The notes under the pieces: generated by a model
Databases searched by the model: none
Seen by the model: only the letters and a program-made list of their open reading frames with translations
What the model was told of the DNA's origin: nothing
Shown here: piece after piece, positions 1 through 64,000 of the stretch
Layout: each line of letters opens with the position of its first letter
Position numbering within the stretch: position 1 is the first letter of the stretch
Assembly (NCBI GenBank): GCA_040285855.1
Contig: JAUFOQ010000002.1
Coordinates: 186,001 to 250,000 of the forward strand
Source of the DNA: Eukaryota sp. GEM-RC1
Lineage: Eukaryota
Direction: 5' to 3'
Length of the DNA stretch: 64,000 nucleotides
Position numbers and translations under genes: made by a program

Positions 1-105
1 TGACCTGGTTCTGCTCACTTTTGCTATAATCTTGACAGAACTGACTATAATCTTGACAACTTCTTTTCACTTTCCCTCAAATATCTCTCTTTATTATTCA
101 TAAAT

Positions 106-1732
106 ATGAGCTTAAATCAAAACATCGTCTTAAATGAGGAGGACCCTACAATCAATATAACAACACCAGTTCCAAATAATTTGATGTCTTTTGAATCCTA
201 TGAAGATGCTGTTAACTCTCTGCAAAAGTGGGCCGGTGATAAAGGTTTCTCTCTCCGTACCGATGGTGGTAATGAAGGCCGTGGACGTGTTTATCTTTTA
301 TGCTTTTGTGCTTCTGTCCATAGACCTGGTCGTGTTAATGAGAACAATGACATTGTTCGACGTCGCTCAAAGACAAGAGTTAGGCAATGTGCTTTTAAGC
401 TGTACCTTAAACTTCAACGACGAACTTTGGAAGGTTGAATCAAGAAGTATAGTACACAACCATATGCTAGCAGCTGATAAAACTTCTACTTCTGAGTTGT
501 ATCACTCAATCAATTGGAAAGACTCATGTGTGCCCCGCTATCCACCACTCCGAAAAAAATCCTGTTGCAACTCAGGAAAGAAGCAAGAACCAATAATGAA
601 GCAGTTTTATTAACAGCCAAAGATATTTCAAATATCCGCTATAAAACGAAATTGGAATCACAGGAGGGCCAAGGGCCAATTGACAGTTTGATTGAAAAAA
701 CGCGGACGGGTACATCTTTCGAGTTAAGTCTGATGCCGAAAACCGACTTGAAGCCCTGTTTATTGTAAACCGGGAGGTACTGCCGATTGCCAGAAGATTT
801 CGGTATGTGTTCTGTCTTGACAGTACTTATAAGACAAATACATTTGGTATGCCAATGTTTCATATGGTTGGTTTTACGTGTTTAAATTCATCGTTCAGTG
901 CTGCCTGTGTCTTTATGGCGAAAGAAACTGAAGAATACTATCTTTGGACCTTGGAACAATTTAAAGATGTAATTAACATTAATCCAGGAGTTTTTCTTAC
1001 AGATAAAGAAAAGGCATTGAATAATGCTGTCAGGCAAGTGTTTCCTACATCCGGTCACGTTTTATGCTTGTTCCATATCGTTCAAAATTTAATCCAAATT
1101 AAGAACGCTAAAGGAATTTCTGATCCAGCATGGAAAATATTTATGGAACATTTTTACTCCGTAATTCAAAGTGAAGCATTCGAAGAATTTTGTTGGAATT
1201 TGGACGTGATGACAGGCAAATATGAAAATGACCGAGAATGTGGTGATGCCTTCATCTATTTAATTAACAATTGGTTCGATATGAAGGAAAGTTTCTGTTA
1301 TTACAATATTGATCAATTCACTCACTTTGAAACTTACACGAACAATCGAGCCGAGTCCGCCCACAATGCACTAAAATCCGGAGATCGAATGTACAAAAGA
1401 GACTTGGAGAGTGCTATGGAAAATGTTATGGCTACTATGGAGCATCAAGTAATCGACTTAAGAAGAAACATTGATGTTGATAAGCAGAGAGTCGACCGAG
1501 AACTGATGAACACCCCTTTATTTGTGAACGTAATTCGACACGTGTCATCTTTTGCTTTGTTGAAGGTTTTACAAATTATTGCTTTTAGCCAAACGAATCA
1601 TGTGGATTCAGTATATTCAGGTAGAACTGAGAGAATAACTGGAATTCCATGTATTCACAGCAGTAAAAGAACACAAAGACTTTCCAAAGATATGTTTCAT
1701 CGACAGTGGTGGTTAGATGAGGAAGCAGAACC
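106..1732 (+). pseudogene. MULE transposase 5' part: FAR1/WRKY-like DNA-binding domain plus MULE DDE domain, frameshifted (copy 1)
   Basis: C...CAFKLYL...W...HNH zinc motif across frames; LDSTYKTN, FLTDKEKAL, LCLFHI, TNNRAESAH MULE motifs; GIPCIH (degenerate SWIM). Confidence 0.9.
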
Positions 1733-1866
1733 GAGTTTGACTATAATCTTGACAAAAATGACTAAAATCTTGACAAAAATGACTATGCTCTTGACAAAAA
1801 TGACTAGAATCTTGACAGCTTCTCATTCTTGCTAGAATCTTGACAGAACTGACTAGATTCTTGACA
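1733..1866 (+). repeat. ~21-bp subterminal tandem repeats of the MULE end (TGACTAwAATCTTGACAAAAA)
   Basis: About six degenerate copies; two more at the left end (16-60); present in every unit. Confidence 0.85.
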
Positions 1867-2017
1867 AGTTGCTTTCTGATCCATTTTAGTGATATCATCA
1901 TTTCTTCGTCACTGCCTCACTGTCTCCCTCTTTATGTTCTGGACCTGGGAGTTTCTGCTTTCGTTATCACATATACTTTAGTAGTTCAAATTCTACATTC
2001 TACAGTTCACTATTGCT

Positions 2018-2309
2018 CTAATGCTCACAATCACAATCTTTCTTGAATTTCTTACATCTTTGACAATGACTTCTGCTATCATGTCCTTCCTGGCGACACA
2101 CTCTACATTTCCTTGCGGTTTTCTTCTTTTGAGTTCTCATCACCCTACCATTCTCCTCATGAACTTTTGGACCTTCGTATCGATGGGCAGACCTTGCTAA
2201 ACCCACATTGGCAGCCTCTTCTAACCGTACCTTGTCTGCTGCTGACTCAGTAGACCGCCATTGATTGAACAGTTCTTCAACAGGATTAGAAATTTGACCT
2301 GGTTCTGCT
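2018..2309 (-). pseudogene. Inverted 3' part of the same MULE transposase, with C-terminal CCHC zinc knuckle
   Basis: Minus strand reads AEPGQISNPVEELF...RKCRVCRQEGHDSRSHC, continuing the plus-strand ...WWLDEEAEP. Confidence 0.85.
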
Positions 2310-2399
2310 CACTTTTGCTATAATCTTGACAGAACTGACTATAATCTTGACAACTTCTTTTCACTTTCCCTCAAATATCTCTCTTTATTATTCATAAAT

Positions 2400-4026
2400 A
2401 TGAGCTTAAATCAAAACATCGTCTTAAATGAGGAGGACCCTACAATCAATCCAACAACACCAGTTCCAAATAATTTGATGTCTTTTGAATCCTATGAAGA
2501 TGCTGTTAACTCTCTGCAAAAGTGGGCCGGTGATAAAGGTTTCTCTCTCCGTACCGATGGTGGTAATGAAGGCCGTGGACGTGTTTATCTTTTATGCTCC
2601 TGTGCTTCTGTCCATAGACCTGGTCGTGTTAATGAGAACAATGACATTGTTCGACGTCGCTCAAAGACAAGAGTTAGGCAATGTGCTTTTAAGCTGTACC
2701 TTAAACTTCAACGACGAACTTTGGAAGGTTGAATCAAGAAGTATAGTACACAAACATATGCTAGCAGCTGATAAAACTTCTACTTCTGAGTTGTATCACT
2801 CAATCAATTGGAAAGACTCATGTGTGCCCCGCTATCCACCACTCCGAAAAAAATCCTGTTGCAACTCAGGAAAGAAGCAAGAACCAATAATGAAGCAGTT
2901 TTATTAACAGCCAAAGATATTTCAAATATCCGCTATAAAACGAAATTGGAATCACAGGAGGGCCGAGGGCCAATTGACAGTTTGATTGAAAAAACGCGGA
3001 CGGGTACATCTTTCGAGTTAAGTCTGATGCCGAAAACCGACTTGAAGCCCTGTTTATTGTAAACCGGGAGGTACTGCCGATTGCCAGAAGATTTCGGTAT
3101 GTGTTCTGTCTTGACAGTACTTATAAGACAAATACATTTGGTATGCCAATGTTTCATATGGTTGGTTTTACGTGTTTAAATTCATCGTTCAGTGCTGCCT
3201 GTGTCTTTATGGCGAAAGAAACTGAAGAATACTATCTTTGGACCTTGGAACAATTTAAAGATGTAATTAACATTAATCCAGGAGTTTTTCTTACAGATAA
3301 AGAAAAGGCATTGAATAATGCTGTCAGGCAAGTGTTTCCTACATCCGGTCACGTTTTATGCTTGTTCCATATCGTTCAAAATTTAATCCAAATTAAGAAC
3401 GCTAAAGGAATTTCTGATCCAGCATGGAAAATATTTATGGAACATTTTTACTCCGTAATTCAAAGTGAAGCATTAGAAGAATTTTGTTGGAATTTGGACG
3501 TGATGACAGGCAAATATGAAAATGACCGAGAATGTGGTGATGCCTTCATCTATTTAATTAACAATTGGTTCGATATGAAGGAAAGTTTCTGTTATTACAA
3601 TATTGATCAATTCACTCACTTTGAAACTTACACGAACAATCGAGCCGAGTCCGCCCACAATGCACTAAAATCCGGAGATCGAATGTACAAAAGAGACTTG
3701 GAGAGTGCTATGGAAAATGTTATGGCTACTATGGAGCATCAAGTAATCGACTTAAGAAGAAACATTGATGTTGATAAGCAGAGAGTCGACCGAGAACTGA
3801 TGAACACCCCTTTATTTGTGAACGTAATTCGACACGTGTCATCTTTTGCTTTGTTGAAGGTTTTACAAATTATTGCTTTTAGCCAAACGAATCATGTGGA
3901 TTCAGTATATTCAGGTAGAACTGAGAGAATAACTGGAATTCCATGTATTCACAGCAGTAAAAGAACACAAAGACTTTCCAAAGATATGTTTCATCGACAG
4001 TGGTGGTTAGATGAGGAAGCAGAACC
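2400..4026 (+). pseudogene. MULE transposase copy 2 (variant B)
   Basis: As copy 1 with diagnostic changes I>P, F>S, N>K, Q>R, F>L. Confidence 0.9.
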
Positions 4027-4693
4027 GAGTTTGACTATAATCTTGACAAAAATGACTAAAATCTTGACAAAAATGACTATGCTCTTGACAAAAATGACTA
4101 GAATCTTGACAGCTTCTCATTCTTGCTAGAATCTTGACAGAACTGACTAGATTCTTGACAAGTTGCTTTCTGATCCATTTTAGTGATATCATCATTTCTT
4201 CGTCACTGCCTCACTGTCTCCCTCTTTATGTTCTGGACCTGGGAGTTTCTGCTTTCGTTATCACATATACTTTAGTAGTTCAAATTCTACATTCTACAGT
4301 TCACTATTGCTCTAATGCTCACAATCACAATTTTTCTTGAATTTCTTACATCTTTGACAATGACTTCTGCTATCATGTCCTTCCTGGCGACACACTCTAC
4401 ATTTCCTTGCGGTTTTCTTCTTTTGAGTTCTCATCACCCTACCATTCTCCTCATGAACTTTTGGACCTTCGTATCGATGGGCAGACCTTGCTAAACCCAC
4501 ATTGGCAGCCTCTTCTAACCGTACCTTGTCTGCTGCTGACTCAGTAGACCGCCATTGATTGAACAGTTCTTCAACAGGATTAGAAATTTGACCTGGTTCT
4601 GCTCACTTTTGCTATAATCTTGACAGAACTGACTATAATCTTGACAACTTCTTTTCACTTTCCCTCAAATATCTCTCTTTATTATTCATAAAT

Positions 4694-6321
4694 ATGAGCT
4701 TAAATCAAAACATCGTCTTAAATGAGGAGGACCCTACAATCAATATAACAACACCAGTTCCAAATAATTTGATGTCTTTTGAATCCTATGAAGATGCTGT
4801 TAACTCTCTGCAAAAGTGGGCCGGTGATAAAGGTTTCTCTCTCCGTACCGATGGTGGTAATGAAGGCCGTGGACGTGTTTATCTTTTATGCTTTTTGTGC
4901 TTCTGTCCATAGACCTGGTCGTGTTAATGAGAACAATGACATTGTTCGACGTCGCTCAAAGACAAGAGTTAGGCAATGTGCTTTTAAGCTGTACCTTAAA
5001 CTTCAACGACGAACTTTGGAAGGTTGAATCAAGAAGTATAGTACACAACCATATGCTAGCAGCTGATAAAACTTCTACTTCTGAGTTGTATCACTCAATC
5101 AATTGGAAAGACTCATGTGTGCCCCGCTATCCACCACTCCGAAAAAAATCCTGTTGCAACTCAGGAAAGAAGCAAGAACCAATAATGAAGCAGTTTTATT
5201 AACAGCCAAAGATATTTCAAATATCCGCTATAAAACGAAATTGGAATCACAGGAGGGCCAAGGGCCAATTGACAGTTTGATTGAAAAAACGCGGACGGGT
5301 ACATCTTTCGAGTTAAGTCTGATGCCGAAAACCGACTTGAAGCCCTGTTTATTGTAAACCGGGAGGTACTGCCGATTGCCAGAAGATTTCGGTATGTGTT
5401 CTGTCTTGACAGTACTTATAAGACAAATACATTTGGTATGCCAATGTTTCATATGGTTGGTTTTACGTGTTTAAATTCATCGTTCAGTGCTGCCTGTGTC
5501 TTTATGGCGAAAGAAACTGAAGAATACTATCTTTGGACCTTGGAACAATTTAAAGATGTAATTAACATTAATCCAGGAGTTTTTCTTACAGATAAAGAAA
5601 AGGCATTGAATAATGCTGTCAGGCAAGTGTTTCCTACATCCGGTCACGTTTTATGCTTGTTCCATATCGTTCAAAATTTAATCCAAATTAAGAACGCTAA
5701 AGGAATTTCTGATCCAGCATGGAAAATATTTATGGAACATTTTTACTCCGTAATTCAAAGTGAAGCATTCGAAGAATTTTGTTGGAATTTGGACGTGATG
5801 ACAGGCAAATATGAAAATGACCGAGAATGTGGTGATGCCTTCATCTATTTAATTAACAATTGGTTCGATATGAAGGAAAGTTTCTGTTATTACAATATTG
5901 ATCAATTCACTCACTTTGAAACTTACACGAACAATCGAGCCGAGTCCGCCCACAATGCACTAAAATCCGGAGATCGAATGTACAAAAGAGACTTGGAGAG
6001 TGCTATGGAAAATGTTATGGCTACTATGGAGCATCAAGTAATCGACTTAAGAAGAAACATTGATGTTGATAAGCAGAGAGTCGACCGAGAACTGATGAAC
6101 ACCCCTTTATTTGTGAACGTAATTCGACACGTGTCATCTTTTGCTTTGTTGAAGGTTTTACAAATTATTGCTTTTAGCCAAACGAATCATGTGGATTCAG
6201 TATATTCAGGTAGAACTGAGAGAATAACTGGAATTCCATGTATTCACAGCAGTAAAAGAACACAAAGACTTTCCAAAGATATGTTTCATCGACAGTGGTG
6301 GTTAGATGAGGAAGCAGAACC
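4694..6321 (+). pseudogene. MULE transposase copy 3 (variant A)
   Basis: As copy 1, with one extra T near 4892. Confidence 0.9.
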
Positions 6322-6988
6322 GAGTTTGACTATAATCTTGACAAAAATGACTAAAATCTTGACAAAAATGACTATGCTCTTGACAAAAATGACTAGAATC
6401 TTGACAGCTTCTCATTCTTGCTAGAATCTTGACAGAACTGACTAGATTCTTGACAAGTTGCTTTCTGATCCATTTTAGTGATATCATCATTTCTTCGTCA
6501 CTGCCTCACTGTCTCCCTCTTTATGTTCTGGACCTGGGAGTTTCTGCTTTCGTTATCACATATACTTTAGTAGTTCAAATTCTACATTCTACAGTTCACT
6601 ATTGCTCTAATGCTCACAATCACAATCTTTCTTGAATTTCTTACATCTTTGACAATGACTTCTGCTATCATGTCCTTCCTGGCGACACACTCTACATTTC
6701 CTTGCGGTTTTCTTCTTTTGAGTTCTCATCACCCTACCATTCTCCTCATGAACTTTTGGACCTTCGTATCGATGGGCAGACCTTGCTAAACCCACATTGG
6801 CAGCCTCTTCTAACCGTACCTTGTCTGCTGCTGACTCAGTAGACCGCCATTGATTGAACAGTTCTTCAACAGGATTAGAAATTTGACCTGGTTCTGCTCA
6901 CTTTTGCTATAATCTTGACAGAACTGACTATAATCTTGACAACTTCTTTTCACTTTCCCTCAAATATCTCTCTTTATTATTCATAAAT

Positions 6989-8542
6989 ATGAGCTTAAAT
7001 CAAAACATCGTCTTAAATGAGGAGGACCCTACAATCAATCCAACAACACCAGTTCCAAATAATTTGATGTCTTTTGAATCCTATGAAGATGCTGTTAACT
7101 CTCTGCAAAAGTGGGCCGGTGATAAAGGTTTCTCTCTCCGTACCGATGGTGGTAATGAAGGCCGTGGACGTGTTTATCTTTTATGCTCCTGTGCTTCTGT
7201 CCATAGACCTGGTCGTGTTAATGAGAACAATGACATTGTTCGACGTCGCTCAAAGACAAGAGTTAGGCAATGTGCTTTTAAGCTGTACCTTAAACTTCAA
7301 CGACGAACTTTGGAAGGTTGAATCAAGAAGTATAGTACACAAACATATGCTAGCAGCTGATAAAACTTCTACTTCTGAGTTGTATCACTCAATCAATTGG
7401 AAAGACTCATGTGTGCCCCGCTATCCACCACTCCGAAAAAAATCCTGTTGCAACTCAGGAAAGAAGCAAGAACCAATAATGAAGCAGTTTTATTAACAGC
7501 CAAAGATATTTCAAATATCCGCTATAAAACGAAATTGGAATCACAGGAGGGCCGAGGGCCAATTGACAGTTTGATTGAAAAAACGCGGACGGGTACATCT
7601 TTCGAGTTAAGTCTGATGCCGAAAACCGACTTGAAGCCCTGTTTATTGTAAACCGGGAGGTACTGCCGATTGCCAGAAGATTTCGGTATGTGTTCTGTCT
7701 TGACAGTACTTATAAGACAAATACATTTGGTATGCCAATGTTTCATATGGTTGGTTTTACGTGTTTAAATTCATCGTTCAGTGCTGCCTGTGTCTTTATG
7801 GCGAAAGAAACTGAAGAATACTATCTTTGGACCTTGGAACAATTTAAAGATGTAATTAACATTAATCCAGGAGTTTTTCTTACAGATAAAGAAAAGGCAT
7901 TGAATAATGCTGTCAGGCAAGTGTTTCCTACATCCGGTCACGTTTTATGCTTGTTCCATATCGTTCAAAATTTAATCCAAATTAAGAACGCTAAAGGAAT
8001 TTCTGATCCAGCATGGAAAATATTTATGGAACATTTTTACTCCGTAATTCAAAGTGAAGCATTAGAAGAATTTTGTTGGAATTTGGACGTGATGACAGGC
8101 AAATATGAAAATGACCGAGAATGTGGTGATGCCTTCATCTATTTAATTAACAATTGGTTCGATATGAAGGAAAGTTTCTGTTATTACAATATTGATCAAT
8201 TCACTCACTTTGAAACTTACACGAACAATCGAGCCGAGTCCGCCCACAATGCACTAAAATCCGGAGATCGAATGTACAAAAGAGACTTGGAGAGTGCTAT
8301 GGAAAATGTTATGGCTACTATGGAGCATCAAGTAATCGACTTAAGAAGAAACATTGATGTTGATAAGCAGAGAGTCGACCGAGAACTGATGAACACCCCT
8401 TTATTTGTGAACGTAATTCGACACGTGTCATCTTTTGCTTTGTTGAAGGTTTTACAAATTATTGCTTTTAGCCAAACGAATCATGTGGATTCAGTATATT
8501 CAGGTAGAACTGAGAGAATAACTGGAATTCCATGTATTCACA
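6989..8542 (+). pseudogene. MULE transposase copy 4 (variant B), truncated at the fold-back
   Basis: Identity to the unit ends at GIPCIH (8542). Confidence 0.9.
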
Positions 8543-8544
8543 TT

Positions 8545-9790
8545 GCTCGATTGTTCGTGTAAGTTTCAAAGTGAGTGAATTGATCAATATTGTAATAACA
8601 GAAACTTTCCTTCATATCGAACCAATTGTTAATTAAATAGATGAAGGCATCACCACATTCTCGGTCATTTTCATATTTGCCTGTCATCACGTCCAAATTC
8701 CAACAAAATTCTTCTAATGCTTCACTTTGAATTACGGAGTAAAAATGTTCCATAAATATTTTCCATGCTGGATCAGAAATTCCTTTAGCGTTCTTAATTT
8801 GGATTAAATTTTGAACGATATGGAACAAGCATAAAACGTGACCGGATGTAGGAAACACTTGCCTGACAGCATTATTCAATGCCTTTTCTTTATCTGTAAG
8901 AAAAACTCCTGGATTAATGTTAATTACATCTTTAAATTGTTCCAAGGTCCAAAGATAGTATTCTTCAGTTTCTTTCGCCATAAAGACACAGGCAGCACTG
9001 AACGATGAATTTAAACACGTAAAACCAACCATATGAAACATTGGCATACCAAATGTATTTGTCTTATAAGTACTGTCAAGACAGAACACATACCGAAATC
9101 TTCTGGCAATCGGCAGTACCTCCCGGTTTACAATAAACAGGGCTTCAAGTCGGTTTTCGGCATCAGACTTAACTCGAAAGATGTACCCGTCCGCGTTTTT
9201 TCAATCAAACTGTCAATTGGCCCTCGGCCCTCCTGTGATTCCAATTTCGTTTTATAGCGGATATTTGAAATATCTTTGGCTGTTAATAAAACTGCTTCAT
9301 TATTGGTTCTTGCTTCTTTCCTGAGTTGCAACAGGATTTTTTTCGGAGTGGTGGATAGCGGGGCACACATGAGTCTTTCCAATTGATTGAGTGATACAAC
9401 TCAGAAGTAGAAGTTTTATCAGCTGCTAGCATATGTTTGTGTACTATACTTCTTGATTCAACCTTCCAAAGTTCGTCGTTGAAGTTTAAGGTACAGCTTA
9501 AAAGCACATTGCCTAACTCTTGTCTTTGAGCGACGTCGAACAATGTCATTGTTCTCATTAACACGACCAGGTCTATGGACAGAAGCACAGGAGCATAAAA
9601 GATAAACACGTCCACGGCCTTCATTACCACCATCGGTACGGAGAGAGAAACCTTTATCACCGGCCCACTTTTGCAGAGAGTTAACAGCATCTTCATAGGA
9701 TTCAAAAGACATCAAATTATTTGGAACTGGTGTTGTTGGATTGATTGTAGGGTCCTCCTCATTTAAGACGATGTTTTGATTTAAGCTCAT
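8545..9790 (-). pseudogene. MULE transposase inverted copy (variant B), truncated
   Basis: Reverse complement of copy 4 up to YTNNRA. Confidence 0.9.
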
Positions 9791-10456
9791 ATTTATGAAT
9801 AATAAAGAGAGATATTTGAGGGAAAGTGAAAAGAAGTTGTCAAGATTATAGTCAGTTCTGTCAAGATTATAGCAAAAGTGAGCAGAACCAGGTCAAATTT
9901 CTAATCCTGTTGAAGAACTGTTCAATCAATGGCGGTCTACTGAGTCAGCAGCAGACAAGGTACGGTTAGAAGAGGCTGCCAATGTGGGTTTAGCAAGGTC
10001 TGCCCATCGATACGAAGGTCCAAAAGTTCATGAGGAGAATGGTAGGGTGATGAGAACTCAAAAGAAGAAAACCGCAAGGAAATGTAGAGTGTGTCGCCAG
10101 GAAGGACATGATAGCAGAAGTCATTGTCAAAGATGTAAGAAATTCAAGAAAGATTGTGATTGTGAGCATTAGAGCAATAGTGAACTGTAGAATGTAGAAT
10201 TTGAACTACTAAAGTATATGTGATAACGAAAGCAGAAACTCCCAGGTCCAGAACATAAAGAGGGAGACAGTGAGGCAGTGACGAAGAAATGATGATATCA
10301 CTAAAATGGATCAGAAAGCAACTTGTCAAGAATCTAGTCAGTTCTGTCAAGATTCTAGCAAGAATGAGAAGCTGTCAAGATTCTAGTCATTTTGTCAAGA
10401 GCATAGTCATTTTTGTCAAGATTTTAGTCATTTTTGTCAAGATTATAGTCAAACTC

Positions 10457-12085
10457 GGTTCTGCTTCCTCATCTAACCACCACTGTCGATGAAACATATC
10501 TTTGGAAAGTCTTTGTGTTCTTTTACTGCTGTGAATACATGGAATTCCAGTTATTCTCTCAGTTCTACCTGAATATACTGAATCCACATGATTCGTTTGG
10601 CTAAAAGCAATAATTTGTAAAACCTTCAACAAAGCAAAAGATGACACGTGTCGAATTACGTTCACAAATAAAGGGGTGTTCATCAGTTCTCGGTCGACTC
10701 TCTGCTTATCAACATCAATGTTTCTTCTTAAGTCGATTACTTGATGCTCCATAGTAGCCATAACATTTTCCATAGCACTCTCCAAGTCTCTTTTGTACAT
10801 TCGATCTCCGGATTTTAGTGCATTGTGGGCGGACTCGGCTCGATTGTTCGTGTAAGTTTCAAAGTGAGTGAATTGATCAATATTGTAATAACAGAAACTT
10901 TCCTTCATATCGAACCAATTGTTAATTAAATAGATGAAGGCATCACCACATTCTCGGTCATTTTCATATTTGCCTGTCATCACGTCCAAATTCCAACAAA
11001 ATTCTTCGAATGCTTCACTTTGAATTACGGAGTAAAAATGTTCCATAAATATTTTCCATGCTGGATCAGAAATTCCTTTAGCGTTCTTAATTTGGATTAA
11101 ATTTTGAACGATATGGAACAAGCATAAAACGTGACCGGATGTAGGAAACACTTGCCTGACAGCATTATTCAATGCCTTTTCTTTATCTGTAAGAAAAACT
11201 CCTGGATTAATGTTAATTACATCTTTAAATTGTTCCAAGGTCCAAAGATAGTATTCTTCAGTTTCTTTCGCCATAAAGACACAGGCAGCACTGAACGATG
11301 AATTTAAACACGTAAAACCAACCATATGAAACATTGGCATACCAAATGTATTTGTCTTATAAGTACTGTCAAGACAGAACACATACCGAAATCTTCTGGC
11401 AATCGGCAGTACCTCCCGGTTTACAATAAACAGGGCTTCAAGTCGGTTTTCGGCATCAGACTTAACTCGAAAGATGTACCCGTCCGCGTTTTTTTCAATC
11501 AAACTGTCAATTGGCCCTTGGCCCTCCTGTGATTCCAATTTCGTTTTATAGCGGATATTTGAAATATCTTTGGCTGTTAATAAAACTGCTTCATTATTGG
11601 TTCTTGCTTCTTTCCTGAGTTGCAACAGGATTTTTTTCGGAGTGGTGGATAGCGGGGCACACATGAGTCTTTCCAATTGATTGAGTGATACAACTCAGAA
11701 GTAGAAGTTTTATCAGCTGCTAGCATATGGTTGTGTACTATACTTCTTGATTCAACCTTCCAAAGTTCGTCGTTGAAGTTTAAGGTACAGCTTAAAAGCA
11801 CATTGCCTAACTCTTGTCTTTGAGCGACGTCGAACAATGTCATTGTTCTCATTAACACGACCAGGTCTATGGACAGAAGCACAAAAAGCATAAAAGATAA
11901 ACACGTCCACGGCCTTCATTACCACCATCGGTACGGAGAGAGAAACCTTTATCACCGGCCCACTTTTGCAGAGAGTTAACAGCATCTTCATAGGATTCAA
12001 AAGACATCAAATTATTTGGAACTGGTGTTGTTATATTGATTGTAGGGTCCTCCTCATTTAAGACGATGTTTTGATTTAAGCTCAT
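10457..12085 (-). pseudogene. MULE transposase inverted copy (variant A)
   Basis: 429-aa ORF here is open across an A-run that is frameshifted in the other copies. Confidence 0.9.
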
Positions 12086-12965
12086 ATTTATGAATAATAA
12101 AGAGAGATATTTGAGGGAAAGTGAAAAGAAGTTGTCAAGATTATAGTCAGTTCTGTCAAGATTATAGCAAAAGTGAGCAGAACCAGGTCAAATTTCTAAT
12201 CCTGTTGAAGAACTGTTCAATCAATGGCGGTCTACTGAGTCAGCAGCAGACAAGGTACGGTTAGAAGAGGCTGCCAATGTGGGTTTAGCAAGGTCTGCCC
12301 ATCGATACGAAGGTCCAAAAGTTCATGAGGAGAATGGTAGGGTGATGAGAACTCAAAAGAAGAAAACCGCAAGGAAATGTAGAGTGTGTCGCCAGGAAGG
12401 ACATGATAGCAGAAGTCATTGTCAAAGATGTAAGAAATTCAAGAAAGATTGTGATTGTGAGCATTAGAGCAATAGTGAACTGTAGAATGTAGAATTTGAA
12501 CTACTAAAGTATATGTGATAACGAAAGCAGAAACTCCCAGGTCCAGAACATAAAGAGGGAGACAGTGAGGCAGTGACGAAGAAATGATGATATCACTAAA
12601 ATGGATCAGAAAGCAACTTGTCAAGAATCTAGTCAGTTCTGTCAAGATTCTAGCAAGAATGAGAAGCTGTCAAGATTCTAGTCATTTTTGTCAAGAGCAT
12701 AGTCATTTTTGTCAAGATTTTAGTCATTTTTGTCAAGATTATAGTCAAACTCTGTACTGGTATGTCGTTGTACGATCACTTCTGACTTACGTAATGTTAA
12801 ATCACCATTCAATATCAAGACAAATATTTATTTGGATCCTTTCTCAGCAGAAAACAATTCCAAAAAAACAACACTTCCAAGCAAACGTGAATGAAGATTT
12901 GGCAAAAAAACACATCATGTTTCAACAATTTAGATAGTGTGTATTAGCATTTCATCTTGGATGAA

Positions 12966-13060
12966 CCATGGAACGCAAATGTTCCGTACAGCGGCGATTT
13001 TAAGCGTACCGTACGTGCCTACGTACGGTACATGTACCGGTACAGGACTTTTGACCGACT
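12966..13060. repeat. Dispersed palindrome-rich repeat; second copy at ~48149-48240
   Basis: ATGGAACGCAAATGyTCCGTACmGCGGCGATTTTA...TACGTACGGTACATGTACCGG...CTTTTGACCGA shared by both loci. Confidence 0.75.
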
Positions 13061-13938
13061 AAAGTAAATTAATACTGTTTTGAACCTGATAATCCAATGT
13101 GAAGACGCATGAAAACAACAATAGTAGCGCCTTCCACTGACAATACATTAAATGATAAAGGGTATGAAAAAATAAAGATTGTGTTTCTAAATCATTAGAA
13201 GATCCAAAAGCAAATTGTAATAGTACAGTGCTTGATGTTTTTTACGTTTTTAATTTTTATTGACAAAAACCATAGTTGCAAAATACCAAATACAGTATTT
13301 TCTTGTATTCTGGATTTTTTCTGTATTATGTATTGTATTTTTTTCTGGAAACGTGTATTTGTATTTGTACTGTTTGCATTTCTTTTATCAGCCCAAAAAT
13401 CCCTGTAATTGATGAAAATGACTGAAGTAAATGAGATAAACACTCGATAGCGGGTCTTGCTGATCAATTATACTATTGTTTGGTACAATTGGGTCATGCA
13501 ATCTAGTTTCACTACTGTCAGTCAGTGATGAAGACTCAAAACCATGATGAGACGAGCTGCACGACACTCAGTTTGATACTGTTTTGAAGATGTACGGTTA
13601 GTCTTTTGTATAACTCCATGACAGTTCTTTTCGTGGACCCAATGAACATTTGAACCCTCGGTGCATTTTGGAATCAAAAGAACAATTCGGTTGATAAATT
13701 AAAAGAAGTCTAAGAATGCGTACCGAAGAGGTGAACCATGATAACCCTGAAGATGAATCACTTTTGCAGTCGTTGGACTCAATACAGTTAGTGTAATACT
13801 TGCATTCATTAACAAGAAAAAAATACACTTAATAAAGTATTCTGTATTGTATTATTATTTTGTCCGTGTATTTTTCAACTATGACAAAAACACTACAGTG
13901 TACATACATCTAATAATCAATATCCTCAAAGTCCAGAC

Positions 13939-14522
13939 CAGGAAAGTAGTCCAAAATTCAAAATTAAAGTAAAGTAAAGTACTTTACTTTACTTTAAGCT
14001 TTACTTTACTTTGATAAATAAAGTTACTTTAAGGACATTAAAGTTGAATCCAATCTCAATTCCTCTCCCATACATTCTCTCCTGAAAATTGAAAATTGAT
14101 TTCCATGACATTCCTTCCTTCCGAACAGCTCCTTCAAGACAGTTCTTCGACTGGCAACCAGCAGAGGAAGTGGTCTTTGTATTTGAGGATGATGACCAAG
14201 AAGTGTCTGATGAAGATCTAGAAGAGAATGAAGAAGATGTGGTCCAAGTTGAAGGAGTGAACCCATATGAAGATGTGGTCCAAGTTGATCCATAGTGAAA
14301 ATGATATATTCTCAAGCTCAACCGCTTTCCATTTTTACATTCCAGTTTTTGGTGAGTTTCTACAATAAAACATATAATAGTGTACTTTTGGTGTCAAAGA
14401 GTTATTTACTGTGCTCAGAAAGCAAAATAAACCAGATTGAGGTTTGTCACTTTACCGTTCCGAAATTTTAAAGTAAAGTAAAGTAAAGTCACTTTATCAC
14501 TTTACTACTTTAGTGAAGCCTG
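13939..14522 (+). mobile_element. Non-autonomous hAT deletion derivative
   Basis: CAGG...AAAGTAGT / ACTACTTT...CCTG ends; AAAGT subterminal repeats; TSD GTCCAGAc/a; acidic transposase tail (FFDW...) resembling the 44811 element; empty site at ~54090. Confidence 0.75.
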
Positions 14523-14717
14523 GTCCAGAATGCCTAACTGGAAATTTTCACCTACCTTATCCTCATAATGTCTGCCAAGAGATAATAAAGCGCTAGATAC
14601 AGAAGTCACCATACCTTTAAAGACAGCAAATACAATTCGACTTTTCCAAAATCTAAGATCAAAATTCCTAGATGTTTTTTCTTTTACAAGTTTCACAAAG
14701 ATTTCAAGTAATGATGT

Positions 14718-16717
14718 CAGGGGTCGGGAAAAAATATTTAAATAAAATAATGTATTTTTATATTGCCCAATAAATATTTTTTCAAAATATACTCTAAAAA
14801 TAAATATTGCAATAAGTAGAAAATTGCAATAAATATTTAAATATTTTATATATAACAGTATCAAAATTTTCCCCTTTTAGGGTCTTTTAGAAATAATTTT
14901 TCTTACATCGTCTTCGTTCCAAAGATCTCTGTTGTACAACAGATACAACTGCTGTTCTAAACTGCTATCTGACAGAGAACATCGGTAATCTCCTAATGTA
15001 TGCTTAGCCCTACTAAACAATCGTTCTAATACATTAGAAGTACCTGGAATCCACTTCAAATCAATGTACTTACTGGTTGGCTTGTCGGGTTGGCCAATCG
15101 AATCAAGTGCACCTTCGAAATTGGTAAGATCTGACTCTTCACTTTCGTCATTGTCGCCATCCTCTTCTTCAATATCGGTTTCTTCCACATCCTCTTTAAG
15201 AAAGGACGCAACACTGGTTTGTTCAGCTGTTGAGAGTCTGTCTTCATGACCATTTAGTATTTTGATGATAGCAGATTCAAACACAGGGCTGTGTTGTTTA
15301 CTGCTAGGATAGCTTGTGTATTGATTCATGGTGGGAAATCTTTGATGAAAAAGTTCCAGTGAAGCGTGAATTTGGTGTAAAGGAATGCTTTCCCGCTGAA
15401 GATAAAGCGTGAGCACATGAAAAGTTTCATATTGTTTCATCAATGTTTTCAAACGTTGCTGTTCACAAAAAGAAGGGACAAATTGAGTGACACTTTCGTC
15501 AAAGAGATCAAAGGACTTTCTATCAATGTATTGAAAAAATCTCTTCAACATAGCAATGGTAGACCACCATCTTGTAGAATTCCGCCTCAAAGGTCTCAGG
15601 GAAGTGTTGGTTTTCAGAACGAGAGTGTTTTTGATATGTCTCAATTGAGTGAAAAGATCATCAAGATCTTTCAAAATGGGATCTAAATCACCAGAAAATT
15701 TCTTGACTTCATTTGCAAATCTATGCGAAGCACAACCAATCAAAGGTATACACAGTATGTCTGCAAGACGGGTGTTGGTAGCACAGCTGTCTCCAACGAG
15801 AAACAGTAAGTCATCTACAGTTTTGTCATACGCTGACAACACAATAGCGATATTTTCTTTGTATTGGTCGGCACCAAATACAACGTTGGATGATTTAAAT
15901 GGACTGCTCTCGTCATAAACCTCGTCCAGTTCGAACGGAAACAGAGATAGTAAAACTGGTCTACTCTTCTGCGGAAAGCACGCAAACATCCCAACGAACT
16001 CTGTGGTTCCTGTTGGGTGCTTCCATCCGTCAAACATCAGTCCAAATTCCTCAGGCAACAACTGGGCTACCTTAGCACAAACTTCGGTGTACAAGAGTCT
16101 CATGTACTTCACCAATGTCTTAACATCAATTGGGTCAAGATTGCAGTTTTTTTGAATCATTGGATCTTGAACAAATGTAAATGCCATTTGATTCTCAATA
16201 CACCATTCCAGCCATCGGAAAATGTTGTGCGGCTTGTCTGGCAAAACAGGTGTTAAGAATCGACTGATGGTTGCGTTGTTTTTGGCGGCGATCATTTCTT
16301 CGTTGAAGTTTGGGTGGCATTTGTGTACGTGTGGCATAAAATTGGAATTATCCAGTTCTTGGCTGAATATACAGGGGGAATCATGTTGGGACAAAGACGA
16401 CATTGCCAAGCTTCTTTGTGTTCAGGGCAGTTGTTTGGGGTTGGAGTAACCTTCCGAAAGTAGAATTTGGCCGTATCCTTAGGCTTGAGAGACATAGCAA
16501 GAAGAGAATAGTTGAAATGAACTTCACATCTTCTGTTATGTATCATTTTCTTCATCTCAACAAATCATTTATTTTTACTCCAAAAAATAAATATTGCAAT
16601 AAATACAGTATTGCAAAAGATTAAAATAAATATTTTTTATCTACGTGTACAAAAAATAAATATTTTTCATGAAAAATATTTAAATATTGCAATATAAATA
16701 TTTTTTCCCGACCCCTG
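14718..16717 (-). mobile_element. hAT DNA transposon
   Basis: TIR CAGGGGTCGGGAAAAAA; perfect 8-bp TSD AATGATGT (14710-14717, 16718-16725). Confidence 0.93.
14877..16495 (-). CDS. hAT-family transposase (one frameshift near the 5' end)
   Basis: WQCRLC...H..H zinc finger split by frameshift; FDGW, VGDSCATN, GCASHRF, TRW, GTSNVLERLFS. Confidence 0.88.
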
Positions 16718-16925
16718 AATGATGTTGCAGATAAATGTGCTTGATGAGACAATGAACCTCCACTCCAAAAATAGTATTTGTAAATACATTTAGATCATCC
16801 GGAAACAGGGCTTTTTATAAAATCAAACGACATCGGAACGGATAAAAAAAATCAGTACGTATCAAAGATTCGCGCACATTGGGATGAACAAATTTGAAAC
16901 GTGTAGAATTTCCTGCACTCTCTCT

Positions 16926-17186
16926 ATGATCATCCTTTTCCAATTTGAACAATGCCCATATTGCAAGAAAGTTCGGGACGTTTTTGCCCAAAAAGAAATT
17001 CCTTATGAAATTAACGAAGTGTTTGGTAGTTTTTCATCTCATCTTAGGCCCATGACCCGTGAAGCGGACATCAGGAAACAGTTGCATGAAAAGACAGGAA
17101 TCTGGACAGTCCCTGTAATCAAGACCGAAGAAGGTGAATACATTGGTGGATCTGACAATGTTATCCAATACGTTGAAAGGATGTGA
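16926..17186 (+). CDS. Glutaredoxin
   Basis: CPYC active site, TVP cis-Pro motif, IGGSD. Confidence 0.9.
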   Translation: MIILFQFEQCPYCKKVRDVFAQKEIPYEINEVFGSFSSHLRPMTREADIRKQLHEKTGIWTVPVIKTEEGEYIGGSDNVIQYVERM

Positions 17187-17262
17187 TCTGTAAATACCGC
17201 TGTAAATGTTGTAGATATCCTGACCGCAGTACAAGAGACGAGTATCTTGTTTTCAATACAAA

Positions 17263-18586
17263 ATGTCTTCGGTTGTTGTTTTAAAGATTGGTTCCTTTGA
17301 ATGTGGTATTTCAGGACGCCACGCTAATCTTGAGGAGTGGTTCTCAATGAGAAGCATAGTTCTCCCTGCTGAGCATCCAAATGGTCGACCTCTTTTCGGT
17401 GAAGCTGCTTTAGGAAAGGAAAACAATATTCGACCAATTACAGAACGTAGCCTAAACAAGGAGTACTTTATTTCTTTACTACAGGAAATTTTACGTCGAT
17501 CAAAGGTCAAAGATTTAACCAATCAATGTGTTATTACAAACGACGTCGAAATTCCATCTCAGAAAAGCCAAGAAGAACTGGCCGAATGTCTGTTCTCAAA
17601 CTTTGAAGTAAAAAGTCTCCTGATTGTGCCACAACAGTTTGCGTCTGGATTTGCCTTCTTCAAAACAAACCACGCCCAATTCCCCCCTTATCAACATCTG
17701 TACAGGACACTTTGTGACAACTATTTCATGCGTCAACTTCGATCAACAAAACAAACAGTTTTCTTTTGAATCTCCACTCTTGTTATCACCAGGATTCTGG
17801 CATGCAAGTAAAGCAATGCAAAAACTCTACAGTCAACTGGACAACCATCCACCCCACCATACTATCCTAAGAAGAGAATCCATTGGAGAGGGGAAGCCAA
17901 ATCCCTCCGCTGTAGAAAGAGGTCCTGTTGTACCAGAAGTTCCCATTTATGACTGTTTTGAAGAGGCTTTTCTTTTGAGAGCCAAAGTGATGAGCAGACG
18001 GCCCCATGAGTCATCAAACTTTGAAGAGGCTGGAACTGTTTCGTTACTTTCCCATAAAGGCAGACAAGTTGATCTGGGAAAAACCCCCTCATTGGCTTGC
18101 GAGGTCTTTTTCAAACAAGAGTTCCAAACTTTACGGCCAATTCCTGACAACGTCATTGAACTTCTACAAAACTCTCCAAATGAATGTTCAAATAACATCA
18201 TTGTAACTGGCGGTATTGCTCGAACTGATGGCTTTGTTGAAAGACTGTTGACAGAATTGTCTGAGAGGAGACCTGGAGTGAAAGTGATTCATGCGTTGAA
18301 ACACGATGCTGATGCATGCGGAAAGGAAATCAGAAAAGCGTTGGTAATGATGGCTAAAGAATATGGAGGTTTAGAAGCAGCCAACAATGGACATTCTCAT
18401 TGGGTTCTTCGTAGTGAATTTGAACAGAACAAAAGTATTTTGCATGAAAAGGGATTCGCAATACCAAACTGTGATTTTCAGAATGTGCTTTTGGAACCAA
18501 CAGTTGAAGGAATGCACCCTAGTGCTAAGGTAGGAGAGAGCGGAATGTTACAGGAGCAGACAAGAGGAGCAGGAATATCTTCATAG
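17263..18586 (+). CDS. Divergent actin-related protein (frameshift ~17690)
   Basis: VVLKIGS..CGISG, ELAECLFSNFEV, ACEVFFK, NIIVTGG...GFVERLLTEL, WVLRSEF actin-fold motifs. Confidence 0.75.
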
Positions 18587-18781
18587 TCTTTTGCGATAAA
18601 TGAACTTGTGTTTTTCAGATTAAGAAGAGATTTTTCACATAGTATAGGTGGGGTGTAGCACAGAAAAGGAAACAATGAACAAAGTTCTAGTTGAACTTGG
18701 TGAGAGAATCATTTTGAAAGCAGAAAGGGCGGCAAATCTTGAAGTCAAGTTGAGTCTTTTTCACTTACAAAATCCTTCTTC

Positions 18782-20118
<1,337 letters not shown>

Positions 20119-20184
20119 GTCTTTTAGTTTCACATAAACCTTTTGTAATTTAAGATGTTTTGCTTTATTAAGCTCAGGATAACA

Positions 20185-20559
20185 CTATTTTTTACCTGCT
20201 TTATCCCTCAAAGTGTGTGATCGTGATGGCATCTTCTTTCCATGAACCGTTGAAACGTGGGAACGATGCGTGGAGTCTGTAAAGTCAGTTGTTTGTTGTT
20301 CTACAGGACCCCAATGAGTAGTGTTAGGCCATGCCTCTTTTGTTTCTTCGCCTTCTGCAAATTGGGGAGGTCGAGTACCCTCCAATTCTACTGACACGTG
20401 TTCAATCTCATCTATATAGATTTTCCTGTTCAAATGATCAATGAAGTACTCACTCTGTCCTTCTCGGTGAACAGGATGTTGATAGGATCTTGTTGGATGA
20501 TCAGGATTGTATTCTTTTATCCACTTAGAGTCCTTTCCTTTTACTAGTGCAAACCGCAT
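20185..20559 (-). CDS. Hypothetical protein, 124 aa
   Basis: ATG-initiated ORF convergent with tubulin; no motif recognised. Confidence 0.55.
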   Translation of the reverse strand: MRFALVKGKDSKWIKEYNPDHPTRSYQHPVHREGQSEYFIDHLNRKIYIDEIEHVSVELEGTRPPQFAEGEETKEAWPNTTHWGPVEQQTTDFTDSTHRSHVSTVHGKKMPSRSHTLRDKAGKK

Positions 20560-20708
20560 TGAAGAATGAGAGGAGAGAATTAGATATCCTAAAGATATAT
20601 CGAATTGAAGATGTCTTATCTAGACCAGGTTGCTAGGTTTTTACTGTTTGTAAGCATACTACAATGGAAGTGTGAATAGCAAGGACTCTCAAAAACAGTG
20701 GTAATTTT

Positions 20709-21107
20709 TAGTGTTGCACGAAACATGTGAAAATTCCTGTGGAACCGCGTTTCCGTTTCCGAAACGTCATTTTATGGTCATGTTATGTTTCTACATCTCA
20801 ATTTTTCTCCATCAACATCTCTTCGAAAAAATTCGGTTTAACTGGTATAAATGATTTTTATCAGTTCTTTGTTGTATGTGCAGGTGTTATACATGTTCTT
20901 ATGGATTGTACTTCCCAATGTTATAAAATTTAGACAGAAAATTGGATCAAAAACTACAGTTATGCCAGCAAGTGTTTTCGTTTTAGTGGTTTGCTACTGT
21001 GTATCCAGTTTTATTGATAACATTCATATAAAGAACAATTAACAGAACATACTTTTCAATAAATTAAACGTAATCATCAAGTTTTAGAAACGTTTCGTGC
21101 AACACTA
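20709..21107. mobile_element. hAT-type MITE
   Basis: TIR TAGTGTTGCACGAAAC; 8-bp TSD GTAATTTT/GTATTTTT (1 mismatch). Confidence 0.85.
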
Positions 21108-21180
21108 GTATTTTTAGGTGTTCTAGGAATTCCTGACCCACAACCAAAGTAACTCATTCTGTCCTTTGGGTAATATTAAA

Positions 21181-21854
21181 TGATACCTGAATAGGTAGAC
21201 ATGCGAGGGGAAAGGAAAAGCGTTTTTTATATACACAAACAAATAGAGATCAATAGAGATCATCATAAAGGAGATAATAAAGGAGATAATAATTCCGCTA
21301 CATCATCATCTCAAATTCATGATTCAGTTACAAAGAGACTGTTCAAAATCCCTAAATGATGCTTTGAAGAGATAAAATGACAACCTTCACATCCAGTAAC
21401 TTTCATTAAAAATTCTTTCCATAGTGCTTACACAGTTTGCCGAAAGATGTGAGAAATGTGTGCCCGATAAAGCGAAGCGTTACGTAAAGAGAATTAACAA
21501 AAGGATGTAAACCAAACCGATCGAAAGACGGATTGTTTCGACGAGAATTCACGGTAATTAATTCACGATAACACCTATTCTGTTATTTTCATCAGTGTGA
21601 TGAGCTGAAATTTTGATAACAAAAGTGGAGTTACAATGATCGACTACATCAAAGTCCATAATTATTTCTTGACCAAATCACTATACTTGACTCTCATACT
21701 AGTATAAAACTGGTTCGATTTTTCCATGAAAACCATTGCTTTTAAACAATTCTAAACATTGATCACGTAGACAGACAAGTTTAATTGATAGTATAATTTA
21801 TAATTGGCTACACTTTACTTCAACACTGCCACATCATAACACCTGTGGTCAACA
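21181..21854 (-). mobile_element. Probable solo LTR related to the Gypsy element at the window end
   Basis: Both ends match 61279-61382 (TGATACCTGrATAGGTAGACATGC... and ...CAACACTGCCACATCATAACACCTGTGGyCAACA); no TSD seen. Confidence 0.7.
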
Positions 21855-22530
21855 GAAGGACTTGATGTTGATATCTCCTTCGCGTTCTAAATAAATCAAA
21901 TAGTTGATCCTAAAAAGTGTATTTTTTATGTTGTTTCATTCACAAACGTATATTGATGTCAATATTGTGGTATGTCTCTTTTGATCAAACTTGTTGTGTT
22001 ATGCTTTACAACTCAAAAACAACAAAATCTTAGACATTACAGAAAGTTTCTTGAAAATGGATGTTATTACGACAAAACTTAAGATAAACTATCCAAAAGA
22101 AATAGCAATAGATCATAATACTATTCAATGTCACGACCTTTGTATTGTTGAATTGAGTTGTTTGACTTTGTTAAATTAAAAAGTAAAACATGTTAAATTA
22201 ATAAGTTAAGAGTACTAGCATAGTCCTTCCTAAATCTGTAAAAAATCTCTTTAGAATTCAAACAAAGATATTTCAAAACCAATAAAGGAAATTCTTTAGA
22301 AAGAATGAGGGACACTTCATATACATAAAAGGAATAGTCCTTTTGCATTCAATCAAAGAATTCTCAAGAATGTAAAAGTCCATTGCAAACCCTACTTACA
22401 CACTACAAATTGGAGGAAAAAACAGAGCAAAACACAATGTTCAAAGGCCCCCGTTGATAGACTTTTCTAAACTAGTAAGGTTTAGAAACCCCAGCAAGAA
22501 GTCAAGAGAAGTCTACAACCCTCCAATACC

Positions 22531-23748
22531 TCATCGAGTAAAGGCCGTAACCATGGGTCTCAACTCATTTGTCCCTTGGGAAGATCTCTCAGTGTTAACA
22601 CGAGAATTAACAGGCGAGGTTTCAGCTACACTTGGTTTTTTCTTCTTTTTCAACACAGATCGTCTTCCATTTGAAATCTCTTCCGCTATTATTGTTACTC
22701 TATTTCTATCCGGAGGGTGACTCTGATTCCAGAGATAGGACACGTCATCAGCAGACAACGTGACTTTACTTGACTCAATCAAATTTGATTGACTTTGAAC
22801 CACTTGTTGTAGCTCATATTTCAAATGATCAATTTCTTGTTCGAGTGCTCTGTTTCGAGACCTCAAGTTCATTATAGTTTTGTCATGTCTTGATTTCGAT
22901 TCAGCCACATAATTATCAAAATCCTGTTTGGTTTTCTTCAAAACATAATTCAAACGACTGTTTTCCTGTTCGTAATGGATGTTCTCATTTTGAAGAGACT
23001 CAACTTTCTTCTTACATGATATGAAACCACTTAATCTTTCAGTGGTGGCTCCTTCGAGTAGCTCATTCCAACGCCTTCTCTCATCAGCTTCAGCTTGGAT
23101 TTTCTCCATTTTCAGAATCATATCTTTGTTTTCTTCTTCTTCTGATTTTAATTTTTCTTTAAGTTGATGATTTGACGCAAGAGTAGCTTTTGCGATCGGA
23201 CCCAAAATTTGAATAATTTCAGCCTTTTGAGCTTCCTCTATCGTGTGAATCTTATCACGATACTCTTCGCCTAATAAATATTTTGCCTGCAAAACTTCCT
23301 TTTTCAACAGGTCAATCTTGGTCTCATACTGTCGACGCTGATCCTCCAGTTCCTTCTTCAAAAACTCCACTTCCTGTTGCGATTTAATGTGCTGATACTC
23401 AAGGGCAGCGTAGGAGTCGAGTTTAGCTTGCATTTGTTGTAGTTCGATTTTGAGCAACCTAGATGACTGGTCGCTCTCTTCTTGTTTTGTCTGAAATTGA
23501 GTTTCTAAAAGAAGAAGATCTCTTTCATGAATTTCTTTGAGTTGAAGTATGTCCTGTTCTAGGGAAGATATGGCCTTGTCCTTTTCTGCCATTTGTCGTC
23601 GTAGATAAGTAGTGAGTTTAGAAGATTGCTCATGTTGTTTTCGTAGCTGTTCAAGTTCAGAGATGGCAGACATGGATGTTGTGATGGATGTGGGAGTACC
23701 AGTAACCTTTCGAGTACCCTTTTTGGTGGAAGGTCGAACCATGTGCAA
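22531..23748 (-). CDS. Long coiled-coil protein (possibly flagellar/basal body)
   Basis: 405-aa ORF rich in E/K/Q/L heptads; probable ATG at 23742. Confidence 0.75.
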   Translation of the reverse strand: MHMVRPSTKKGTRKVTGTPTSITTSMSAISELEQLRKQHEQSSKLTTYLRRQMAEKDKAISSLEQDILQLKEIHERDLLLLETQFQTKQEESDQSSRLLKIELQQMQAKLDSYAALEYQHIKSQQEVEFLKKELEDQRRQYETKIDLLKKEVLQAKYLLGEEYRDKIHTIEEAQKAEIIQILGPIAKATLASNHQLKEKLKSEEEENKDMILKMEKIQAEADERRRWNELLEGATTERLSGFISCKKKVESLQNENIHYEQENSRLNYVLKKTKQDFDNYVAESKSRHDKTIMNLRSRNRALEQEIDHLKYELQQVVQSQSNLIESSKVTLSADDVSYLWNQSHPPDRNRVTIIAEEISNGRRSVLKKKKKPSVAETSPVNSRVNTERSSQGTNELRPMVTAFTR

Positions 23749-24567
23749 TGGTCTTATTAGCGAAGAGAGGATTCAGTAACCGAATTTTGATTTTAAGAAC
23801 CAACAACCCTGCTGTCACGTAATGGTGTCATGACAGTTATTACATAATTACACCCATAGTTTGAAAATAGACGTAGATTATTGCCAAATGTAGTTAAATT
23901 TGGAGCAGGAAAGCCGAAAAATATATTGTAGTGCATCATATTACAGTACATGTACCTGAAGGTATTATTGCAATACATATCGTCTCTGTTCCAGTTATAC
24001 AATACACGTATTGAAAAATTGGATTTAGTGCAGAAATTGAACTCGTGTAATTCACAGAACAAATTGGTTCTTGTGTTCTTAGACTCTGTGCGGCAGTAGA
24101 GAATATGACTATACGATCTTATGAAGATCCAAATTGACATAAAGATTCTAAATCTTCATGACTTCATGTCAAAACTCCAATGCAAAAACAGTCGCGGATG
24201 ATCTTATATATTGGAAAGTCGCCTTCGTCTTCACTGGTCAAGAATGTACAGTTGGATATCCCCACATTTTTGGAAAATTTTGTCTTTGCAATTACAACAA
24301 ACAACATTGATCCACTTGAAAAAGCAAAAGATGATTATAAACCAAAAAAACAAGAGCTTAATATCTATTATAAAGCCTTGAGCTAACAGAGTGAGATGAG
24401 CAAAGAATAAAGGCTTAATTGAAAAAACAGAAGATAACGTTACCTGCTCATAAAACAATAGAGTGTACCAGCATATTCATCTAGCAAGATATTCTATGTG
24501 AAACATCTGACGGTCGTTTGGTGACGATATGTGATGCATCAATGCAAGTCCAAAACCAAATCTGACA

Positions 24568-25590
24568 ATGCAACATTTTCCTCTCCCTATGTCAAAATCA
24601 GAGTTTTATAACGGTTTGCATTTTCGTGTGGTTTTAGAAGACGTTCGAGTCTCGGATATTCCTATTCTTGATCCTAGTTCTGGTTTGCCTGATCCTTATG
24701 TCGTCTTCAATTTCGATCACACTCAAGTGAAGACTGATGTCATCAAGCAAACCTGTAACCCCGTTTACAGCAATTTCCGCGAAGAAACCAATGTAGAGTG
24801 TCCCTCTCACGAGCTGCTCCCCTCCCGCCAATTGTCCATCGAAGTATGGGACAAGAAAACATTTGCAAAGGACAAAATGGTCTGTTATGGAGTAATTGAT
24901 TACAAGAGTCTCGCTCTTGGCCCCCGCTCCAATATTCTTAATCTTGTTTTGGCCGACAACCAGAGTATGATGGCTGGAACTATCTCGTTTTCTATCCGCT
25001 TTGAAGAAATTGAAACTGCTCGATTCAACTTCAAGAAGGTCAATCTCAAGGTAGGAGAAATCACCGGTAGTGAGCGCCGCTACAATCTTTGGGTTAAGAT
25101 AATTCTCCAGCACAAACACGCCGATCGACATGCTCCCACCATTGGATCTCGCCTCAAAGGATGCTTCACCATGGGCTCTAGTGTTAAAACTGTTACTCAA
25201 AGAAACACCGCTGTTGGAAAATGGGACGAGATTCTTCGACCCCTGCGCTTCCGTGAATGTACTCTTGCTCATTACATTGACCATGAATTGATCATTAAGG
25301 TTATGCACCGCACTTTCACAGGAGTCTCACGCCACATTGGTACTGCTAAAGTAGATTTGGCCAAGAACTTTCCAAGATCAACATCTAATACTATTTCGTT
25401 TTCAACTCAAATTAATAGTACTTCATCTGGAAACAAGCTCGGATCCCTTTCGTGCACCGCAGAAACCTTTGACTTCCCTGTGTATGGTCAGTTAACTGAC
25501 GGTGTTCGTAACATTAACGGTACCTTTGGAACTCTTCTTCACTCATCTATTGAGAAACCTTATAATTTCAAGGGTAAGATGAAGAAGTAA
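24568..25590 (+). CDS. Tandem C2-domain protein
   Basis: D.SSGLPDPYV, KT.VIKQTCNPVY, IEVWDK...D; second degenerate C2. Confidence 0.85.
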   Translation: MQHFPLPMSKSEFYNGLHFRVVLEDVRVSDIPILDPSSGLPDPYVVFNFDHTQVKTDVIKQTCNPVYSNFREETNVECPSHELLPSRQLSIEVWDKKTFAKDKMVCYGVIDYKSLALGPRSNILNLVLADNQSMMAGTISFSIRFEEIETARFNFKKVNLKVGEITGSERRYNLWVKIILQHKHADRHAPTIGSRLKGCFTMGSSVKTVTQRNTAVGKWDEILRPLRFRECTLAHYIDHELIIKVMHRTFTGVSRHIGTAKVDLAKNFPRSTSNTISFSTQINSTSSGNKLGSLSCTAETFDFPVYGQLTDGVRNINGTFGTLLHSSIEKPYNFKGKMKK

Positions 25591-25779
25591 GTCGGATGAA
25601 TGTAAGTTTTTGATTTTTTGTAGATAAATCGGTTTGAATATTGAATACATGTAATATCATGTTGTTCTTGAAAGCAGTTCTTTCTTTGACTGGTCTCATT
25701 CTACACAAGGTGTTCAATTAAATCCCGTGTTCATGGTTGATTAGTGCACTGCACTAAAGTAATTCTCTTCACCCATAAG

Positions 25780-27384
25780 ATGCTTATCGCCCTTACCGTT
25801 TCCTACTTACCTCTGTTTCTGTCGTCAGTTTTCGCCACTGCCAGATTTACCACATTCTTTTCCTATCAGCTACAGCTCTTTCTTTTATCTTTCGCACTTC
25901 TGTTCAAGCATTTGAAATTTCATTCCTTATGCTTGACTCTTTCTGTTTGCGCAGGTGTGTGTATTACCTTCTGGAACTTCATCCGGCTACCACTACCCCT
26001 CTTTCTTCTAGTCGTCGTTCTTCTCTGTTTCCTTTTCTACATCGGACCCTATCTTCTTGCTTCTAGCCTTCATCCCAGACTTCACTTTGGTATTTCCTTC
26101 CCTATTTTCTTCTCTCTATCAACCCTTATCGTCCGTGTCTTCTCCCCTTGGGCAACCCAAGGAATTCCTCCTTTAGCCTCTGCTGGATCCCTATACGTTC
26201 CCTTCGCATCCCTATTTGGAATCGACGGTCTCTCTTACATCTCATCCTTTGTCCCTTGCTTTATCGCAATGTGGTTGATCCACTACCTCTCCACCTCCAG
26301 ACCCTCTTTCATTCAAAAGATCACTGATTCTCACTGGGCTGAGTCTTCCTTTCCCTCTTCTCTTCTCCTCATCCTTGCTTTCTTAGTTACTTCTCTCTTC
26401 GTTCTCTCTGCTCGCAACTCTATCTTCTTTGCTAACAGTTCTCCCGTTGTAATGACTGCGGGAGTTGTTCTCCCAAGGTTTGCTACTCCTGAAGACCTTT
26501 CTCTGCTCTTGGAATTTGAACGCCAGTCCATTCAATGGGCATTTAATGTTTCTGAATCAACTGTTGGTAATGCTGAAATTCTTGTTTGGTCAGAGTCGAT
26601 GATTAATGTTTCTATTTATAGTAACGGTGTTAACACGGAGGAAGAGCTCTTCAACGCTGCTTCAAAGTTTTCTCTTCAACATGGGATCTATTTGGTTGTT
26701 ACTTACCACTTGACTTCCAGAAATGAAGATTTATCAATTTTAAATGTTACTAATAATTTGGCTGTTTTCGATCCAAAAGGACATCACCGAGGTACCTATG
26801 TTAAGCTCAACACTGTGTTTGTAGTTGAGAATCACATCACCCCGTCAACTCCTGAAACTAAACCTTTAATACTAGAGACTGAACACGGGGTTTTTGGTTT
26901 CCTTATATGCCATGATTTGGACTTTCCCTCTTTTGTTCATCATCTATCAAATGTTGACGTGATTTTTGCCCCTGCTTGGGATCAACGACTCTGGGCTAGG
27001 AATACTTTTGGTTCAACTCTGCGTGCAGCTGAACTAGGATTGTCTGTAGTTAGAGTTACTTTCGGAGGTTGGAGCGCCGTAGTTCAACACGATGGTCAAC
27101 ACGTCTATGGTTCTTCTCATTTCTCATTTCCCTTGGAGAACAGCTGTCCAGAGTTTGTTGAAGCTATGTCCCCTGGTGGTTGTACTACTGCTGGAGTTGT
27201 GACCTTTACTACACCTGTTCCAGTCAAGAAAGTGACTACGTTGTACGGTATTATTGGTCCTCTCCCTGTGTATTTGTTCTTTGTGACTCTTGCTGTTTTG
27301 GTGGTGGGGTTGTGGTATACCACGAAACCTAGTTTTAGTCAAGATGAGAATGTTCCACTGTCAGGGGATGCGGTTTACCACTAG
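25780..27384 (+). CDS. Membrane nitrilase-fold protein, apolipoprotein N-acyltransferase (Lnt)-like
   Basis: Multiple N-terminal TM helices, ASLFGIDGLSY, E-K-C triad (VWSES, YVK, LICHDLDFP), RAAELG, TLY...G, C-terminal TM helix. Confidence 0.82.
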   Translation: MLIALTVSYLPLFLSSVFATARFTTFFSYQLQLFLLSFALLFKHLKFHSLCLTLSVCAGVCITFWNFIRLPLPLFLLVVVLLCFLFYIGPYLLASSLHPRLHFGISFPIFFSLSTLIVRVFSPWATQGIPPLASAGSLYVPFASLFGIDGLSYISSFVPCFIAMWLIHYLSTSRPSFIQKITDSHWAESSFPSSLLLILAFLVTSLFVLSARNSIFFANSSPVVMTAGVVLPRFATPEDLSLLLEFERQSIQWAFNVSESTVGNAEILVWSESMINVSIYSNGVNTEEELFNAASKFSLQHGIYLVVTYHLTSRNEDLSILNVTNNLAVFDPKGHHRGTYVKLNTVFVVENHITPSTPETKPLILETEHGVFGFLICHDLDFPSFVHHLSNVDVIFAPAWDQRLWARNTFGSTLRAAELGLSVVRVTFGGWSAVVQHDGQHVYGSSHFSFPLENSCPEFVEAMSPGGCTTAGVVTFTTPVPVKKVTTLYGIIGPLPVYLFFVTLAVLVVGLWYTTKPSFSQDENVPLSGDAVYH

Positions 27385-27654
27385 TGAAGTCTCTAGTTGA
27401 CTATCTTATGGGATTTAACACCTCACGTGCTTTTTGTTTTCGATATACTCATAAATTTTCCTTCTAAGCCATTTCTTCTAATTGTTCGAACAGGACACTG
27501 TTCGATTTGAATGACCAATCACATGCAATTATAAAATTGGATATTTCCCTATTAATAGCTATACTTGGAATGATCACAATTTCCATTGAACACTCCTAGT
27601 CCAGAATGAAAAGTGTGATCCTTGAGGAGAACCAGTATTGGCAGGACTTAATTG

Positions 27655-28136
27655 CAGTGTTCGAAAATTTTCCACCCGGACGTCACCCGGGTGGTGGATG
27701 GAACCGGGTGGCGTCCGGGTGGTTTTCATTTCCACCCGGGTGGTCACCGGGTGGTAATAAAGTACGAGACATAAGTTTTGGTGCAAAAACTACTTTATAC
27801 ACCATATACAATGAAACTGCAAGTACTTTAGCAGTGTGTGATATAAAATAACTAACAATGAAGTACTTTGTTTAGTTTTGGGATTAGAAAAACCCTCTGA
27901 AAAATAAATAAATAAGATGATATTAGCCTCTCCGAGCCTAGAAATACCTCCCGTTAAAATAATTGTATTCAGGACACGTTGAACAACGAAGTATGTATTC
28001 AGGAAGTCATGGATTGAAGATGATGGTAAGACCAAAATTATCCACCCAGTACCACCCAGACACCACCCGGGTAGTGGGTGGCACCGGGTAGCTCCCGGGT
28101 GGTTTTCATTTCCACCCGGGTGGTTTTCAAACACTG
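27655..28136. mobile_element. hAT MITE with CACCCGG subterminal repeats
   Basis: TIR CAGTGTTyGAAAA; perfect TSD CTTAATTG; same terminus as at 39403. Confidence 0.92.
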
Positions 28137-28174
28137 CTTAATTGTAACTGAACAACATTTCCCTTCATTCTGGT

Positions 28175-28672
28175 ATGAACTCTTCACCCGAAGACTGTGC
28201 CAAATCTCTACTCTTTGAATTGGTCAATTATGTTGCTTACATAACAGTTGTTCCTTCTTTTGCAGAACGCCTATGCTCAATTGAACGTGTTCAAATGTCA
28301 AGTGATCATCAGTATCCTATCAATATTGCATGTAAGTGTATGAACTGTTTTACAGATGTTTCTCCAGATCAAACACTTAATACTTTCAATCGTTCATCAT
28401 CTTCATCTTCTTTAATGGCCGTTGGAACTTCCATGATCTCATTTGCCTCAAGACCACCATCCGCCAAACGAAGAAATCCTGATACAATATCTTTTTGTGA
28501 AACTCCTCTGCCTTTCATTCCGGTCGCAGATCTTCCTCCACCTCTCGCTGAACGTATTGGTGTTCTGTCACATCTCCAGATGAAAACTGTCCAACAAGAA
28601 ACCCGCCAACTTCGGAAGATCAACAAGCGGTCTATACCAAAAGAATCAAAAACCAAAAAGTCTTTGGACTAG
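28175..28672 (+). CDS. Hypothetical protein, 165 aa
   Basis: ATG-initiated ORF with a CxxC and a basic tail. Confidence 0.5.
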   Translation: MNSSPEDCAKSLLFELVNYVAYITVVPSFAERLCSIERVQMSSDHQYPINIACKCMNCFTDVSPDQTLNTFNRSSSSSSLMAVGTSMISFASRPPSAKRRNPDTISFCETPLPFIPVADLPPPLAERIGVLSHLQMKTVQQETRQLRKINKRSIPKESKTKKSLD

Positions 28673-29346
28673 GTCTATCTCCGTCTAGAGTTAATGCTTT
28701 GAAATTTCCTTAGCGTAATCCCTAAGACCAATGCTATTGTTCAGTTCATTGAAGTAAAATCGTGATCTTTGGTCTTCAACTTCACCAGTGGATATTAAAC
28801 GTTGACGAAATGACTAGGACTTGTTGATGTGTGATCTTCTTTGTCTTTCTTTAAAGCGAGCTTCCAGAAATTGAACTACGAGATTCTGTACATGTTGTAA
28901 CATCAATTTCAATTGGACTTTTCACTACTTATTAAAGCTGTTATTATTATTGATGATGGTGACACCTATCGTTCTATCATCAATAGTTCTTACTACTGAA
29001 GTCATTGATACTTATTTTGATTTAATGAATGTTTTCAGTTGTAACTATTTAATTCCAACCTCCTTGTTACCTTTAGGAGATTCAGAACAATTCTATGTGG
29101 ATGCCCTTTTACAAACATCTAATTACCTTGATTTTAAAATAGGGTAACAGGACTTGACTTTAATTCTATTTGTGTATAAATATAGTGATGACAAAACGAA
29201 CAATTTGGCTATCGTAATCGGTTTTCATTGAAAACTGTTCAAAGAAGCTGACCCTTTTACGTACACGTCAGACTCAAGCAGTACTTTGTACACACAAACA
29301 GAGCAGACAAAAGGAGACAAAAAAATATTTATAGATCATTGGATAG

Positions 29347-29362
29347 AGTGTTCACAAACACT
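29347..29362 (-). promoter_or_regulatory. Histone 3' stem-loop (H4)
   Basis: AGTGTT-TGTG-AACACT 14 nt after the stop. Confidence 0.75.
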
Positions 29363-29376
29363 GACCTTCTTAGAAT

Positions 29377-29688
29377 CTAAACACCAAATCCATACAGCAC
29401 ACGTCCATGACGTTTCAAAGCATAGACAACATCCATAGCAGTGACGGTCTTTCTTCTAGCATGTTCACAATAGGTAACTGAATCACGGATAACGTTTTCT
29501 AAGAAAGTACGAAGAACAGTACGAGTTTCATCATAGATTAGAGCAGAGATACGTTTAACACCTCCACGACGAGCAAGACGACGGATAGCAGGCTTAGTAA
29601 TACCTTGGATGTTTTCACGAAGGACTTTGCGATGACGCTTGGCTCCACCTTTACCTAGACCTTTACCACCTTTACCACGACCAGCCAT
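29377..29688 (-). CDS. H4: Histone H4
   Basis: [19 protein letters not shown]...YGFG. Confidence 0.99.
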
Positions 29689-29950
29689 TGAATAAGATTT
29701 TATAAGGGTAAAGATTCCACTTTTTACTTGAGGAGGTGAAACCTGGATTGTTGTGCTTGGAAATTTTGTCGTGTGTATTTTTGATTGGGAAATTGTACTC
29801 TGGTTAATTGATTCTAGATTGGTGTTTGAGAATTACAGGCCAGTGAACAATGTGTTACATTGAAGAATCTCTGAAATCTACACACCAGAGGAATCAATCA
29901 GCTGAAAAACAACGATAAAGACAGAAAACAGTTTATGAGAAGAAAACAAA

Positions 29951-29966
29951 AGTGTTGAAAAACACC
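29951..29966 (-). promoter_or_regulatory. Histone 3' stem-loop (H3)
   Basis: GGTGTT-TTTC-AACACT. Confidence 0.8.
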
Positions 29967-29984
29967 GATAAAAACACTCCTTCT

Positions 29985-30392
29985 CTAGAAATCAGAACGG
30001 ATTCTCTTAGCTAAAGCCATGTCCTTGGGCATAATGGTAACTCTCTTGGCATGGATAGCGCACAAGTTAGTGTCTTCAAACAGACCAACGAGATAAGCTT
30101 CAGCGGCTTCTTGAAGAGCAGAGATACCAGTAGCCTGGAATCTGAGTTCTCCCTTGAATTCCTGAGCGATCTCACGAACTAGACGTTGGAATGGCAACTT
30201 ACGGATCAAAAGTTCAGTAGACTTTTGGTACTTTCTGATTTCACGGAGAGCAACAGTTCCTGGACGATAACGATGGGGTTTCTTGATTCCACCAGTAGCG
30301 GGGGCGGCTTTACGAGCAGCTTTGTGAGCCAAATGCTTTCTGGGAGTTTTAGCAGAGGTAGTCTTGCGTGAAGTTTGCTTGGTACGGGCCAT
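29985..30392 (-). CDS. H3: Histone H3 (divergent tail)
   Basis: [29 protein letters not shown]. Confidence 0.99.
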
Positions 30393-30710
30393 TTGTGATG
30401 AATATTGTGGTAGTGGGATGACATTGTTGACATTTCAATATGCAGGGAAATTGTCGTGCTGAGAATATTTTCTCGTGTGCCACGTTGACTAGGACTAGAC
30501 TATTTTGCCTTGGAGTCTTTGATGGTAGCAATTATTGACTTAATGTTGTGTTGAACCAGACAATGTGTGTCTTGATTATATGCACCTGATACATAGACTT
30601 CGCTAAAACAGTTGATATTGTTGTTTAGATATTCAGTCAAAATGAACAAAACAAACGTTGCAGAGAAACGTTGAATTAAACAAAAATCAAAGAAAGTAAA
30701 ACATTTATAA

Positions 30711-30726
30711 AGTGTTGAAAAACACC
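30711..30726 (-). promoter_or_regulatory. Histone 3' stem-loop (H2B)
   Basis: GGTGTT-TTTC-AACACT. Confidence 0.8.
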
Positions 30727-30736
30727 ATCAAACAAC

Positions 30737-31165
30737 TTACTCAGCTTCCCCTGAGGAACTAAACTTGGTAACAGCCTTGGTACCTTCAGAAACAGCATGC
30801 TTTGAAAGTTCACCAGGTAACAATAATCTAACAGCAGTTTGAATCTCCCTTGAAGACAAAGTGTTTCTCTTGTTGATTCTAGCAAGACGAGAAGCTTCAG
30901 TGGCAATACGTTCAAAAATATCATTGACAAAAGAGTTCATGATTCCCATAGCCTTGGTTGAGATACCAGTATCGGGGTGAACTTGACGCAATACACGATA
31001 AATGTAGGTAGCCCAGGTCTCCTTACGGGCCTTCTTACGCTTGACAACAGTAGGAGCTGCTCCTTCAGCTACAGCTTTGGCAGGAGCCTTGGAAGGGGCT
31101 TTAGCGGGAACTCCCTTGATGGACTTGGTAGACTTGGTAGACTTTACAGATTTCTTTCCGGGCAT
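30737..31165 (-). CDS. H2B: Histone H2B
   Basis: [34 protein letters not shown] at 31165. Confidence 0.98.
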
Positions 31166-31316
31166 TGAGGATAGAACTTGTTGTTTGAAGAATTGAATTG
31201 TGAGAAAAGGATTGCGTTCAAGTGAACCGCACCACCACGAGAATCTCTGCCTCACCGAAATTGTCGTGTTCATTTGTAACACCAATTTCTACAGATTCAT
31301 TTTCTCATCTCATTTA

Positions 31317-31697
31317 ATGTCTGAAGAAACTGGTGCCCGTACTCTCTCCTACAAAGCTGGACTCCAATTCCCTGTTGGTCGTATCCGTCGTTATCTTCGT
31401 GAAGGCAAGTATTCCGAACGTGTTGGTGCCGGAGCTCCTGTCTACATGGCTGCTGTCCTTGAGTATCTGACTGCTGAAGTTTTGGAATTGTCTGGTAACG
31501 CTGCTAGAGACAACAAAAAGTCTCGTATTGTTCCTCGTCATATTCTCTTGGCTATCCGTAATGATGAAGAACTCAGCAAACTTTTGTCTCATATTATGAT
31601 TCCTTCTGGTGGTGTTTTGCCTCACATTCACTCAGATTTGTTACCTAAAGGTTCCAGATCTCGTGATACCGCTGAGTCTGGTTCTCAAGAGATTTAA
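31317..31697 (+). CDS. H2A: Histone H2A with H2A.X-type SQEI C-terminus
   Basis: [20 protein letters not shown], ends SQEI; divergently transcribed from H2B. Confidence 0.98.
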
Positions 31698-31719
31698 GTA
31701 GATTGTTGTTGTTTCATTT

Positions 31720-31735
31720 GGTGTTTTTCAACACT
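31720..31735 (+). promoter_or_regulatory. Histone 3' stem-loop (H2A)
   Basis: GGTGTT-TTTC-AACACT. Confidence 0.8.
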
Positions 31736-32187
31736 TGTTTGCCTATAAAACTAAGCCCTTGTGATTCTGTTAATTATATGATTTTTGTCACGAGATTTAG
31801 TGCAGTTTGCTACTAGTATTATACACTTCACCTACTGAACCACACAATGAAGCAGCATGTGCGACCATGCATTAAAGAAAGAGTTTTATGATAATTGCCA
31901 CTTGTAAAAGAAATCAAGACTCAGGTTTAGATGTTAGTTTCATCAACAATAACATACACCATGAGAGTCATTATTTGAACCAGTGTATAATTTACCACTG
32001 GCACTATTTGCTGAAAAACAGGCTCAATGACTTTGAAGTGTTGTGATAAAATTTGACCGTAAACTTCAAAAGAAGAGTACAAAACCAATGAAAAGTTACA
32101 CCCAAACAAAGTCAACAACCAAGGAGGCTGACATCACTAATTCAATACAAGTGACAATCAAAGGATCTGTCAAAGGATCTAGACAGA

Positions 32188-32433
32188 CTACAAAAAATCT
32201 AGCATTAGGGAGGGAAGTACTTGCCTGAGTTGAAGGTCATCTATATGCAGGGTAGTAGAGTGTTCATCAACATGGTCATTGACCTGGGAAGCTCGATGAA
32301 GTGCTTCGGATAAGAAGGATTTGCAAACAAGTATCACCATGTCTGACGCTGTTGCATTAACACGGATGTCTGTAGGAAGTTGAAGTAAACCCTGACGATG
32401 AATGGTTTTGGCCTTTGGTTTTGAAGGTGTCAT
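32188..32433 (-). CDS. CENP-X/MHF2-like histone-fold protein
   Basis: 81 aa; F..EA..RA helix and C-terminal VLPSLMLDF resembling CENP-X LPQLLLDF. Confidence 0.7.
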   Translation of the reverse strand: MTPSKPKAKTIHRQGLLQLPTDIRVNATASDMVILVCKSFLSEALHRASQVNDHVDEHSTTLHIDDLQLRQVLPSLMLDFL

Positions 32434-32995
32434 CTGATGCAGATTTTTACAAAAGAGAAGAATATACTAGTAATATGTGATATTCCCATCACCACTCAAT
32501 GTGTTTACGTCTACTAAATGTGCGCATTATAATGGTTTGTTCTATAACTTGATATTAGAGCCCCTAGATTTCATTGATTCTGATGATTTCAAATTATTCC
32601 AACACCAATTAATATATTCAGTACGGTACTGACAGTACCCAAAATGGGAACCTTCCTACAAAAGTATGAATTTGTAAAAACAAACAAATAATACTAAGAC
32701 TACATATAAATCCAAATAAAATCATCCCTATCCGGTAAAAGATTCCGTTTTTCAACCATAACCTTCATACCAAACCTGTACAATGTCTCAACTAATCGAG
32801 AGAAATAAAAAAGTATATTCCGATATATGGAGAACATAATACGGTTTTTCCATTCAGCCATTCTAAACTTACCAGGACTCCTCATAACAATATATTAATT
32901 CTATTTATTTCTATTCATTTCTATTTATATTTGAGCCTTTTTGGCGAACGTGCAAATACAACAAAATAAAATAAAATAGAAATAAATAGAAATAG

Positions 32996-33260
32996 AATGT
33001 CGGGAAGTAAACTTCATTGATCTATATTATACATCGGTTAATTTAGTGCTCAATGTTGTTGATTGACTTGCAACATGATGTGTGAAATACTCAAGCTCAG
33101 CCCAGAATCAAAGTCAAGTCATTTTTCCTCAAACTTGGCCATTTTAATATTGAACCTAACCGACACAGACGAGCCTTTATCTGTGTTCTAAGCCAATACC
33201 ACAACTATATCAGGGCGTATGATCAGTGAACGATTCTCATGAGGTCGTCCACGATGCTGA
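32996..33260. repeat. Dispersed degenerate repeat; second copy at ~55574-55825
   Basis: Shared AACTTCATTGATCT, ATACTCAAGCTCAGCC, TTCCTCAAACTT, CTGTGTTCTAAGCCAAT, GGTCGTCCACGATGC blocks. Confidence 0.8.
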
Positions 33261-33309
33261 CAGCATCGTATATATATTTTTATACCTGGTTCCATTTTAG
33301 AGTGAAAAG

Positions 33310-35851
33310 TATAGATGGGAGCCGGCTCAAATTTTGCTCACGGCTCAGCTGCAGGTACTAGTTAGCCGGCTATGGCTTCCAACATAGTTTAGCCGGCTCA
33401 AGCCGGCTTTAGCCGGCTCAGCCGCAATGAGTTTGATGTAGATTTATTGTTTAACTGTTTTGTCAAAGCATATGCTTTCAGTGTCTTCTCTTTGATAGAT
33501 TTGTTTTATGTGGTTCATTATTGTTATACATAAATTCTACCCTATTCTTCAATTATCGCTACTCTACTCATCGTCTTTCTGATCTTCTTCGTTCAAAAGC
33601 CAGCACCGCAAACACATTAATGCAGTTACCGTGGTGTCATCTAACCGGGAACGCTTCTTAGTTATTACGTTACCAGTTTGTGAAAACAATCGTTCACTAC
33701 TAACGGAGGTCGCTTGAACAGCTAACATATCCCTTGCAAATTTGCTCATCAGAGGAAAGTTTTCAGAGTTTACTCTCCACCAATCTAAGGGATTGTCATT
33801 CTCGGCCGAAAACATAGAAAGATACGTATGTAACTCCTTTTCAACTGATAGATCCTCAGAGTCAGAACGTTCATCTGTGGTACTGTTCTGGGACACAGAT
33901 TCTTTGATGATCTTAAGCTTAGCTCTGAAGGATTTGGTCTTCTTTCTCACTTCTCTTCCTCCATTTTCACTGCTATACTCCTCCTGAAGGCGTGTTAATA
34001 GCAGATGTCTAACTTCCTGCAAGTTCACATGCGTTGGCCACATTAAAGGACTTAACTTGATAGACGGATCCATCACAGTTGCAATCTTGGTCGTGTCATT
34101 CAGTACATTGGCATCGTACTTAGCAATGATTTTCTTCATAAAGATGCTACAAAAACCGGTTACTTTGTTTGGATATACCTCACTCAATTCCTGCATCTTT
34201 TTGTGCAGGTCTGACTTCCGGCGAATATTCTCCAATTCTGCCAAATTGCTGTTTAGTACTCCTTGGCCAAATTTGGCAATTTCAACATCTAGCACTTCTT
34301 TTATGGTTTCCCAATACAGAATTGTATGGGAAATTGTCACGTCAGATGCAGATGAAAGATCGGTTGTGATATCATAGAATGGTTTCAACAGTTTCAACAG
34401 CTTTGACAATGTTACTGTTTCAAAGTCAGATAATATTAGTTCAGTAATTTGCTCATTTTGTAAGAAGTAATTAATGATAGCCAACTGGTCGTGATACGTT
34501 TTTAGCATGAGATATGTACTATTCCAGCGAGTAGGAACGTCAGAGGGAATTCTTTGAAATTTTTGCCTGTGTCTTTGGCGCAAGTTTTGAGCTTTTCATT
34601 CAATGAACTGGACATATGGGTTTTAGACGTCAATTTTTGAATCTTAAGTATACTGGCTTGTATAAAGGGCAATCCATTCTGGACCATGATGTTTAAAACA
34701 TGAGCAAAGCATCGCTGATTTTCAGACCTTTCGTTCAGTAAATCAACTGCATTCACAATGTTCCCAGCATTGTCAGTTGTCCATGATTGTGTCTTGGTTT
34801 GAAGCCCATAATCAGCAATAATGGTGTTCAGTTTCGCTGAAATCATTTCTGCGGTATGCGGAAAAGGCAAGTAAGAGATATCGAGAGTGCATGTAAGTAG
34901 CTCATATGCGTCATTAATGTAGTGGCCTACGACAGAAATATAGGGTGTCCCATTATTTGAAGTCCACAAATCGGACGTAAGAGACATCTTCGAAGTGTTA
35001 AGTGCCAGCGTTTCTTGAAGCAATAACTTTTTTTGTGCGAATAAATTCAATATCGTATCCGTAATCGTTTTTCTGCACGGTAGACTCACAGACGGTTCGT
35101 AAAACTGAAGGATCTTCAAGAGAGTTGGAGATTCAATGTACGACAATGGATGTTGATCAGCAAGAATATGATCAACAATGAGAGGAATTACTCCACTTGG
35201 ATCTTTTTTGAAGGAGCGTTCTGTTGGCTGAAGATATTCAGTTATTTGTCGACTCTTTTTAAGGGGAGGAACTTCAGATTCATAGAGCTTATTATGGTGC
35301 TTTCTCACATGAGAACGCAAGTTACCTGTGGCTGTCGATGACTTGTAGCGCTTAGAGACACAAAATTTACATTCGATGGTTTCAGTACGCACTTCTATAT
35401 CACCATTTGGGAGTTTCTTGGCCGCCTGTTGGAAGAAAGGAGCAATATCTTTGGGAAGAGGCTTGAGGAGTTCTAAGGAAACTATGTCGTTGGAAGAGTT
35501 GCTTTGAGATACTTCTATAGGTTCTTCATTGTCAGAGACCAAAGTAATGTCCATTGCAAATTGATGTGAAGAATGTAAACTGCTGATTATTGTGCTAATG
35601 TTGATAAAGATTATTTTTATAGAAATTCTTTAGTTTTAATATTTAATGTCCTGCAATGTTATGTTTGTATCAATTCATGAACGAATTATAAATATTTCAG
35701 CTGTCAAAAATGAAATTTCAATAATCGGCTTGAGCCGGCTAAAAGTTATTTGAGCCAGCCGGCTTGCAGCTGGAAATATTTCCAATTTGGGACAGCCGGC
35801 TGGCTCGGCTAGCCAGCTGAGCCGGCTAAATTTAGCCGGCTCCCATCTCTA
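33310..35851 (-). mobile_element. hAT (Ac-like) DNA transposon
   Basis: TIR TAkAGATGGGAGCCGGCT; AGCCGGCT subterminal repeats; perfect TSD GTGAAAAG. Confidence 0.95.
33564..35554 (-). CDS. hAT transposase with BED finger (frameshift ~34570)
   Basis: CKFC...NLRSHVRKHH; SDLWTS, TTDNAGN, CFAHVLN, TRWNST, ATSVSSERLFS. Confidence 0.93.
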
Positions 35852-36419
35852 GTGAAAAGCGTGTGCATTAAACATGGTGTCAAGAATCAAGAATCATACA
35901 CCACCACTAACAACACAACAACAATGATTATAATAAAGACAACTATATAAGTGACGAAAAATACCATTTGCTCCACAAGAGTGGAATAATTTACCAGCAA
36001 TGATATAGATAGAGTAGATTCTAATCCCAACGATCAAGTTTATTCTCGATTAACATTAATAAAGAAGGGTGGAACTTGTTTATATTTAGTCTCGTTGGAA
36101 ATTAGTTTCAGTAAGATCAATGCTATTATATTACATATACTGATGAAAAGCATGTTAAAATTTGTCTCAGTGAGACTATACAAGTAGACAAAGAATTGGT
36201 TGGCTAAAGAGCCGTTTTTGCTTTGATACGTGAAAGAAACAATTCTGATTAGATAGATGATTCATTAAATAAGTCATGAGATACAACTACAACTATCGAT
36301 AAGTATACATCAATACATTAAGGGTAGCCTGTAAATTTGTCGGTCACAGAACATCATATAATCAATGATTAACCAACTTTTATTTAGAGAAAGACAACGT
36401 TAAACATGTACATGTAGTT

Positions 36420-37169
36420 CTACAATGAGAGGGGGGAATTAGTCATTACATCAAGTCCTGCATCAATTGACCCATGCTCCTGGTTCAACAAGGACATGCT
36501 ACACTCATAAGCAACTAAACTAAAACATGTTGCTACATTCATGGACTTCTTCATCCCCATCATTGGAACGTACACTTTATGACTACAAAGACTAAGCGCA
36601 GACCTACCTACACCTGTGACCTCATTGCCCATAACAATGCAAGGACGCGCCGGCCAGATAAACTTATGTAGAGCTACAGCATCGGGGTCTGTCTCTATGG
36701 CAACAGGAGTATAGCCTTGATTGATGGCAGAATTAATTCCATCAACTGTAGTAGTACAATACTCCCACGGGATCACTTGTTCAGCTCCCAGAGCAGTGTT
36801 GTGGATGATTTTGGTTTGTTTTGAGTCAGTTGTACCAGGTTTACCAGTTATGCCACAAAGAAACAGTCGCGAAACTGCAAAGCAATCTGAAGTGCGAAAG
36901 ATGGCACCTACATTCCATAAAGATCTGATATTATCACAAAGTACTGCAATTGGGAGACGTTGAAGTGAAGGAGAGTTTGAAAGAAGTTTAAGCTGACTCT
37001 CAGCATCGCCAATAACAGTAGATGAACGGAGAGTGAAGATTTGTGTACAATATTGGCATGTAAAGTTTTGCCAAGCAACTCATCAGAAACAGAAACAGAA
37101 AAAATCGCAAAGAGGATTGGAGCACGTACATTCAACAATACAAGACGAGGGACCTTCTGCTGGTAGCAT
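36420..37169 (-). CDS. SpoU/TrmH-family RNA 2'-O-methyltransferase with possible N-terminal Zn ribbon (frameshifted)
   Basis: DNIRSLWNVGAIFRTSD, MGNEVTGV, VPMMGMKKSMNV SPOUT motifs; CSNPLC...CQYC upstream across 1-nt breaks. Confidence 0.85.
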
Positions 37170-37209
37170 TCACCAGAATAATTACTGGAATATCCTATGA
37201 GGTGTAAAA

Positions 37210-37570
37210 CAGTGAACACTAACACGTAACAAAATTGAATCTAACACGTGTTAACACGTGTTAACACGCGTGTTACGTGTTAGGACGTGTTACGTGTTTG
37301 CGTTACAAGAATTTTTGCTGGCTTCTTGTTCAGCGATAAATAGCTCATTTCTTCTACACATTCATCCTTACGATACTCTACATCCCTATAGAGGACTTCT
37401 AAAACGTCACATTTCAATTTTTTAGGAACAAAAGACCTTTTTAGGTCATTCAGACCCAAAATTATAACCGTTGTTTGCGTGTTAGAAATCAGTGAAAATT
37501 CCTAACACGTGTTAACACGTGTTAACACGCGTGTTACGTGTCAGGCCGTGTTACGTGTTAGCGTTCACTG
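37210..37570. mobile_element. hAT MITE with AACACGTGTT repeats
   Basis: TIR CAGTGAACrCTAACACGTAAC; perfect TSD GTGTAAAA. Confidence 0.9.
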
Positions 37571-37611
37571 GTGTAAAATTTTGAATTGCTAAACATATGA
37601 CAGATTTAAAC

Positions 37612-38296
37612 CATACCTAGGAAATACAGATACACTGTATTCTGTATTTGTATCTGTATCCTAACATTGCTTTGTATCGTGTATTCTGTATTCTGTGTAT
37701 CTTGTGTATTTTCTTACAAACCCTTCAATTGAAACTGACAATGAAGCTCCCATCTATCTACTGCATTAATAAACAGCGTTCACAAAATGGCTTCAAGGAT
37801 TAAAAGTCATCAAATGTATATCCAACTCGAAATTGTTGGATGAACATACACAATAGCATTTGTTTTTTCCTTATTCCTCAATGTTTGTATGTTCTTTCCA
37901 ATCATCCCACTGTTCTGAAAGCAACACCTCATTTCGGTGTACCGAAGAATAATTTAAAGAAGGAGGGAAACCTCATTATAACAGGAAAAGAAGTTTTTCG
38001 ACTAACAGTCACACTGATGATAACTGAGTTTTGAAGGAATTTACTTCCTCAGACTTCAACTGACATCAAAATAGATGTACAATGTATCTGTGACAAATTT
38101 GGAATACATGGGATACAATATATATTTAACAGTGTTTATGATACAAATTTGTCTAACAACAACCAGAAGTACAATGCCAAGTCGACAGTCGAATCTTGTG
38201 ACTAATGATGTCTTTTTATCTGTATCTGTATTTTTGTATATGTATTCTGTATCTGTATCTGTATTTGGAAATGTGTTTGTGTATTTCCTAGGTATG
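37612..38296. mobile_element. hAT MITE with TGTATy repeats
   Basis: TIR CATACCTAGGAAATACA; TSD ATTTAAAc/g. Confidence 0.85.
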
Positions 38297-38313
38297 ATTT
38301 AAAGTTTCGTCGT

Positions 38314-38370
38314 AACGGAGTGAATCAATACTCAGTTTAAATTTTAAACTGAGTATTGATTCACTCCGTT
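38314..38370. repeat. Perfect 57-bp palindrome
   Basis: 28-bp arms AACGGAGTGAATCAATACTCAGTTTAAA with a 1-nt centre. Confidence 0.95.
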
Positions 38371-38558
38371 CTCATTAGACTGTTCTTATCTATGTACAGT
38401 CCAAGCTATAATTGAGTTGATGTCCCCTTCATATCACAATCAACAACTCTTGTGGTTGCTGCAGTGTAGAAAAGCATGACCGCTGAGTATTGACACCCAG
38501 ACAGACTGTAATACAAGAATCTAGTCGATAAACTGATGTATAAAAAACAATAAATAAG

Positions 38559-39334
38559 TTACTTTCTAATAGCAACAACGATCTCCTTATCCATTCCTCT
38601 TGCAATAGAAAGAGCGGTCTTATCCCATGCAATCACATAAACTACAGGAACGGTTCCTTCAAACGTGATTACGGGGCTGAAGCCGAAATCATGAGAAGAA
38701 GTAGTGTATGTAAGTTGACAAGAAGCAGCGGATCCACGGGGAGAGAACTTCCAGGAAACTTGATCATTATGATTTAGAACAGTTCCAGGATCGTTATAAT
38801 CCATATCCCTACACATATGGGTAATTAATTTGAAGTTGAACTCCATCTCATTTCGGAAGCGAGTCATGAGCGGACCATTGAATGATGGTTGAGATTCGGC
38901 TTGTACATTGGAGAAAAGCGAAGAGTTGCTGAATTCCATAGCAATGAAGGGACCGGAAGCAGTCATTTCAGATCTAACCTTAATGGAAACACCAGCGGGA
39001 GCGCTGATGTTATACAGATCGTGCTTGTCAATAAGCATCCTGATTGTGGTATTGCTATTAACAATAACATATTCAAGAATGGCTCCTACTTCAAATATAC
39101 GGTGAGACAAAAGAACACATACTCAGCGGCGAACGAACAATCAATCTGGAAAAAGCCAGTACTGTTGGGGAAAATGTTGGCAGTGGGCTCTGGTTCAGCA
39201 TAACATCCGTATCGGAATTCATAAGAAGATAGCTTCATGCGAGAACCAAGTAAATTAGTGATGGCAACACGAGGGGGAGTGCCACACAAGGATAAACCGA
39301 TAAGAAGGCAGATGATGAGAAGAGTCTTGGACAT
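38559..39334 (-). CDS. Putative secreted protein (frameshift ~39110)
   Basis: Signal-peptide-like MSKTLLIICLLIGLSLC; two overlapping ORFs; no family recognised. Confidence 0.6.
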
Positions 39335-39402
39335 TGTTATAGTTGAAGAAAAGTGTATTTCATTTCAAATGCATTTCTACTCAGTCCGAGGACTGTTTTC
39401 AC

Positions 39403-40863
39403 CAGTGTTCGAAAATTTTCCACCCGGACGCCACCCGGGTGGTTTTCTATTCCACCCGGGTGGTCACCGGGTGGTCTAAAAATGAGAGACACTTTTTCAT
39501 GTTCTCCTCGATACACTTGTACTCATACATGCATCCGTATAACTCTCATCACTCACCCTAAAACTCCTTTCATAAAAGCAAAATACTTTATTCTAATCTA
39601 AACATTGGAACCATTCATCTAACATCTCCTCAGTCATTATGATCACGAACTTGTAGGTTCTGATGGAAACAAGGGTCAAAGAGTTCCATATCGTCATCAT
39701 CTTCGTCATCATTGACTTCAGCTTGTACTTGTCTCACAGGAACGTCTTCTACTTCTTCTTCTTCCTCTACCTCCATCTCTTCATACATTTCCACAATCTC
39801 TTCCGCCATCCATTGTGGGAAGTCCTCACGTGCAACTAAAAGCTTCTTTCGGAGTTTAAGATTGCAATAGACAAAAACGAGAGACTTCAGCAATTTTGTA
39901 CTCATTCTATTTCTTCTTTTGTTCATGATAAATCCAAATGCTGGCCAGTTTCTTTCAGCAGAAGATGCAGATGAAATTTGTCCCAACAACTGCGATGCTA
40001 CTGTTTTAAGTGGACTATCAGTTCCATGTAGCTTCCACCACTCATAGGCTGGTTGCTTCTGGGCTTCTTCCCAGATAAATGGATCATCGTAGTAAGGAGC
40101 CTTTTGGATCATATAATTTTGAAAGTCGGTATTGGCCTTTTCATAATCTTCTTTGCTGAGAACAGAACTAAGATATTCCCTCATAATCCTTAGGTAGTTC
40201 ACTAATCTTTCGCCTGAGTACCCCGCTAGTTTGGATTGGTTTTCAGGGTCCAACAAATGAGCAGTAATATGTGCTCGGGTTAGAACAGCATCCACTCGTT
40301 TCATTTCTATCGTCAATTGAAATCCAAGTCATGGTTCTGAGCAAGTCCAAAGTATTGTTGTACGCAGCGGCAGTTCTGTTCAGCAGTTTCCCAATATATG
40401 GAGTATCTTGATCAGAAAAAAGGATCAAATCGGCAAATGGTTTGAACAAATGAGAAATTTGACCTATTTTGTCCCAAAACGAGTACTGGCCAATACAAGG
40501 CAGAGACTCTATGTCTTTAACATGATGTAAAATTTCATGCATCTGCATCTTTTTTTCATGTGGCAACTTTCCAATCATTGCCAGAACATCGCTATGAAGA
40601 AGAGTAGTAATTACTGCATTCTTACACTCAATTATCCGTTGAAGCAATAAAAACCGAGTATAAAATCTGGTTTCTCCTGGAAAAAGTAATTTTTTTCTGA
40701 AATCTGATTAAAAACATCACGTGAGGTCTTGTGATTTCGAATGAATTTGGCAATTTTTTTTTTGCAATGTCAACGAGATTTTTGATGGTGGGAATACGTC
40801 CTTCTACATTGGTTAAAGCAAGATCGAAAGTATGAGCAGCACAAGGAAGCCAGAAAACTTTTC
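39403..40863 (-). mobile_element. 5'-truncated hAT transposon (3' TIR plus C-terminal half of the transposase)
   Basis: TIR CAGTGTTCGAAAATTTTCCACCCGG at 39403; VFWLPCAAHTFDL, PGETRFY, AHLLDP, SSASSAERNW in shifting frames. Confidence 0.88.
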
Positions 40864-40956
40864 ACACATCTTCCTTAATTACTCTACAAAATCCGAAGGC
40901 AATACAGTATACATTTCTGCATACTCCCTCCGGGGAAAGCTATACTACGTTACTAA
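40864..40956 (-). ncRNA. Candidate Fanzor omegaRNA scaffold
   Basis: Directly 3' of the Fanzor stop: CCGGAGG-g-AGUAUGCA-GAAA-UGUAUACU-guauug-CCUUCGG nested hairpin with G.U pairs. Boundaries inferred. Confidence 0.6.
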
Positions 40957-43900
40957 CTACGAGAGATATTCAGGTCTTCCTCTCCCTTCTCTATACCCAT
41001 CTACTATTCTCAACATATTCAAACACGCAAGCTGATTACGATTCCAATACTTTCTCTCACTTGATCCTCTACAATTCTCGCTTCGACATTCAAGTAGATC
41101 ATGACAAAGCACTTTTGGAGTTTTTTCTCTTCTGTAGGGTCTTGGATTCTCGATCTTGTGGAACTTCTTCACCTCACTTTCACAATCTGGGCAGCAACTG
41201 GATGTTTTCTTTTCATTCAATAAAACGACTTCAAATCCATTTCTTCTCAAGAAAGACCGCCATCCGATTCCTCTTGTCGGTCTGTGATGTTTCAAATTCA
41301 CTTGACCATTTGCCCCAAAATCACCCATACAGATCAGTAGTTCTTCTCTTCTTCGTCCAAAAGTCGATTCGAGTGACTTCAACAACCAGGACTCTACTTT
41401 CTGCTTATGGATGTAGGAACGCATTTTTTGGATGCGCCATAAGGCAGAACAGTAAAACCAAGCGGTTGAAGTCACTTGTTTCATTTTGGCCTGGACCCAA
41501 GCTTCGAGATCAGCAAACGTGGCAGATTTTGGACTTAATCCTGAAAGCAAGCTATCAGTTTCTTCAATTGTGAGCGGTGGAGTACTTTGAGAATCTTGAT
41601 TTGATCTGTTTCTTGATGGTCTAACTTTGAACTTTCTTCTGGCACCTTTTAGCAGGTGTTGTTGCTTTCTTGCTACCACAGTCCATTTGCATTGTGTCAG
41701 TCGCAGCCAATTACACTTGTTTTCTTGAATTTGTTCTTCATTTCTTCCACCAAAATAAAGTAGATCCCTTTTCCAGGGTCACAGACAACTACTTTTTTTG
41801 TTGTAAATTTTTCTGCTCGCATGTCTTTACAATAAACTTCTTTAATCTTTCCTTGTAAATCATCCTTACCTCTTTTTTCACCAGCAAAGTCGCGCCTAAC
41901 TAGCTCAATTGAACAGTTTTGGCCGTCACTGTGGATAATGTTGTTGAACACATAATCTTTCTTTTTGAACTCTTTTAAATCGAAGTTTACAAACATTTTC
42001 CAAAAATCATGTTGGTCTTTTGGTTTGAACTTGGTCACCTCTGCTTGGTTGTTCATTAACTTCAGATCCTCGGTTTTTTTGTTTTGCCTGACGATACTCC
42101 ACAAAGTTCTAGTATCAATAGGAAAGTAGCCTGGAATTACCGTGGTTACAGCGGGAAACCAGTGAAAAGCCGCTTCTTCTTTCTCCTTCACATAACGATT
42201 CATAGTTATGGCTGCCGGCATGAATAATTGAGGCTTTTTTCCAGTTCCGAAATTTTAGTAAATGGTCGAAGCACTCTTAATTCAAAAGGAGGTGATCTCT
42301 GCAAAATTTCAAATTTTTCAACGACATACGGGTAAATAAAGGCATCGTATAAAAGTCTTGTTCGTGAGGTCTCACTCCTTTTTCCCCCTGCTTTGTCCTT
42401 CCAATCTTCTTCAAACTTTTCTAGGCAAAATTGATTTGAAAGGAACAAGTTGAAGTTATCGACAGATTCAGCAGTAAAAATGTCTTTAATCTGTCGAAGA
42501 GCAAAACGATACAAAGTTAAAGTTTGTTGACAATCAGGTCGTTCTTCTCTTGGCAGCTCTTTAATTAAATTTGAAATTTCTTCTTCAGACTGCTTTTTTC
42601 CAAAATATACGTTAATGAAACGATTAATCTGTTTTTCAAAGTGGAGTTTCAAGTTGTTGTTAATGTTACACAAGAGCACTGGAGCAATGTATTCTGGTGG
42701 TCTAGAGAAGCCTTGAGGAGGAAACATTGGAAAGTTATGGCCTTCATTTGCTTCTAACTGAATACGATAGCCCTTGTGAATTGAGTTGCTGTCGAATTGT
42801 GCTTCTCCCATGACAAATCGTTCTAAGTCCGCATCAATTGCACTACTGGGCCGTTTATAGGGCTGACCATAAAATTGGGCACAAAGATAATTTATTCGAG
42901 TCATTACAGACGTAATCATTTGTTCAGTAATTTCAGGTAACGCTTCTCCACGTTCAAATCTTGCTGTTAAAAACAATTGCAGGCATTGTAGAGTATGGCG
43001 ACGAAGTTCGTGAAATTGAGGTGCTAGCTGCACAATGTTTTCAAAGACATCACGATGCTTCAAAATTCGTGGAAGAGTAGACTTTACCATCCTATAAGTT
43101 GGAAGAAGAAATTTTTCTTTCTGGAATAGCATACAAAGTTTTAAAGTTAAGTTGGCGTGTTGATAATTGTAATCAACTAAGAGAGAGACCAGTGTACTTT
43201 CACACCAACAATCAATGGGCAATAAATTTCCAAGTTCCTCCTTCTTAAGTTTGAGACAAAATTCGTGTATCAGATTTCGTGTAAGAGATGGTAAATCATT
43301 TCCAAATTTCATTGTGAGAAAACGTTTTGCGAACAATAAAGTATCAAGTATCAAGTATCCGTGTTTATTTTTAACAACTTCACGCCAGTTTTTAGATAAA
43401 AGATTAAGGTTGGATTCTTGGAAATTAACAGGCCATTGGAACTGATAAAACTGGAAACGCTTTTCCAAAACTTTGAAGTCAAATCCAATAATATTGTGAC
43501 CAGTAATGAAATTTGGCTGGTAATCTTGAATCACGTCTATCAATATATGGAGCAGGACCAACTCATTGGGCACAACATAGATTTCAGTTCTTGGGGATAA
43601 ACTGCATTCAATTGGAGAAGGTAGGTTTGTTGCACAAAGGTTGACACAGATAATAATTGATTTTTCTTCGTAAAAATTTTCTTCATTAAAACGGCCAAAT
43701 ATTAATGCAACTGACATAACTTTTTGGCTAGCAATCCATCGATCATGTTCTTCTGAATTCATCTTTTTTAACTTCAGCGATTCCTTTCCTCGAAGCTTAC
43801 TTAATTCCTCCGTAATAGCTGTTGGAATTTCATCATCATGATGCATTGTCTCCAGGTCAATAGACATAATTTTTGGAAGAGCATAAGTATTAGGGTGTTC

Positions 43901-44774
43901 TTGAGCACATCCGAATTCAATCAAATTCTGTTTTTCGTTGTTGTCATGTGGCTTAATTTTCCTCAAAGCTTTGAGACAAGATTTCTTAGCAGGAAAAACT
44001 CTATTAGACAGGCGTTGTCCATTAATTTTCAAGGGAGCTCTCCGTGATTTGGCCTTAACTTGAGCCTTTTTGGCAACTCTTGCTAAAATTTCGAGATCGG
44101 ACATTGGAGGACTAGAACTACTATCAACTCGACTTTTTTTTAACAGGGGGGAACAATGGAAGTCGAATCATCAAGTCGAATAAAAGGAAGACTCAATCTT
44201 GTACCGATGGGATCAGAATTGGGATTAGATTGTGGACCTGGATTGGATTCCACATCACCATCAGACGTAAGATCAATTTTGAACTGCAGTCTACAATCAA
44301 AACTGACAGAAATTTGCAAAAACGACACTTCAATAAAATTTCACCACCACCACCAAAACCACCACCACCACCGATCCACTGAATTTTACAAGGAGGCAAG
44401 TTTGGGGGCTGGAAAGCAGTGTGTTGCCCTGGTGGTTCTATCACCATGCTGGGCATGTAAAAATGATAGGCCTGACTGCCAAAAACAACACACATACTCC
44501 CATAAAAAACCCTCGACTTCGAAAAAATAAAAAATTTGGATTGAATTGGATCAATGACCAAAAATGCCTTCCTTGGGGTTTTGCTTGAACAATGATGCCT
44601 TTGAATAGCATATTGCCGCCCGGTCCCACCCAGGCTGTATGGATACAAGATATCTACAGAAGTTGCTTCTGTAGAATTCCACCTGATTTGATAGGATGAC
44701 TTTCCCACCAAAAACAGGCCTCTCATAGCCGTCGAATCAATGAACATCGACATGTGAGCAAAAAAATGGACCAT
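40957..44774 (-). CDS. Leader-2A-PolB exonuclease-Fanzor1 polyprotein (four 1-nt breaks)
   Basis: 2A GDVESNPGP; Exo motifs SIDLET, GHNIIGFDF, YNYQHA; Fanzor motifs NNNLKLHF..INRFIN, FP.....PGYFPIDT, IHSDG..CSI, VCDPGK.DLLY, GDFG, NEKKTSSCCPDC, C....C, WNRN.LACLNM, RPEYL. Confidence 0.8.
43130..43875 (-). other. Family-B polymerase-type DEDDy 3'-5' exonuclease domain, in frame with the Fanzor N-terminus
   Basis: IMSIDLET (ExoI), NELVLL...P.FITGHNIIGFDF..L..R (ExoII), LDTL, YNYQHANLTL (ExoIII, D>H); no stop or frameshift before TYRMVKSTL. Confidence 0.8.
44233..44274 (-). other. 2A (StopGo) ribosomal skipping peptide
   Basis: DLTSDGDVESNPGP matches the consensus D(V/I)ExNPG|P. Confidence 0.88.
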
Positions 44775-44810
44775 TTTGTGGGTTGTTGGTATTTATAGAT
44801 GTGTCTACAG

Positions 44811-47391
44811 CAGGGATTCCTAAAGTAGTCAACTTTTTCAGAATTAAAGTAAAGTAGTGTACACTACTTTACTTTATACTTTACTTTACTTTACACTTTA
44901 ACATACTTTAAGAATGTATAAAGTGATCCTGCATCTTACAATTTTGTTCTTCAATTATCTCTTCAGTTTTATGACATCTCTTCCTTCCGAGGAATGGAAA
45001 ACTCTCTGTGAAGTAGTGGAAGTAGTCTCTAGCACATGTGCCCGGTTCCGTTGTAAGCTGTGTGACGTCGTTCATTCTGTCAACAGGTGGACAATGGAAG
45101 GACATTTCTTACGTGACCTACCTAAAAAGCGTCCCATCTCGCTCTGTTCCAACATTGGACCTCCTGGTTCACAAAATGCGCTCAATGTTGCTGCTCTTAG
45201 AAGATACGTAGAGACTCATTCCCGGGGGCGTAAGCGGAAGGCTTCTCAACAGTCTACACCTGAGACGAAACGAAATGACCTACAGCCCTTTCTTTCTCCC
45301 GTTCCTGAACCTCCTGTCGATGAATCATCTACTGTGGTTGTCATCTCTGAGTCTGATCCAAATACATCATCTCTTTCTCCGACTTCTGCTGTCACGGCTA
45401 TTCCCCAGCCAACAATTGAAACTACTATTCCCATTGCAACTTCCCCCCAAGATCTGTAACTTAAAGCAGACAAAACTAAAGAAATTTTATCAAAAAAGTA
45501 GCAACCAAAATCTAGATGAAGTTGTTGCTCTTTATGCTCTAGGAGAAGGATTACCACTCACTAAAGTTTCTAAATCGACAAGGCTGCAAAATGTTATTGA
45601 AGGAGCTGTCGAGCATTATAAGCTGTACAACGAAGTTTTTGAATTACCATCTTATCAGAAATTGATGGACACAGTGGCTCCCAAAATTATTAAAAATGTT
45701 AAAAGACAAAGTACAGTCGACATTGCTACCCTTTGCACTGGTTGGACTTTAGTTATAGATGGATCAGAGATAAATTATAACAGTTTAATTAATTTCTGCC
45801 TTGTTGGTCCAAACAGGACAATTTTTTACAAATGCATTGAATGCAATTATCAGTCAAAGACTGCAGATTTCCTTAAAAATCTTTTTGTTTCAGTTCTCAA
45901 CGAAATTGGTCCTGAATATGTAAATTTTGTCATTACCGATGGAGCAGCAAATTATTTAAATGCAGCAACAGCTGTCCAAGATGTTTTCCCAGCCATCACA
46001 AGGATGCGGTGTAGCATTCACACACTCAATTTGTTTTTAAAGGACATTTGCTCGCCGACTTCAAATTACGTTGTGCCTTCAATTCGAAGTATTGTCGAAA
46101 AAGCCAACAAAGTAGTTGATTTTGTTGTTAACAAGCCTTTCATCCGGAAGCTTTTGAAAAAGTCAACCCAGAAGAAATTAAAACGAATTTGTTTGACACG
46201 ATTTTACACTCAATTCATCGTCATTGAAAGAGTACACGAATTGTACCAAAATGTCAATAACACTCTCACGAATGAAGACTATATCACCTGGCTTGCTAAG
46301 CCACAACAAGCTAGAATTAGAGAAGTATCTGCTGAGGTCAAGCTAATAGTTGCCGATGATGATTTTTGGGTTCAGGTAAAATTATTAATTGACTTCTTAC
46401 GACCAATCATTGACTTAATGCTGAAAATGGACAGTCTAACGCCAATTATGGGAAAATTGTACCGATACCTCGAATTGGAAGATCTGAGGTTATCGACAGC
46501 TCAGTTATCCATCCTAGAACCAGGTGAAATTGATAGCATAAGAAGTCGATTTCAGGTTCGAAAGAACCAATTAGCACATCCTTGTGTTAAAGCTGCATTC
46601 TGTTTGGATCCTGAAAACAGAAACATTGTCAGACTGAGTCGATACCTTGACTGTAGGAACGCACTTTTTGGTCTCATTGAACAACGGTTCGGTGAACGTA
46701 AGAAACCAGATGTTTTGCAACAGTGGAATGAGTACTTAGTTGGAACTGGGGAGTTTGAACATGAAGCAATTTTTCTTAATGCAAGGAAACAATCTGCTCA
46801 TAACTGGTGGTATGCCAATGGAGGGGACCAAGAATTATCTCAATTGGCAGTAAAACTGCTAAGTAGTGTTGCCTCCAATTCAGAAGCTGAAAGAAACTGG
46901 TCTGACTTCAGTGTTGTCTGTACCAAAGAGCGATCCAGACTAACAAGTGAGAAAGCCAGTGACTTTGTGATGATCAAACACAACCTGAAGAGGGGAAAGA
47001 TAATGAGTAGAAAGTTCTTTGACTGGATTGATGAAGAAGTTCTTGGTCCTGAGCTTGACAATTTAGAGGTCACAGATGATGAAGAAGTACAGCCTGTGGT
47101 GGAGGAGATATTGGTTCCTGAGTAATCTGTAGAAGAAGTGAAAACTTGAGTGCTCACCCACTCTTGATATGTATAGTTTAGATTTTGTAGTTTTTGGTGA
47201 GTTTCTACTTTATAAAAGTTGTTTAAATTCCTACTGTCGAAAGGAATAGATGTATACGGGATGGCTGGAGCAACCCTAGCAATCAAGAAAGAAAGTGCTT
47301 AAAGTGCTTAAAGTACTGAAAATATCTTAAAGTAAAGTAAAGTAAAGTAAAGTAAAGTGCTTAAAGTACTTTACTACTTTAAGAATCCCTG
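44811..47391 (+). mobile_element. hAT DNA transposon
   Basis: 19-bp TIR CAGGGATTCyTAAAGTAGT; perfect TSD GTCTACAG; AAAGT subterminal repeats. Confidence 0.95.
44971..47125 (+). CDS. hAT transposase (frameshift ~45445)
   Basis: CKLC...H...C finger; VIDGS, ITDGAANY, CSIHTLNL, TRF, AFCLDP, SNSEAERNWS. Confidence 0.92.
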
Positions 47392-48282
47392 GTCTACAGT
47401 GTCATGTCAGTTAAGACATTTATTGACGATTGTCTTCATTTTTCACTTTTCAGTGTCCTCTACATGTACAATGTATAGGTTGATCTTGTCAATATATCTT
47501 TCTTTTTAATTTTACTTTGGGATGTCTTATCTACATTTACTAAGAAGACACCATCTCTACATGTTCGATTCAATTCGTCTTTTCGCCTTTCAGCATCTTC
47601 GGCCGAAGCAGAAGATCCTCCATTTCTCTCAACCAACGATTTCACTGGTGCTGATGAGATCTTGAATGAATTATCAGTAAGTACAACTGACATCTTGTCA
47701 TCCGAATGTTGGTCTTGATTTCATCACTTATTGAAGCTTAATACAATCCCGAAGACTGGATTCATTGTACCGTTTACACTGATTCTTCCCCAAAGAGTTT
47801 TGTTCCTTACAGTTTGTTTCCGAGATCTCAGAAATCTTCTATCGTTTCAAGTCTTCTATTTCGCTCAGAAGATCTACCCTTCTCAAGATCTACCCTCTCT
47901 AAATCCCCTGCTTTCATGTCTTCAAGACTGAGAGCAACCAACCATCCCTCTCTCTTCATTACGTCCTTCAAGCAGATTTATGCTCATCGTAATTCCATGT
48001 TGTAGCCCATCAAATTGTTTCCCCTCCATGTAAGAAGCCTCTGATCTTTCCTGAAGACAGTGGTCAACCTTTTAACATTCCTCCGCCCACTCTTTCATCT
48101 CGTCAGTCTCTTAGTTTGTACAATTTTTCTGTCATTGTGAGAACTGTACCAATGGAACGCAAATGCTCCGTACCGCGGCGATTTTAGACGTACGATACCG
48201 TACGTACGGTACATGTACCGGCACTGTTCTTTTGACCGATCAAAATATATTAATACTTTTTTGAACATGATATTCCCGTTAC

Positions 48283-48430
48283 TTTTATAGAACAAAAACA
48301 CTAAAATAACCACAAATACTTTTTTTTACCCTAACAGTTTTATAGAACAAAAACACTAAAATAACCACAAATACTTTTTTTTACCCTAACAGTTTTATAG
48401 AACAAAAACACTAAAATAAACACAAATACT
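48283..48430. repeat. 55-bp tandem repeat, ~2.7 copies
   Basis: TTTTATAGAACAAAAACACTAAAATAACCACAAATACT... at 48283, 48338, 48393. Confidence 0.9.
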
Positions 48431-49009
48431 AGAACTCAATATCATTAAAGCAACAATTATTGCCATTAAAACTCACATCAGTTTTTTTATAATAAGATTA
48501 CCATTTTGTGCAACTAAAGGAAGATTTACGTATCTGACAACGTCGAGGTTTTTCACAATACACACAAACTGTTGGAAAACGTGCCACCTCCAATTGTCCA
48601 GGAATGCTATGATGAAAGAACACCTTACAAGTGAATCTGATACCAAAAATTTTGAAGGTATGTCATTTGAACAACTCTTAAAGGAAATTAACAGAGCTCA
48701 GAGTCTTAACAATTAGACAGAACAAATGATCCATTATTTATGCCATTATCTAGTTAAGTCATTTTCAGTAGAACATGAAATGAAATGTTCTGTTTGAACG
48801 TTTTTTACAGGCCTGTTTGCCTGTCTTTGAAAAGACACTGTGTCCGAGTCCAAAAATTCCCTCTCGTGTGTCTTCTAACACTCGTCTATATTGAGCATAG
48901 TCTCACGACTACTCCATTGTATCAATACCAGTAAGACTAATTCGACAAAACAGTGTAGCAATAGAAAATCTATTTGATAAAATACTTTTATTAACACGTA
49001 TTTATTCAT

Positions 49010-50901
49010 TTACTCTGAAAACTGAAACATCTTTACTAAATCCTTGTCAAACAATGGCTCATTGGAATAATTCAGCAACATAAAAGCCCATGATAAACTT
49101 GAAAGCCACTCCACCATAGTTTCATCAATCTCAAGCTTTCTCAGAGTTAGTGGAGGTTGAGAAGGTAGGAGGCCAACAATAGTGAAATTTTTAATAAATT
49201 CACGTAATACTGTGGGAGTCGGAGTATAATCAGAGTTTTGAGAAATAGATTTAACTTGATTTCCCAGTGATTGGAACAACTTCATTATAGTATTATAATG
49301 AACTGATTGATGAATCTTTGACAATTTACGAGTCAAAACTTCATTATCTTCGACGCGGTCAGAAAATCCCGCGAAATTTAAAAAGAATTCTCACACACCA
49401 ACATTGAATAAATTAAATGATCATTCAGAGTGTACTGGTAATGAACAATATTACTAAAGAATTCTAGTAAGAGCTCAACTAAATCACAGTTTGTGGGATT
49501 ATGAAGCAAAAATCGATCACTTGACAAAAATTTAAATAAATCCAAATATTTCCCAGCAGTAATATGATGAATCTTTTTCAAATAAGGCGACACGTTCACT
49601 AGCGAAATAAACAAAGTCTTAGCAAAAGCAACATTTCTATTCAACAACTTAACAATCAATCGATGAGAAACCAACAGAAACAGATCCCCCAGAAGACCAT
49701 CAATTGAAGGTAGATCTGGGAGCTTCAAAGTGGAGGACAACGGGGTGTTCAAAGCCACACAGAAGTCTCTATTCTCTGAAAGAATGCAAAAAAGATGTCC
49801 GAATAGGGAAAGTGACCCAGTTTTTAACTCATTCACGTCAGACTCATAGGTCAAATCAATGGCTAAATGAGAGGCAGGTACTAAGAATGCTTCTATTGAG
49901 AGTCTTGCTGCTAGATAAGAGATGATACTGGTATGAGACAGTAAGATCTTGAGGAATAACAGTAAAATATCTTGATCTAATGACACTTCTACTGAGACAC
50001 CATGGACCGAATAGGACTTAACCACAACAGGATTGTTGAAAAGAGAAGAAAATCCACTACAAATGAGGTCAAAATCAAAGGATTGATTGATTGAATTCAA
50101 ATGCGCAATAAAGATGTTTTTGATTGGTTCAGTTGATCTAGTGCTTGAACTCAGAGGTTGTTCTAGTAGAAGAGTGAGTAAATGAATAGAGGCTTCACAA
50201 AGGGGGGTTTTGTGATCAGTTCCAAAAGATCCAAATAATTTAAATTTCTTCTCTCTGTGAGAAATAATTGTATTTACAAGAGATAAAAAGAATTCTCTCG
50301 AATGTTGATGTTCACAAGTAATGAATGATTCAAAGTAGACATTGGGCCCAGCTTTAGGCTCGTTGAACACTGGCCAAGAAATAAAGGAACAAATACAACG
50401 AAGAAGTTCATAGCGACAAATGTCCATGTGAGAAGGAGCGGGTGTAATGGAAGGGACTTCAACACCAATGTTCCAGATAAGGACAGAGTGTTTAAGAGGG
50501 ACTGTGAATCCAGGGTGAACAGATAGTTGAATAAAGGTGTGACTGAAAGAGGAGACTTGTTTGGAAGAGAGCGAGTCTGAAGAGAAGGAATGGATGTAAG
50601 GAAAGACAAAGGTCAGGAGCTTGAGGATGCCAAGAGCAAGATGGATAGGGAATTCAGTGGGATAATCTGGTTGAACTATTTCTTCTAGGTTTGTTAGAGA
50701 GACGGATAATAGAGAGGAGACATTCTCGGGGAAGTTTTTGATGAGTTCCTGCATGTCTTGGGTACTGAGGTGGCTGGCGAGATCAGACTCAAGGGCAGCA
50801 AGGTCAAAGAGAGAGTTCCAAAACTCCACGTTCGAGGCTTCAACATGTGTAGTTTTAAGTGTTTCTAAGCATGACGAAGACGAAGATTGTGTGTTACCCA
50901 T
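49010..50901 (-). CDS. HID1: HID1/Ecm30 (dymeclin-related) Golgi protein (frameshift ~49380)
   Basis: N-terminal MGN myristoylation motif; IW..GV, R.ELLR, SENRDFCVALN.P, NVSPYLK, YQY..N..LIY. Confidence 0.75.
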
Positions 50902-51140
50902 TGAAAGGTGGTTCAATTTGGAATTTGAAAAAGTGGAAAACCCAACTCAATGCTTGATGATCCTTGAGCTTTTCTACAACATTCATTCATCAAAAACTGT
51001 ATCACAATGGCCTATTCTCGCTTCTAAAACCAGCCAAAGAATAAAAAGAAAAAGTTCATTTCATCACGTGATTTTTTGACCGAAGGCTATAAAAAGGATT
51101 TCTCCATTTTAGGAAACTACATTTTCTCCTTCCTATTTCG

Positions 51141-53350
51141 ATGATCGATACTGCTAAGTTTATTGCCGAAAACATTCGTCCCTATGATGGTGATGCCTCC
51201 TTTCTTGCTGGTCCAACCCAAAGAACCAAGGAATTGATGATCAGAACTGCTGAAATCCTCCGCGAAGAACTCCAGAAAGGAATCTATGACCTTGACATTG
51301 TCCGTCCAAGTACAATCACCTCCCATGGTCCTGGTTATCTTGACAAGACCAAGGAAACTATTGTAGGATTCCAAGGGGAAGCTCCTCTACAAAGAACGTA
51401 TGACTCTAGTTGACTAACAATAGTATGAAGTGTGCTGGAGGTGTCCGAGTTACTGCAACAGCTTGCAAGTCTTATGGCTACACAATGAACACAGAAACTG
51501 AAAGAGTCTTTACTGAATACGCTAAAACCCACAACGATGGTGTCTTTGACATGTACACTGCTGAAATGCGTGCTGCTCGTAAGTCTGGTATTATCACAGG
51601 TCTTCCTGATGGATACATGCGTGGTCGCATCATTGGAGACTACAGAAGACTTGCTCTCTATGGACTTGACCGCATGATCGCTGAGAAGAAACACGACAAG
51701 GACAATCTCCCCAAGACAATGACCGAAGACAACATGAAACTTCATGAGGAAGTTAGCGAACAGATCAAAGCTCTCAAACAAGTCAGAGTAATGGCCCAAT
51801 CCTACGGTTATGATGTTTCTCAACCTGCTAAGAATTGCCAAGAAGCCATTCAATGGACCTACTTTGGATATCTTGCCGCTATTAAGCAAGCAGACGGTGC
51901 AGCCATGTCTTTTGGACGTCCAGATGCTTTCTTTGATTACTTCATTGAAAGAGATCTTGATGCAGGCACATTTACTGAAGAGCAAGTTCAAGAATTCATT
52001 GATCATTTTGTAATCAAACTTCGTCTTGTTCGTCATCTCAGAACTCCAGAATACAATGATCTGTTTGCTGGTGATCCCACCTGGGTCACGTGTGTGCTCG
52101 GAGGCATAGATCAAAGTGGTCAACACATGGTCACTCGAACCTCGTACCGTATTCTCCAGACTCTCTACAACTTAGGTCCTGCTCCTGAACCAAATCTCAC
52201 TATTCTCTGGTCCCCTAAACTGCCAAAGACTTTCCGTGATTTCTGCTCTCAAGTTTCCATCGACACGTCATCAATCCAATACGAGAACGACGACATGATG
52301 CGTCCTATCTATGGTTCCGATTATGGTATTGCTTGTTGTGTTTCAGGTATGGCTCTCGGAAAACAAATGCAATTCTTTGGTGCTCGATGTAATCTTGCTA
52401 AACTTCTTCTCTACACCTTTAACAATGGAGTGGACGAGGTCACTGAACAACAAGTAGGTCCTCAATTGGGATCCCCTGTTGACGGTGATGTTTTGGACTA
52501 TGACAAGGTCTGGAATTCTCTATCAAAGTACATGGATTGGCTCAGTGAGTTGTACGTTAATACTATGAACATCATCCATTACTCTCATGACAAGTATGCT
52601 TATGAATCATCAATGATGGCTTTCCATGATACTTTTGTTGAAAGACTCATGGCCTTTGGAATTGCTGGACTCTCAGTTGTTGGTGACTCTCTGTCTGCTA
52701 TCAAGTATGCTAAGGTTTATCCAATTAAAAATGAAAAGGGTCTAGTAGTTGACTTTAAAACTGAAGGCGAGTTCCCCTGTTATGGAAATGATGACGACAG
52801 AGTTGATTCAATCGTAGTGTCTCTGTGTCACGAGTTCATTTCCCGTCTTAGAAAGTACCCAACCTATCGAAATTCAACTCACACTCTCTCTATTCTTACC
52901 ATTACTTCTAACGTTGTCTATGGTAAGAAGACTGGTAACACTCCTGATGGTAGAAGAAAGGGCGAACCTTTTGCACCTGGTGCTAATCCTTCTCATAACC
53001 GTGATTCTACAGGAGCTATTGCTTCTTTAAACTCTGTTACCAAGATATCCTATGATGATTGTCGTGATGGAATTTCAAATACGTTTTCTATTCTTCCAAA
53101 TGCTCTTGGTAAGTCCAAAAGTGAGCAAATCTCCAACCTATCTGCCATGCTTGATGGGTATATTCTACAAAAGGGTTTCCACATTAACGTCAATGCCGTT
53201 CGAAGAGAAGTTTTGATTGACGCCATGGAACATCCTGAGAATTATCCCCAGTTAACAATAAGAGTTTCTGGCTATGCTGTCAACTTTAATAGGTTAACTA
53301 GAGCACAACAAGAAGAAGTTTTGGCTAGAACTTTCCATTCTCATATGTAA
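51141..53350 (+). CDS. pflB: Pyruvate formate-lyase, 2 exons (51141-51397, 51424-53350)
   Basis: [23 protein letters not shown] catalytic Cys pair, RVSGYAV glycyl-radical motif. Confidence 0.96.
51398..51423 (+). other. 26-nt spliceosomal intron
   Basis: GTATGA...ACTAAC-AATAG; removal joins the two PFL ORFs in frame ([14 protein letters not shown]). Confidence 0.88.
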
Positions 53351-54049
53351 ATAGATTTGGATTGTATTATTTGGATAAATCAGTACAATCACATGATTTC
53401 TTTTAATTTATGAGGTTACTAGTAATTGAAGTGTGCCAGTTGATCAGTACCAAAATGAACATACAGTAATGTGTACCAGAAAGTGTTCAAATTTTCACAC
53501 CCAATTCTTGTCGAATTAACTGAAGAATCACGTGTTTGTGAGTAGATCTCATGGAACGGACGTGACGCAAATAGCAACAAAGTTTCTTATATTGATTCAT
53601 ATTGGTTGGGGCAGAATTCTTGATTGAAATACAATGCGATCGGATTACCCCAGGCTCAGGATACTTGTTTTGACGGAAGTAGCTCCATAGGCTCTCACAC
53701 GACTCTTCCAGAGTCAAAGCAAACATAAACAATATCACGTGGAGAACATCCACTTTAGAGAAAACTTCACAGATATCTGTTCTTGAAGTTTGATGAGGTG
53801 ATATACACCAGTGAACTCAACAATCACAGTGACTACTGGGATCTTAGTAACTCCGATTTGAGACATTGCTTCCAACGAACAATGAGTAACATTTAAACAT
53901 TTCTCTTAAAGAAATTATTTTATAAACAATTGTTATTGAAGGCTTTCAACTGATAAGACGGCACCTGGAAAGGCTGTGGCCTTCTATGGGAAATTGATGA
54001 AGAATTATCAAGATAAATTTTATATGAAATAATAAATGCAATGTATATC

Positions 54050-54283
54050 ACTACAGTGTACATACATCTAATAATCAATATCTTCAAAGTCCAGATTACC
54101 TATCTGGAAATTCTCACCTACCTTATCCTCATAATGACTGCCAAGAGATAGTAAAGCGCTAGATACAGAAGTTACCATACCTTAAAAGATAGCAAACACA
54201 ATTCGAGTGTTCCAAAATCTAAGATCAGAAGTCTTAGATGTTTGTTCTTTACAATCTTCACAAAGATTTCATGTAATGATGTT
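54050..54283. repeat. Uninterrupted paralog of 13891-13938 + 14523-14717
   Basis: Colinear sequence with single copies of both target sites (GTCCAGA, AATGATGT). Confidence 0.88.
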
Positions 54284-54599
54284 ATAGAGTCATTTAAATA
54301 ACCGTACAGTGAATATACAAAAGGGTACAACAAGTAATTCGAGTGTGAAACCGAATTCAATAATTTCCGTTTAGTACAATATTTATCCATTTTCAATTTT
54401 TCTTTAATCAAAAGAGGGTTTTTAACATTGGATTTACCAAGTGTCTTTTAGGAACCTCTACAATCATGAGCCTTTTATGAAAGTCTGGATCTTGATAATC
54501 GTATTAGCTTGACCAGTGTCGAGAACTCCGTTTTCAGTGTGTTGTCTTCATCTCTTATTACCGAACTTCTAGGTAGATACATCTTTAATCTAATAGATG

Positions 54600-54860
54600 T
54601 AATATCGGCTAAGATGGCTTCCTTTTATCATTTGGTTAATTGTCTTAGGTTTATATATTCTAGATCCATTTTGCATAACAGTTTACGTGATGCTTGTATG
54701 GAAATGTTCAAATCTATGGGTTTCATTGAAAAATGAACCTATTCCTACTCATCACTCTCAACAGCCATTAGATTCTTAAAAGCGCGGTGATTTCATTGGC
54801 CCATGGCTATCTTGCCAAGAAGTTGTTGTTGATATTACCACTGTTGATCCATGTTCGACT
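54600..54860 (+). pseudogene. Degenerate C-terminus of an RLE-type non-LTR retrotransposon
   Basis: H.VNC...R.ILHNSLRD...G...EP...RGD...VVVDITTVDP across stops and frameshifts. Confidence 0.6.
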
Positions 54861-55980
54861 ATTGAATAATTCGACTATTGAATAATTGTGTCTAGATTTT
54901 GGAAGGAAATTTAACAGATCGTTTTGGCGGAATAGACTTGCGTTTTCCTTATTCAGGTAGATGTACCGCTATTTTGTCGAGATTTTGGCCAAGTGTTATA
55001 GGAATAACAATTCAGTAGAATTAGTACTATTTTAGTTTGTGTTTTTGTTGTTGTTTTAAATATGGTTTTTAACCATAAAGTCCCTTTACTTACAAACATC
55101 GATAGACATAACATCAGTAATAATGAAAGATCCATCGAGACCAGGAAATATGACAGCACCACGGCTATTTCCAAACGATTTGTCAACATCCGTATCATCA
55201 AACAAATTAGCCAGAACTGGTTCTAAAAAGGAAACTATTACATAAGATTTACACATACAATATAGTTGATCCCTTACGGAATCATGACCCTTGCTTCTAA
55301 AAAGAAATATAACGGTTACAATTTAATAAATGCGTAGGTGAACAGTCCCTTTTTGAATCATTTAAAACTCATGGATATCTTCAAATAACTTGAGATACTG
55401 TCTTTGTTACTTTGAACGATGTTTTAAAGTACAGTCTGAACGAACTCAAAAGTTTACACTCAAGATTTGATTTGCCTTTTTGCAGGTTTTCGACAAACAA
55501 ATACTAGTATCTGAAACCAATAGTGTGACCGTTCAATGTATTACTAATGTAGTGTGTATCACTTGATAAACAAAATGTCGGAAAGTCAACTTCATTGATC
55601 TCTATAGTATGAGTTAGTAGTACTTAAGGTTGTCGATTGACTTGAAACATGATGTGTGATAATACTCAAGCTCAGCCAAAAATTAAGGTTGAGACATCTT
55701 TCCTCAAACTTTGCCATTTCACTGTTGAACTTAACCGATGCAGTCGAGCCTTTACCTGTGTTCTAAGCCAATCCAACGACTATATTCGGACATATGATCA
55801 GTTCTCATGGTCGTCCACGATGCAGAATGATGAACTAATGTTGAAGGTGTACAATTAATTCAATTTAGTTCTTCACTTAAAGGAATACCTTTTGTGAAAA
55901 GGTATACAAATCCTAAGTCTTCTTCAATTGGTGAATTAGTTTATGATTTGATTTTGAAAAAAATACACTACTGCTAGTAC

Positions 55981-58018
55981 CAGGGATCGAAAAAAATAAA
56001 TTGTATTGCAATATATTAAAATAAATTATATTGTAATAAATATTGCACGTCTTTTGTTGCGCAATATATTTATTGCAACAAAGGGTTTATTGCAATATGT
56101 CACAACGAGATTTATGCAGAGTAACTCTAACAAGTCTTGTTCATAGGAACACTGCACTGCATATCCACTCCAAGACCAAAAAAAGTTAAACGGGGACCTA
56201 CAGTTGGATTCTACATCACTATTGTCATCACTCAACATCATATACTGTCAGGCACCAATTAGTGACCCACCTCCTAATAGTGCCCCCCTCCTAATAGTGA
56301 CCCACTTTAGGGGTGGGGCTATAATTTAGTGCCCCAGTGTTGATCAAGATCACACAAATGGGTGATAAAAACAGTCTTATGTCAATAAAAAGAATATACG
56401 ATTAGATTCAGATTTAATAGTGGTATTTGGAACTGTGATGAAACTGCCATATTTTGTGAACCAAATGAATCAAGAACAATTGATTTTATTGACCAAAAGA
56501 TTGTTGTTGTTAAGTCTGCAGGTCTCGCAAAGGTACGTTTGACCGGAATCGTTATGGCTAACGCTCTAGGAGTGAAAAAACTCCTGCCATTATAGCACAA
56601 AGATCAGGAAACAGAACCAATAGAGAAGAAGGCTGCTTTATCTTGAAAAGAGAATCATCTTTGATGAATGGAGATTTATTCATCAAATATCTGCAGTTAA
56701 TGTTTCCATTGACCAGTAAGGCTGCTGCCAACAGAATGCTATTGGTATTTGATTCAGCTCCTGCCCATCGAAGTAAGAAGGTCAAGGCTTATCTCAAGGA
56801 AAGGGGGTTCAACTATGTTTTGATTCTCGGTGGTTTAACTGGATTATTACAGCCATCAGACGTCAGTTGGTTCAAACCTATGAAAGCAACTATCAGGAAT
56901 TGTATTGAAGAATGGTTGGAGACTGCACCTGTAACGACCTCCAATCGAGTTAGAGCACCTTTGGCTAACGATATGGCAAAATGGATGAAAGAGTCGTTGG
57001 ACAAGTTAAAGAGTGAAGTAATATCAAAATCTTTTCAAGTGTCTTTTCTAGGGCCTTCGCAGACCTTATTGATTTCTCGCCATCCATCAATCCGTCCTCA
57101 CTTAGATATCAATAGTTTCGATGCATTATTACCATATTCATCAAGTGATGAGGGAGGAAGTAATCGATTTGGATTCATCGTCTGATGATGACATCGATGA
57201 CCTTCTTCAACTCAACAATTCATTGAATTTGGGGATGGATAATGATGTTGTTGCAGTCTTTGACTAGAGTTATATTGAAATATAAAGTTGTTTTATGGGT
57301 CATTTATGAACAAAGACAAAAGGATCCTAATAGTGACCCCCTCCTAATAGTGACCCAGTTTGGGGGTGGGGCTATAATTTAGTGACCCGGGGTACTATTT
57401 GGCGCCTGACAGTATCAAGCAATGAGATTTGTGGAAACTGTTACATGTGTTTATATAAATATCAATAACGACACGTTCCAATCATACTAGTAGTGGCACC
57501 CAGCAATACAATCTATTTTTTTCGATCCCTGCCTAGAGTCTGGACCAGGAAGCGTGAAGTCTTATCGTATAGTAGGTGGGGCTGTAATGAACATGGTATA
57601 CGTACGTAACGAATCGCTGAAAAGTTCAAACACGTGTATACATCACATCATAGGAACCATTGGAAGTAAATAAGTAAAGAGCAAAGTAGAACGATGAGTT
57701 GTGAAGTCTGAGCGTACATTATGATCAGAAGAGGTGTCAAGATTTACAATACGTCATGAATATACTGATACATGTATCTGAAAGGGTAACCAACTAAAAC
57801 AAGCGTTGATTTTCTGTCAGTAAATTTCAGCAAAACATCTCAATTTTCTACATTTTCACAGACCAAATTTTACCCAAAATATTGCAATATATTGCAATTA
57901 TTTATTGCAATCATCACCTTTTCCAATATATTTATTACAATGACCACATTTTCCAATATATTTATTGTACATTTTTTTTTGCTAGAAATATATTGCAATA
58001 TATTTTTTTCGATCCCTG
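55981..58018. mobile_element. Non-autonomous hAT element with nested insertion
   Basis: TIR CAGGGATCGAAAAAAATA; perfect TSD GCTAGTAC; extra internal right-end copy ending 57531. Confidence 0.88.
56245..57412 (+). mobile_element. Pogo/Tc1-mariner element, internally deleted DDE transposase
   Basis: TA TSD; TIR CTGTCAGGCrCCAAwTAGT; WNCDET, LVFDSAPAH, LQPSDV motifs. Confidence 0.88.
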
Positions 58019-58159
58019 GCTAGTACATACATTTTTCAAAAAAAAACAAAGTTTGAAAGGTATTCTTGGGAAAAATTAACTGTAAAAGAACAAACAATCA
58101 CCACAAAGATAATATACAAACAAACAGATATTCACAACGAGCACTGTTTTTAACTGAAA

Positions 58160-59389
58160 TCATAGAATAACACAAGAACGTTGCCTCTCCGCTAGTCCAC
58201 TTGGTCTATCAACAGGTTTTCTAAAGGGAAGGCAGAAGGACGACTCAATCCTGGTCACGTAACCCTTCAACTCCTCTATTTCTTCCTTCAGTTCAGCAAT
58301 CTTCTGGGCTGCAGGATCTCTTCTTACCACTGAGTGAAGCTTAATCTTCTGAGCTCGATCTGCAAATCTCAAAGTAGATAGTGTTTCATCAAAGCACATA
58401 GACGAAGGGGAAATATTACACAACATTGACGTCACTCCAAAGGAAAACGCGTCTTGTAACAATCTAGTTAACTTAGAGTCTCTGTAGGGAACATGAGGTT
58501 GATTCTTGACAATCGACGTCACCACTGAAGCAAGTGCGGAGAGTGACTTATTGATGTTTGTACCTTCCTTTAAGCCAATCCCTGACGTTCCAGCATCACC
58601 AACACGTTCAGATCCAGCTAAATCTACTAAGAAAAGTTTCGAAAACCTCGTTGAAAAGCCTTCCTTATCGTTTTTCAACTGTTGTTTGAGATATAAACAA
58701 AACACTGCGTGAGATCTAGATGAAACATCATTCATTTTAGTGCTGCCAGTCATTCTTCGAGATTCCCCAATTGAAAGAAGCTTCTGGACGTCCTTCATGG
58801 ACTTTATCGGATGTTTTGAGAGATTGCTTACTTGAATACCATGGGGAGGGCCCAGGTCAACAATTTTTAAAAGTTGGCTATAATCTGTGTCATTGCTTAA
58901 TAAGTCACGAACGTTCTCCATATAGATTTCAAGATAGCTAGCAGTGATCTCAAAGGTAGAAGATTTTGACAATTGATTAACATGAGACGTATAAAGATCA
59001 GTGAGAAGATTGGGAATAAGTCCAGGAGAATCCTTGCAACCTTGCATTGTGAAGGTTTTGCCTGATCCAGTTTGTCCATAAGCTAGAACAGCGCAAGAAT
59101 GTCCCTCTATGAATTTTTCAAGAATTGGTTGGCCAATGGAATCATAGATATCGTGCTGACAGCTTGATTCTGGGAAGAGGTGATCGAATTGAAAAGTACG
59201 GGAAACGTCCTGGTTTTTAGATCCAGACAGATCAGGACAAATAACAGAAAGAGAATCAGGTGTTAAAGAGACACAATTGGCTGAAGATCTTTCACGGTCG
59301 TTGAAGGGCCTAACACGAACACCAACTTTGATGCTTGAAGTAATACCCCGGGCAGAGGAATTGGAGGAGGGGGTGTTTGGGAGTGACAT
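58160..59389 (-). CDS. Kinesin motor protein with C-terminal CaaX (CVIL)
   Basis: VRVRP, GQTGSGKT, SSRSH, DLAGSE, VPYRDSKLTRLL. Confidence 0.96.
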   Translation of the reverse strand: MSLPNTPSSNSSARGITSSIKVGVRVRPFNDRERSSANCVSLTPDSLSVICPDLSGSKNQDVSRTFQFDHLFPESSCQHDIYDSIGQPILEKFIEGHSCAVLAYGQTGSGKTFTMQGCKDSPGLIPNLLTDLYTSHVNQLSKSSTFEITASYLEIYMENVRDLLSNDTDYSQLLKIVDLGPPHGIQVSNLSKHPIKSMKDVQKLLSIGESRRMTGSTKMNDVSSRSHAVFCLYLKQQLKNDKEGFSTRFSKLFLVDLAGSERVGDAGTSGIGLKEGTNINKSLSALASVVTSIVKNQPHVPYRDSKLTRLLQDAFSFGVTSMLCNISPSSMCFDETLSTLRFADRAQKIKLHSVVRRDPAAQKIAELKEEIEELKGYVTRIESSFCLPFRKPVDRPSGLAERQRSCVIL

Positions 59390-59471
59390 TCAGCTAAGGT
59401 TGAAAATAAAGAAGTAAAAAACGAAACTACACTGGTGTGAGCAAATTTCATGCATACTACTACTACTAGTG

Positions 59472-60058
59472 CTGTCAACTACTGAATAGAGCCCGGGCTC
59501 TAATTTAGAGCCACAAAAAAATTACATAGGGGCTCTAATCGGTAGGGCTCTAATCGGTATGGCTCTGTTTTAGAGCCGCTATAAGTGAGGGCTCTATTCA
59601 GTAGTTTTTTATGCTCACTTTTGATTAAATAAACAATGATTGTTCGGTGGTCAAGTCTATGAGTTACAGATAAATTAAGCTAGAACGTCTTTAGCAATCA
59701 AATTCAGTGGTTCTGAAAGCACAGTAGCTTTCACCTTTTTCAGTTGTTAGCTCAATAAGTATCTTTTGTTTAAACTCAAACAGTCACTTGCGCTTGAGAA
59801 CGTCTCTTTTTGAAAGACGGGGTCGGTGGTTTGGAATTCCTGCTCTTGAACGATGAGATTTTGGATCCATGTTAAAAAAAAAATTGATGTGGAATAATCT
59901 AGTCATTTTTCTTAAATAGAGCGATTTATTAGTTTTAATATCTTAAATTTAAATTAGTGGTGTGTTTTTAATTAAGGGCTCTATTCAGTAGGGCTCTGTT
60001 TTAGAGCCCCTTGTCTCTGGGGCTCTATTCAGTAGAGGCTCTATTCGGTAGTTGACAG
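59472..60058. mobile_element. Tc1/mariner-like MITE
   Basis: TIR CTGTCAACTACyGAATAGAGCC; GGGCTCTA repeats; flanked by (TAC)n/(GTA)n. Confidence 0.8.
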
Positions 60059-61079
60059 TAGTAGTAGTATGTGAGCAAAGTCCACTTTTCGCACAAAATA
60101 TTTTTCACACATATTTTCCCGGCAAATAAAGCTCTGTTATAACATCATGGGTTACATACTACAGCTTACATTACAATAAAGGGACCTATAGACTGTTGGA
60201 ATCGATGTGAATCGACCGTTTGTCAGATTCATCATCTCATAGGTCGTAAAAGTTGCAGAGCAGTCAATATCAATGCAACATAACCACACTTTTCAGATGT
60301 CAGAAGCCAGTTGGCATAAACTCTTATCAAATCTATTGAGGTCTTGAATCAAGTAATTCATATGAAAGAAGTTCCAACTCCTGGAAAAATACTACTCCAC
60401 TGTTCCTACTGTTGTATACAATCTACTTCTTCAGTGTCAATCACTGCTTTTCCTATCCCAAAACTGATTGAATATAAAATGTTGTATCAATGATCTGTAC
60501 TGTCGCTTGAAATACGTTTCACAATCCTGATACACCAATAGAAGCAAACCGACTAAATCCACCTTCCAGCTACATTCATTGTTTAGACATGCATCGATCT
60601 ACATCTTAGTGTTGTCCTTATGCTTAGTTTCTTCTCTGATCTGGCCCAAATTGTCAAGTTAGTCACACTGTGATAATCAGTTAATGTTGGTGTCTAGTTA
60701 TGTAAGAAGATCTATTGATTGTCAGAGTTTATCATTCCTGATCACTACACGATAGCACAGAGAGATCAACAATTGATACCGTAAATGTCCATAAATCTGT
60801 TACTTATAAAATTTAGCACATGTTCGGATCCGTGTAGAGAGATAGTCCATGTATCAAAAAGATCATTGTTAGAGTGTTACCACTAAGCCAATAGCGCTAT
60901 TAGCTTAGTGGTAACAGGTGATGGAGGATTTCCTCGATCCCCAAGCAAAGAGTCAATCACATGACATAAGGATAGATGAATTGGTAACTTTTCGAACAAG
61001 AAAGTCTTTCATTTGGTGGAGATTGCCTAGTTGTTGTTCAAATTCTATCACAGAGTCGAAGTTGGAGCCTAAGCTAAGA

Positions 61080-61278
61080 TATAACATGTTCATTCATTGC
61101 TGAGATCTCTTGACATCAATCAACATTCCAAAAAAGAAAATTCTTATGGGCAAAGACGTGCTGATTTGATTATACCTTCATCTTCTGAATCTCTGACAGT
61201 TATCGATGTTGTTTCAGTGGATGTGTGTAAAAAAAGTTGTAACAAGTTTGTTACAAAGGAATTCTCACCTTTAGACAT
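61080..61278 (+). pseudogene. RLE endonuclease remnant of a non-LTR retrotransposon, interrupted by the LTR
   Basis: RRADLII......VIDVVSVD motif. Confidence 0.5.
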
Positions 61279-61382
61279 TGTGATACCTGGATAGGTAGAC
61301 ATGCAAGGGGAAAGGATAATATAATTTATAAATGGCTACACCATACTTCAACACTGCCACATCATAACACCTGTGGCCAACA
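61279..61382 (-). repeat. Short (internally deleted) 3' LTR
   Basis: TG...CA on the minus strand immediately after a polypurine tract (AAAAGAGAGAAGAGG); ends match 21181-21854. Confidence 0.7.
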
Positions 61383-64000
61383 CTACCTCTTCTCTCTTTT
61401 CGAGTTCCTTGTTCTCTTGGCTACAGGTGACTTAGCTTTCTGAGATTGCTCGCTGGATACTCTTTTCTTCTTAGGCCTGTGGACAGTGGAGTCATTACTA
61501 CTATTACTATTTAATTTAATAAACTCTGAGTATGCTTTCGTATTCGTGATGTCTTTTAGGGGAACTGCTGAGTGTTCGCCACCAAACCAGACTACTGTGC
61601 AATACTCGCCTTCAGGGGTATCATATCGATCAAGGACTTTGACCAAGATATGCTCTTCAGTATCACCCGAAGCAACAGCCTTGTGAAGTTCATCATCATT
61701 GGGTAAATCTGTCTGATAGATCTTGCATTGATGGATGCTTGCTTTACCAACGTGACCAGTGATCAAATTCTTGATAGACATGGAAGTATTGGAATCAATT
61801 GACATTACTAAGAATGGTCCACAATAACTACCATGTAGCTTGGATGACTTAGTTGCCTTGAGCACAAGGTCCCCTGCCTTAAAGGGATTAGGTTGAGATT
61901 TCTTAGAAGGAGCCTTACTCGATTGTCGAGCCCCTGCCTTTTCTCTCTTTTCTTTAAGGCGTTTCAGTTTCAGAGCCATGTCGTCGATGAACGAAATTTC
62001 CGAAGTGGAACATTCGATCGCTTTTAACATAGTACCGGGGTCTGCACCTGGGCTTATGTCGCTACCAAACATCAACTCGTAGGGGGAATGTCCCGTTACA
62101 CTACTCTTAGTTGAATTGATTTGGAGCTGAACCGAAGGAATGTATGTTGACCAATTGTCGTAATCATTGAAATCTACAAGAAGACGGCGTAAACTTTGCA
62201 GCACGTCTCTATGTCGTCGTTCCACCAGACCATTACTCTGGGAGAAATGAGGAATCGATCGACTGACTTCAATGGCCAGTAGGTTGCAAACTGCCTCGAT
62301 TGTAGCGTTAGCAAACTCCTTGCCGTTATCACTATGGATACAGAACGGTATACCAAAAATAGCTATTACATCCCAAACCAGGCGATATGCTACTTCAGTG
62401 CTATTCAGATCCTTAAGGGGGCTTAAAATGGTGTATCTGCTGAACGAGTCAACAAATACCAGTAGAAACTGGTTTCCATTTTGATCTTTTGGCAGAGGTC
62501 CTATTGTGTCGACGTTAAGTCTTGCAAAAGGTCGATTAGCCCAGAGAGAACCCGTCGGCTCAATTGCCAGTTTACGGACAGGTGCCGTTTTCTGACAGGA
62601 TGGACATCGATTCACGTGGTTGATCATGTCAACCTTCATGCTAGGCCAAAAGTAGCCACTATTGAACAGCTTTTCCAAACTATTTTTCAAGTTAGGGTGA
62701 CCAGACTGGACGAGTCCGTGGAGCATGTAGAGGACTTTCTTACGTAAGCTCGACGGTATCAGTATCTTATTCTTGCTGTTAACGTAAGTCTTGCTCTTAG
62801 GAAAAGGTTAGCTTTTGTGAATAAAGTGTCTTTTGCTTTTTTTTGCCGTTAGCTGCTCAGCTCTGATGGTTGATAGCCATGAGTTGAACAGGGGCAACTT
62901 GCCATCTGTTGAAAGTTCACGGAGGTTGCTAATTACATAAACTGAGTTGTCATGTGGTTGAGACTCGATGTAGTTAGCTTCATCATATCTCAAATCATTA
63001 CGATTGAGTGTGATGTGATCCTCGGTGTGACGTTCAATCAGATTTACTGATTTGATTGTTTCCACTGGATTGCGGTCAATAACGCGAGAGAGCATGTCAG
63101 CCCAGTGGTTGTCTTCTCCTGCAACGTGTTCAATCTCAAAACTAAACTCGGATAAGATGGGGATCCAACGTTTTACGATCCTATTCTTTTCTGGAGCGGA
63201 TATGAGAAAGGAAAGGTTCCTGTGATCACTGAAGATCACCAAGTGTCTACTTATGAGGAAGCTTTCTAGGTTTGATTCAGTCAGAATCAGCAAGATTGCG
63301 TACAGCTTTTTCTGGATAGCTGACCAATTTTGCTGACTGTCGTTAAGGAGTCGGCTATAGAAGGATACCGGTTTTACCTTGCGATCCTTCAGTGGAGTGC
63401 CGGGTGGAGCTGGGGGTTTTCTTCCTGCCAGATGACTCCTCCTACGGCGATGTCCGAAGCGTCTGTCGATATGATAATGTTCTTATCTTCGTCAGGTAAG
63501 TCTAGAGCCATGTTATTGATTATCAACCGTTTTATTTCGTTTAATAAGTTTTCATGTTCGTCTGTCCAGTAAATCTTCTTTGGTTTGTCTCTGGTTAGTT
63601 TAATAATCGGTGACATCAGGTCCGAGAAATTCGGGATCCAATCACGGATGTAATTCAACGCACCAATGAGACTTCGAACCTCAGGAAGTGTCTTGGGGGA
63701 CGGTAGACTCTTTAAAGCCGAGACCCTACTCTCGTCAATGTGACGGGTTTTGTTCACAAAGTCGCTGCCTAGAATCTTTATTTTATGACTTGAAGTCGTG
63801 AAATGACACTTCTTTAAGCCAAACCGTACTCGGTAGCGTCTGGCGCGTTCAAGTACGTTTGCGATTCTTGAAAGAAACTCTTCGAAGGTGTTGCCAATGA
63901 CAATTATATCGTCGATATAGATGAACACACCTTCACAACTGAAGATTTCCATCATGATGTTTTGGAAGATTGCAGGTACATTCTTCAAACCAAAACATGC
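61383..64000 (-). mobile_element. Ty3/Gypsy LTR retrotransposon pol (RT-RNase H-integrase), runs off the window
   Basis: YIDD; TDAS, SDHRNL, NHWADMLSR; H..H..CPSC, VDT, SDNG, NGLVER; chromodomain-like tail. Confidence 0.95.

Follow-up and report, generated by a model that had tools for sequence, protein, structure and literature searches.

A tandem array of internally inverted units

The window analysed here, a stretch of 64,000 nucleotides from Eukaryota sp. GEM-RC1, opens with a tandem array that spans positions 1-12,752 and holds about five unit repeats, or six copies when partial ones are counted. The unit is 2,294 bp long and has the order L a X R' b' X', where L and R are the termini of a transposable element, a and b the two parts of its gene, X a 9-mer, and a prime marks inversion. 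Read in words, a left end and the 5' gene part are followed by the 9-mer, the right end read inward, the inverted 3' gene part and the inverted 9-mer. The features of the array, with coordinates and strand, are these:

7..15, minus: X' (inverted 9-bp target duplication), adjoining the left terminus
16..68, plus: left terminus L, a short imperfect terminal inverted repeat (TIR) with two subterminal repeats (family D1)
106..695, plus: 5' part of the transposase gene, frameshifted
696..1732, plus: MULE DDE domain region (Pfam PF10551), broken at EEAEP
1724..1732, plus: X (9-bp target duplication), adjoining the inward-read right terminus
1733..1876, minus: right terminus R, inverted; a 21-bp repeat in 3.8 copies is followed by an inner block that shares 84% identity with the left terminus
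2018..2300, minus: inverted 3' part of the transposase gene (open reading frame, match to P0008), with a C-terminal zinc-knuckle-like motif
2301..2309, minus: X', the last part of unit 1, which spans 16-2309 and is of haplotype A
2310..4603, plus: unit 2, haplotype B
4604..6898, plus: unit 3, haplotype A
6899..8542, plus: unit 4, partial, haplotype B, up to the orientation flip
8543..8544, no strand: fold junction, 2-nt insert
8545..10456, minus: inverted unit 5, partial (5' part of haplotype B at 8545-9880, X at 9881-9889, then the 3' part and R as far as 10456)
10457..12752, minus: inverted unit 6, haplotype A, its last base being the right terminus
12753..12761, plus: first 9 bp of the unique flank, a candidate for the genomic target duplication left by a resident element

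The first-pass annotation had described the unit as a transposase gene that breaks at EEAEP, where a 9-mer is followed by the right terminus read inward, and as an inverted 3' gene part that ends in the inverted 9-mer, with the left terminus next. Both joints are as described: the 9-mer lies at 1724-1732 and R starts at 1733, and X' at 2301-2309 (also 7-15) is directly followed by the next left terminus at 2310 (also 16). Re-inversion of 1733-2300, which had been said to restore a ~2285-bp element, was carried out by script and gave 2,285 bp, with a single open frame (WWLDEEAEP-GQISNP...CRVCRQEGH) that is continuous over the junction and extends to the stop codon. The 5' part, where it ends, overlaps the beginning of the re-inverted 3' part by 9 nt and no more. 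The duplication of ~9 bp that had been expected of a MULE is likewise exactly 9 bp, inverted, and present at both ends. The sequence of the element is fully kept, the unit being parent plus duplication (2,294 = 2,285 + 9), and both ends are present in the same reading direction, each adjoining one copy of the inverted target duplication. Perfect inverted 9-mers are frequent here (23 inverted pairs of at least 9 nt within 1-2330), and for one specified 9-mer p is ~2.5e-6 per site. The X/X' pair goes beyond chance because it is this pair that adjoins both element termini.

After re-inversion the two ends can be aligned in register over ~44 nt as imperfect TIRs, with subterminal repeats of 21 bp. 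The right end includes a second terminus-like block at 1819-1876, a tandem TIR. Over its 58 nt this block shares 84% identity with the region of the left terminus, which it resembles better than the outer right end does. MULEs carrying multiple TIRs are reportedly dealt with in one published paper (PMC3310237). Within the transposase gene, where the first catalytic motif lies, a further 20 nt (815-834) are 75-80% like the subterminal repeat (D3).

Forward units occupy 1-8,542, with the array extending leftward beyond the window, the orientation flips at 8,542/8,545, and inverted units continue up to 12,752, where the end of the array coincides to the base with a right terminus and unique DNA lies beyond. 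The fold joins unit position 1659 to inverted position 1351 with no flush microhomology. A search for a template of the 2-nt insert returned one 8-mer match, which is within chance. An imperfect palindrome of 24 nt (I3) at 1633-1656 (8516-8539 in unit 4) stops 3 nt short of the fold. It might act as a fragile site, although the fold and the palindrome do not share a centre.

The 5' parts of the copies fall into two haplotypes that differ at 7 sites and are arranged A,B,A,B in the forward units and B,A in the inverted ones. Shifting the array against itself by one unit gives 8 differences and by two units gives 1. In the 3' part we found no haplotype markers consistent across copies, and homopolymer indels distinguish the copies. 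Of five changed codons, haplotype B agrees with the named relatives at three and haplotype A at one, and neither agrees at the fifth. The changes of haplotype A include dinucleotide substitutions at CC in two places (157-158, to AT; 305-306, to TT), which may be damage-related or uncorrected errors.

Elsewhere in the window there are further DNA-transposase-like frames at 14877-16421 (minus), 33564-35629 (minus), 39630-40328 (minus) and 45212-47125 (plus). Two transposase-like frames that were scanned gave hAT dimerisation or DUF659 matches, the first below the curated cut-off. By their motifs, frames at 61383-63482 (minus) look like the integrase and RNase H of an LTR retrotransposon, and those at 51410-53350 (plus), 18982-20118 (plus), 30737-31288 (minus) and 58160-59389 (minus) resemble pyruvate formate-lyase, beta-tubulin, histone H2B and a kinesin motor, respectively. 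The latter four frames fit an anaerobic microbial eukaryote. Near-perfect palindromes lie at 38314-38370 (57 nt) and 60875-60916 (42 nt).

The transposase and its colinear relatives

The identification of the element as Mutator-like, put forward in the first-pass annotation, is borne out by a match of the frame 696-1733 to the Pfam MULE domain PF10551 (E 4.2e-27, 94.9 bits against a cut-off of 27.6). By its DDE domain, its ends and the length of its duplication, the element is assigned to the MULE (Mutator) superfamily. The D, D, CxxH and E motifs were located at 813, 993, 1062 and 1341, and we take them to be the functional motifs of the transposase. DDE, (C/D)xxH and W features are named for the Muta1 transposase (PMC5499845; here and below, PMC3952818, PMC5225508, PMC5499845, PMC11316075, PMC12312487, PMC10462705 and 10.1101/158386 are cited for those portions of their text that were accessible). 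In a homologue search, 5,058 cluster representatives passed E 0.001, and the best homologues beyond the near-identical ones have 26-40% identity. None of 1,196 candidate homologues of 607-2000 aa passed, which is weak evidence. The three 5' fragments and the 3' fragment had no Pfam match (4 of 7 proteins without any). The strict CxxCxxxGHxxxxC pattern is absent from the 3' part in the window, where the last Cys falls one residue further on, and is present in 25 of 76 long distant homologues. Metagenome scans confirmed none of 33 pattern matches for P0008 and returned no exact match to the right-end motif.

Measured against P0011, all six copies have frameshifts in the 5' gene part near 418 and near 494, and a stop codon lies at 436-438. 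A further frameshift at the A-run near 690-695, seen in five of the six, may be a homopolymer error. With these frameshifts and the break at the 9-mer, the predicted transposase is not intact and the element is non-autonomous.

The near-identical named proteins belong to Eukaryota sp. GEM-RC1, an organism that PMC11316075 appears to treat as a free-living metamonad (as Skoliomonas sp. GEMRC, a name that we matched to it ourselves). All six named non-junction proteins that span the break site (P0002, P0006, P0008, P0012, P0013 and P0014) are colinear. Because these relatives read through the break, we regard the colinear order as that of the native parent. The re-inverted frame aligns to P0002 and P0008 at ~96% identity over 386-388 aa without gaps (388 aa for P0008), and the 3' part matches residues 294-388 of P0008 at 97.9%. 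A colinear parent, as the first-pass annotation would require, thus exists at the level of the family; the exact AEP-bearing parent was not found among the six colinear proteins, all of which have EES or EQS at the break site where the array has AEP. Two of the nine lineage-private residues fall within this 3-codon site (p ~0.002).

Another protein, P0005, has the same junction as the array, the residues of haplotype B and a shorter tail that is absent from the window. It is recorded under two accessions that are 413 apart on one contig. If accession numbering follows gene order, the rearranged unit would also lie at a distant locus, and the numbering does follow gene order for the pair P0005 and P0008 (99 and 99). 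Inspected by eye, the stretch that would need to be skipped contains no GT, and P0005 as a spliced model of the gene in the window was rejected.

Routes to the array

Symbolic models of the joints were drawn up for an inversion circle, a deletion circle, same-orientation nesting, inverted nesting, circle integration and alternating nesting. The modelled inversion circle yields exactly the two joints observed, and if such a circle recombines on each side with a resident copy, the linear map is identical to that of five-fold alternating nesting. A single inverted nesting contains both observed joints and, in addition, a colinear joint. Deletion circles and same-orientation nesting were rejected, as the joints they predict differ from those observed. 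No colinear a-X-b joint occurs within the window, and the 12.75 kb of the array hold only two joint types. The centre of the modelled map is an intact element, of which ~1,022 bp are missing here.

The pair of inverted self-target junctions is present in the array, and from it we infer a route. We tentatively favour the reading in which a self-insertion circle, copied back into a resident chromosomal copy, built the array, because only circle joints are present, because autointegration of Sleeping Beauty has been reported to be mainly intramolecular and to give inverted products in which the two ends and the target duplications are retained (PMC3952818), and because copying from two sides of a gap would explain the fold. 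On this reading, transposase would first have excised the element, and it was likely supplied in trans because the gene is frameshifted in all six copies. Each 3' end would then have attacked the opposite strand at the internal 9-mer, producing a 2,294-bp inversion circle with the junctions described above. The circle would have been captured at a resident copy by recombination or gap repair, with the right end and flank of the resident surviving at 12,752. Since both ends read inward the same way round the circle, tracts copied from the two sides of the gap would face each other and would need end-joining, which could have left the central flip with its 2-nt insert. The last step would have been duplication of an A-B dimer in one piece, either within the cell or during assembly.

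The suggestion that the unit is a self-insertion product stands as far as the inverted self-target joints, both ends, the 9-bp duplication and the absence of loss are concerned. The nesting models, however, give the same joints, and this, together with the lack of AEP in all six relatives, limits the support for a circle. The further suggestion that it was multimerised falls short if a plain multimer of one circle is meant, as this leaves the alternating haplotypes, the central flip and the precise end at the genomic flank unexplained. One homogeneous circle is insufficient because two haplotypes alternate in phase across six copies, and this strict alternation calls for dimer-level duplication under circle or nesting alike, in the cell or by the assembler. 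A rolling-circle concatemer of one identical monomer was rejected on the two haplotypes, the orientation flip and the end exactly at a terminus.

A route without a circle ranks not far behind, though we somewhat doubt it: a second copy, for instance on a sister chromatid, would insert inverted into the resident at the 9-mer, recombination between inverted repeats would flip the middle, unequal exchange would expand the unit, and the palindrome centre of ~1 kb would be deleted. The single inverted nesting with which it begins supplies both observed joints, its two source copies would account for haplotypes A and B as easily as a circle would, and the missing ~1,022 bp become the spacer of a long inverted repeat. 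Dimers of hobo are moreover described as expanding by unequal exchange (10.1101/158386). Yet the immediate product would retain the colinear joint that the window lacks, and the route needs at least three further steps, with the strict alternation still requiring dimer-level duplication. We consider it very unlikely that copies inserted serially, each inverted into the internal 9-mer of its predecessor like a Russian doll, the 9-mer acting as a preferred, orientation-specific target. The alternating nesting model does reproduce the left arm, the right arm and the central flip; the flank 9-mer and X' agree at 6 of 9 positions (p ~0.015, for one post hoc comparison); and the clustering of private residues in the site fits a mutated target. 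Serial insertion nevertheless requires four or more insertions at one base and predicts near-equal arms, whereas the left arm exceeds the right by two units or more. In addition, matches of 6/9 or better to the flank 9-mer occur at 54 of 4,554 sites within the element, and Muta1 has little or no target preference (PMC5225508). The AEP change and the likeness of the flank 9-mer hint at a target preference that might make the site a hotspot. A combined history, in which the site mutated into a preferred, orientation-specific target and the resulting inversion circle was rescued by gap repair from both ends, amplified and carried to a second locus, seems improbable to us.

The private residues invite another explanation, namely that the 9-mer came from outside, as the flanking duplication of an ordinary insertion moved inside by microhomology-guided repair that overwrote a similar site at both joints. 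This would explain EES or EQS in all six relatives without a coincidence of p ~0.002, and the family site would be a 7/9 match to the 9-mer if single-base changes are assumed (a figure inferred from protein only). It demands, however, a pair of reciprocal joints that are exactly in register and have each been converted in full, an outcome that strand transfer by a transposase achieves in one step, and we give it little credence. Technical origins have to be weighed as well. For the organism of the named proteins, PMC11316075 describes nanopore ligation libraries corrected with short reads, and the word 'amplification' does not occur in its main text. Foldback reads are a known nanopore artefact that affects ~0.55-0.6% of genomic reads (PMC12870357), and at such rates the flip could be technical; the homopolymer indels between copies point the same way. 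That the entire arrangement, terminal joints included, arose in sequencing or assembly is nonetheless highly improbable: at each terminus the joint is exact to the base, as is the inverted 9-bp duplication, and the same junction recurs in P0005. The flip is asymmetric by 308 nt, above the 200-bp default in PMC12870357, and the left arm runs on through additional units, whereas a foldback would lead back to the flanking DNA. Self-comparison revealed no second long inverted duplication in the remaining 51 kb of the window. Copy number and the central fold may by themselves be assembly artefacts; that one or the other alone is technical strikes us as unlikely, though to be reckoned with, and would be compatible with every other reading.

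Significance and comparison with known systems

The chemistry by which the unit would form is already known, and autointegration has been demonstrated with engineered elements (PMC3952818), where it is treated as a dead end. If the self-insertion reading is true, a natural Mutator unit with base-exact inversion joints, fixed in the assembly of a eukaryote and repeated there, would show that self-insertion products can persist and seed arrays. This touches the question of how arrays arise from DNA transposons without internal repeats, for which rolling-circle copying and double insertion are the contenders (10.1101/158386). Should the combined hotspot and rescue history be true, it would provide a route from autointegration to satellite-like DNA; if the route without a circle is right, the array would be a tidy case of inverted nesting, of modest interest. 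Our literature search, which covered few subscription journals, found no natural MULE autointegration circles or arrays of them.

As in VANDAL21 of Arabidopsis, Mutator-family ends are here associated with inversions and, on the favoured reading, circular DNA in a eukaryote, but the VANDAL21 events involve two neighbouring elements with their spacer, or circles of whole elements (PMC12312487, PMC10462705). In the accessible text of these two sources we found no self-insertion joint with an inverted duplication. The array shares with Muta1 of Aedes aegypti a MULE DDE transposase and TIRs with subterminal tandem repeats, and free 3'-OH ends of Muta1 can join target DNA (PMC5225508, PMC5499845). 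Target duplications are 8-9 bp for Muta1 (PMC5225508) and 8-11 bp for MULEs (PMC6446971), and the 9 bp of the array fall inside both ranges. Muta1, however, is intact, its TIRs are symmetrical and 145 bp long, and it shows little target preference, whereas the array copy is frameshifted and has unequal ends; 'intramolecular' and 'circle' each occur 0 times in PMC5499845.

Like hobo and Bari1, the element is a DNA transposon in a tandem array with a target duplication between units. The arrays of hobo and Bari1 are attributed to double insertion or rolling-circle copying, and their units are whole, colinear and head to tail (10.1101/158386), whereas each unit described here contains an internal inversion, and what has been duplicated belongs to the element itself. 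The closest likeness is to the inversion products of Sleeping Beauty and piggyBac, in which the ends are kept, the orientation is changed, the target is duplicated and a single product results from attack on the opposite strand (PMC3952818). The array unit would also work like the intramolecular inversion products of Tn10, as cited in the same source. The Sleeping Beauty and piggyBac products are dead ends recovered from plasmid assays (PMC3952818), whereas the case described here, known from sequence alone, is a natural MULE that is repeated, lies in two orientations and is anchored at a genomic flank.

Follow-up and report, generated by a model that had tools for sequence, protein, structure and literature searches.

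A candidate omegaRNA scaffold behind an exonuclease-bearing Fanzor1 gene, followed by hAT transposase DNA

What does a Fanzor nuclease aim at when the DNA behind its gene belongs to another transposon? The question is raised by a stretch of 64,000 nucleotides from Eukaryota sp. GEM-RC1 (contig JAUFOQ010000002.1, positions 186,001 to 250,000; hereafter the window), in which a Fanzor gene on the minus strand is followed by a short hairpin and then by hAT transposase sequence. A first-pass annotation proposed that the hairpin belongs to an omegaRNA with a hAT-derived guide, which could mean homing into, or attack on, the hAT family. Our analysis favours a plainer account: the hairpin is probably part of the scaffold with which a multi-copy Fanzor1 element ends on its right side, and the hAT DNA behind it is probably an ordinary, copy-specific flank that would serve as the default guide. 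The more novel result appears to be the protein, whose clade of Fanzor1s combines a PolB 3'-5' exonuclease domain with a 2A-like motif and a catalytic D-E-N triad.

A Fanzor1 gene and its exonuclease domain

The gene at 40957..44104 (minus strand), which lies in three frames in the assembly and ends on a TAG codon at 40959-40957, is a genuine Fanzor1, in agreement with its first-pass label as a Fanzor. The solved structures closest to its C-terminal piece are PpFz1 of Parasitella (E 1.4e-29) and SpuFz1 of the Spu-1 elements of Spizellomyces (E 2.8e-23). The RuvC-I DPG motif, a Fanzor1 feature (PMC10711439), is present as VCDPGK with its Asp codon at 41780. The RuvC-II Glu (41214; E189) and a C4 zinc finger (C196, C199, C231 and C236) are conserved in the alignment, and a Glu about six residues ahead of such a finger is likewise described as a Fanzor1 feature (PMC13565253). 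A structure model of the intact relative P0163 (pLDDT 72.5), standing in for the window's gene, has the Fanzor1 fold (WED, REC, RuvC), and its top seven matches are the Spu, Pp and Gt Fanzor1 proteins. The layout of fold, RuvC and zinc finger is thus like that described for SpuFz1 and PpFz1 (PMC10432273, PMC11423790), whereas the window's protein has ~380 extra N-terminal residues that include the exonuclease domain, a 2A-like motif upstream, and Asn as its third catalytic residue. This Asn (41037) stands where WNRD has an acidic residue. It is found in 10 of the 11 rows of the clade, the remaining row being without the region; outside the clade the position is Asp in 38 of 49 rows, the motif is absent in 11, and Asn occurs in none. 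The same D-E-N triad is active in GtFz1 of Guillardia theta (PMC11423790, section 7). GtFz1 is, however, less closely related (it shares 15% identity with the modelled P0163) and has a longer, multi-stem RNA, and an exonuclease is not among the features given for it in the sections of PMC11423790 used here.

Among 1.84 billion representatives searched, 1232 matched at E 0.001 or better, of which the best 150 were listed. The ten close matches whose source was traced are all from organisms named Eukaryota sp. GEM-RC1, TZLM1-RC or TZLM3-RCL, names that a preprint gives to free-living anaerobic metamonads (10.1101/2023.05.03.539051). The genome harbouring the element is thus likely that of a free-living protist. 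In a quick tree of 60 rows, drawn from the window and the top-ranked listed matches of at least 150 aa, 11 rows fall on one side of a branch with an SH-aLRT of 99, P0040 forming a long branch within that side. The N-terminal piece falls in a 90% identity cluster of seven members, the window protein and six models named GEM-RC1; hence, the element is multi-copy and young in GEM-RC1 or a very close relative. No related loci were found in viral, metagenome or prokaryote contigs. A second Fanzor family of the clade (the P0022 cluster) has four models in GEM-RC1 that are ~50% identical to the window's protein.

Is the gene intact? Six single-base shifts interrupt its frame, every one at a homopolymer run. 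The window's beta-tubulin, a control for assembly quality, also has a break at a homopolymer (T) run, and the assemblies of the named relatives are described as Nanopore reads with short-read correction (10.1101/2023.05.03.539051). Together, these observations make assembly error the likely cause of the breaks. Two genes that we take to be beta-tubulin and a pyruvate formate-lyase-like gene (18743-20118 and 51141-53350) are split over frames. The break directly after the RuvC-I Asp (41772-41769) is common to all three family members that reach that point, and may reflect an error of a systematic kind, inactivation of the whole family or a programmed -1 shift. Furthermore, none of the seven models of the window's family contains RuvC II/III. 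Because of this absence and the common RuvC-I break, the family may be truly dead. In relatives from related genomes the reading frame is intact and full-length.

The PolB 3'-5' exonuclease domain spans 43170..43860 (minus strand; Pfam PF03104, E 5e-16). As we take its motifs to be defined, motifs I and II are intact in the window's family and the Asp of motif III is replaced by His; all three are complete in P0005, P0019, P0162, P0163, P0179 and P0182. Six relatives (P0019, P0162, P0163, P0165, P0170 and P0179) carry the exonuclease and a complete Fanzor in a single gene model. A profile built from six clade members matches 15 of the 197 collected proteins, all of them from GEM-RC1, TZLM1-RC, TZLM3-RCL or the window, and only one of the 17 proteins of at least 700 aa among the matches listed. 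The P0163 model matches PolB polymerases weakly (E 0.001-0.006), the exonuclease part of the model being less sure. A single-sequence fold of P0165 was discarded (pLDDT 33.5).

Upstream of the nuclease gene, at 44233..44274 (minus strand), lies a 2A-like (StopGo) motif, DLTSDGDVESNPGP, assigned by what we take to be the 2A consensus. The same motif occurs as DVEANPGP in P0170, P0179 and P0182, three of the 197 collected proteins. A frame of 193 codons with no Pfam or Atlas match (44193..44774, minus strand) overlaps the 2A frame and is possibly the first part of a polyprotein; Atlas searches with this frame or with P0163 gave no usable match. Within it, in the 5' part of the element, lies a second one-strand hairpin (44680-44719, minus strand, -18.6 kcal/mol). 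A weak, Ulp1-like protease match, below the Pfam cut-off in P0170, follows the 2A-like motif in that protein and precedes it in P0182, and by this placement polyprotein modules are apparently shuffled between families.

Our literature search, which covered search listings and openly readable papers, found no report of an exonuclease-Fanzor fusion. The word "exonuclease" occurs nowhere in the main text of PMC10530073, PMC10711439 or PMC13565253, and the fusion is absent from the searchable supplements of PMC10432273 and PMC10530073. We consider it probable that the fusion, taken alone, represents a natural exonuclease-coupled RNA-guided nuclease that is active in at least some of the relatives. 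For the fused exonuclease, we predict a role in trimming either the cut ends or the RNA.

The hairpin and the start of the guide

The hairpin, 41 nt long, lies at 40893..40933 on the minus strand, 23 nt from the Fanzor1 stop codon. Refolding recovered the structure noted at first pass: a GAAA-capped stem of 8 bp (40925-40906, one G.U) enclosed by a 7-bp basal stem (40933-40927/40899-40893, one G.U). The earlier argument that the G.U pairs favour the Fanzor sense strand agrees with the computed energies, which are -16.6 kcal/mol for the sense strand and -6.4 for the other. The hairpin has a z-score of -4.4, with 1 of 300 shuffles equally good for a segment picked after the fact. Wider folds are not significant (z -2.0 at 171 nt; -0.5 to +0.3 at 100-190 nt), and no second stem folds significantly beyond the 41-nt hairpin. 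A long alternative fold, 40968-40880, was rejected (z -0.85). A sliding local fold of both strands from 12.8 to 64 kb, with a span of up to 45 nt, yielded 25 clusters of equal stability, 22 of which are two-strand palindromes; the hairpin is one of the other three, which fold on one strand. By our own arithmetic (two others per ~102 kb of strand), the chance that such a hairpin lies within 100 nt behind the stop is ~0.2%.

A Fanzor1 omegaRNA is expected as a folded stretch immediately 3' of its gene and in the sense orientation, and the hairpin lies at such a place. From this position and from the systems described in PMC10432273 and PMC11423790, we regard it as quite probable that the hairpin is part of an omegaRNA scaffold. 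As one of only three one-strand hairpins of this stability in 51 kb, it is a credible scaffold element, and the first-pass proposal of an omegaRNA stands to that extent. An Rfam search gave two matches, both at chance level (E 5.7 and 7.9), and hence no family for the hairpin. A scan for bacterial promoters and terminators, which is not applicable to this DNA, found nothing.

Could the hairpin instead be a DNA-level end signal, of a rolling-circle or Helitron-like kind, or a 3'-end RNA element? Fanzor1s have been described in Helitrons, which have terminal hairpins and one-ended transposition (PMC3627910). Furthermore, unlike the SpuFz1 and PpFz1 elements, the window's element has no inverted repeats or target site duplication (TSD) that we could find: no inverted match to 40853-40964 exists within the window. 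A separate hAT of another family, with a clean 8-bp TSD, is inserted upstream (44811..47391, plus strand) and obscures the element's left end, which may have been lost or hidden by this insertion. However, the G.U pairs and the GAAA loop favour an RNA of the sense strand, and the end sequences of Fanzor1 elements are described as coinciding with the scaffold (PMC10711439), so the two roles are compatible. We judge an end signal in place of a scaffold to be very unlikely.

Where would the guide begin? In SpuFz1, a 75-nt scaffold located between the stop and the element's right end consists of U5-C6-C7, stem-loop 1, a linker of 6 nt and stem 2 (U35-A75), the distal part of which is dispensable; stem 2 adjoins the guide, a variable flank of 14-15 nt (PMC10432273). 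Three structures show a stem-loop 1 of 7 bp (PMC11423790, section 5), and a short GUURUCGC loop is common, by eye, to five Spu and two Pp omegaRNAs (PMC10432273, supplementary file 5). The window is like these systems in having a short structured RNA candidate right behind the stop, with the guide expected from the flank, and its hairpin resembles both SpuFz1 stems: its 41 nt equal the length of stem 2, and its UCC and 7 bp are like stem-loop 1. The UUUCC directly 5' of the stem (40934..40938, minus strand) likewise fits both the 5' UCC of Fz1 omegaRNAs and the UCCC that ends the SpuFz1 linker ahead of stem 2. An alignment with the SpuFz1 RNA through the codons after the RPE motif was rejected, the SpuFz1 scaffold lying behind the stop codon.

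These likenesses lead to two registers, in which the guide would start at 40852 or near 40892; by sequence it would be hAT or hAT-like in either. In register 1, the hairpin is stem-loop 1, the scaffold is ~87 nt long with a 19-nt linker, and the candidate guide is 40838..40852 (minus strand), which matches three uninterrupted hAT models at the protein level. The identity junction at 40852 favours this register, and only this start matches known hAT copies. Against it, the short GUURUCGC loop is replaced by a 27-nt extension, the last stem, ending at 40853, reaches only -1.1 kcal/mol, and guide positions 4-9 are predicted to be paired (unpaired probability ~0), the seed pairing with 40876-40870. 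In register 2, the hairpin takes the place of the terminal stem, and 40878..40892 (minus strand) is the candidate guide, with hAT-like codons that differ from those of the three uninterrupted copies. This register is favoured by the 41-nt length, by the distal extension and by hAT-likeness from the hairpin foot onwards. A weak candidate for its stem-loop 1 (40941..40959, minus strand) has a CG at the SpuFz1 spacing of 15 nt ahead of the stem; 64 of 831 background stems have one at that spacing too. Against it, this stem-loop is weak (z +1.0), and the hAT must be a chimera. We tentatively hold register 1 to be possible and, with more reserve, register 2; a boundary at neither place accounts for the remainder. 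Whether the count begins at ~40892, 40852 or 40842, the 15 nt that follow are coding DNA of a hAT or of hAT-like kind. The first-pass statement that the guide would be hAT sequence thus holds, in this wider sense, at each of these boundaries, but its start at 40861, 9 nt before the identity to other copies and 31 nt past the hairpin foot, fits neither register.

The hAT flank: junction, cargo and homing

The DNA behind the hairpin comes from a hAT of the DUF659 type, of which it comprises the 3' half and the terminal repeat (39403..40852, minus strand); it is frame-broken and has a short deletion relative to P0197. The DUF659 and dimerisation domains, short terminal inverted repeats and an 8-bp TSD, the last two seen at the ends of a miniature relative (MITE), identify it as a hAT. 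Its 5' half is absent from the window, including the 23 kb upstream; neither this absence nor the Fanzor1 frame breaks had been mentioned at first pass. A search with the hAT frame, stops read as X, found one cluster among 12 candidates, with three GEM-RC1 models whose N-terminal halves are uninterrupted, so that, of the intact hAT copies which the first-pass annotation proposed looking for, uninterrupted N-terminal halves exist as gene models. These models read KILMKEHQKHGLT-WLPCAAH (...KHGLT-WLPCAAH). Identity between the window and these models covers 32 of 32 residues starting with the Trp codon (40852) and does not extend further back, GLT in the models standing against KVF in the window. 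Likeness to the DUF659 profile nonetheless reaches back, ungapped, to ~40888, 4 nt from the hairpin foot: the score climbs stepwise from 14.7 to 23.6 bits over 12 codons and then reaches a plateau, about half of the gain coming from two residues and some from an edge effect, with an estimated chance of ~1 in 100-200. The switch to hAT at KVF (~40861), as first annotated, therefore coincides with neither boundary. The 12 ambiguous codons between the two (40853..40888, minus strand), one an in-frame TGA, may be diverged hAT or the 3' part of the scaffold. They form a hairpin of their own of only -1.1 kcal/mol (z +0.33), and no model in the hAT frame cluster search carries their sequence. With gaps, 40853-40892 resembles the MITE end (top 0.6% of tiles), a likeness that was rejected, as it includes the MITE's flank and unrelated tiles score higher.

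Two conflicting boundary signals, 36 nt apart, would fit a deletion or recombination that joined the Fanzor end to the interior of a hAT, leaving a dead right end and no working guide. Also consistent with this possibility are the missing 5' half of the hAT, the deletion in the hAT copy itself, and a 7-bp stem (40876-40870 with 40849-40843) that spans the junction, as a join by microhomology could leave. However, 25 of 200 shuffles are as good as this stem, which therefore lacks significance. Both the hairpin and the end of the gene are intact, and identity of the hAT half to other models is 97-100%, which would make any such event recent. We consider a dead end unlikely.

Alternatively, the hAT 3' half and its terminal repeat could be fixed cargo, forming the element's own right end and giving all copies one guide. 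The hAT end at 39403 is intact, and the missing 5' half would be expected. Furthermore, a published survey describes a frequent association of Fanzors with hAT ends and has hAT as the commonest Fanzor1 neighbour (PMC10530073). In contrast to the arrangement of that survey, where hAT ends enclose the gene, the window has a 5'-truncated transposase downstream. No matching hAT left end exists upstream within the window, the hAT C-terminal cluster has three members where the Fanzor cluster has seven, and the locus numbers of the two are unlinked. Fixed cargo is, in our estimation, highly improbable.

A third possibility is that the element homed to a conserved transposase motif and that its guide cuts intact members of the hAT family. 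The 40852 junction lies at a conserved W-x-P-C-A-A-H block, the three uninterrupted copies fit the register-1 guide at the protein level, and the D, E and N residues of the triad active in GtFz1 are present. Restorative and non-restorative homing into element-free homologous sites has been proposed for TnpB, in which a flank-derived guide likewise directs cutting at the element-free site (PMC13565253); in contrast to that system, the flank here is a multi-copy eukaryotic transposase, and extra targets are possible. We found no case of a flank-derived guide in a multi-copy eukaryotic transposase in the literature searched.

Other observations speak against homing. One half of the target, the hAT 5' half, is missing on the upstream side of the element over 23 kb. 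Judged indirectly by locus numbers, which take in the annotated models of these clusters only, none of the six other Fanzor models lies within 370 locus numbers of any of five hAT models (373-3739 away), so there is no sign of several copies at one site. The uninterrupted hAT copies, three empty sites, are unscarred at the protein level, with no amino-acid change across the site. In addition, guide positions 4-9 are those predicted to be paired in register 1, and register 2 matches no known copy. Since hAT coding DNA makes up 11% of the window, it is unremarkable that one of seven Fanzor copies lies beside a hAT (~56% if the window is typical).

The MITE at 27655..28136 (plus strand, 8-bp TSD) does belong to the flanking hAT family, as first reported, sharing 41 nt with the hAT end at 39403 (97.6%). 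It holds no transposase sequence and is hence not a guide target; the candidate guides have no match with fewer than three mismatches elsewhere in the window. The first-pass idea that the guide would target intact hAT members thus keeps its footing in the uninterrupted N-terminal halves and loses it for the MITE and for the guide as then drawn. Homing into, or attack on, the hAT family fares worse, and we regard targeted homing as improbable. We think little, too, of the chances of a combined scenario in which a lineage of Fanzor1 in anaerobic protists uses a 2A-released exonuclease fusion to cut and resect, with its guide aimed at a live multi-copy hAT, and so homes. Chance adjacency, later rearranged, explains the Fanzor-hAT data best, cargo and targeted homing each being disfavoured, and a hAT-derived guide is most likely an accident of position rather than a means of targeted attack.

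The scaffold-and-flank account that we favour, and hold to be more likely than not, starts from what the window and its relatives contain: a Fanzor1 gene, the hairpin, six near-identical models, and hAT or hAT-like DNA behind the hairpin. We propose that a transcript would run through the end of the Fanzor1 gene, and that the Fanzor1 protein, provided that the frame breaks are assembly errors, would bind the folded scaffold. Some 15 nt past the terminal stem would then serve as guide for putting the element back where its own site is empty, in line with what has been reviewed for OMEGA systems (PMC13565253). Any cuts in other hAT copies would come as a side effect, in register 1 only and only if those copies carry the TAM. 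The loss of the hAT 5' half would reflect rearrangement of the locus.

Mobile DNA in the window and the meaning of the locus

Recognisable mobile DNA makes up ~45% of the window. A further three hAT transposases, together with an integrase region that is Gypsy-like, lie at 14877-16421, 33564-35629, 44811-47391 and 61383-63955. Positions 1-12760 form a head-to-tail array of a 2.29-kb unit, >99% identical, with a transposase frame that is MULE-like from the look of its sequence; the orientation flips at ~8543. Either amplification, both tandem and inverted, or an artefact of the assembly may account for the array. A near-perfect palindrome of 57 nt (38314-38370) lies just past a repeat element at 37605-38303.

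What is the significance of a guide made of transposase DNA? Taken from the flank, it is an expected by-product of a Fanzor and modest on its own. Nonetheless, this one locus leads to a prediction of defined additional cut sites within a hAT family that is young, and could thus serve as a natural test of the role of Fanzors in eukaryotic genomes. The protein has a wider bearing. Exonucleases have been fused to Cas nucleases by engineers to change repair outcomes. This clade, with its intact full-length members, 2A-like motif and clade-wide D-E-N triad, appears to carry an exonuclease-nuclease fusion naturally.

Follow-up and report, generated by a model that had tools for sequence, protein, structure and literature searches.

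An exonuclease-Fanzor gene was found on the minus strand of the window, which is the whole stretch of 64,000 nt analysed here (Eukaryota sp. GEM-RC1, contig JAUFOQ010000002.1, positions 186,001 to 250,000). It joins a PolB-type exonuclease domain to a Fanzor1 nuclease almost without a linker. The exonuclease-Fanzor is a multi-copy gene and not a one-off chimera, and the fusion is conserved in a clade of at least eight subfamilies. The intact fused protein likely makes an RNA-guided cut in DNA and then likely carries out 3'-end trimming of its own, which would enable the element to be copied back into the emptied site. We put the probability of this reading at roughly 0.45. No description of an exonuclease-Fanzor fusion was found in the searched literature, which comprised papers readable without subscription, and the word exonuclease was absent from the main text of the Fanzor papers examined and of a TnpB survey.

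Organization of the exonuclease-Fanzor gene

The first-pass annotation had described one uninterrupted ORF of 632 aa with ExoI, ExoII and ExoIII-like motifs. The ORF exists (44104..42206, minus strand) and carries these motifs, but it is not free of frame errors, as a compensated +1/−1 pair at ~42386 and ~42353 garbles about 12 residues with respect to five paralogs. Two frame breaks stand where they had been noted (~42238 and ~41770). Break 1 is located in a T run (42235-42240, plus strand), and break 2 in T/C runs (41766-41772, plus strand) after RuvC-I.

The gene parts are all on the minus strand. A basic, disordered N-terminal leader (aa 1-77; 43874..44104) had pLDDT below 50 for aa 1-60 in a paralog model. 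It is followed by the PolB-type (DEDDy-class) 3'-5' exonuclease domain (aa ~78-328; 43121..43873), which was supported by Pfam, PDB profile search, structural comparison and alignment. The Fanzor1 WED-I and REC region (42236..43099) was assigned with the family profile and a Foldseek search of paralog P0008. The middle Fanzor1 piece after break 1 (41769..42240) contains WED-II, with SDG at the position of the TDG motif, and the DPG of RuvC-I, whose Asp is at 41780. The C-terminal piece after break 2 (40957..41772), identified by its PDB matches and contiguous in P0015, P0051 and P0052, contains RuvC-II with its Glu at 41214, the C4 zinc finger, RuvC-III and the stop at 40957.

The Fanzor1 half

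The Fanzor1 identity proposed for the C-terminal half was confirmed by alignment to known Fanzors. The piece 41778..40957 matched PpFz1 (E 1.4e-29) and SpuFz1 (E 2.8e-23) in PDB, and the family profile aligned to SpuFz1 from its start. The model of the relative P0052, in which residues 132-379 form the exonuclease and 383-1096 form Fanzor1, aligned to SpuFz1 18-631 with Z 23-25 (VIA). The model of P0008 also matched SpuFz1 (Foldseek E 2.6e-11).

The Fanzor1 pattern D-X(125,275)-[TS][TS]-XX-C4 zinc finger-X(5,50)-RD was searched in the read-through translation with X at the breaks. All parts were found apart from the final D, which is N (D776, a gap of 191, TSS968, the zinc finger and RN at 1023). 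Further marks of Fanzor1 were DPG in RuvC-I and the alternative Glu of RuvC-II, which immediately precedes the zinc finger. The WED motif is SDG in the window's subfamily and TDG in relatives. RuvC-III had been recognized before and is present, but its residue is Asn (41037) and not Asp, and the RuvC triad in the window is D/E/N. The Asn was shared by all six family sequences reaching RuvC-III. Because this residue is a natural variant in GtFz1, which is active with it (PMC11423790), we rejected the Asn as a sign of a dead nuclease.

The exonuclease domain

The PolB-type exonuclease with a DnaQ fold that had been proposed for the N-terminal domain was borne out. PF03104 (DNA_pol_B_exo1) matched aa 126-266 of the ORF in Pfam (E 5.2e-16), and the best exonuclease match in the PDB profile search was Pol delta (E 2e-12). 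The exonuclease model of P0052 aligned to PolB exonucleases over ~190 residues (VIA Z 19-20, rmsd 2.3-2.8). Both sequence and models placed an RNase H-like DnaQ fold matching PF03104 in the domain, and this fold was modelled with confidence in the paralog. The palm, whose absence the first-pass annotation had already noted, and the fingers and thumb of a family B polymerase were not detected after the exonuclease, as neither PF00136 nor another polymerase family matched in Pfam. A truncated DNA polymerase was rejected because of this result and because the Fanzor fold starts 4 residues past the exonuclease end in P0052.

The exonuclease residues in the window are D83, E85, D209, Y312 and H316. 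In the alignment of covered subfamilies, the D and E of ExoI and the D of ExoII were kept in 8 of 8. The ExoIII-like motif reported earlier is present, but its catalytic Asp is replaced by His at aa 316, giving YxxxH instead of YxxxD in all five copies of the window's subfamily. The other subfamilies (7 of 8) kept the Asp; His, whose codon is one base away from an Asp codon, was found only in the window's subfamily. The presence of His316 in 5/5 copies indicates that this subfamily spread without a canonical exonuclease site, and its exonuclease may be weakened by the substitution. A family-specific basic helical insert was located after ExoI in the alignment and in the paralog model.

It is conceivable, but unlikely, that in the window's subfamily the exonuclease has little or no catalytic activity and acts as a structural or DNA-binding module, with activity retained in relatives. 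The His fixed in five of five copies and the basic insert would agree with such a role, and DNA-binding additions improve an engineered Fanzor (PMC12923547). Against it, D83, E85, D209 and Y312 are kept, the fold is confident, and His can itself ligate metal.

Copies and relatives of the fusion

Other copies were compared as annotated proteins. The exonuclease-Fanzor join was present in 5 of 7 near-identical cluster members, on five contigs of different sizes. In a search of 1.8 billion proteins, 16 of the 35 matches formed one exonuclease-Fanzor clade (~30% identity) from three named protists. Seven of the 35 aligned continuously across the junction (28-34% identity), and P0015, P0051 and P0052 were unbroken, full-length relatives. 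A one-off chimera or a misassembled junction, which would have refuted the first-pass annotation, was rejected, since the same join runs in one stretch across related proteins; other copies and distant relatives alike carry it. The alignment search yielded 6 proteins among 7,999 scored candidates, and these 6 all came from the named protists above.

The exonuclease and Fanzor halves showed the same degree of conservation (a mean of 29% for each; Mantel test across nine subfamilies, r 0.36, p 0.013), and separate trees of the two halves were in partial agreement. Nine Fanzor halves of the family formed one clade with respect to seven stand-alone Fanzors (support 100/100). No related loci were found in viral contigs, metagenome contigs or phage records by searches that needed close matches and so do not bound the range of the family. 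In the ESM Atlas, P0008 had low-score leads only, and the 199-aa frame that precedes the 2A motif described below had no match.

A 2A-like motif upstream of the exonuclease

A 2A/StopGo-like motif ending in GDVESNPGP, a predicted ribosome-skip site, was located by motif search at 44233..44274 (minus strand). It has the 2A core D(V/I)ExNPGP and contains the only NPGP in the six frames of the window. The canonical motif did not occur in 200 shuffles, and the 2A DNA pattern matched once in the window and not at all in 100 dinucleotide shuffles. The motif is one frame off the main ORF, at homopolymer runs. Between its proline and the first Met lie ~43-44 codons (44105..44232, minus strand), which are presumably continuous and show one frame change, at homopolymer runs 44134-44151. 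A basic stretch among them may be a nuclear signal. StopGo would yield a protein of ~1,090 aa beginning at the 2A proline.

Like motifs were found in frame upstream of the exonuclease in P0017, P0019, P0023, P0032, P0053 and P0054, and the 2A/StopGo motif is common to four related subfamilies. Four of these six motifs have His for Glu. The skipping activity of 2A depends on upstream residues. P0019 has a Ulp1-like protease domain behind a like 2A leader. Both the 2A motif and the subfamily-specific ExoIII His are additions to the first-pass annotation.

Flanking sequences and candidate omegaRNA

A short non-coding gap after the stop (40880..40956, minus strand) with a GAAA-tetraloop hairpin is a candidate omegaRNA scaffold; SpuFz1 has an 80-nt omegaRNA region after its stop. 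The gap is of suitable size, but its folding, with z of about −1.2 to −1.8, the lowest value of the neighbourhood, was not significantly better than chance, and it had no Rfam match. No ends, target duplication or partner transposase of the Fanzor element were found from the one copy, and terminal inverted repeats were rejected for it.

The 3' half of a broken hAT transposase with a terminal repeat (39403..40870, minus strand) is directly downstream of the Fanzor; the opposite end of this element lies outside the window. The region 44340-44810 was rejected as its missing 5' half because it had no tblastn support. A second, independent hAT element (44811..47391, plus strand), which has terminal inverted repeats and is accompanied by an 8-bp target duplication, is inserted ~540 bases upstream of the 2A motif.

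Proposed role of the fusion

To our knowledge, the Fanzors and TnpBs described so far only make the cut, and the ends are processed by the host. The fact that the same join is intact in distant relatives makes it likely that the fused protein cleaves DNA and afterwards trims the resulting end. An omegaRNA would be produced from the gap that follows the stop codon, and the protein, once bound to it, would cleave the donor site that lacks the element. In SpuFz1, cleavage of the non-target strand takes place 16-17 nt from the TAM (PMC10432273), and a cut of this type would leave a displaced tail on the 3' end at the TAM side. In the donor allele, nothing next to the end of the element would match such a tail. 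Its removal as far as the junction by the fused proofreading-type domain would then allow host synthesis to copy the element (restorative homing). A homing model for Fanzors has been described (PMC13565253), and 3' tail removal has precedents in Pol delta proofreading in yeast and in the gp43 exonuclease in T4 intron homing (PMC9477423; PMC2988022).

Cutting followed by trimming fits the family, in which the predicted DEDDy site is intact in 7/8 subfamilies. It is weakest for the window's subfamily because of the ExoIII His in 5/5 copies and the break after RuvC-I common to 3/3. The attachment of the exonuclease domain at the start of WED may speak against it; pTM values of 0.55-0.59 make the domain packing unsure in the models, and engineered exonuclease fusions impaired MmeFz2 (PMC12923547). 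In a wider and more tentative reading, the 2A-released proteins of the clade might supply both steps of homing, cutting and trimming, by themselves and amount to an exonuclease-nuclease editor tuned by nature, to which some members add domains.

Rather improbably, the fused domain could instead trim break ends to spoil re-ligation, as in TREX2-Cas9 fusions, making cutting mutagenic or destructive at empty sites or rival elements. The anatomy would be the same as for homing, and the young transposons crowded in the window would be possible targets. However, destroying the empty site without copying would presumably bring little gain for the element, and neither an array nor a guide directed against other elements was observed.

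Maturation of the 3' end of the omegaRNA guide by the exonuclease domain would suit guides of Fanzors, which end 14-15 nt beyond the element end, and some DEDD enzymes act on RNA. We consider it improbable, and less likely than DNA trimming, because all the top sequence and fold matches are DNA-polymerase proofreading domains; moreover, stand-alone Fanzors obtain trimmed guides without such a domain.

With a conserved exonuclease on a Fanzor1, predicted to be catalytically intact, the homing role proposed for eukaryotic Fanzors can be tested directly, since one domain can be switched off. The fusion also points to an unsolved step, the removal of the tail between the cut site and the insertion point.

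Frame breaks and assembly quality

Every break of the gene is a slip of a single base within a homopolymer run, and beta-tubulin in the window, which served as a control, was likewise interrupted by a slip of one base in a T run. Break 1 was read through by all five paralogs reaching it (98% identical). Break 2 was common to the window, P0001 and P0008, the three copies that reach it, and none of the seven cluster members read past RuvC-I or was full length. Introns were rejected as the cause, as no intron-like sequence was found at the breaks. The host does have an intron of 26 nt in its gene for pyruvate formate-lyase. Errors of the assembly are the most likely origin of the frame breaks.

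Decay of the window's subfamily, with break 2 real, copies making only an exonuclease-WED-REC protein (or needing a ribosomal frameshift) and passive spread by a transposase in trans, would account for the shared break 2, for the lack of full-length cluster members and for the numerous fragments that two of the three organisms contain, but it is improbable given that the 270 codons past break 2 are open with all motifs intact, that the homopolymer slips are like those in host tubulin and repeat copies, and that nothing intron-like lies at the breaks.

Comparison with known systems

The whole WED/REC/RuvC/zinc-finger fold is like that of the Fanzor1 proteins SpuFz1, PpFz1 and GtFz1 (PDB 8gkh, 9cf0, 9cer; Z 20-25), as are the DPG of RuvC-I and the shifted RuvC-II Glu before the zinc finger. 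The D/E/N triad is shared with GtFz1, and the short gap after the stop with SpuFz1, in which the omegaRNA sits there. The exonuclease-Fanzor differs in having an exonuclease domain of ~250 aa where known Fanzor1 has a short N-terminal leader, a 2A-like motif upstream of the gene and a total length of ~1,050-1,100 aa, compared with ~640-730 aa.

With PolB proofreading domains (Pol delta, alpha, epsilon, RB69/T4 gp43; PF03104) the fused domain has the fold and the ExoI-III motifs in common. Unlike them, it lacks polymerase domains and has the basic helical insert after ExoI, and in the window's subfamily His stands for the ExoIII Asp. As a possible donor of the domain, Pol delta is best by sequence, whereas several PolB tie by fold.

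The canonical GD(V/I)ExNPGP core is like that of 2A in RNA viruses and APE-type non-LTR retrotransposons (L1Tc, Ingi, CR1, L2). In the latter the motif is likewise near the start of a mobile-element ORF, and its position at aa 73-77 in P0017 and P0032 is within the 40-80 aa reported for retrotransposons. Here, however, the predicted motif precedes an exonuclease-Fanzor, and no reverse transcriptase was present in the proteins seen. A predicted 2A/StopGo leader on a Fanzor gene would widen ribosome skipping beyond RNA viruses and retrotransposons.

The accessory nucleases of P and piggyBac transposons are also DEDD nucleases on eukaryotic DNA transposons (PMC3627910), but they are DEDDh and separate from an RNA-guided nuclease, whereas that of the exonuclease-Fanzor is DEDDy/PolB and fused. 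In engineered fusions of TREX1, TREX2 or T5 with Cas9 or MmeFz2, an exonuclease is likewise tethered to an RNA-guided cutter. Those fusions are artificial, and all that were made with MmeFz2 impaired it, whereas the exonuclease-Fanzor is natural and conserved; where engineered exonuclease-Fanzor fusions failed, nature offers a solution in this clade, of which three genes are intact.

Conservation of the exonuclease-Fanzor fusion

The first-pass annotation had described a 632-aa ORF in which an exonuclease runs into Fanzor sequence, and this ORF was present at 44104..42206 on the minus strand, with a PF03104 match at aa 126-266 (E 5.2e-16). The further Fanzor pieces described beyond it were recovered at 42254..41697 and 41778..40957 (minus strand), the latter matching PpFz1 (E 1.4e-29) and SpuFz1 (E 2.8e-23). 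With X placed at both breaks, translation starting at the Met codon 44104 gave a protein of 1,049 aa that contains D776 (DPG) and E965 as well as a C4 zinc finger, and has RN at position 1023.

The window protein belonged to a 90% cluster of seven members. The six named members were all labelled Eukaryota sp. GEM-RC1 and spanned five contig sizes. Exonuclease and Fanzor lay within a single ORF in 5/7 members; the remaining two were fragments beginning inside the Fanzor part. A search of 1.84 billion protein representatives returned 35 matches, which by our own sorting comprised 16 exonuclease-Fanzor family members, 7 stand-alone Fanzors, 10 DNA polymerases and 2 exonuclease fragments. In seven family matches a single stretch ran across the junction, at 28-34% identity; with the five cluster copies these matches argue against a one-off chimera, an outcome the earlier annotation had allowed for. 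GEM-RC1, TZLM1-RC and TZLM3-RCL, three named organisms, accounted for all 16 family matches; strain names of this form have been described as free-living metamonads, a link by name only (10.1101/2023.05.03.539051). The complete, unbroken proteins (P0015, P0051 and P0052) were all from one TZLM3-RCL cluster.

Both halves were equally conserved across nine subfamilies (mean identity 29% each) and their divergences were correlated (Mantel r 0.36, p 0.013), in a comparison that omits a tenth, fragmentary subfamily and in which two of the rows each combine fragments from copies that are 83-88% identical. FastTree trees of the two halves agreed only partially. One branch with support 100/100 split the nine family Fanzor halves from the seven stand-alone Fanzors, so that the former form a clade provided the root lies outside them. 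As judged from these sequences, the fusion is real and old.

Predicted fold

The AlphaFold2 model of the intact relative P0052 (26 sequences, pLDDT 74, pTM 0.59) matched, in order, SpuFz1 (E 1e-26), PpFz1, GtFz1 and then Pol delta. In VIA alignments, residues 383-1096 superposed on SpuFz1 18-631 (Z 23-25, rmsd 5.3-5.5, ~570 aligned) and residues 132-379 matched exonuclease domains of the PolB type (Z 19-20, rmsd 2.3-2.8, ~190 aligned), with a linker of ~4 residues between them; a polymerase domain was absent from P0052 in the alignment of the model. P0008, a paralog sharing 94% identity with the window protein, was modelled with the same fold (pLDDT 77, pTM 0.55). Both models showed the predicted order of a DnaQ/PolB exonuclease followed by a SpuFz1-like Fanzor1. 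Against exonucleases, the family profile ranked Pol delta first (E 2e-12), followed by phage and herpes enzymes, which is a ranking of scores and not a donor assignment.

Frame breaks

Every frame break was a one-base slip in a run. Break 1 (T run 42235-42240) was read through in all five paralogs reaching that point, and the garbled form of a compensated pair near 42353-42386 was private to the window copy. Introns were rejected as the cause: short ones occur in the host, yet no break can be explained by one. The three distinct indel sites in the MULE repeat copies also lay in runs. As a control for assembly error, beta-tubulin at 18782-20118 (+) was interrupted near 19022, where a T run carries a one-base slip.

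Break 2 (runs 41766-41772) was common to the window copy and its close paralogs P0001 and P0008, and none of the seven cluster members passed it, as would be expected if this subfamily had lost the intact gene. Beyond the break, however, a further 270 codons can be read without a stop and every motif is present, which favours a systematic error; decay of the subfamily is judged improbable.

Genomic setting and element ends

The window was eukaryotic and rich in transposons (MULE, hAT, Tc1/pogo-like and Gypsy-like genes; 33 ORFs scanned), interspersed with genes for tubulin, histone, kinesin and pyruvate formate-lyase. The pyruvate formate-lyase gene (~51130-53350, +) has a likely 26-nt GT-AG intron at 51398, pointing to an anaerobic eukaryote whose introns are very short. 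A MULE tandem array occupied 1-12780, with a 2,294-bp unit in ~3.7 direct and then ~2 inverted copies and with 21-bp subterminal repeats; the copies alternate between two sequence variants that differ by 8 substitutions. Other features were a divergent actin-like gene in two frames (17263-18586, +), ORFs with C2-domain and carbon-nitrogen hydrolase (24568-27384, +), a DDE_1 transposase fragment (56643-57185, +) and a broken Gypsy-like retrotransposon with RT, RNase H and integrase (61383-63988, -).

Downstream of the stop at 40957, a non-coding gap of ~55-80 bases separated the Fanzor from the 3' half of a hAT transposase. The non-coding stretch contained a GAAA hairpin with z of only -1.2 to -1.8, reached by 1/42 windows within the ORF, and had no Rfam match. 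No terminal repeats of a Fanzor element were found at the locus. hAT elements are the most frequent neighbours of Fanzors (PMC10530073), and the window Fanzor may have jumped into the adjoining hAT or may ride in it. A 480-bp non-autonomous element at 27655-28137 has its terminal and palindromic subterminal repeats in common with 39403-39480 of this truncated hAT. A separate, near-intact hAT element at 44811-47391 (+) had terminal inverted repeats and an 8-bp target duplication; related AT-rich ends lay at ~13957-14521.

2A leader and additional domains

A canonical 2A core was encoded at 44274..44233 (-), the only NPGP in the window, ~44 codons ahead of the Met at 44104 and shifted by one frame relative to it, homopolymer runs lying in the intervening stretch; shuffling reproduced it in 0/200 and 0/100 trials. 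The ORF and pieces of the first-pass annotation stood, but this leader had been overlooked. Immediately upstream lies an open frame of 199 aa (44193-44792, -) that includes a glycine-rich stretch; it had no match in Pfam or Atlas and may be the leader peptide. Six of 67 proteins examined carried NPGP, all of them family members from four subfamilies, in frame and 45-290 aa ahead of ExoI; two motifs were canonical and four had His replacing Glu. None was found in annotated proteins of two subfamilies, including the intact one (P0015/P0051/P0052). The family member P0019 had a protease region between 2A and exonuclease, presumably Ulp1-like by its motifs (weak Pfam hint, E 0.59). In P0051 the exonuclease-Fanzor was preceded at the N-terminus by a DEAH helicase, which may reflect a merged gene model. 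In the 2A elements of non-LTR retrotransposons, Glu substitutions often reduce activity (PMC3708506).

Possible role of the exonuclease

OMEGA nucleases have been proposed to cut the emptied site, triggering copying back (PMC13565253). Because the SpuFz1 cut on the non-target strand falls 16-17 nt from the TAM (PMC10432273), an exonuclease-Fanzor cut would leave a TAM-side 3' end whose tail is non-homologous at the element's junction and would have to go before synthesis. In yeast, the proofreading activity of Pol delta removes non-homologous tails and trims invading 3' ends (PMC9477423), and td intron homing is affected by T4 polymerase exonuclease (PMC2988022). A PolB exonuclease joined to the nuclease could remove the tail and would fit this gap in end processing. 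We give a probability of roughly 0.45 to the reading that the fused exonuclease trims the tail at its own break so that the element is copied back.

The ExoI D/E and the ExoII D were each kept in 8/8 subfamilies covered. The ExoIII Asp was kept in 7/8, the window's subfamily being the sole exception, with His in 5/5 copies; that the domain is weak or structural in this subfamily is a rather doubtful alternative. It is also unlikely, slightly more so, that trimming serves to spoil the break ends. Trimming of the guide, raised in the first-pass annotation beside a cut-and-trim role, is the least probable of these.

Comparison with known systems

The exonuclease-Fanzor is a conserved Fanzor1 variant. 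No natural fusion of this kind was found in the literature searched, which comprised topic searches and main-text word searches of Fanzor/TnpB papers (including PMC10711439, PMC3627910 and PMC10691335). Engineered TREX1, TREX2 and T5 fusions impaired MmeFz2 (PMC12923547); those were artificial, whereas the fusion in the window is natural. 2A elements, rare in cellular genes (PMC12846837; PMC12338488), have been described in RNA viruses and, close to where ORF2 begins, in non-LTR retrotransposons (PMC3708506); the same core, predicted from sequence, here precedes an exonuclease-Fanzor. SpuFz1 has an 80-nt omegaRNA region in the corresponding place after its stop (PMC10432273), and the short non-coding stretch after the stop at 40957 is a candidate omegaRNA by its position. 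The RuvC-III residue was Asn in all six family sequences reaching that site (window, P0009, P0010, P0015, P0051 and P0052). SpuFz1 activity is raised by D606N, and GtFz1 has a natural RuvC-III Asn and cuts (PMC11423790).

Follow-up and report, generated by a model that had tools for sequence, protein, structure and literature searches.

Background

Skipping at 2A (StopGo) motifs is known in RNA viruses, in retrotransposons and in a small number of cellular genes, and two surveys, in the parts available, tie the 2As found outside viruses to retroelements and a small set of cellular families (PMC13405545, 10.64898/2026.09.24.754024). A similar architecture is found in APE-type non-LTR retrotransposons (L1Tc, Ingi, CR1, L2 and Crack), which in the accessible text of PMC3708506 are single-ORF mobile elements that likewise carry an N-terminal 2A before a nuclease domain. 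Excerpts of PMC13405545 add that a deubiquitinase-type domain sometimes lies near the 2A of non-LTR retrotransposons, comparable to the SENP8-like protease behind the 2A of one relative described below (P0015). Among viral 2As, EoPV-2A1, PnPV2A1 (iflavirus) and IMNV2A1 (totivirus) have measured activities of 0.99, 0.6 and 0.37, respectively, in the available sections of Rao 2025 (PMC12338488). According to parts of Li 2026 (PMC12846837), DLTxDG followed by DVESNPGP constitutes motif 4, which is almost 100% active in lysate, and variants with p14=His are active. In the available part of Odon 2013 (PMC3708506), the 2A core by itself is insufficient for activity, and 2A is proposed to reduce the downstream product. 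On the nuclease side, the closest systems are the Fanzor1 proteins PpFz1 (9cf0), SpuFz1 (8gkh) and GtFz1 (9cer); a D-E-N triad is natural and active in GtFz1 (excerpts of PMC11423790).

In the window, i.e. the whole stretch of 64,000 nucleotides that was analysed, we found a Fanzor1-type gene that lies behind a leader and a 2A motif. Viral 2As of motif 4 sit in RNA viruses, whereas this one lies in a protist DNA-nuclease gene. In contrast to the non-LTR retrotransposons, the element has no RT or APE, and its cargo is a PolB-type exonuclease with an RNA-guided RuvC. Unlike known Fanzor1 proteins, the product is about 1090 aa long, has an N-terminal exonuclease and follows a leader and a 2A. The 2A and the Fanzor are each of a known kind; what appears to be new, as far as our searches reached, is the 2A plus the exonuclease on a Fanzor. 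Full-text literature searches returned no description of this combination among the matches listed, and a main-text count of the word exonuclease gave 0 for each of PMC10711439, PMC3627910, PMC10432273, PMC10530073 and PMC13565253 (Jiang's extra-domain figure belongs to the supplements). Neither Fanzor nor the names of these organisms appear in the available parts of PMC13405545 and the Rao supplements (PMC12338488).

A class A 2A motif upstream of the nuclease

The features at the 5' end of the gene are as follows.

44791..44797, minus strand: TATAAAT in a G-free 30-nt stretch 5' of ATG 44774; host-like start context
44236..44774, minus strand: leader of 180 codons, its last residue the Gly of NPG, with one break at 44322-44318; delimited by the open frame and sister copies
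44343..44372, minus strand: (GGT)n Gly linker GGGGGFGGGG, whose length differs by whole codons among copies
44318..44322, minus strand: T5 run, break between leader frame and 2A frame in the window copy; 4 of 5 named copies read CRF-LQISV through
44233..44274, minus strand: 2A/StopGo motif DLTSDG-DVESNPG/P, class A, DLTxDG type; skip predicted between 44236 and 44235
44140..44151, minus strand: C6 run (44151-44146) and TAA (44142-44140), the candidate break at which the frames of 2A and exonuclease-Fanzor part; the window, P0057 and P0058 end IVPPC

The 2A motif, DLTSDGDVESNPGP, occupies 44274-44233 of the minus strand, exactly where the original prediction had placed it, and is the sole NPGP-type match in the six frames of the window, where the chance expectation for D[VI]ExNPGP is 4e-5 matches. 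Minus-strand translation around this 14-mer reads ...LQFKIDLTSDGDVESNPGPQSNPNSDPIGTRLSLPFIRLDDSTSIVPPC*, and 43 codons lead from its Pro to ATG 44104, in agreement with the predicted distance of about 43. The class A motif 4 core D(V/I)ExNPGP is present as DVESNPGP, with Ser at p15, and is directly preceded by the hexapeptide DLTxDG as DLTSDG. The preferred WV(R/K) before DLT, a signature outside the motif definition, is absent: the window has Phe-Lys-Ile in place of the Trp-Val-Arg/Lys of viral motif-4 2As, and skipping by the window peptide is predicted only. It shares 13 of 14 residues with each of EoPV-2A1, PnPV2A1 and IMNV2A1. The exact 14-mer is entered four times as a predicted class A 2A in the accessible part of Rao 2025 (PMC12338488), at least two of the four entries being dinoflagellate proteins, again as predictions. 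An assignment to class B was rejected, as the core is GDVE and has no Trp, against the invariant Trp and EEG(I/V)E given for that class in the same part of Rao 2025 (PMC12338488).

We consider it likely that the window 2A skips efficiently. It is rather improbable that the frame is continuous and the 2A skips poorly, leaving mostly a 1273-aa fusion or acting mainly to lower output. This would agree with the replacement of the signature Trp by Phe, which costs class B peptides 2.3-fold (sections of PMC12338488), with P0055, a close copy that has SIPGP instead of NPGP, and with the 2026 screen, in the available parts of which most retrotransposon-linked 2A-likes reduced protein abundance (PMC13405545). 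However, the core is perfect and comes with DLTxDG, the Asn is kept in 5/6 close sequences, and the motif is retained across deep splits.

In-frame 2A motifs in relatives

Using phmmer, we compared the 652-aa piece of the gene with 1.84 billion representatives and obtained 35 matches. The best of these are named proteins, from three related protists (GEMRC1_, RCL1_, P9112_). A 2A-like motif was detected in four of the 35 (P0013, P0015, P0019 and P0029), to which cluster members add P0049 and P0050. All of these motifs are in frame and precede the first exonuclease motif by 48-293 residues. W-x-K-DLT-x-DG or LLLDG is kept ahead of them (WIK precedes DLT in P0050 and WKK in P0015, compared with FKI in the window), and p14 is His in two subfamilies. 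The 2A bearers are spread over three branches besides that of the window in a tree of 21 rows that does not resolve the deeper forks. Between subfamilies, identity in the exonuclease region is 19-40%, and the exonuclease regions of the family group apart from 10 PolB matches with support of 100/100. The relatives are gene models, possibly with predicted introns, and were compared as protein only.

P0050 shows the order in a single 1124-aa model, with a 247-aa leader, WIKDLTADGDVHKNPG/P, the exonuclease and the Fanzor body up to DPGK (RuvC-I). In P0015, a protease of the SENP8/Ulp1-like cysteine type (SENP8-like, E 3.7e-4) lies between the 2A and the exonuclease. The core of the original prediction, a single ORF running from leader through 2A and exonuclease to Fanzor, is strongly supported by P0013/P0049/P0050, P0015, P0019 and P0029, and by the leader-2A join in four of five sister copies. 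Motif, domains and copy number were observed, as was the in-frame 2A-to-exonuclease order in the relatives' gene models, and the in-frame 2A is very probably the design of the family. The annotated N-termini of two subfamilies, P0011/43/44/45 and P0009/46/48, and of P0018 have no 2A.

The same comparison bears on whether the 2A is part of an unrelated retroelement or viral fragment that adjoins the Fanzor by chance. Known cellular 2As are mostly those of non-LTR retrotransposons (in the available parts of PMC13405545 and PMC3708506) and the region is a nest of transposons, but the order is identical in distant subfamilies of three named organisms, a Pfam scan found no RT or APE domain in the ORFs of the element, and P0050, P0015, P0019 and P0029 contradict such an origin unless their gene models are wrong. 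We regard it as extremely improbable.

In P0044 (2027 aa), a DEAH-type helicase precedes an intact exonuclease-Fanzor; this model may be merged with a host gene. A homolog search limited to 1142-3260 aa found none, and was insensitive, given that P0011 (1281 aa) and P0044 exist. Metagenome contigs scanned with the window ORF and P0050 gave no related loci, and viral contigs scanned with P0011 (2 stretches matched) and the RuvC piece gave 0 loci.

Frame breaks in the window copy and its sister copies

Downstream of the 2A, the window copy consists of three ORF pieces (44167-42206, 42254-41697 and 41778-40957). Its own protein belongs to a 7-member 90% cluster, and 15 close proteins were walked along the frames of the window to place the breaks. 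There are six indels, including a compensated +1/-1 pair at ~42388/~42352 that is hidden inside the long ORF and seen against P0001, P0003, P0005 and P0007 and, by sequence, also P0002. The breaks are therefore not all losses, and the four one-nucleotide losses of the original prediction had to be revised.

The leader frame had been thought to end at the Gly linker; it is open to 44193 in the window, and in P0055, P0057, P0058 and P0059 the Gly-linker frame continues into that of the 2A at the T5 run (44322-44318). P0056 changes frame earlier, via a poly-Trp frame that the window closes by TGA. We rejected the poly-Trp frame as the true leader, since this TGA is in frame in the window and 4/5 copies use the Gly frame.

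Further downstream, the A6 break at 42240-42235 is read through in 5/5 other copies. A second break falls within a catalytic motif:

41766..41772, minus strand: A4G3 run, break inside the DPGK motif, common to P0001 and P0007

This break, read through in six more distant relatives (P0011/44/45/46/50/20), is found in 3/3 close copies and so provides a precedent for a shared break. Private cut-offs of other copies lie at 41965, 41875, 41793, 42551, 42779 and 43808, and no named close copy is intact.

The C6 run was predicted to join the 2A to the nuclease ORF. The run and the TAA behind it were located accordingly, but the junction is read through in 0/3 sequences (window, P0057 and P0058). Both P0057 and P0058 stop at IVPPC, so that for the window we infer the C6 join. 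A continuous frame from 2A into exonuclease is present in P0056 and in four other subfamilies. Read through, the gene encodes 180 + 1093 aa, in line with the ~1270-codon ORF that had been proposed.

As had been pointed out, beta-tubulin (~18782-20118) is one base short in a T run at about 19020. Single-base indels in homopolymer runs also distinguish near-identical tandem MULE copies, and all four core histone genes, clustered at 29377-31697, are intact. Repeats tend to be poorly polished in Nanopore assemblies with Illumina correction. The assemblies of the named relatives are of this kind (Nanopore R9.4/9.5 with Illumina correction, according to part of 10.1101/2023.05.03.539051). The C6 break is probably a systematic homopolymer error, and we consider it likely that the reading frame is continuous in the window's subfamily.

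If the TAA were instead real in this subfamily, leader and 2A would form a 211-codon uORF, and re-initiation or a -1 frameshift would give the nuclease from MSDLE; alternatively, the subfamily would be dead and amplified in trans. The ends at IVPPC and the breaks at DPGK, each in 3/3 sequences, an in-frame Met 36 nt beyond the stop and the loss of the third exonuclease Asp in the subfamily (see below) would all fit. Against a continuous frame, five named copies (P0005, P0007, P0010, P0053 and P0054) also have MSNLE as their annotated start, although the 2A frame itself offers no Met for initiation. Yet both shared breaks are one-base homopolymer shortfalls, as in the copy-private ones, and P0056 reads through from the same 2A. 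Slippery frameshift sites follow the pattern X XXY YYZ, and neither site matches it. MSDLE has 7 G in the upstream 30 nt, unlike host starts, and no stop interrupts the RuvC half, in which every motif is present. A real TAA is quite unlikely in our view, and we retain the reading of a continuous frame.

An exonuclease-Fanzor1 protein

The nuclease part contains the following features.

43990..44146, minus strand: basic N-terminal stretch LLKKSR...KVKAKSRR...PAKKSCLKALRKIK; NLS-like by composition only
43130..43880, minus strand: PolB-type 3'-5' exonuclease domain, Pfam DNA_pol_B_exo1 (PF03104), E 4.9e-16
41769..43130, minus strand: Fanzor1 REC/WED region up to the RuvC-I Asp (41780-41778), with the indel pair ~42388/42352 and the A6 break 42240-42235
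40957..41768, minus strand: remaining RuvC with Glu 41214-41212, C4 zinc finger, Asn 41037-41035 and stop TAG; PpFz1/SpuFz1 matches
40880..40960, minus strand: candidate omegaRNA/right-end region, by position only

The exonuclease domain resembles the proofreading domain of family B DNA polymerases, with matches to Pol II, delta and alpha; it differs from these enzymes in that the protein has no polymerase domain and the Asp of the third motif is His. PolB-type DEDDy exonucleases have the motifs DxE, NxxxFD and YxxxD. The first two are present as IDLET and GHNIIGFD, and the third is YNYQH in the window and 4/4 close copies. All seven more distant relatives examined keep this Asp; its replacement by His means that the exonuclease is probably weakened in the window's subfamily.

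The last ORF piece matches the solved Fanzor1 proteins PpFz1 (E 1.4e-29) and SpuFz1 (E 2.8e-23). The RuvC-I Asp (DPG) is present at 41780-41778, and the rearranged Glu lies six residues 5' of the C4 zinc finger, together with [TS][TS] (NEKKTSSCCPDC...CRSENC). The third RuvC residue is Asn, as WNRN in the window and P0045, which departs from the strict RD given by Bao and Jurka. The Glu before the zinc finger is shared with Fanzor1, and the D-E-N triad with GtFz1. PpFz1, SpuFz1 and GtFz1 rank first among the sequence and fold matches. For a model of P0045, an intact relative (pLDDT 63), these three solved Fz1 proteins are the top fold matches, in REC/WED and not just in RuvC, and PolB comes next. 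The candidate omegaRNA region at 40880-40960 has a fold z of -1.05 (one sequence) and no Rfam match.

The leader and its start

The leader opens at ATG 44774, preceded by TATAAAT (44797-44791) as originally described, and its frame runs through the Gly linker at 44372-44343. The frame stays open for 150 codons, as happened in 6 of 20000 shuffles (p about 3e-4), which suggests some selection on the leader. Its codon score is neutral (0.01), compared with 0.24 for the 2A segment, 0.30 for the start of the exonuclease and 0.15 for a second exonuclease control. The 30 nt 5' of ATG 44774 have 0 G, a feature spotted post hoc that is equalled by 12/2362 ATGs of the window. The same stretch has 1-2 G at clear host starts and 3-6 at other first ATGs compared, and the alternative starts MCVV, MPSM and MSDLE have 10, 6 and 7. 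The TATAAAT heptamer alone occurs at chance frequency (14 seen vs 14.9 expected in the window). It is also found at 29327-29333 and 30703-30709, 28-44 nt 3' of the H4 and H2B stops, and may therefore double as a 3'-end signal in this organism. Annotated starts at MVHFF are found in 0/5 named leader copies (MCVV in 2, MPSM in 3), so that the N-terminal 93 residues of the leader come from the window copy only.

No Pfam match and no usable Atlas match to the leader were found. An AlphaFold model, uninformative given its single-sequence input (pLDDT only 47), has hints of an all-beta fold and in Foldseek, the structure search suggested earlier, gave no match at E<=0.001. A homolog search among proteins of 106-338 aa found none beyond the sister copies (2/60 candidates returned, 5 proteins once cluster members are counted). 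Leaders of 189-247 aa precede the 2A in P0049, P0050 and P0015. No similarity was detected between the window leader and those of P0050, P0015 and P0029, the relatives' leaders being Ser-rich repeat. P0015 and P0050 have ~105 leader residues in common with cargoes just 28% identical. P0055, P0056 and P0059 have the same leader end and 2A as the window and depart from it 15-16 residues past the Pro. In P0056, the identical leader end and 2A are read on into a different exonuclease-like domain, which has a weak Pfam exonuclease match (0.0014, below the cut-off), Atlas matches under 0.9 and no PDB match.

The predicted products were an ~180-aa partner and an ~1090-aa nuclease. Both lengths stand (180 and 1093 aa when read through), whereas a partner protein is not supported, given the lack of detected similarity across subfamilies, the neutral codons and the sharing of the leader with different cargo. 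The leader has more of an expression cassette about it than of a conserved partner, and we lean slightly towards its having no function of its own. That the same polyprotein carries a functional 180-aa partner, for example an RNA/DNA chaperone or regulator like the ORF1p-type functions upstream of retrotransposon 2As, would be in keeping with the open frame, the host-like start, the leaders of similar position in P0049, P0050 and P0015 and the all-beta hint of AlphaFold. It is at odds with the neutral codon score, the empty Pfam, Atlas and Foldseek searches (the latter with the low-scoring single-sequence model) and the lack of homology to the Ser-rich repeat leaders, and we consider it unlikely.

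Proposed expression and use of the nuclease

The overall reading that we find somewhat more probable than its alternatives taken together is a multicopy mobile gene with one frame that, through skipping, would yield a likely dispensable leader of 180 residues and a predicted Pro-initiated nuclease of 1093 residues. A host-type start a short way upstream of ATG 44774 would initiate transcription, and the breaks in the window copy would be homopolymer assembly errors. StopGo at 44236/44235 would leave the Gly-Pro bond unformed, so that the 1093-residue nuclease begins with Pro; the predicted neo-N-terminal peptide of the freed nuclease is PQSNPNSDPIGTR. The basic N-terminal stretch could carry it into the nucleus, where it may load omegaRNA from the 3' end of the element. 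Guide-matched DNA would then be cut by the GtFz1-like D-E-N site, as in Fanzor1. In relatives with all three exonuclease motifs, the exonuclease probably trims the DNA ends at the cut.

The promoter-leader-2A unit could serve as an expression cassette that gives the nuclease a defined N-terminus regardless of the 5' coding content of the element. It would make the cargo behind the 2A exchangeable, and may keep the amount of nuclease below that of the leader. A shared 5' cassette with exchangeable cargo is the simplest reading. Its extended form is more tentative, at slightly less than even weight: a portable promoter-leader-2A cassette with interchangeable cargo (exonuclease-Fanzor, protease-exonuclease-Fanzor and another exonuclease protein). 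In nature, this may be the first case of an OMEGA nuclease made as a StopGo polyprotein, and the Fanzor would bring its own exonuclease to process the cut ends and steer repair.

A 2A kept across deep Fanzor splits would extend skipping to RNA-guided DNA nucleases. The family would also be a simple system in which to ask why mobile elements place a 2A before a nuclease, a clean N-terminus or dose control. Nuclease-exonuclease editors have been engineered, and the exonuclease-Fanzor is their counterpart in nature; it may reveal how repair of Fanzor cuts is steered. Caution is needed with annotated models, as gene callers begin such 2A genes at the wrong Met.

Neighbouring elements

No convincing TIR or TSD pair that bounds the Fanzor element was found in the window. 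Upstream lies a hAT element:

44803..47399, plus strand: hAT insertion (DUF659 type) with TIRs at 44811-47391 and the 8-bp TSD GTCTACAG; outside the Fanzor ORF

This insertion is apparently recent and lies 5 nt upstream of the TATAAAT; a related end is present at 13943-14033. It may have cut the promoter of the window copy. We rejected this hAT as the carrier of the Fanzor gene, as it has its own TIRs and TSD. Directly behind the Fanzor, at 39403-40880, another hAT is represented by its right end and the C-terminal half of its transposase, and this type of end recurs at 27655-28124; the N-terminal half of this transposase was not found upstream or elsewhere in the window. Near-identical MULE units of 2294 bp, with two variants in alternation, fill positions 1-12760 as an array of tandem and inverted copies. 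Finally, an intronless pyruvate formate-lyase gene is present at 51410-53350, which fits an anaerobic protist.
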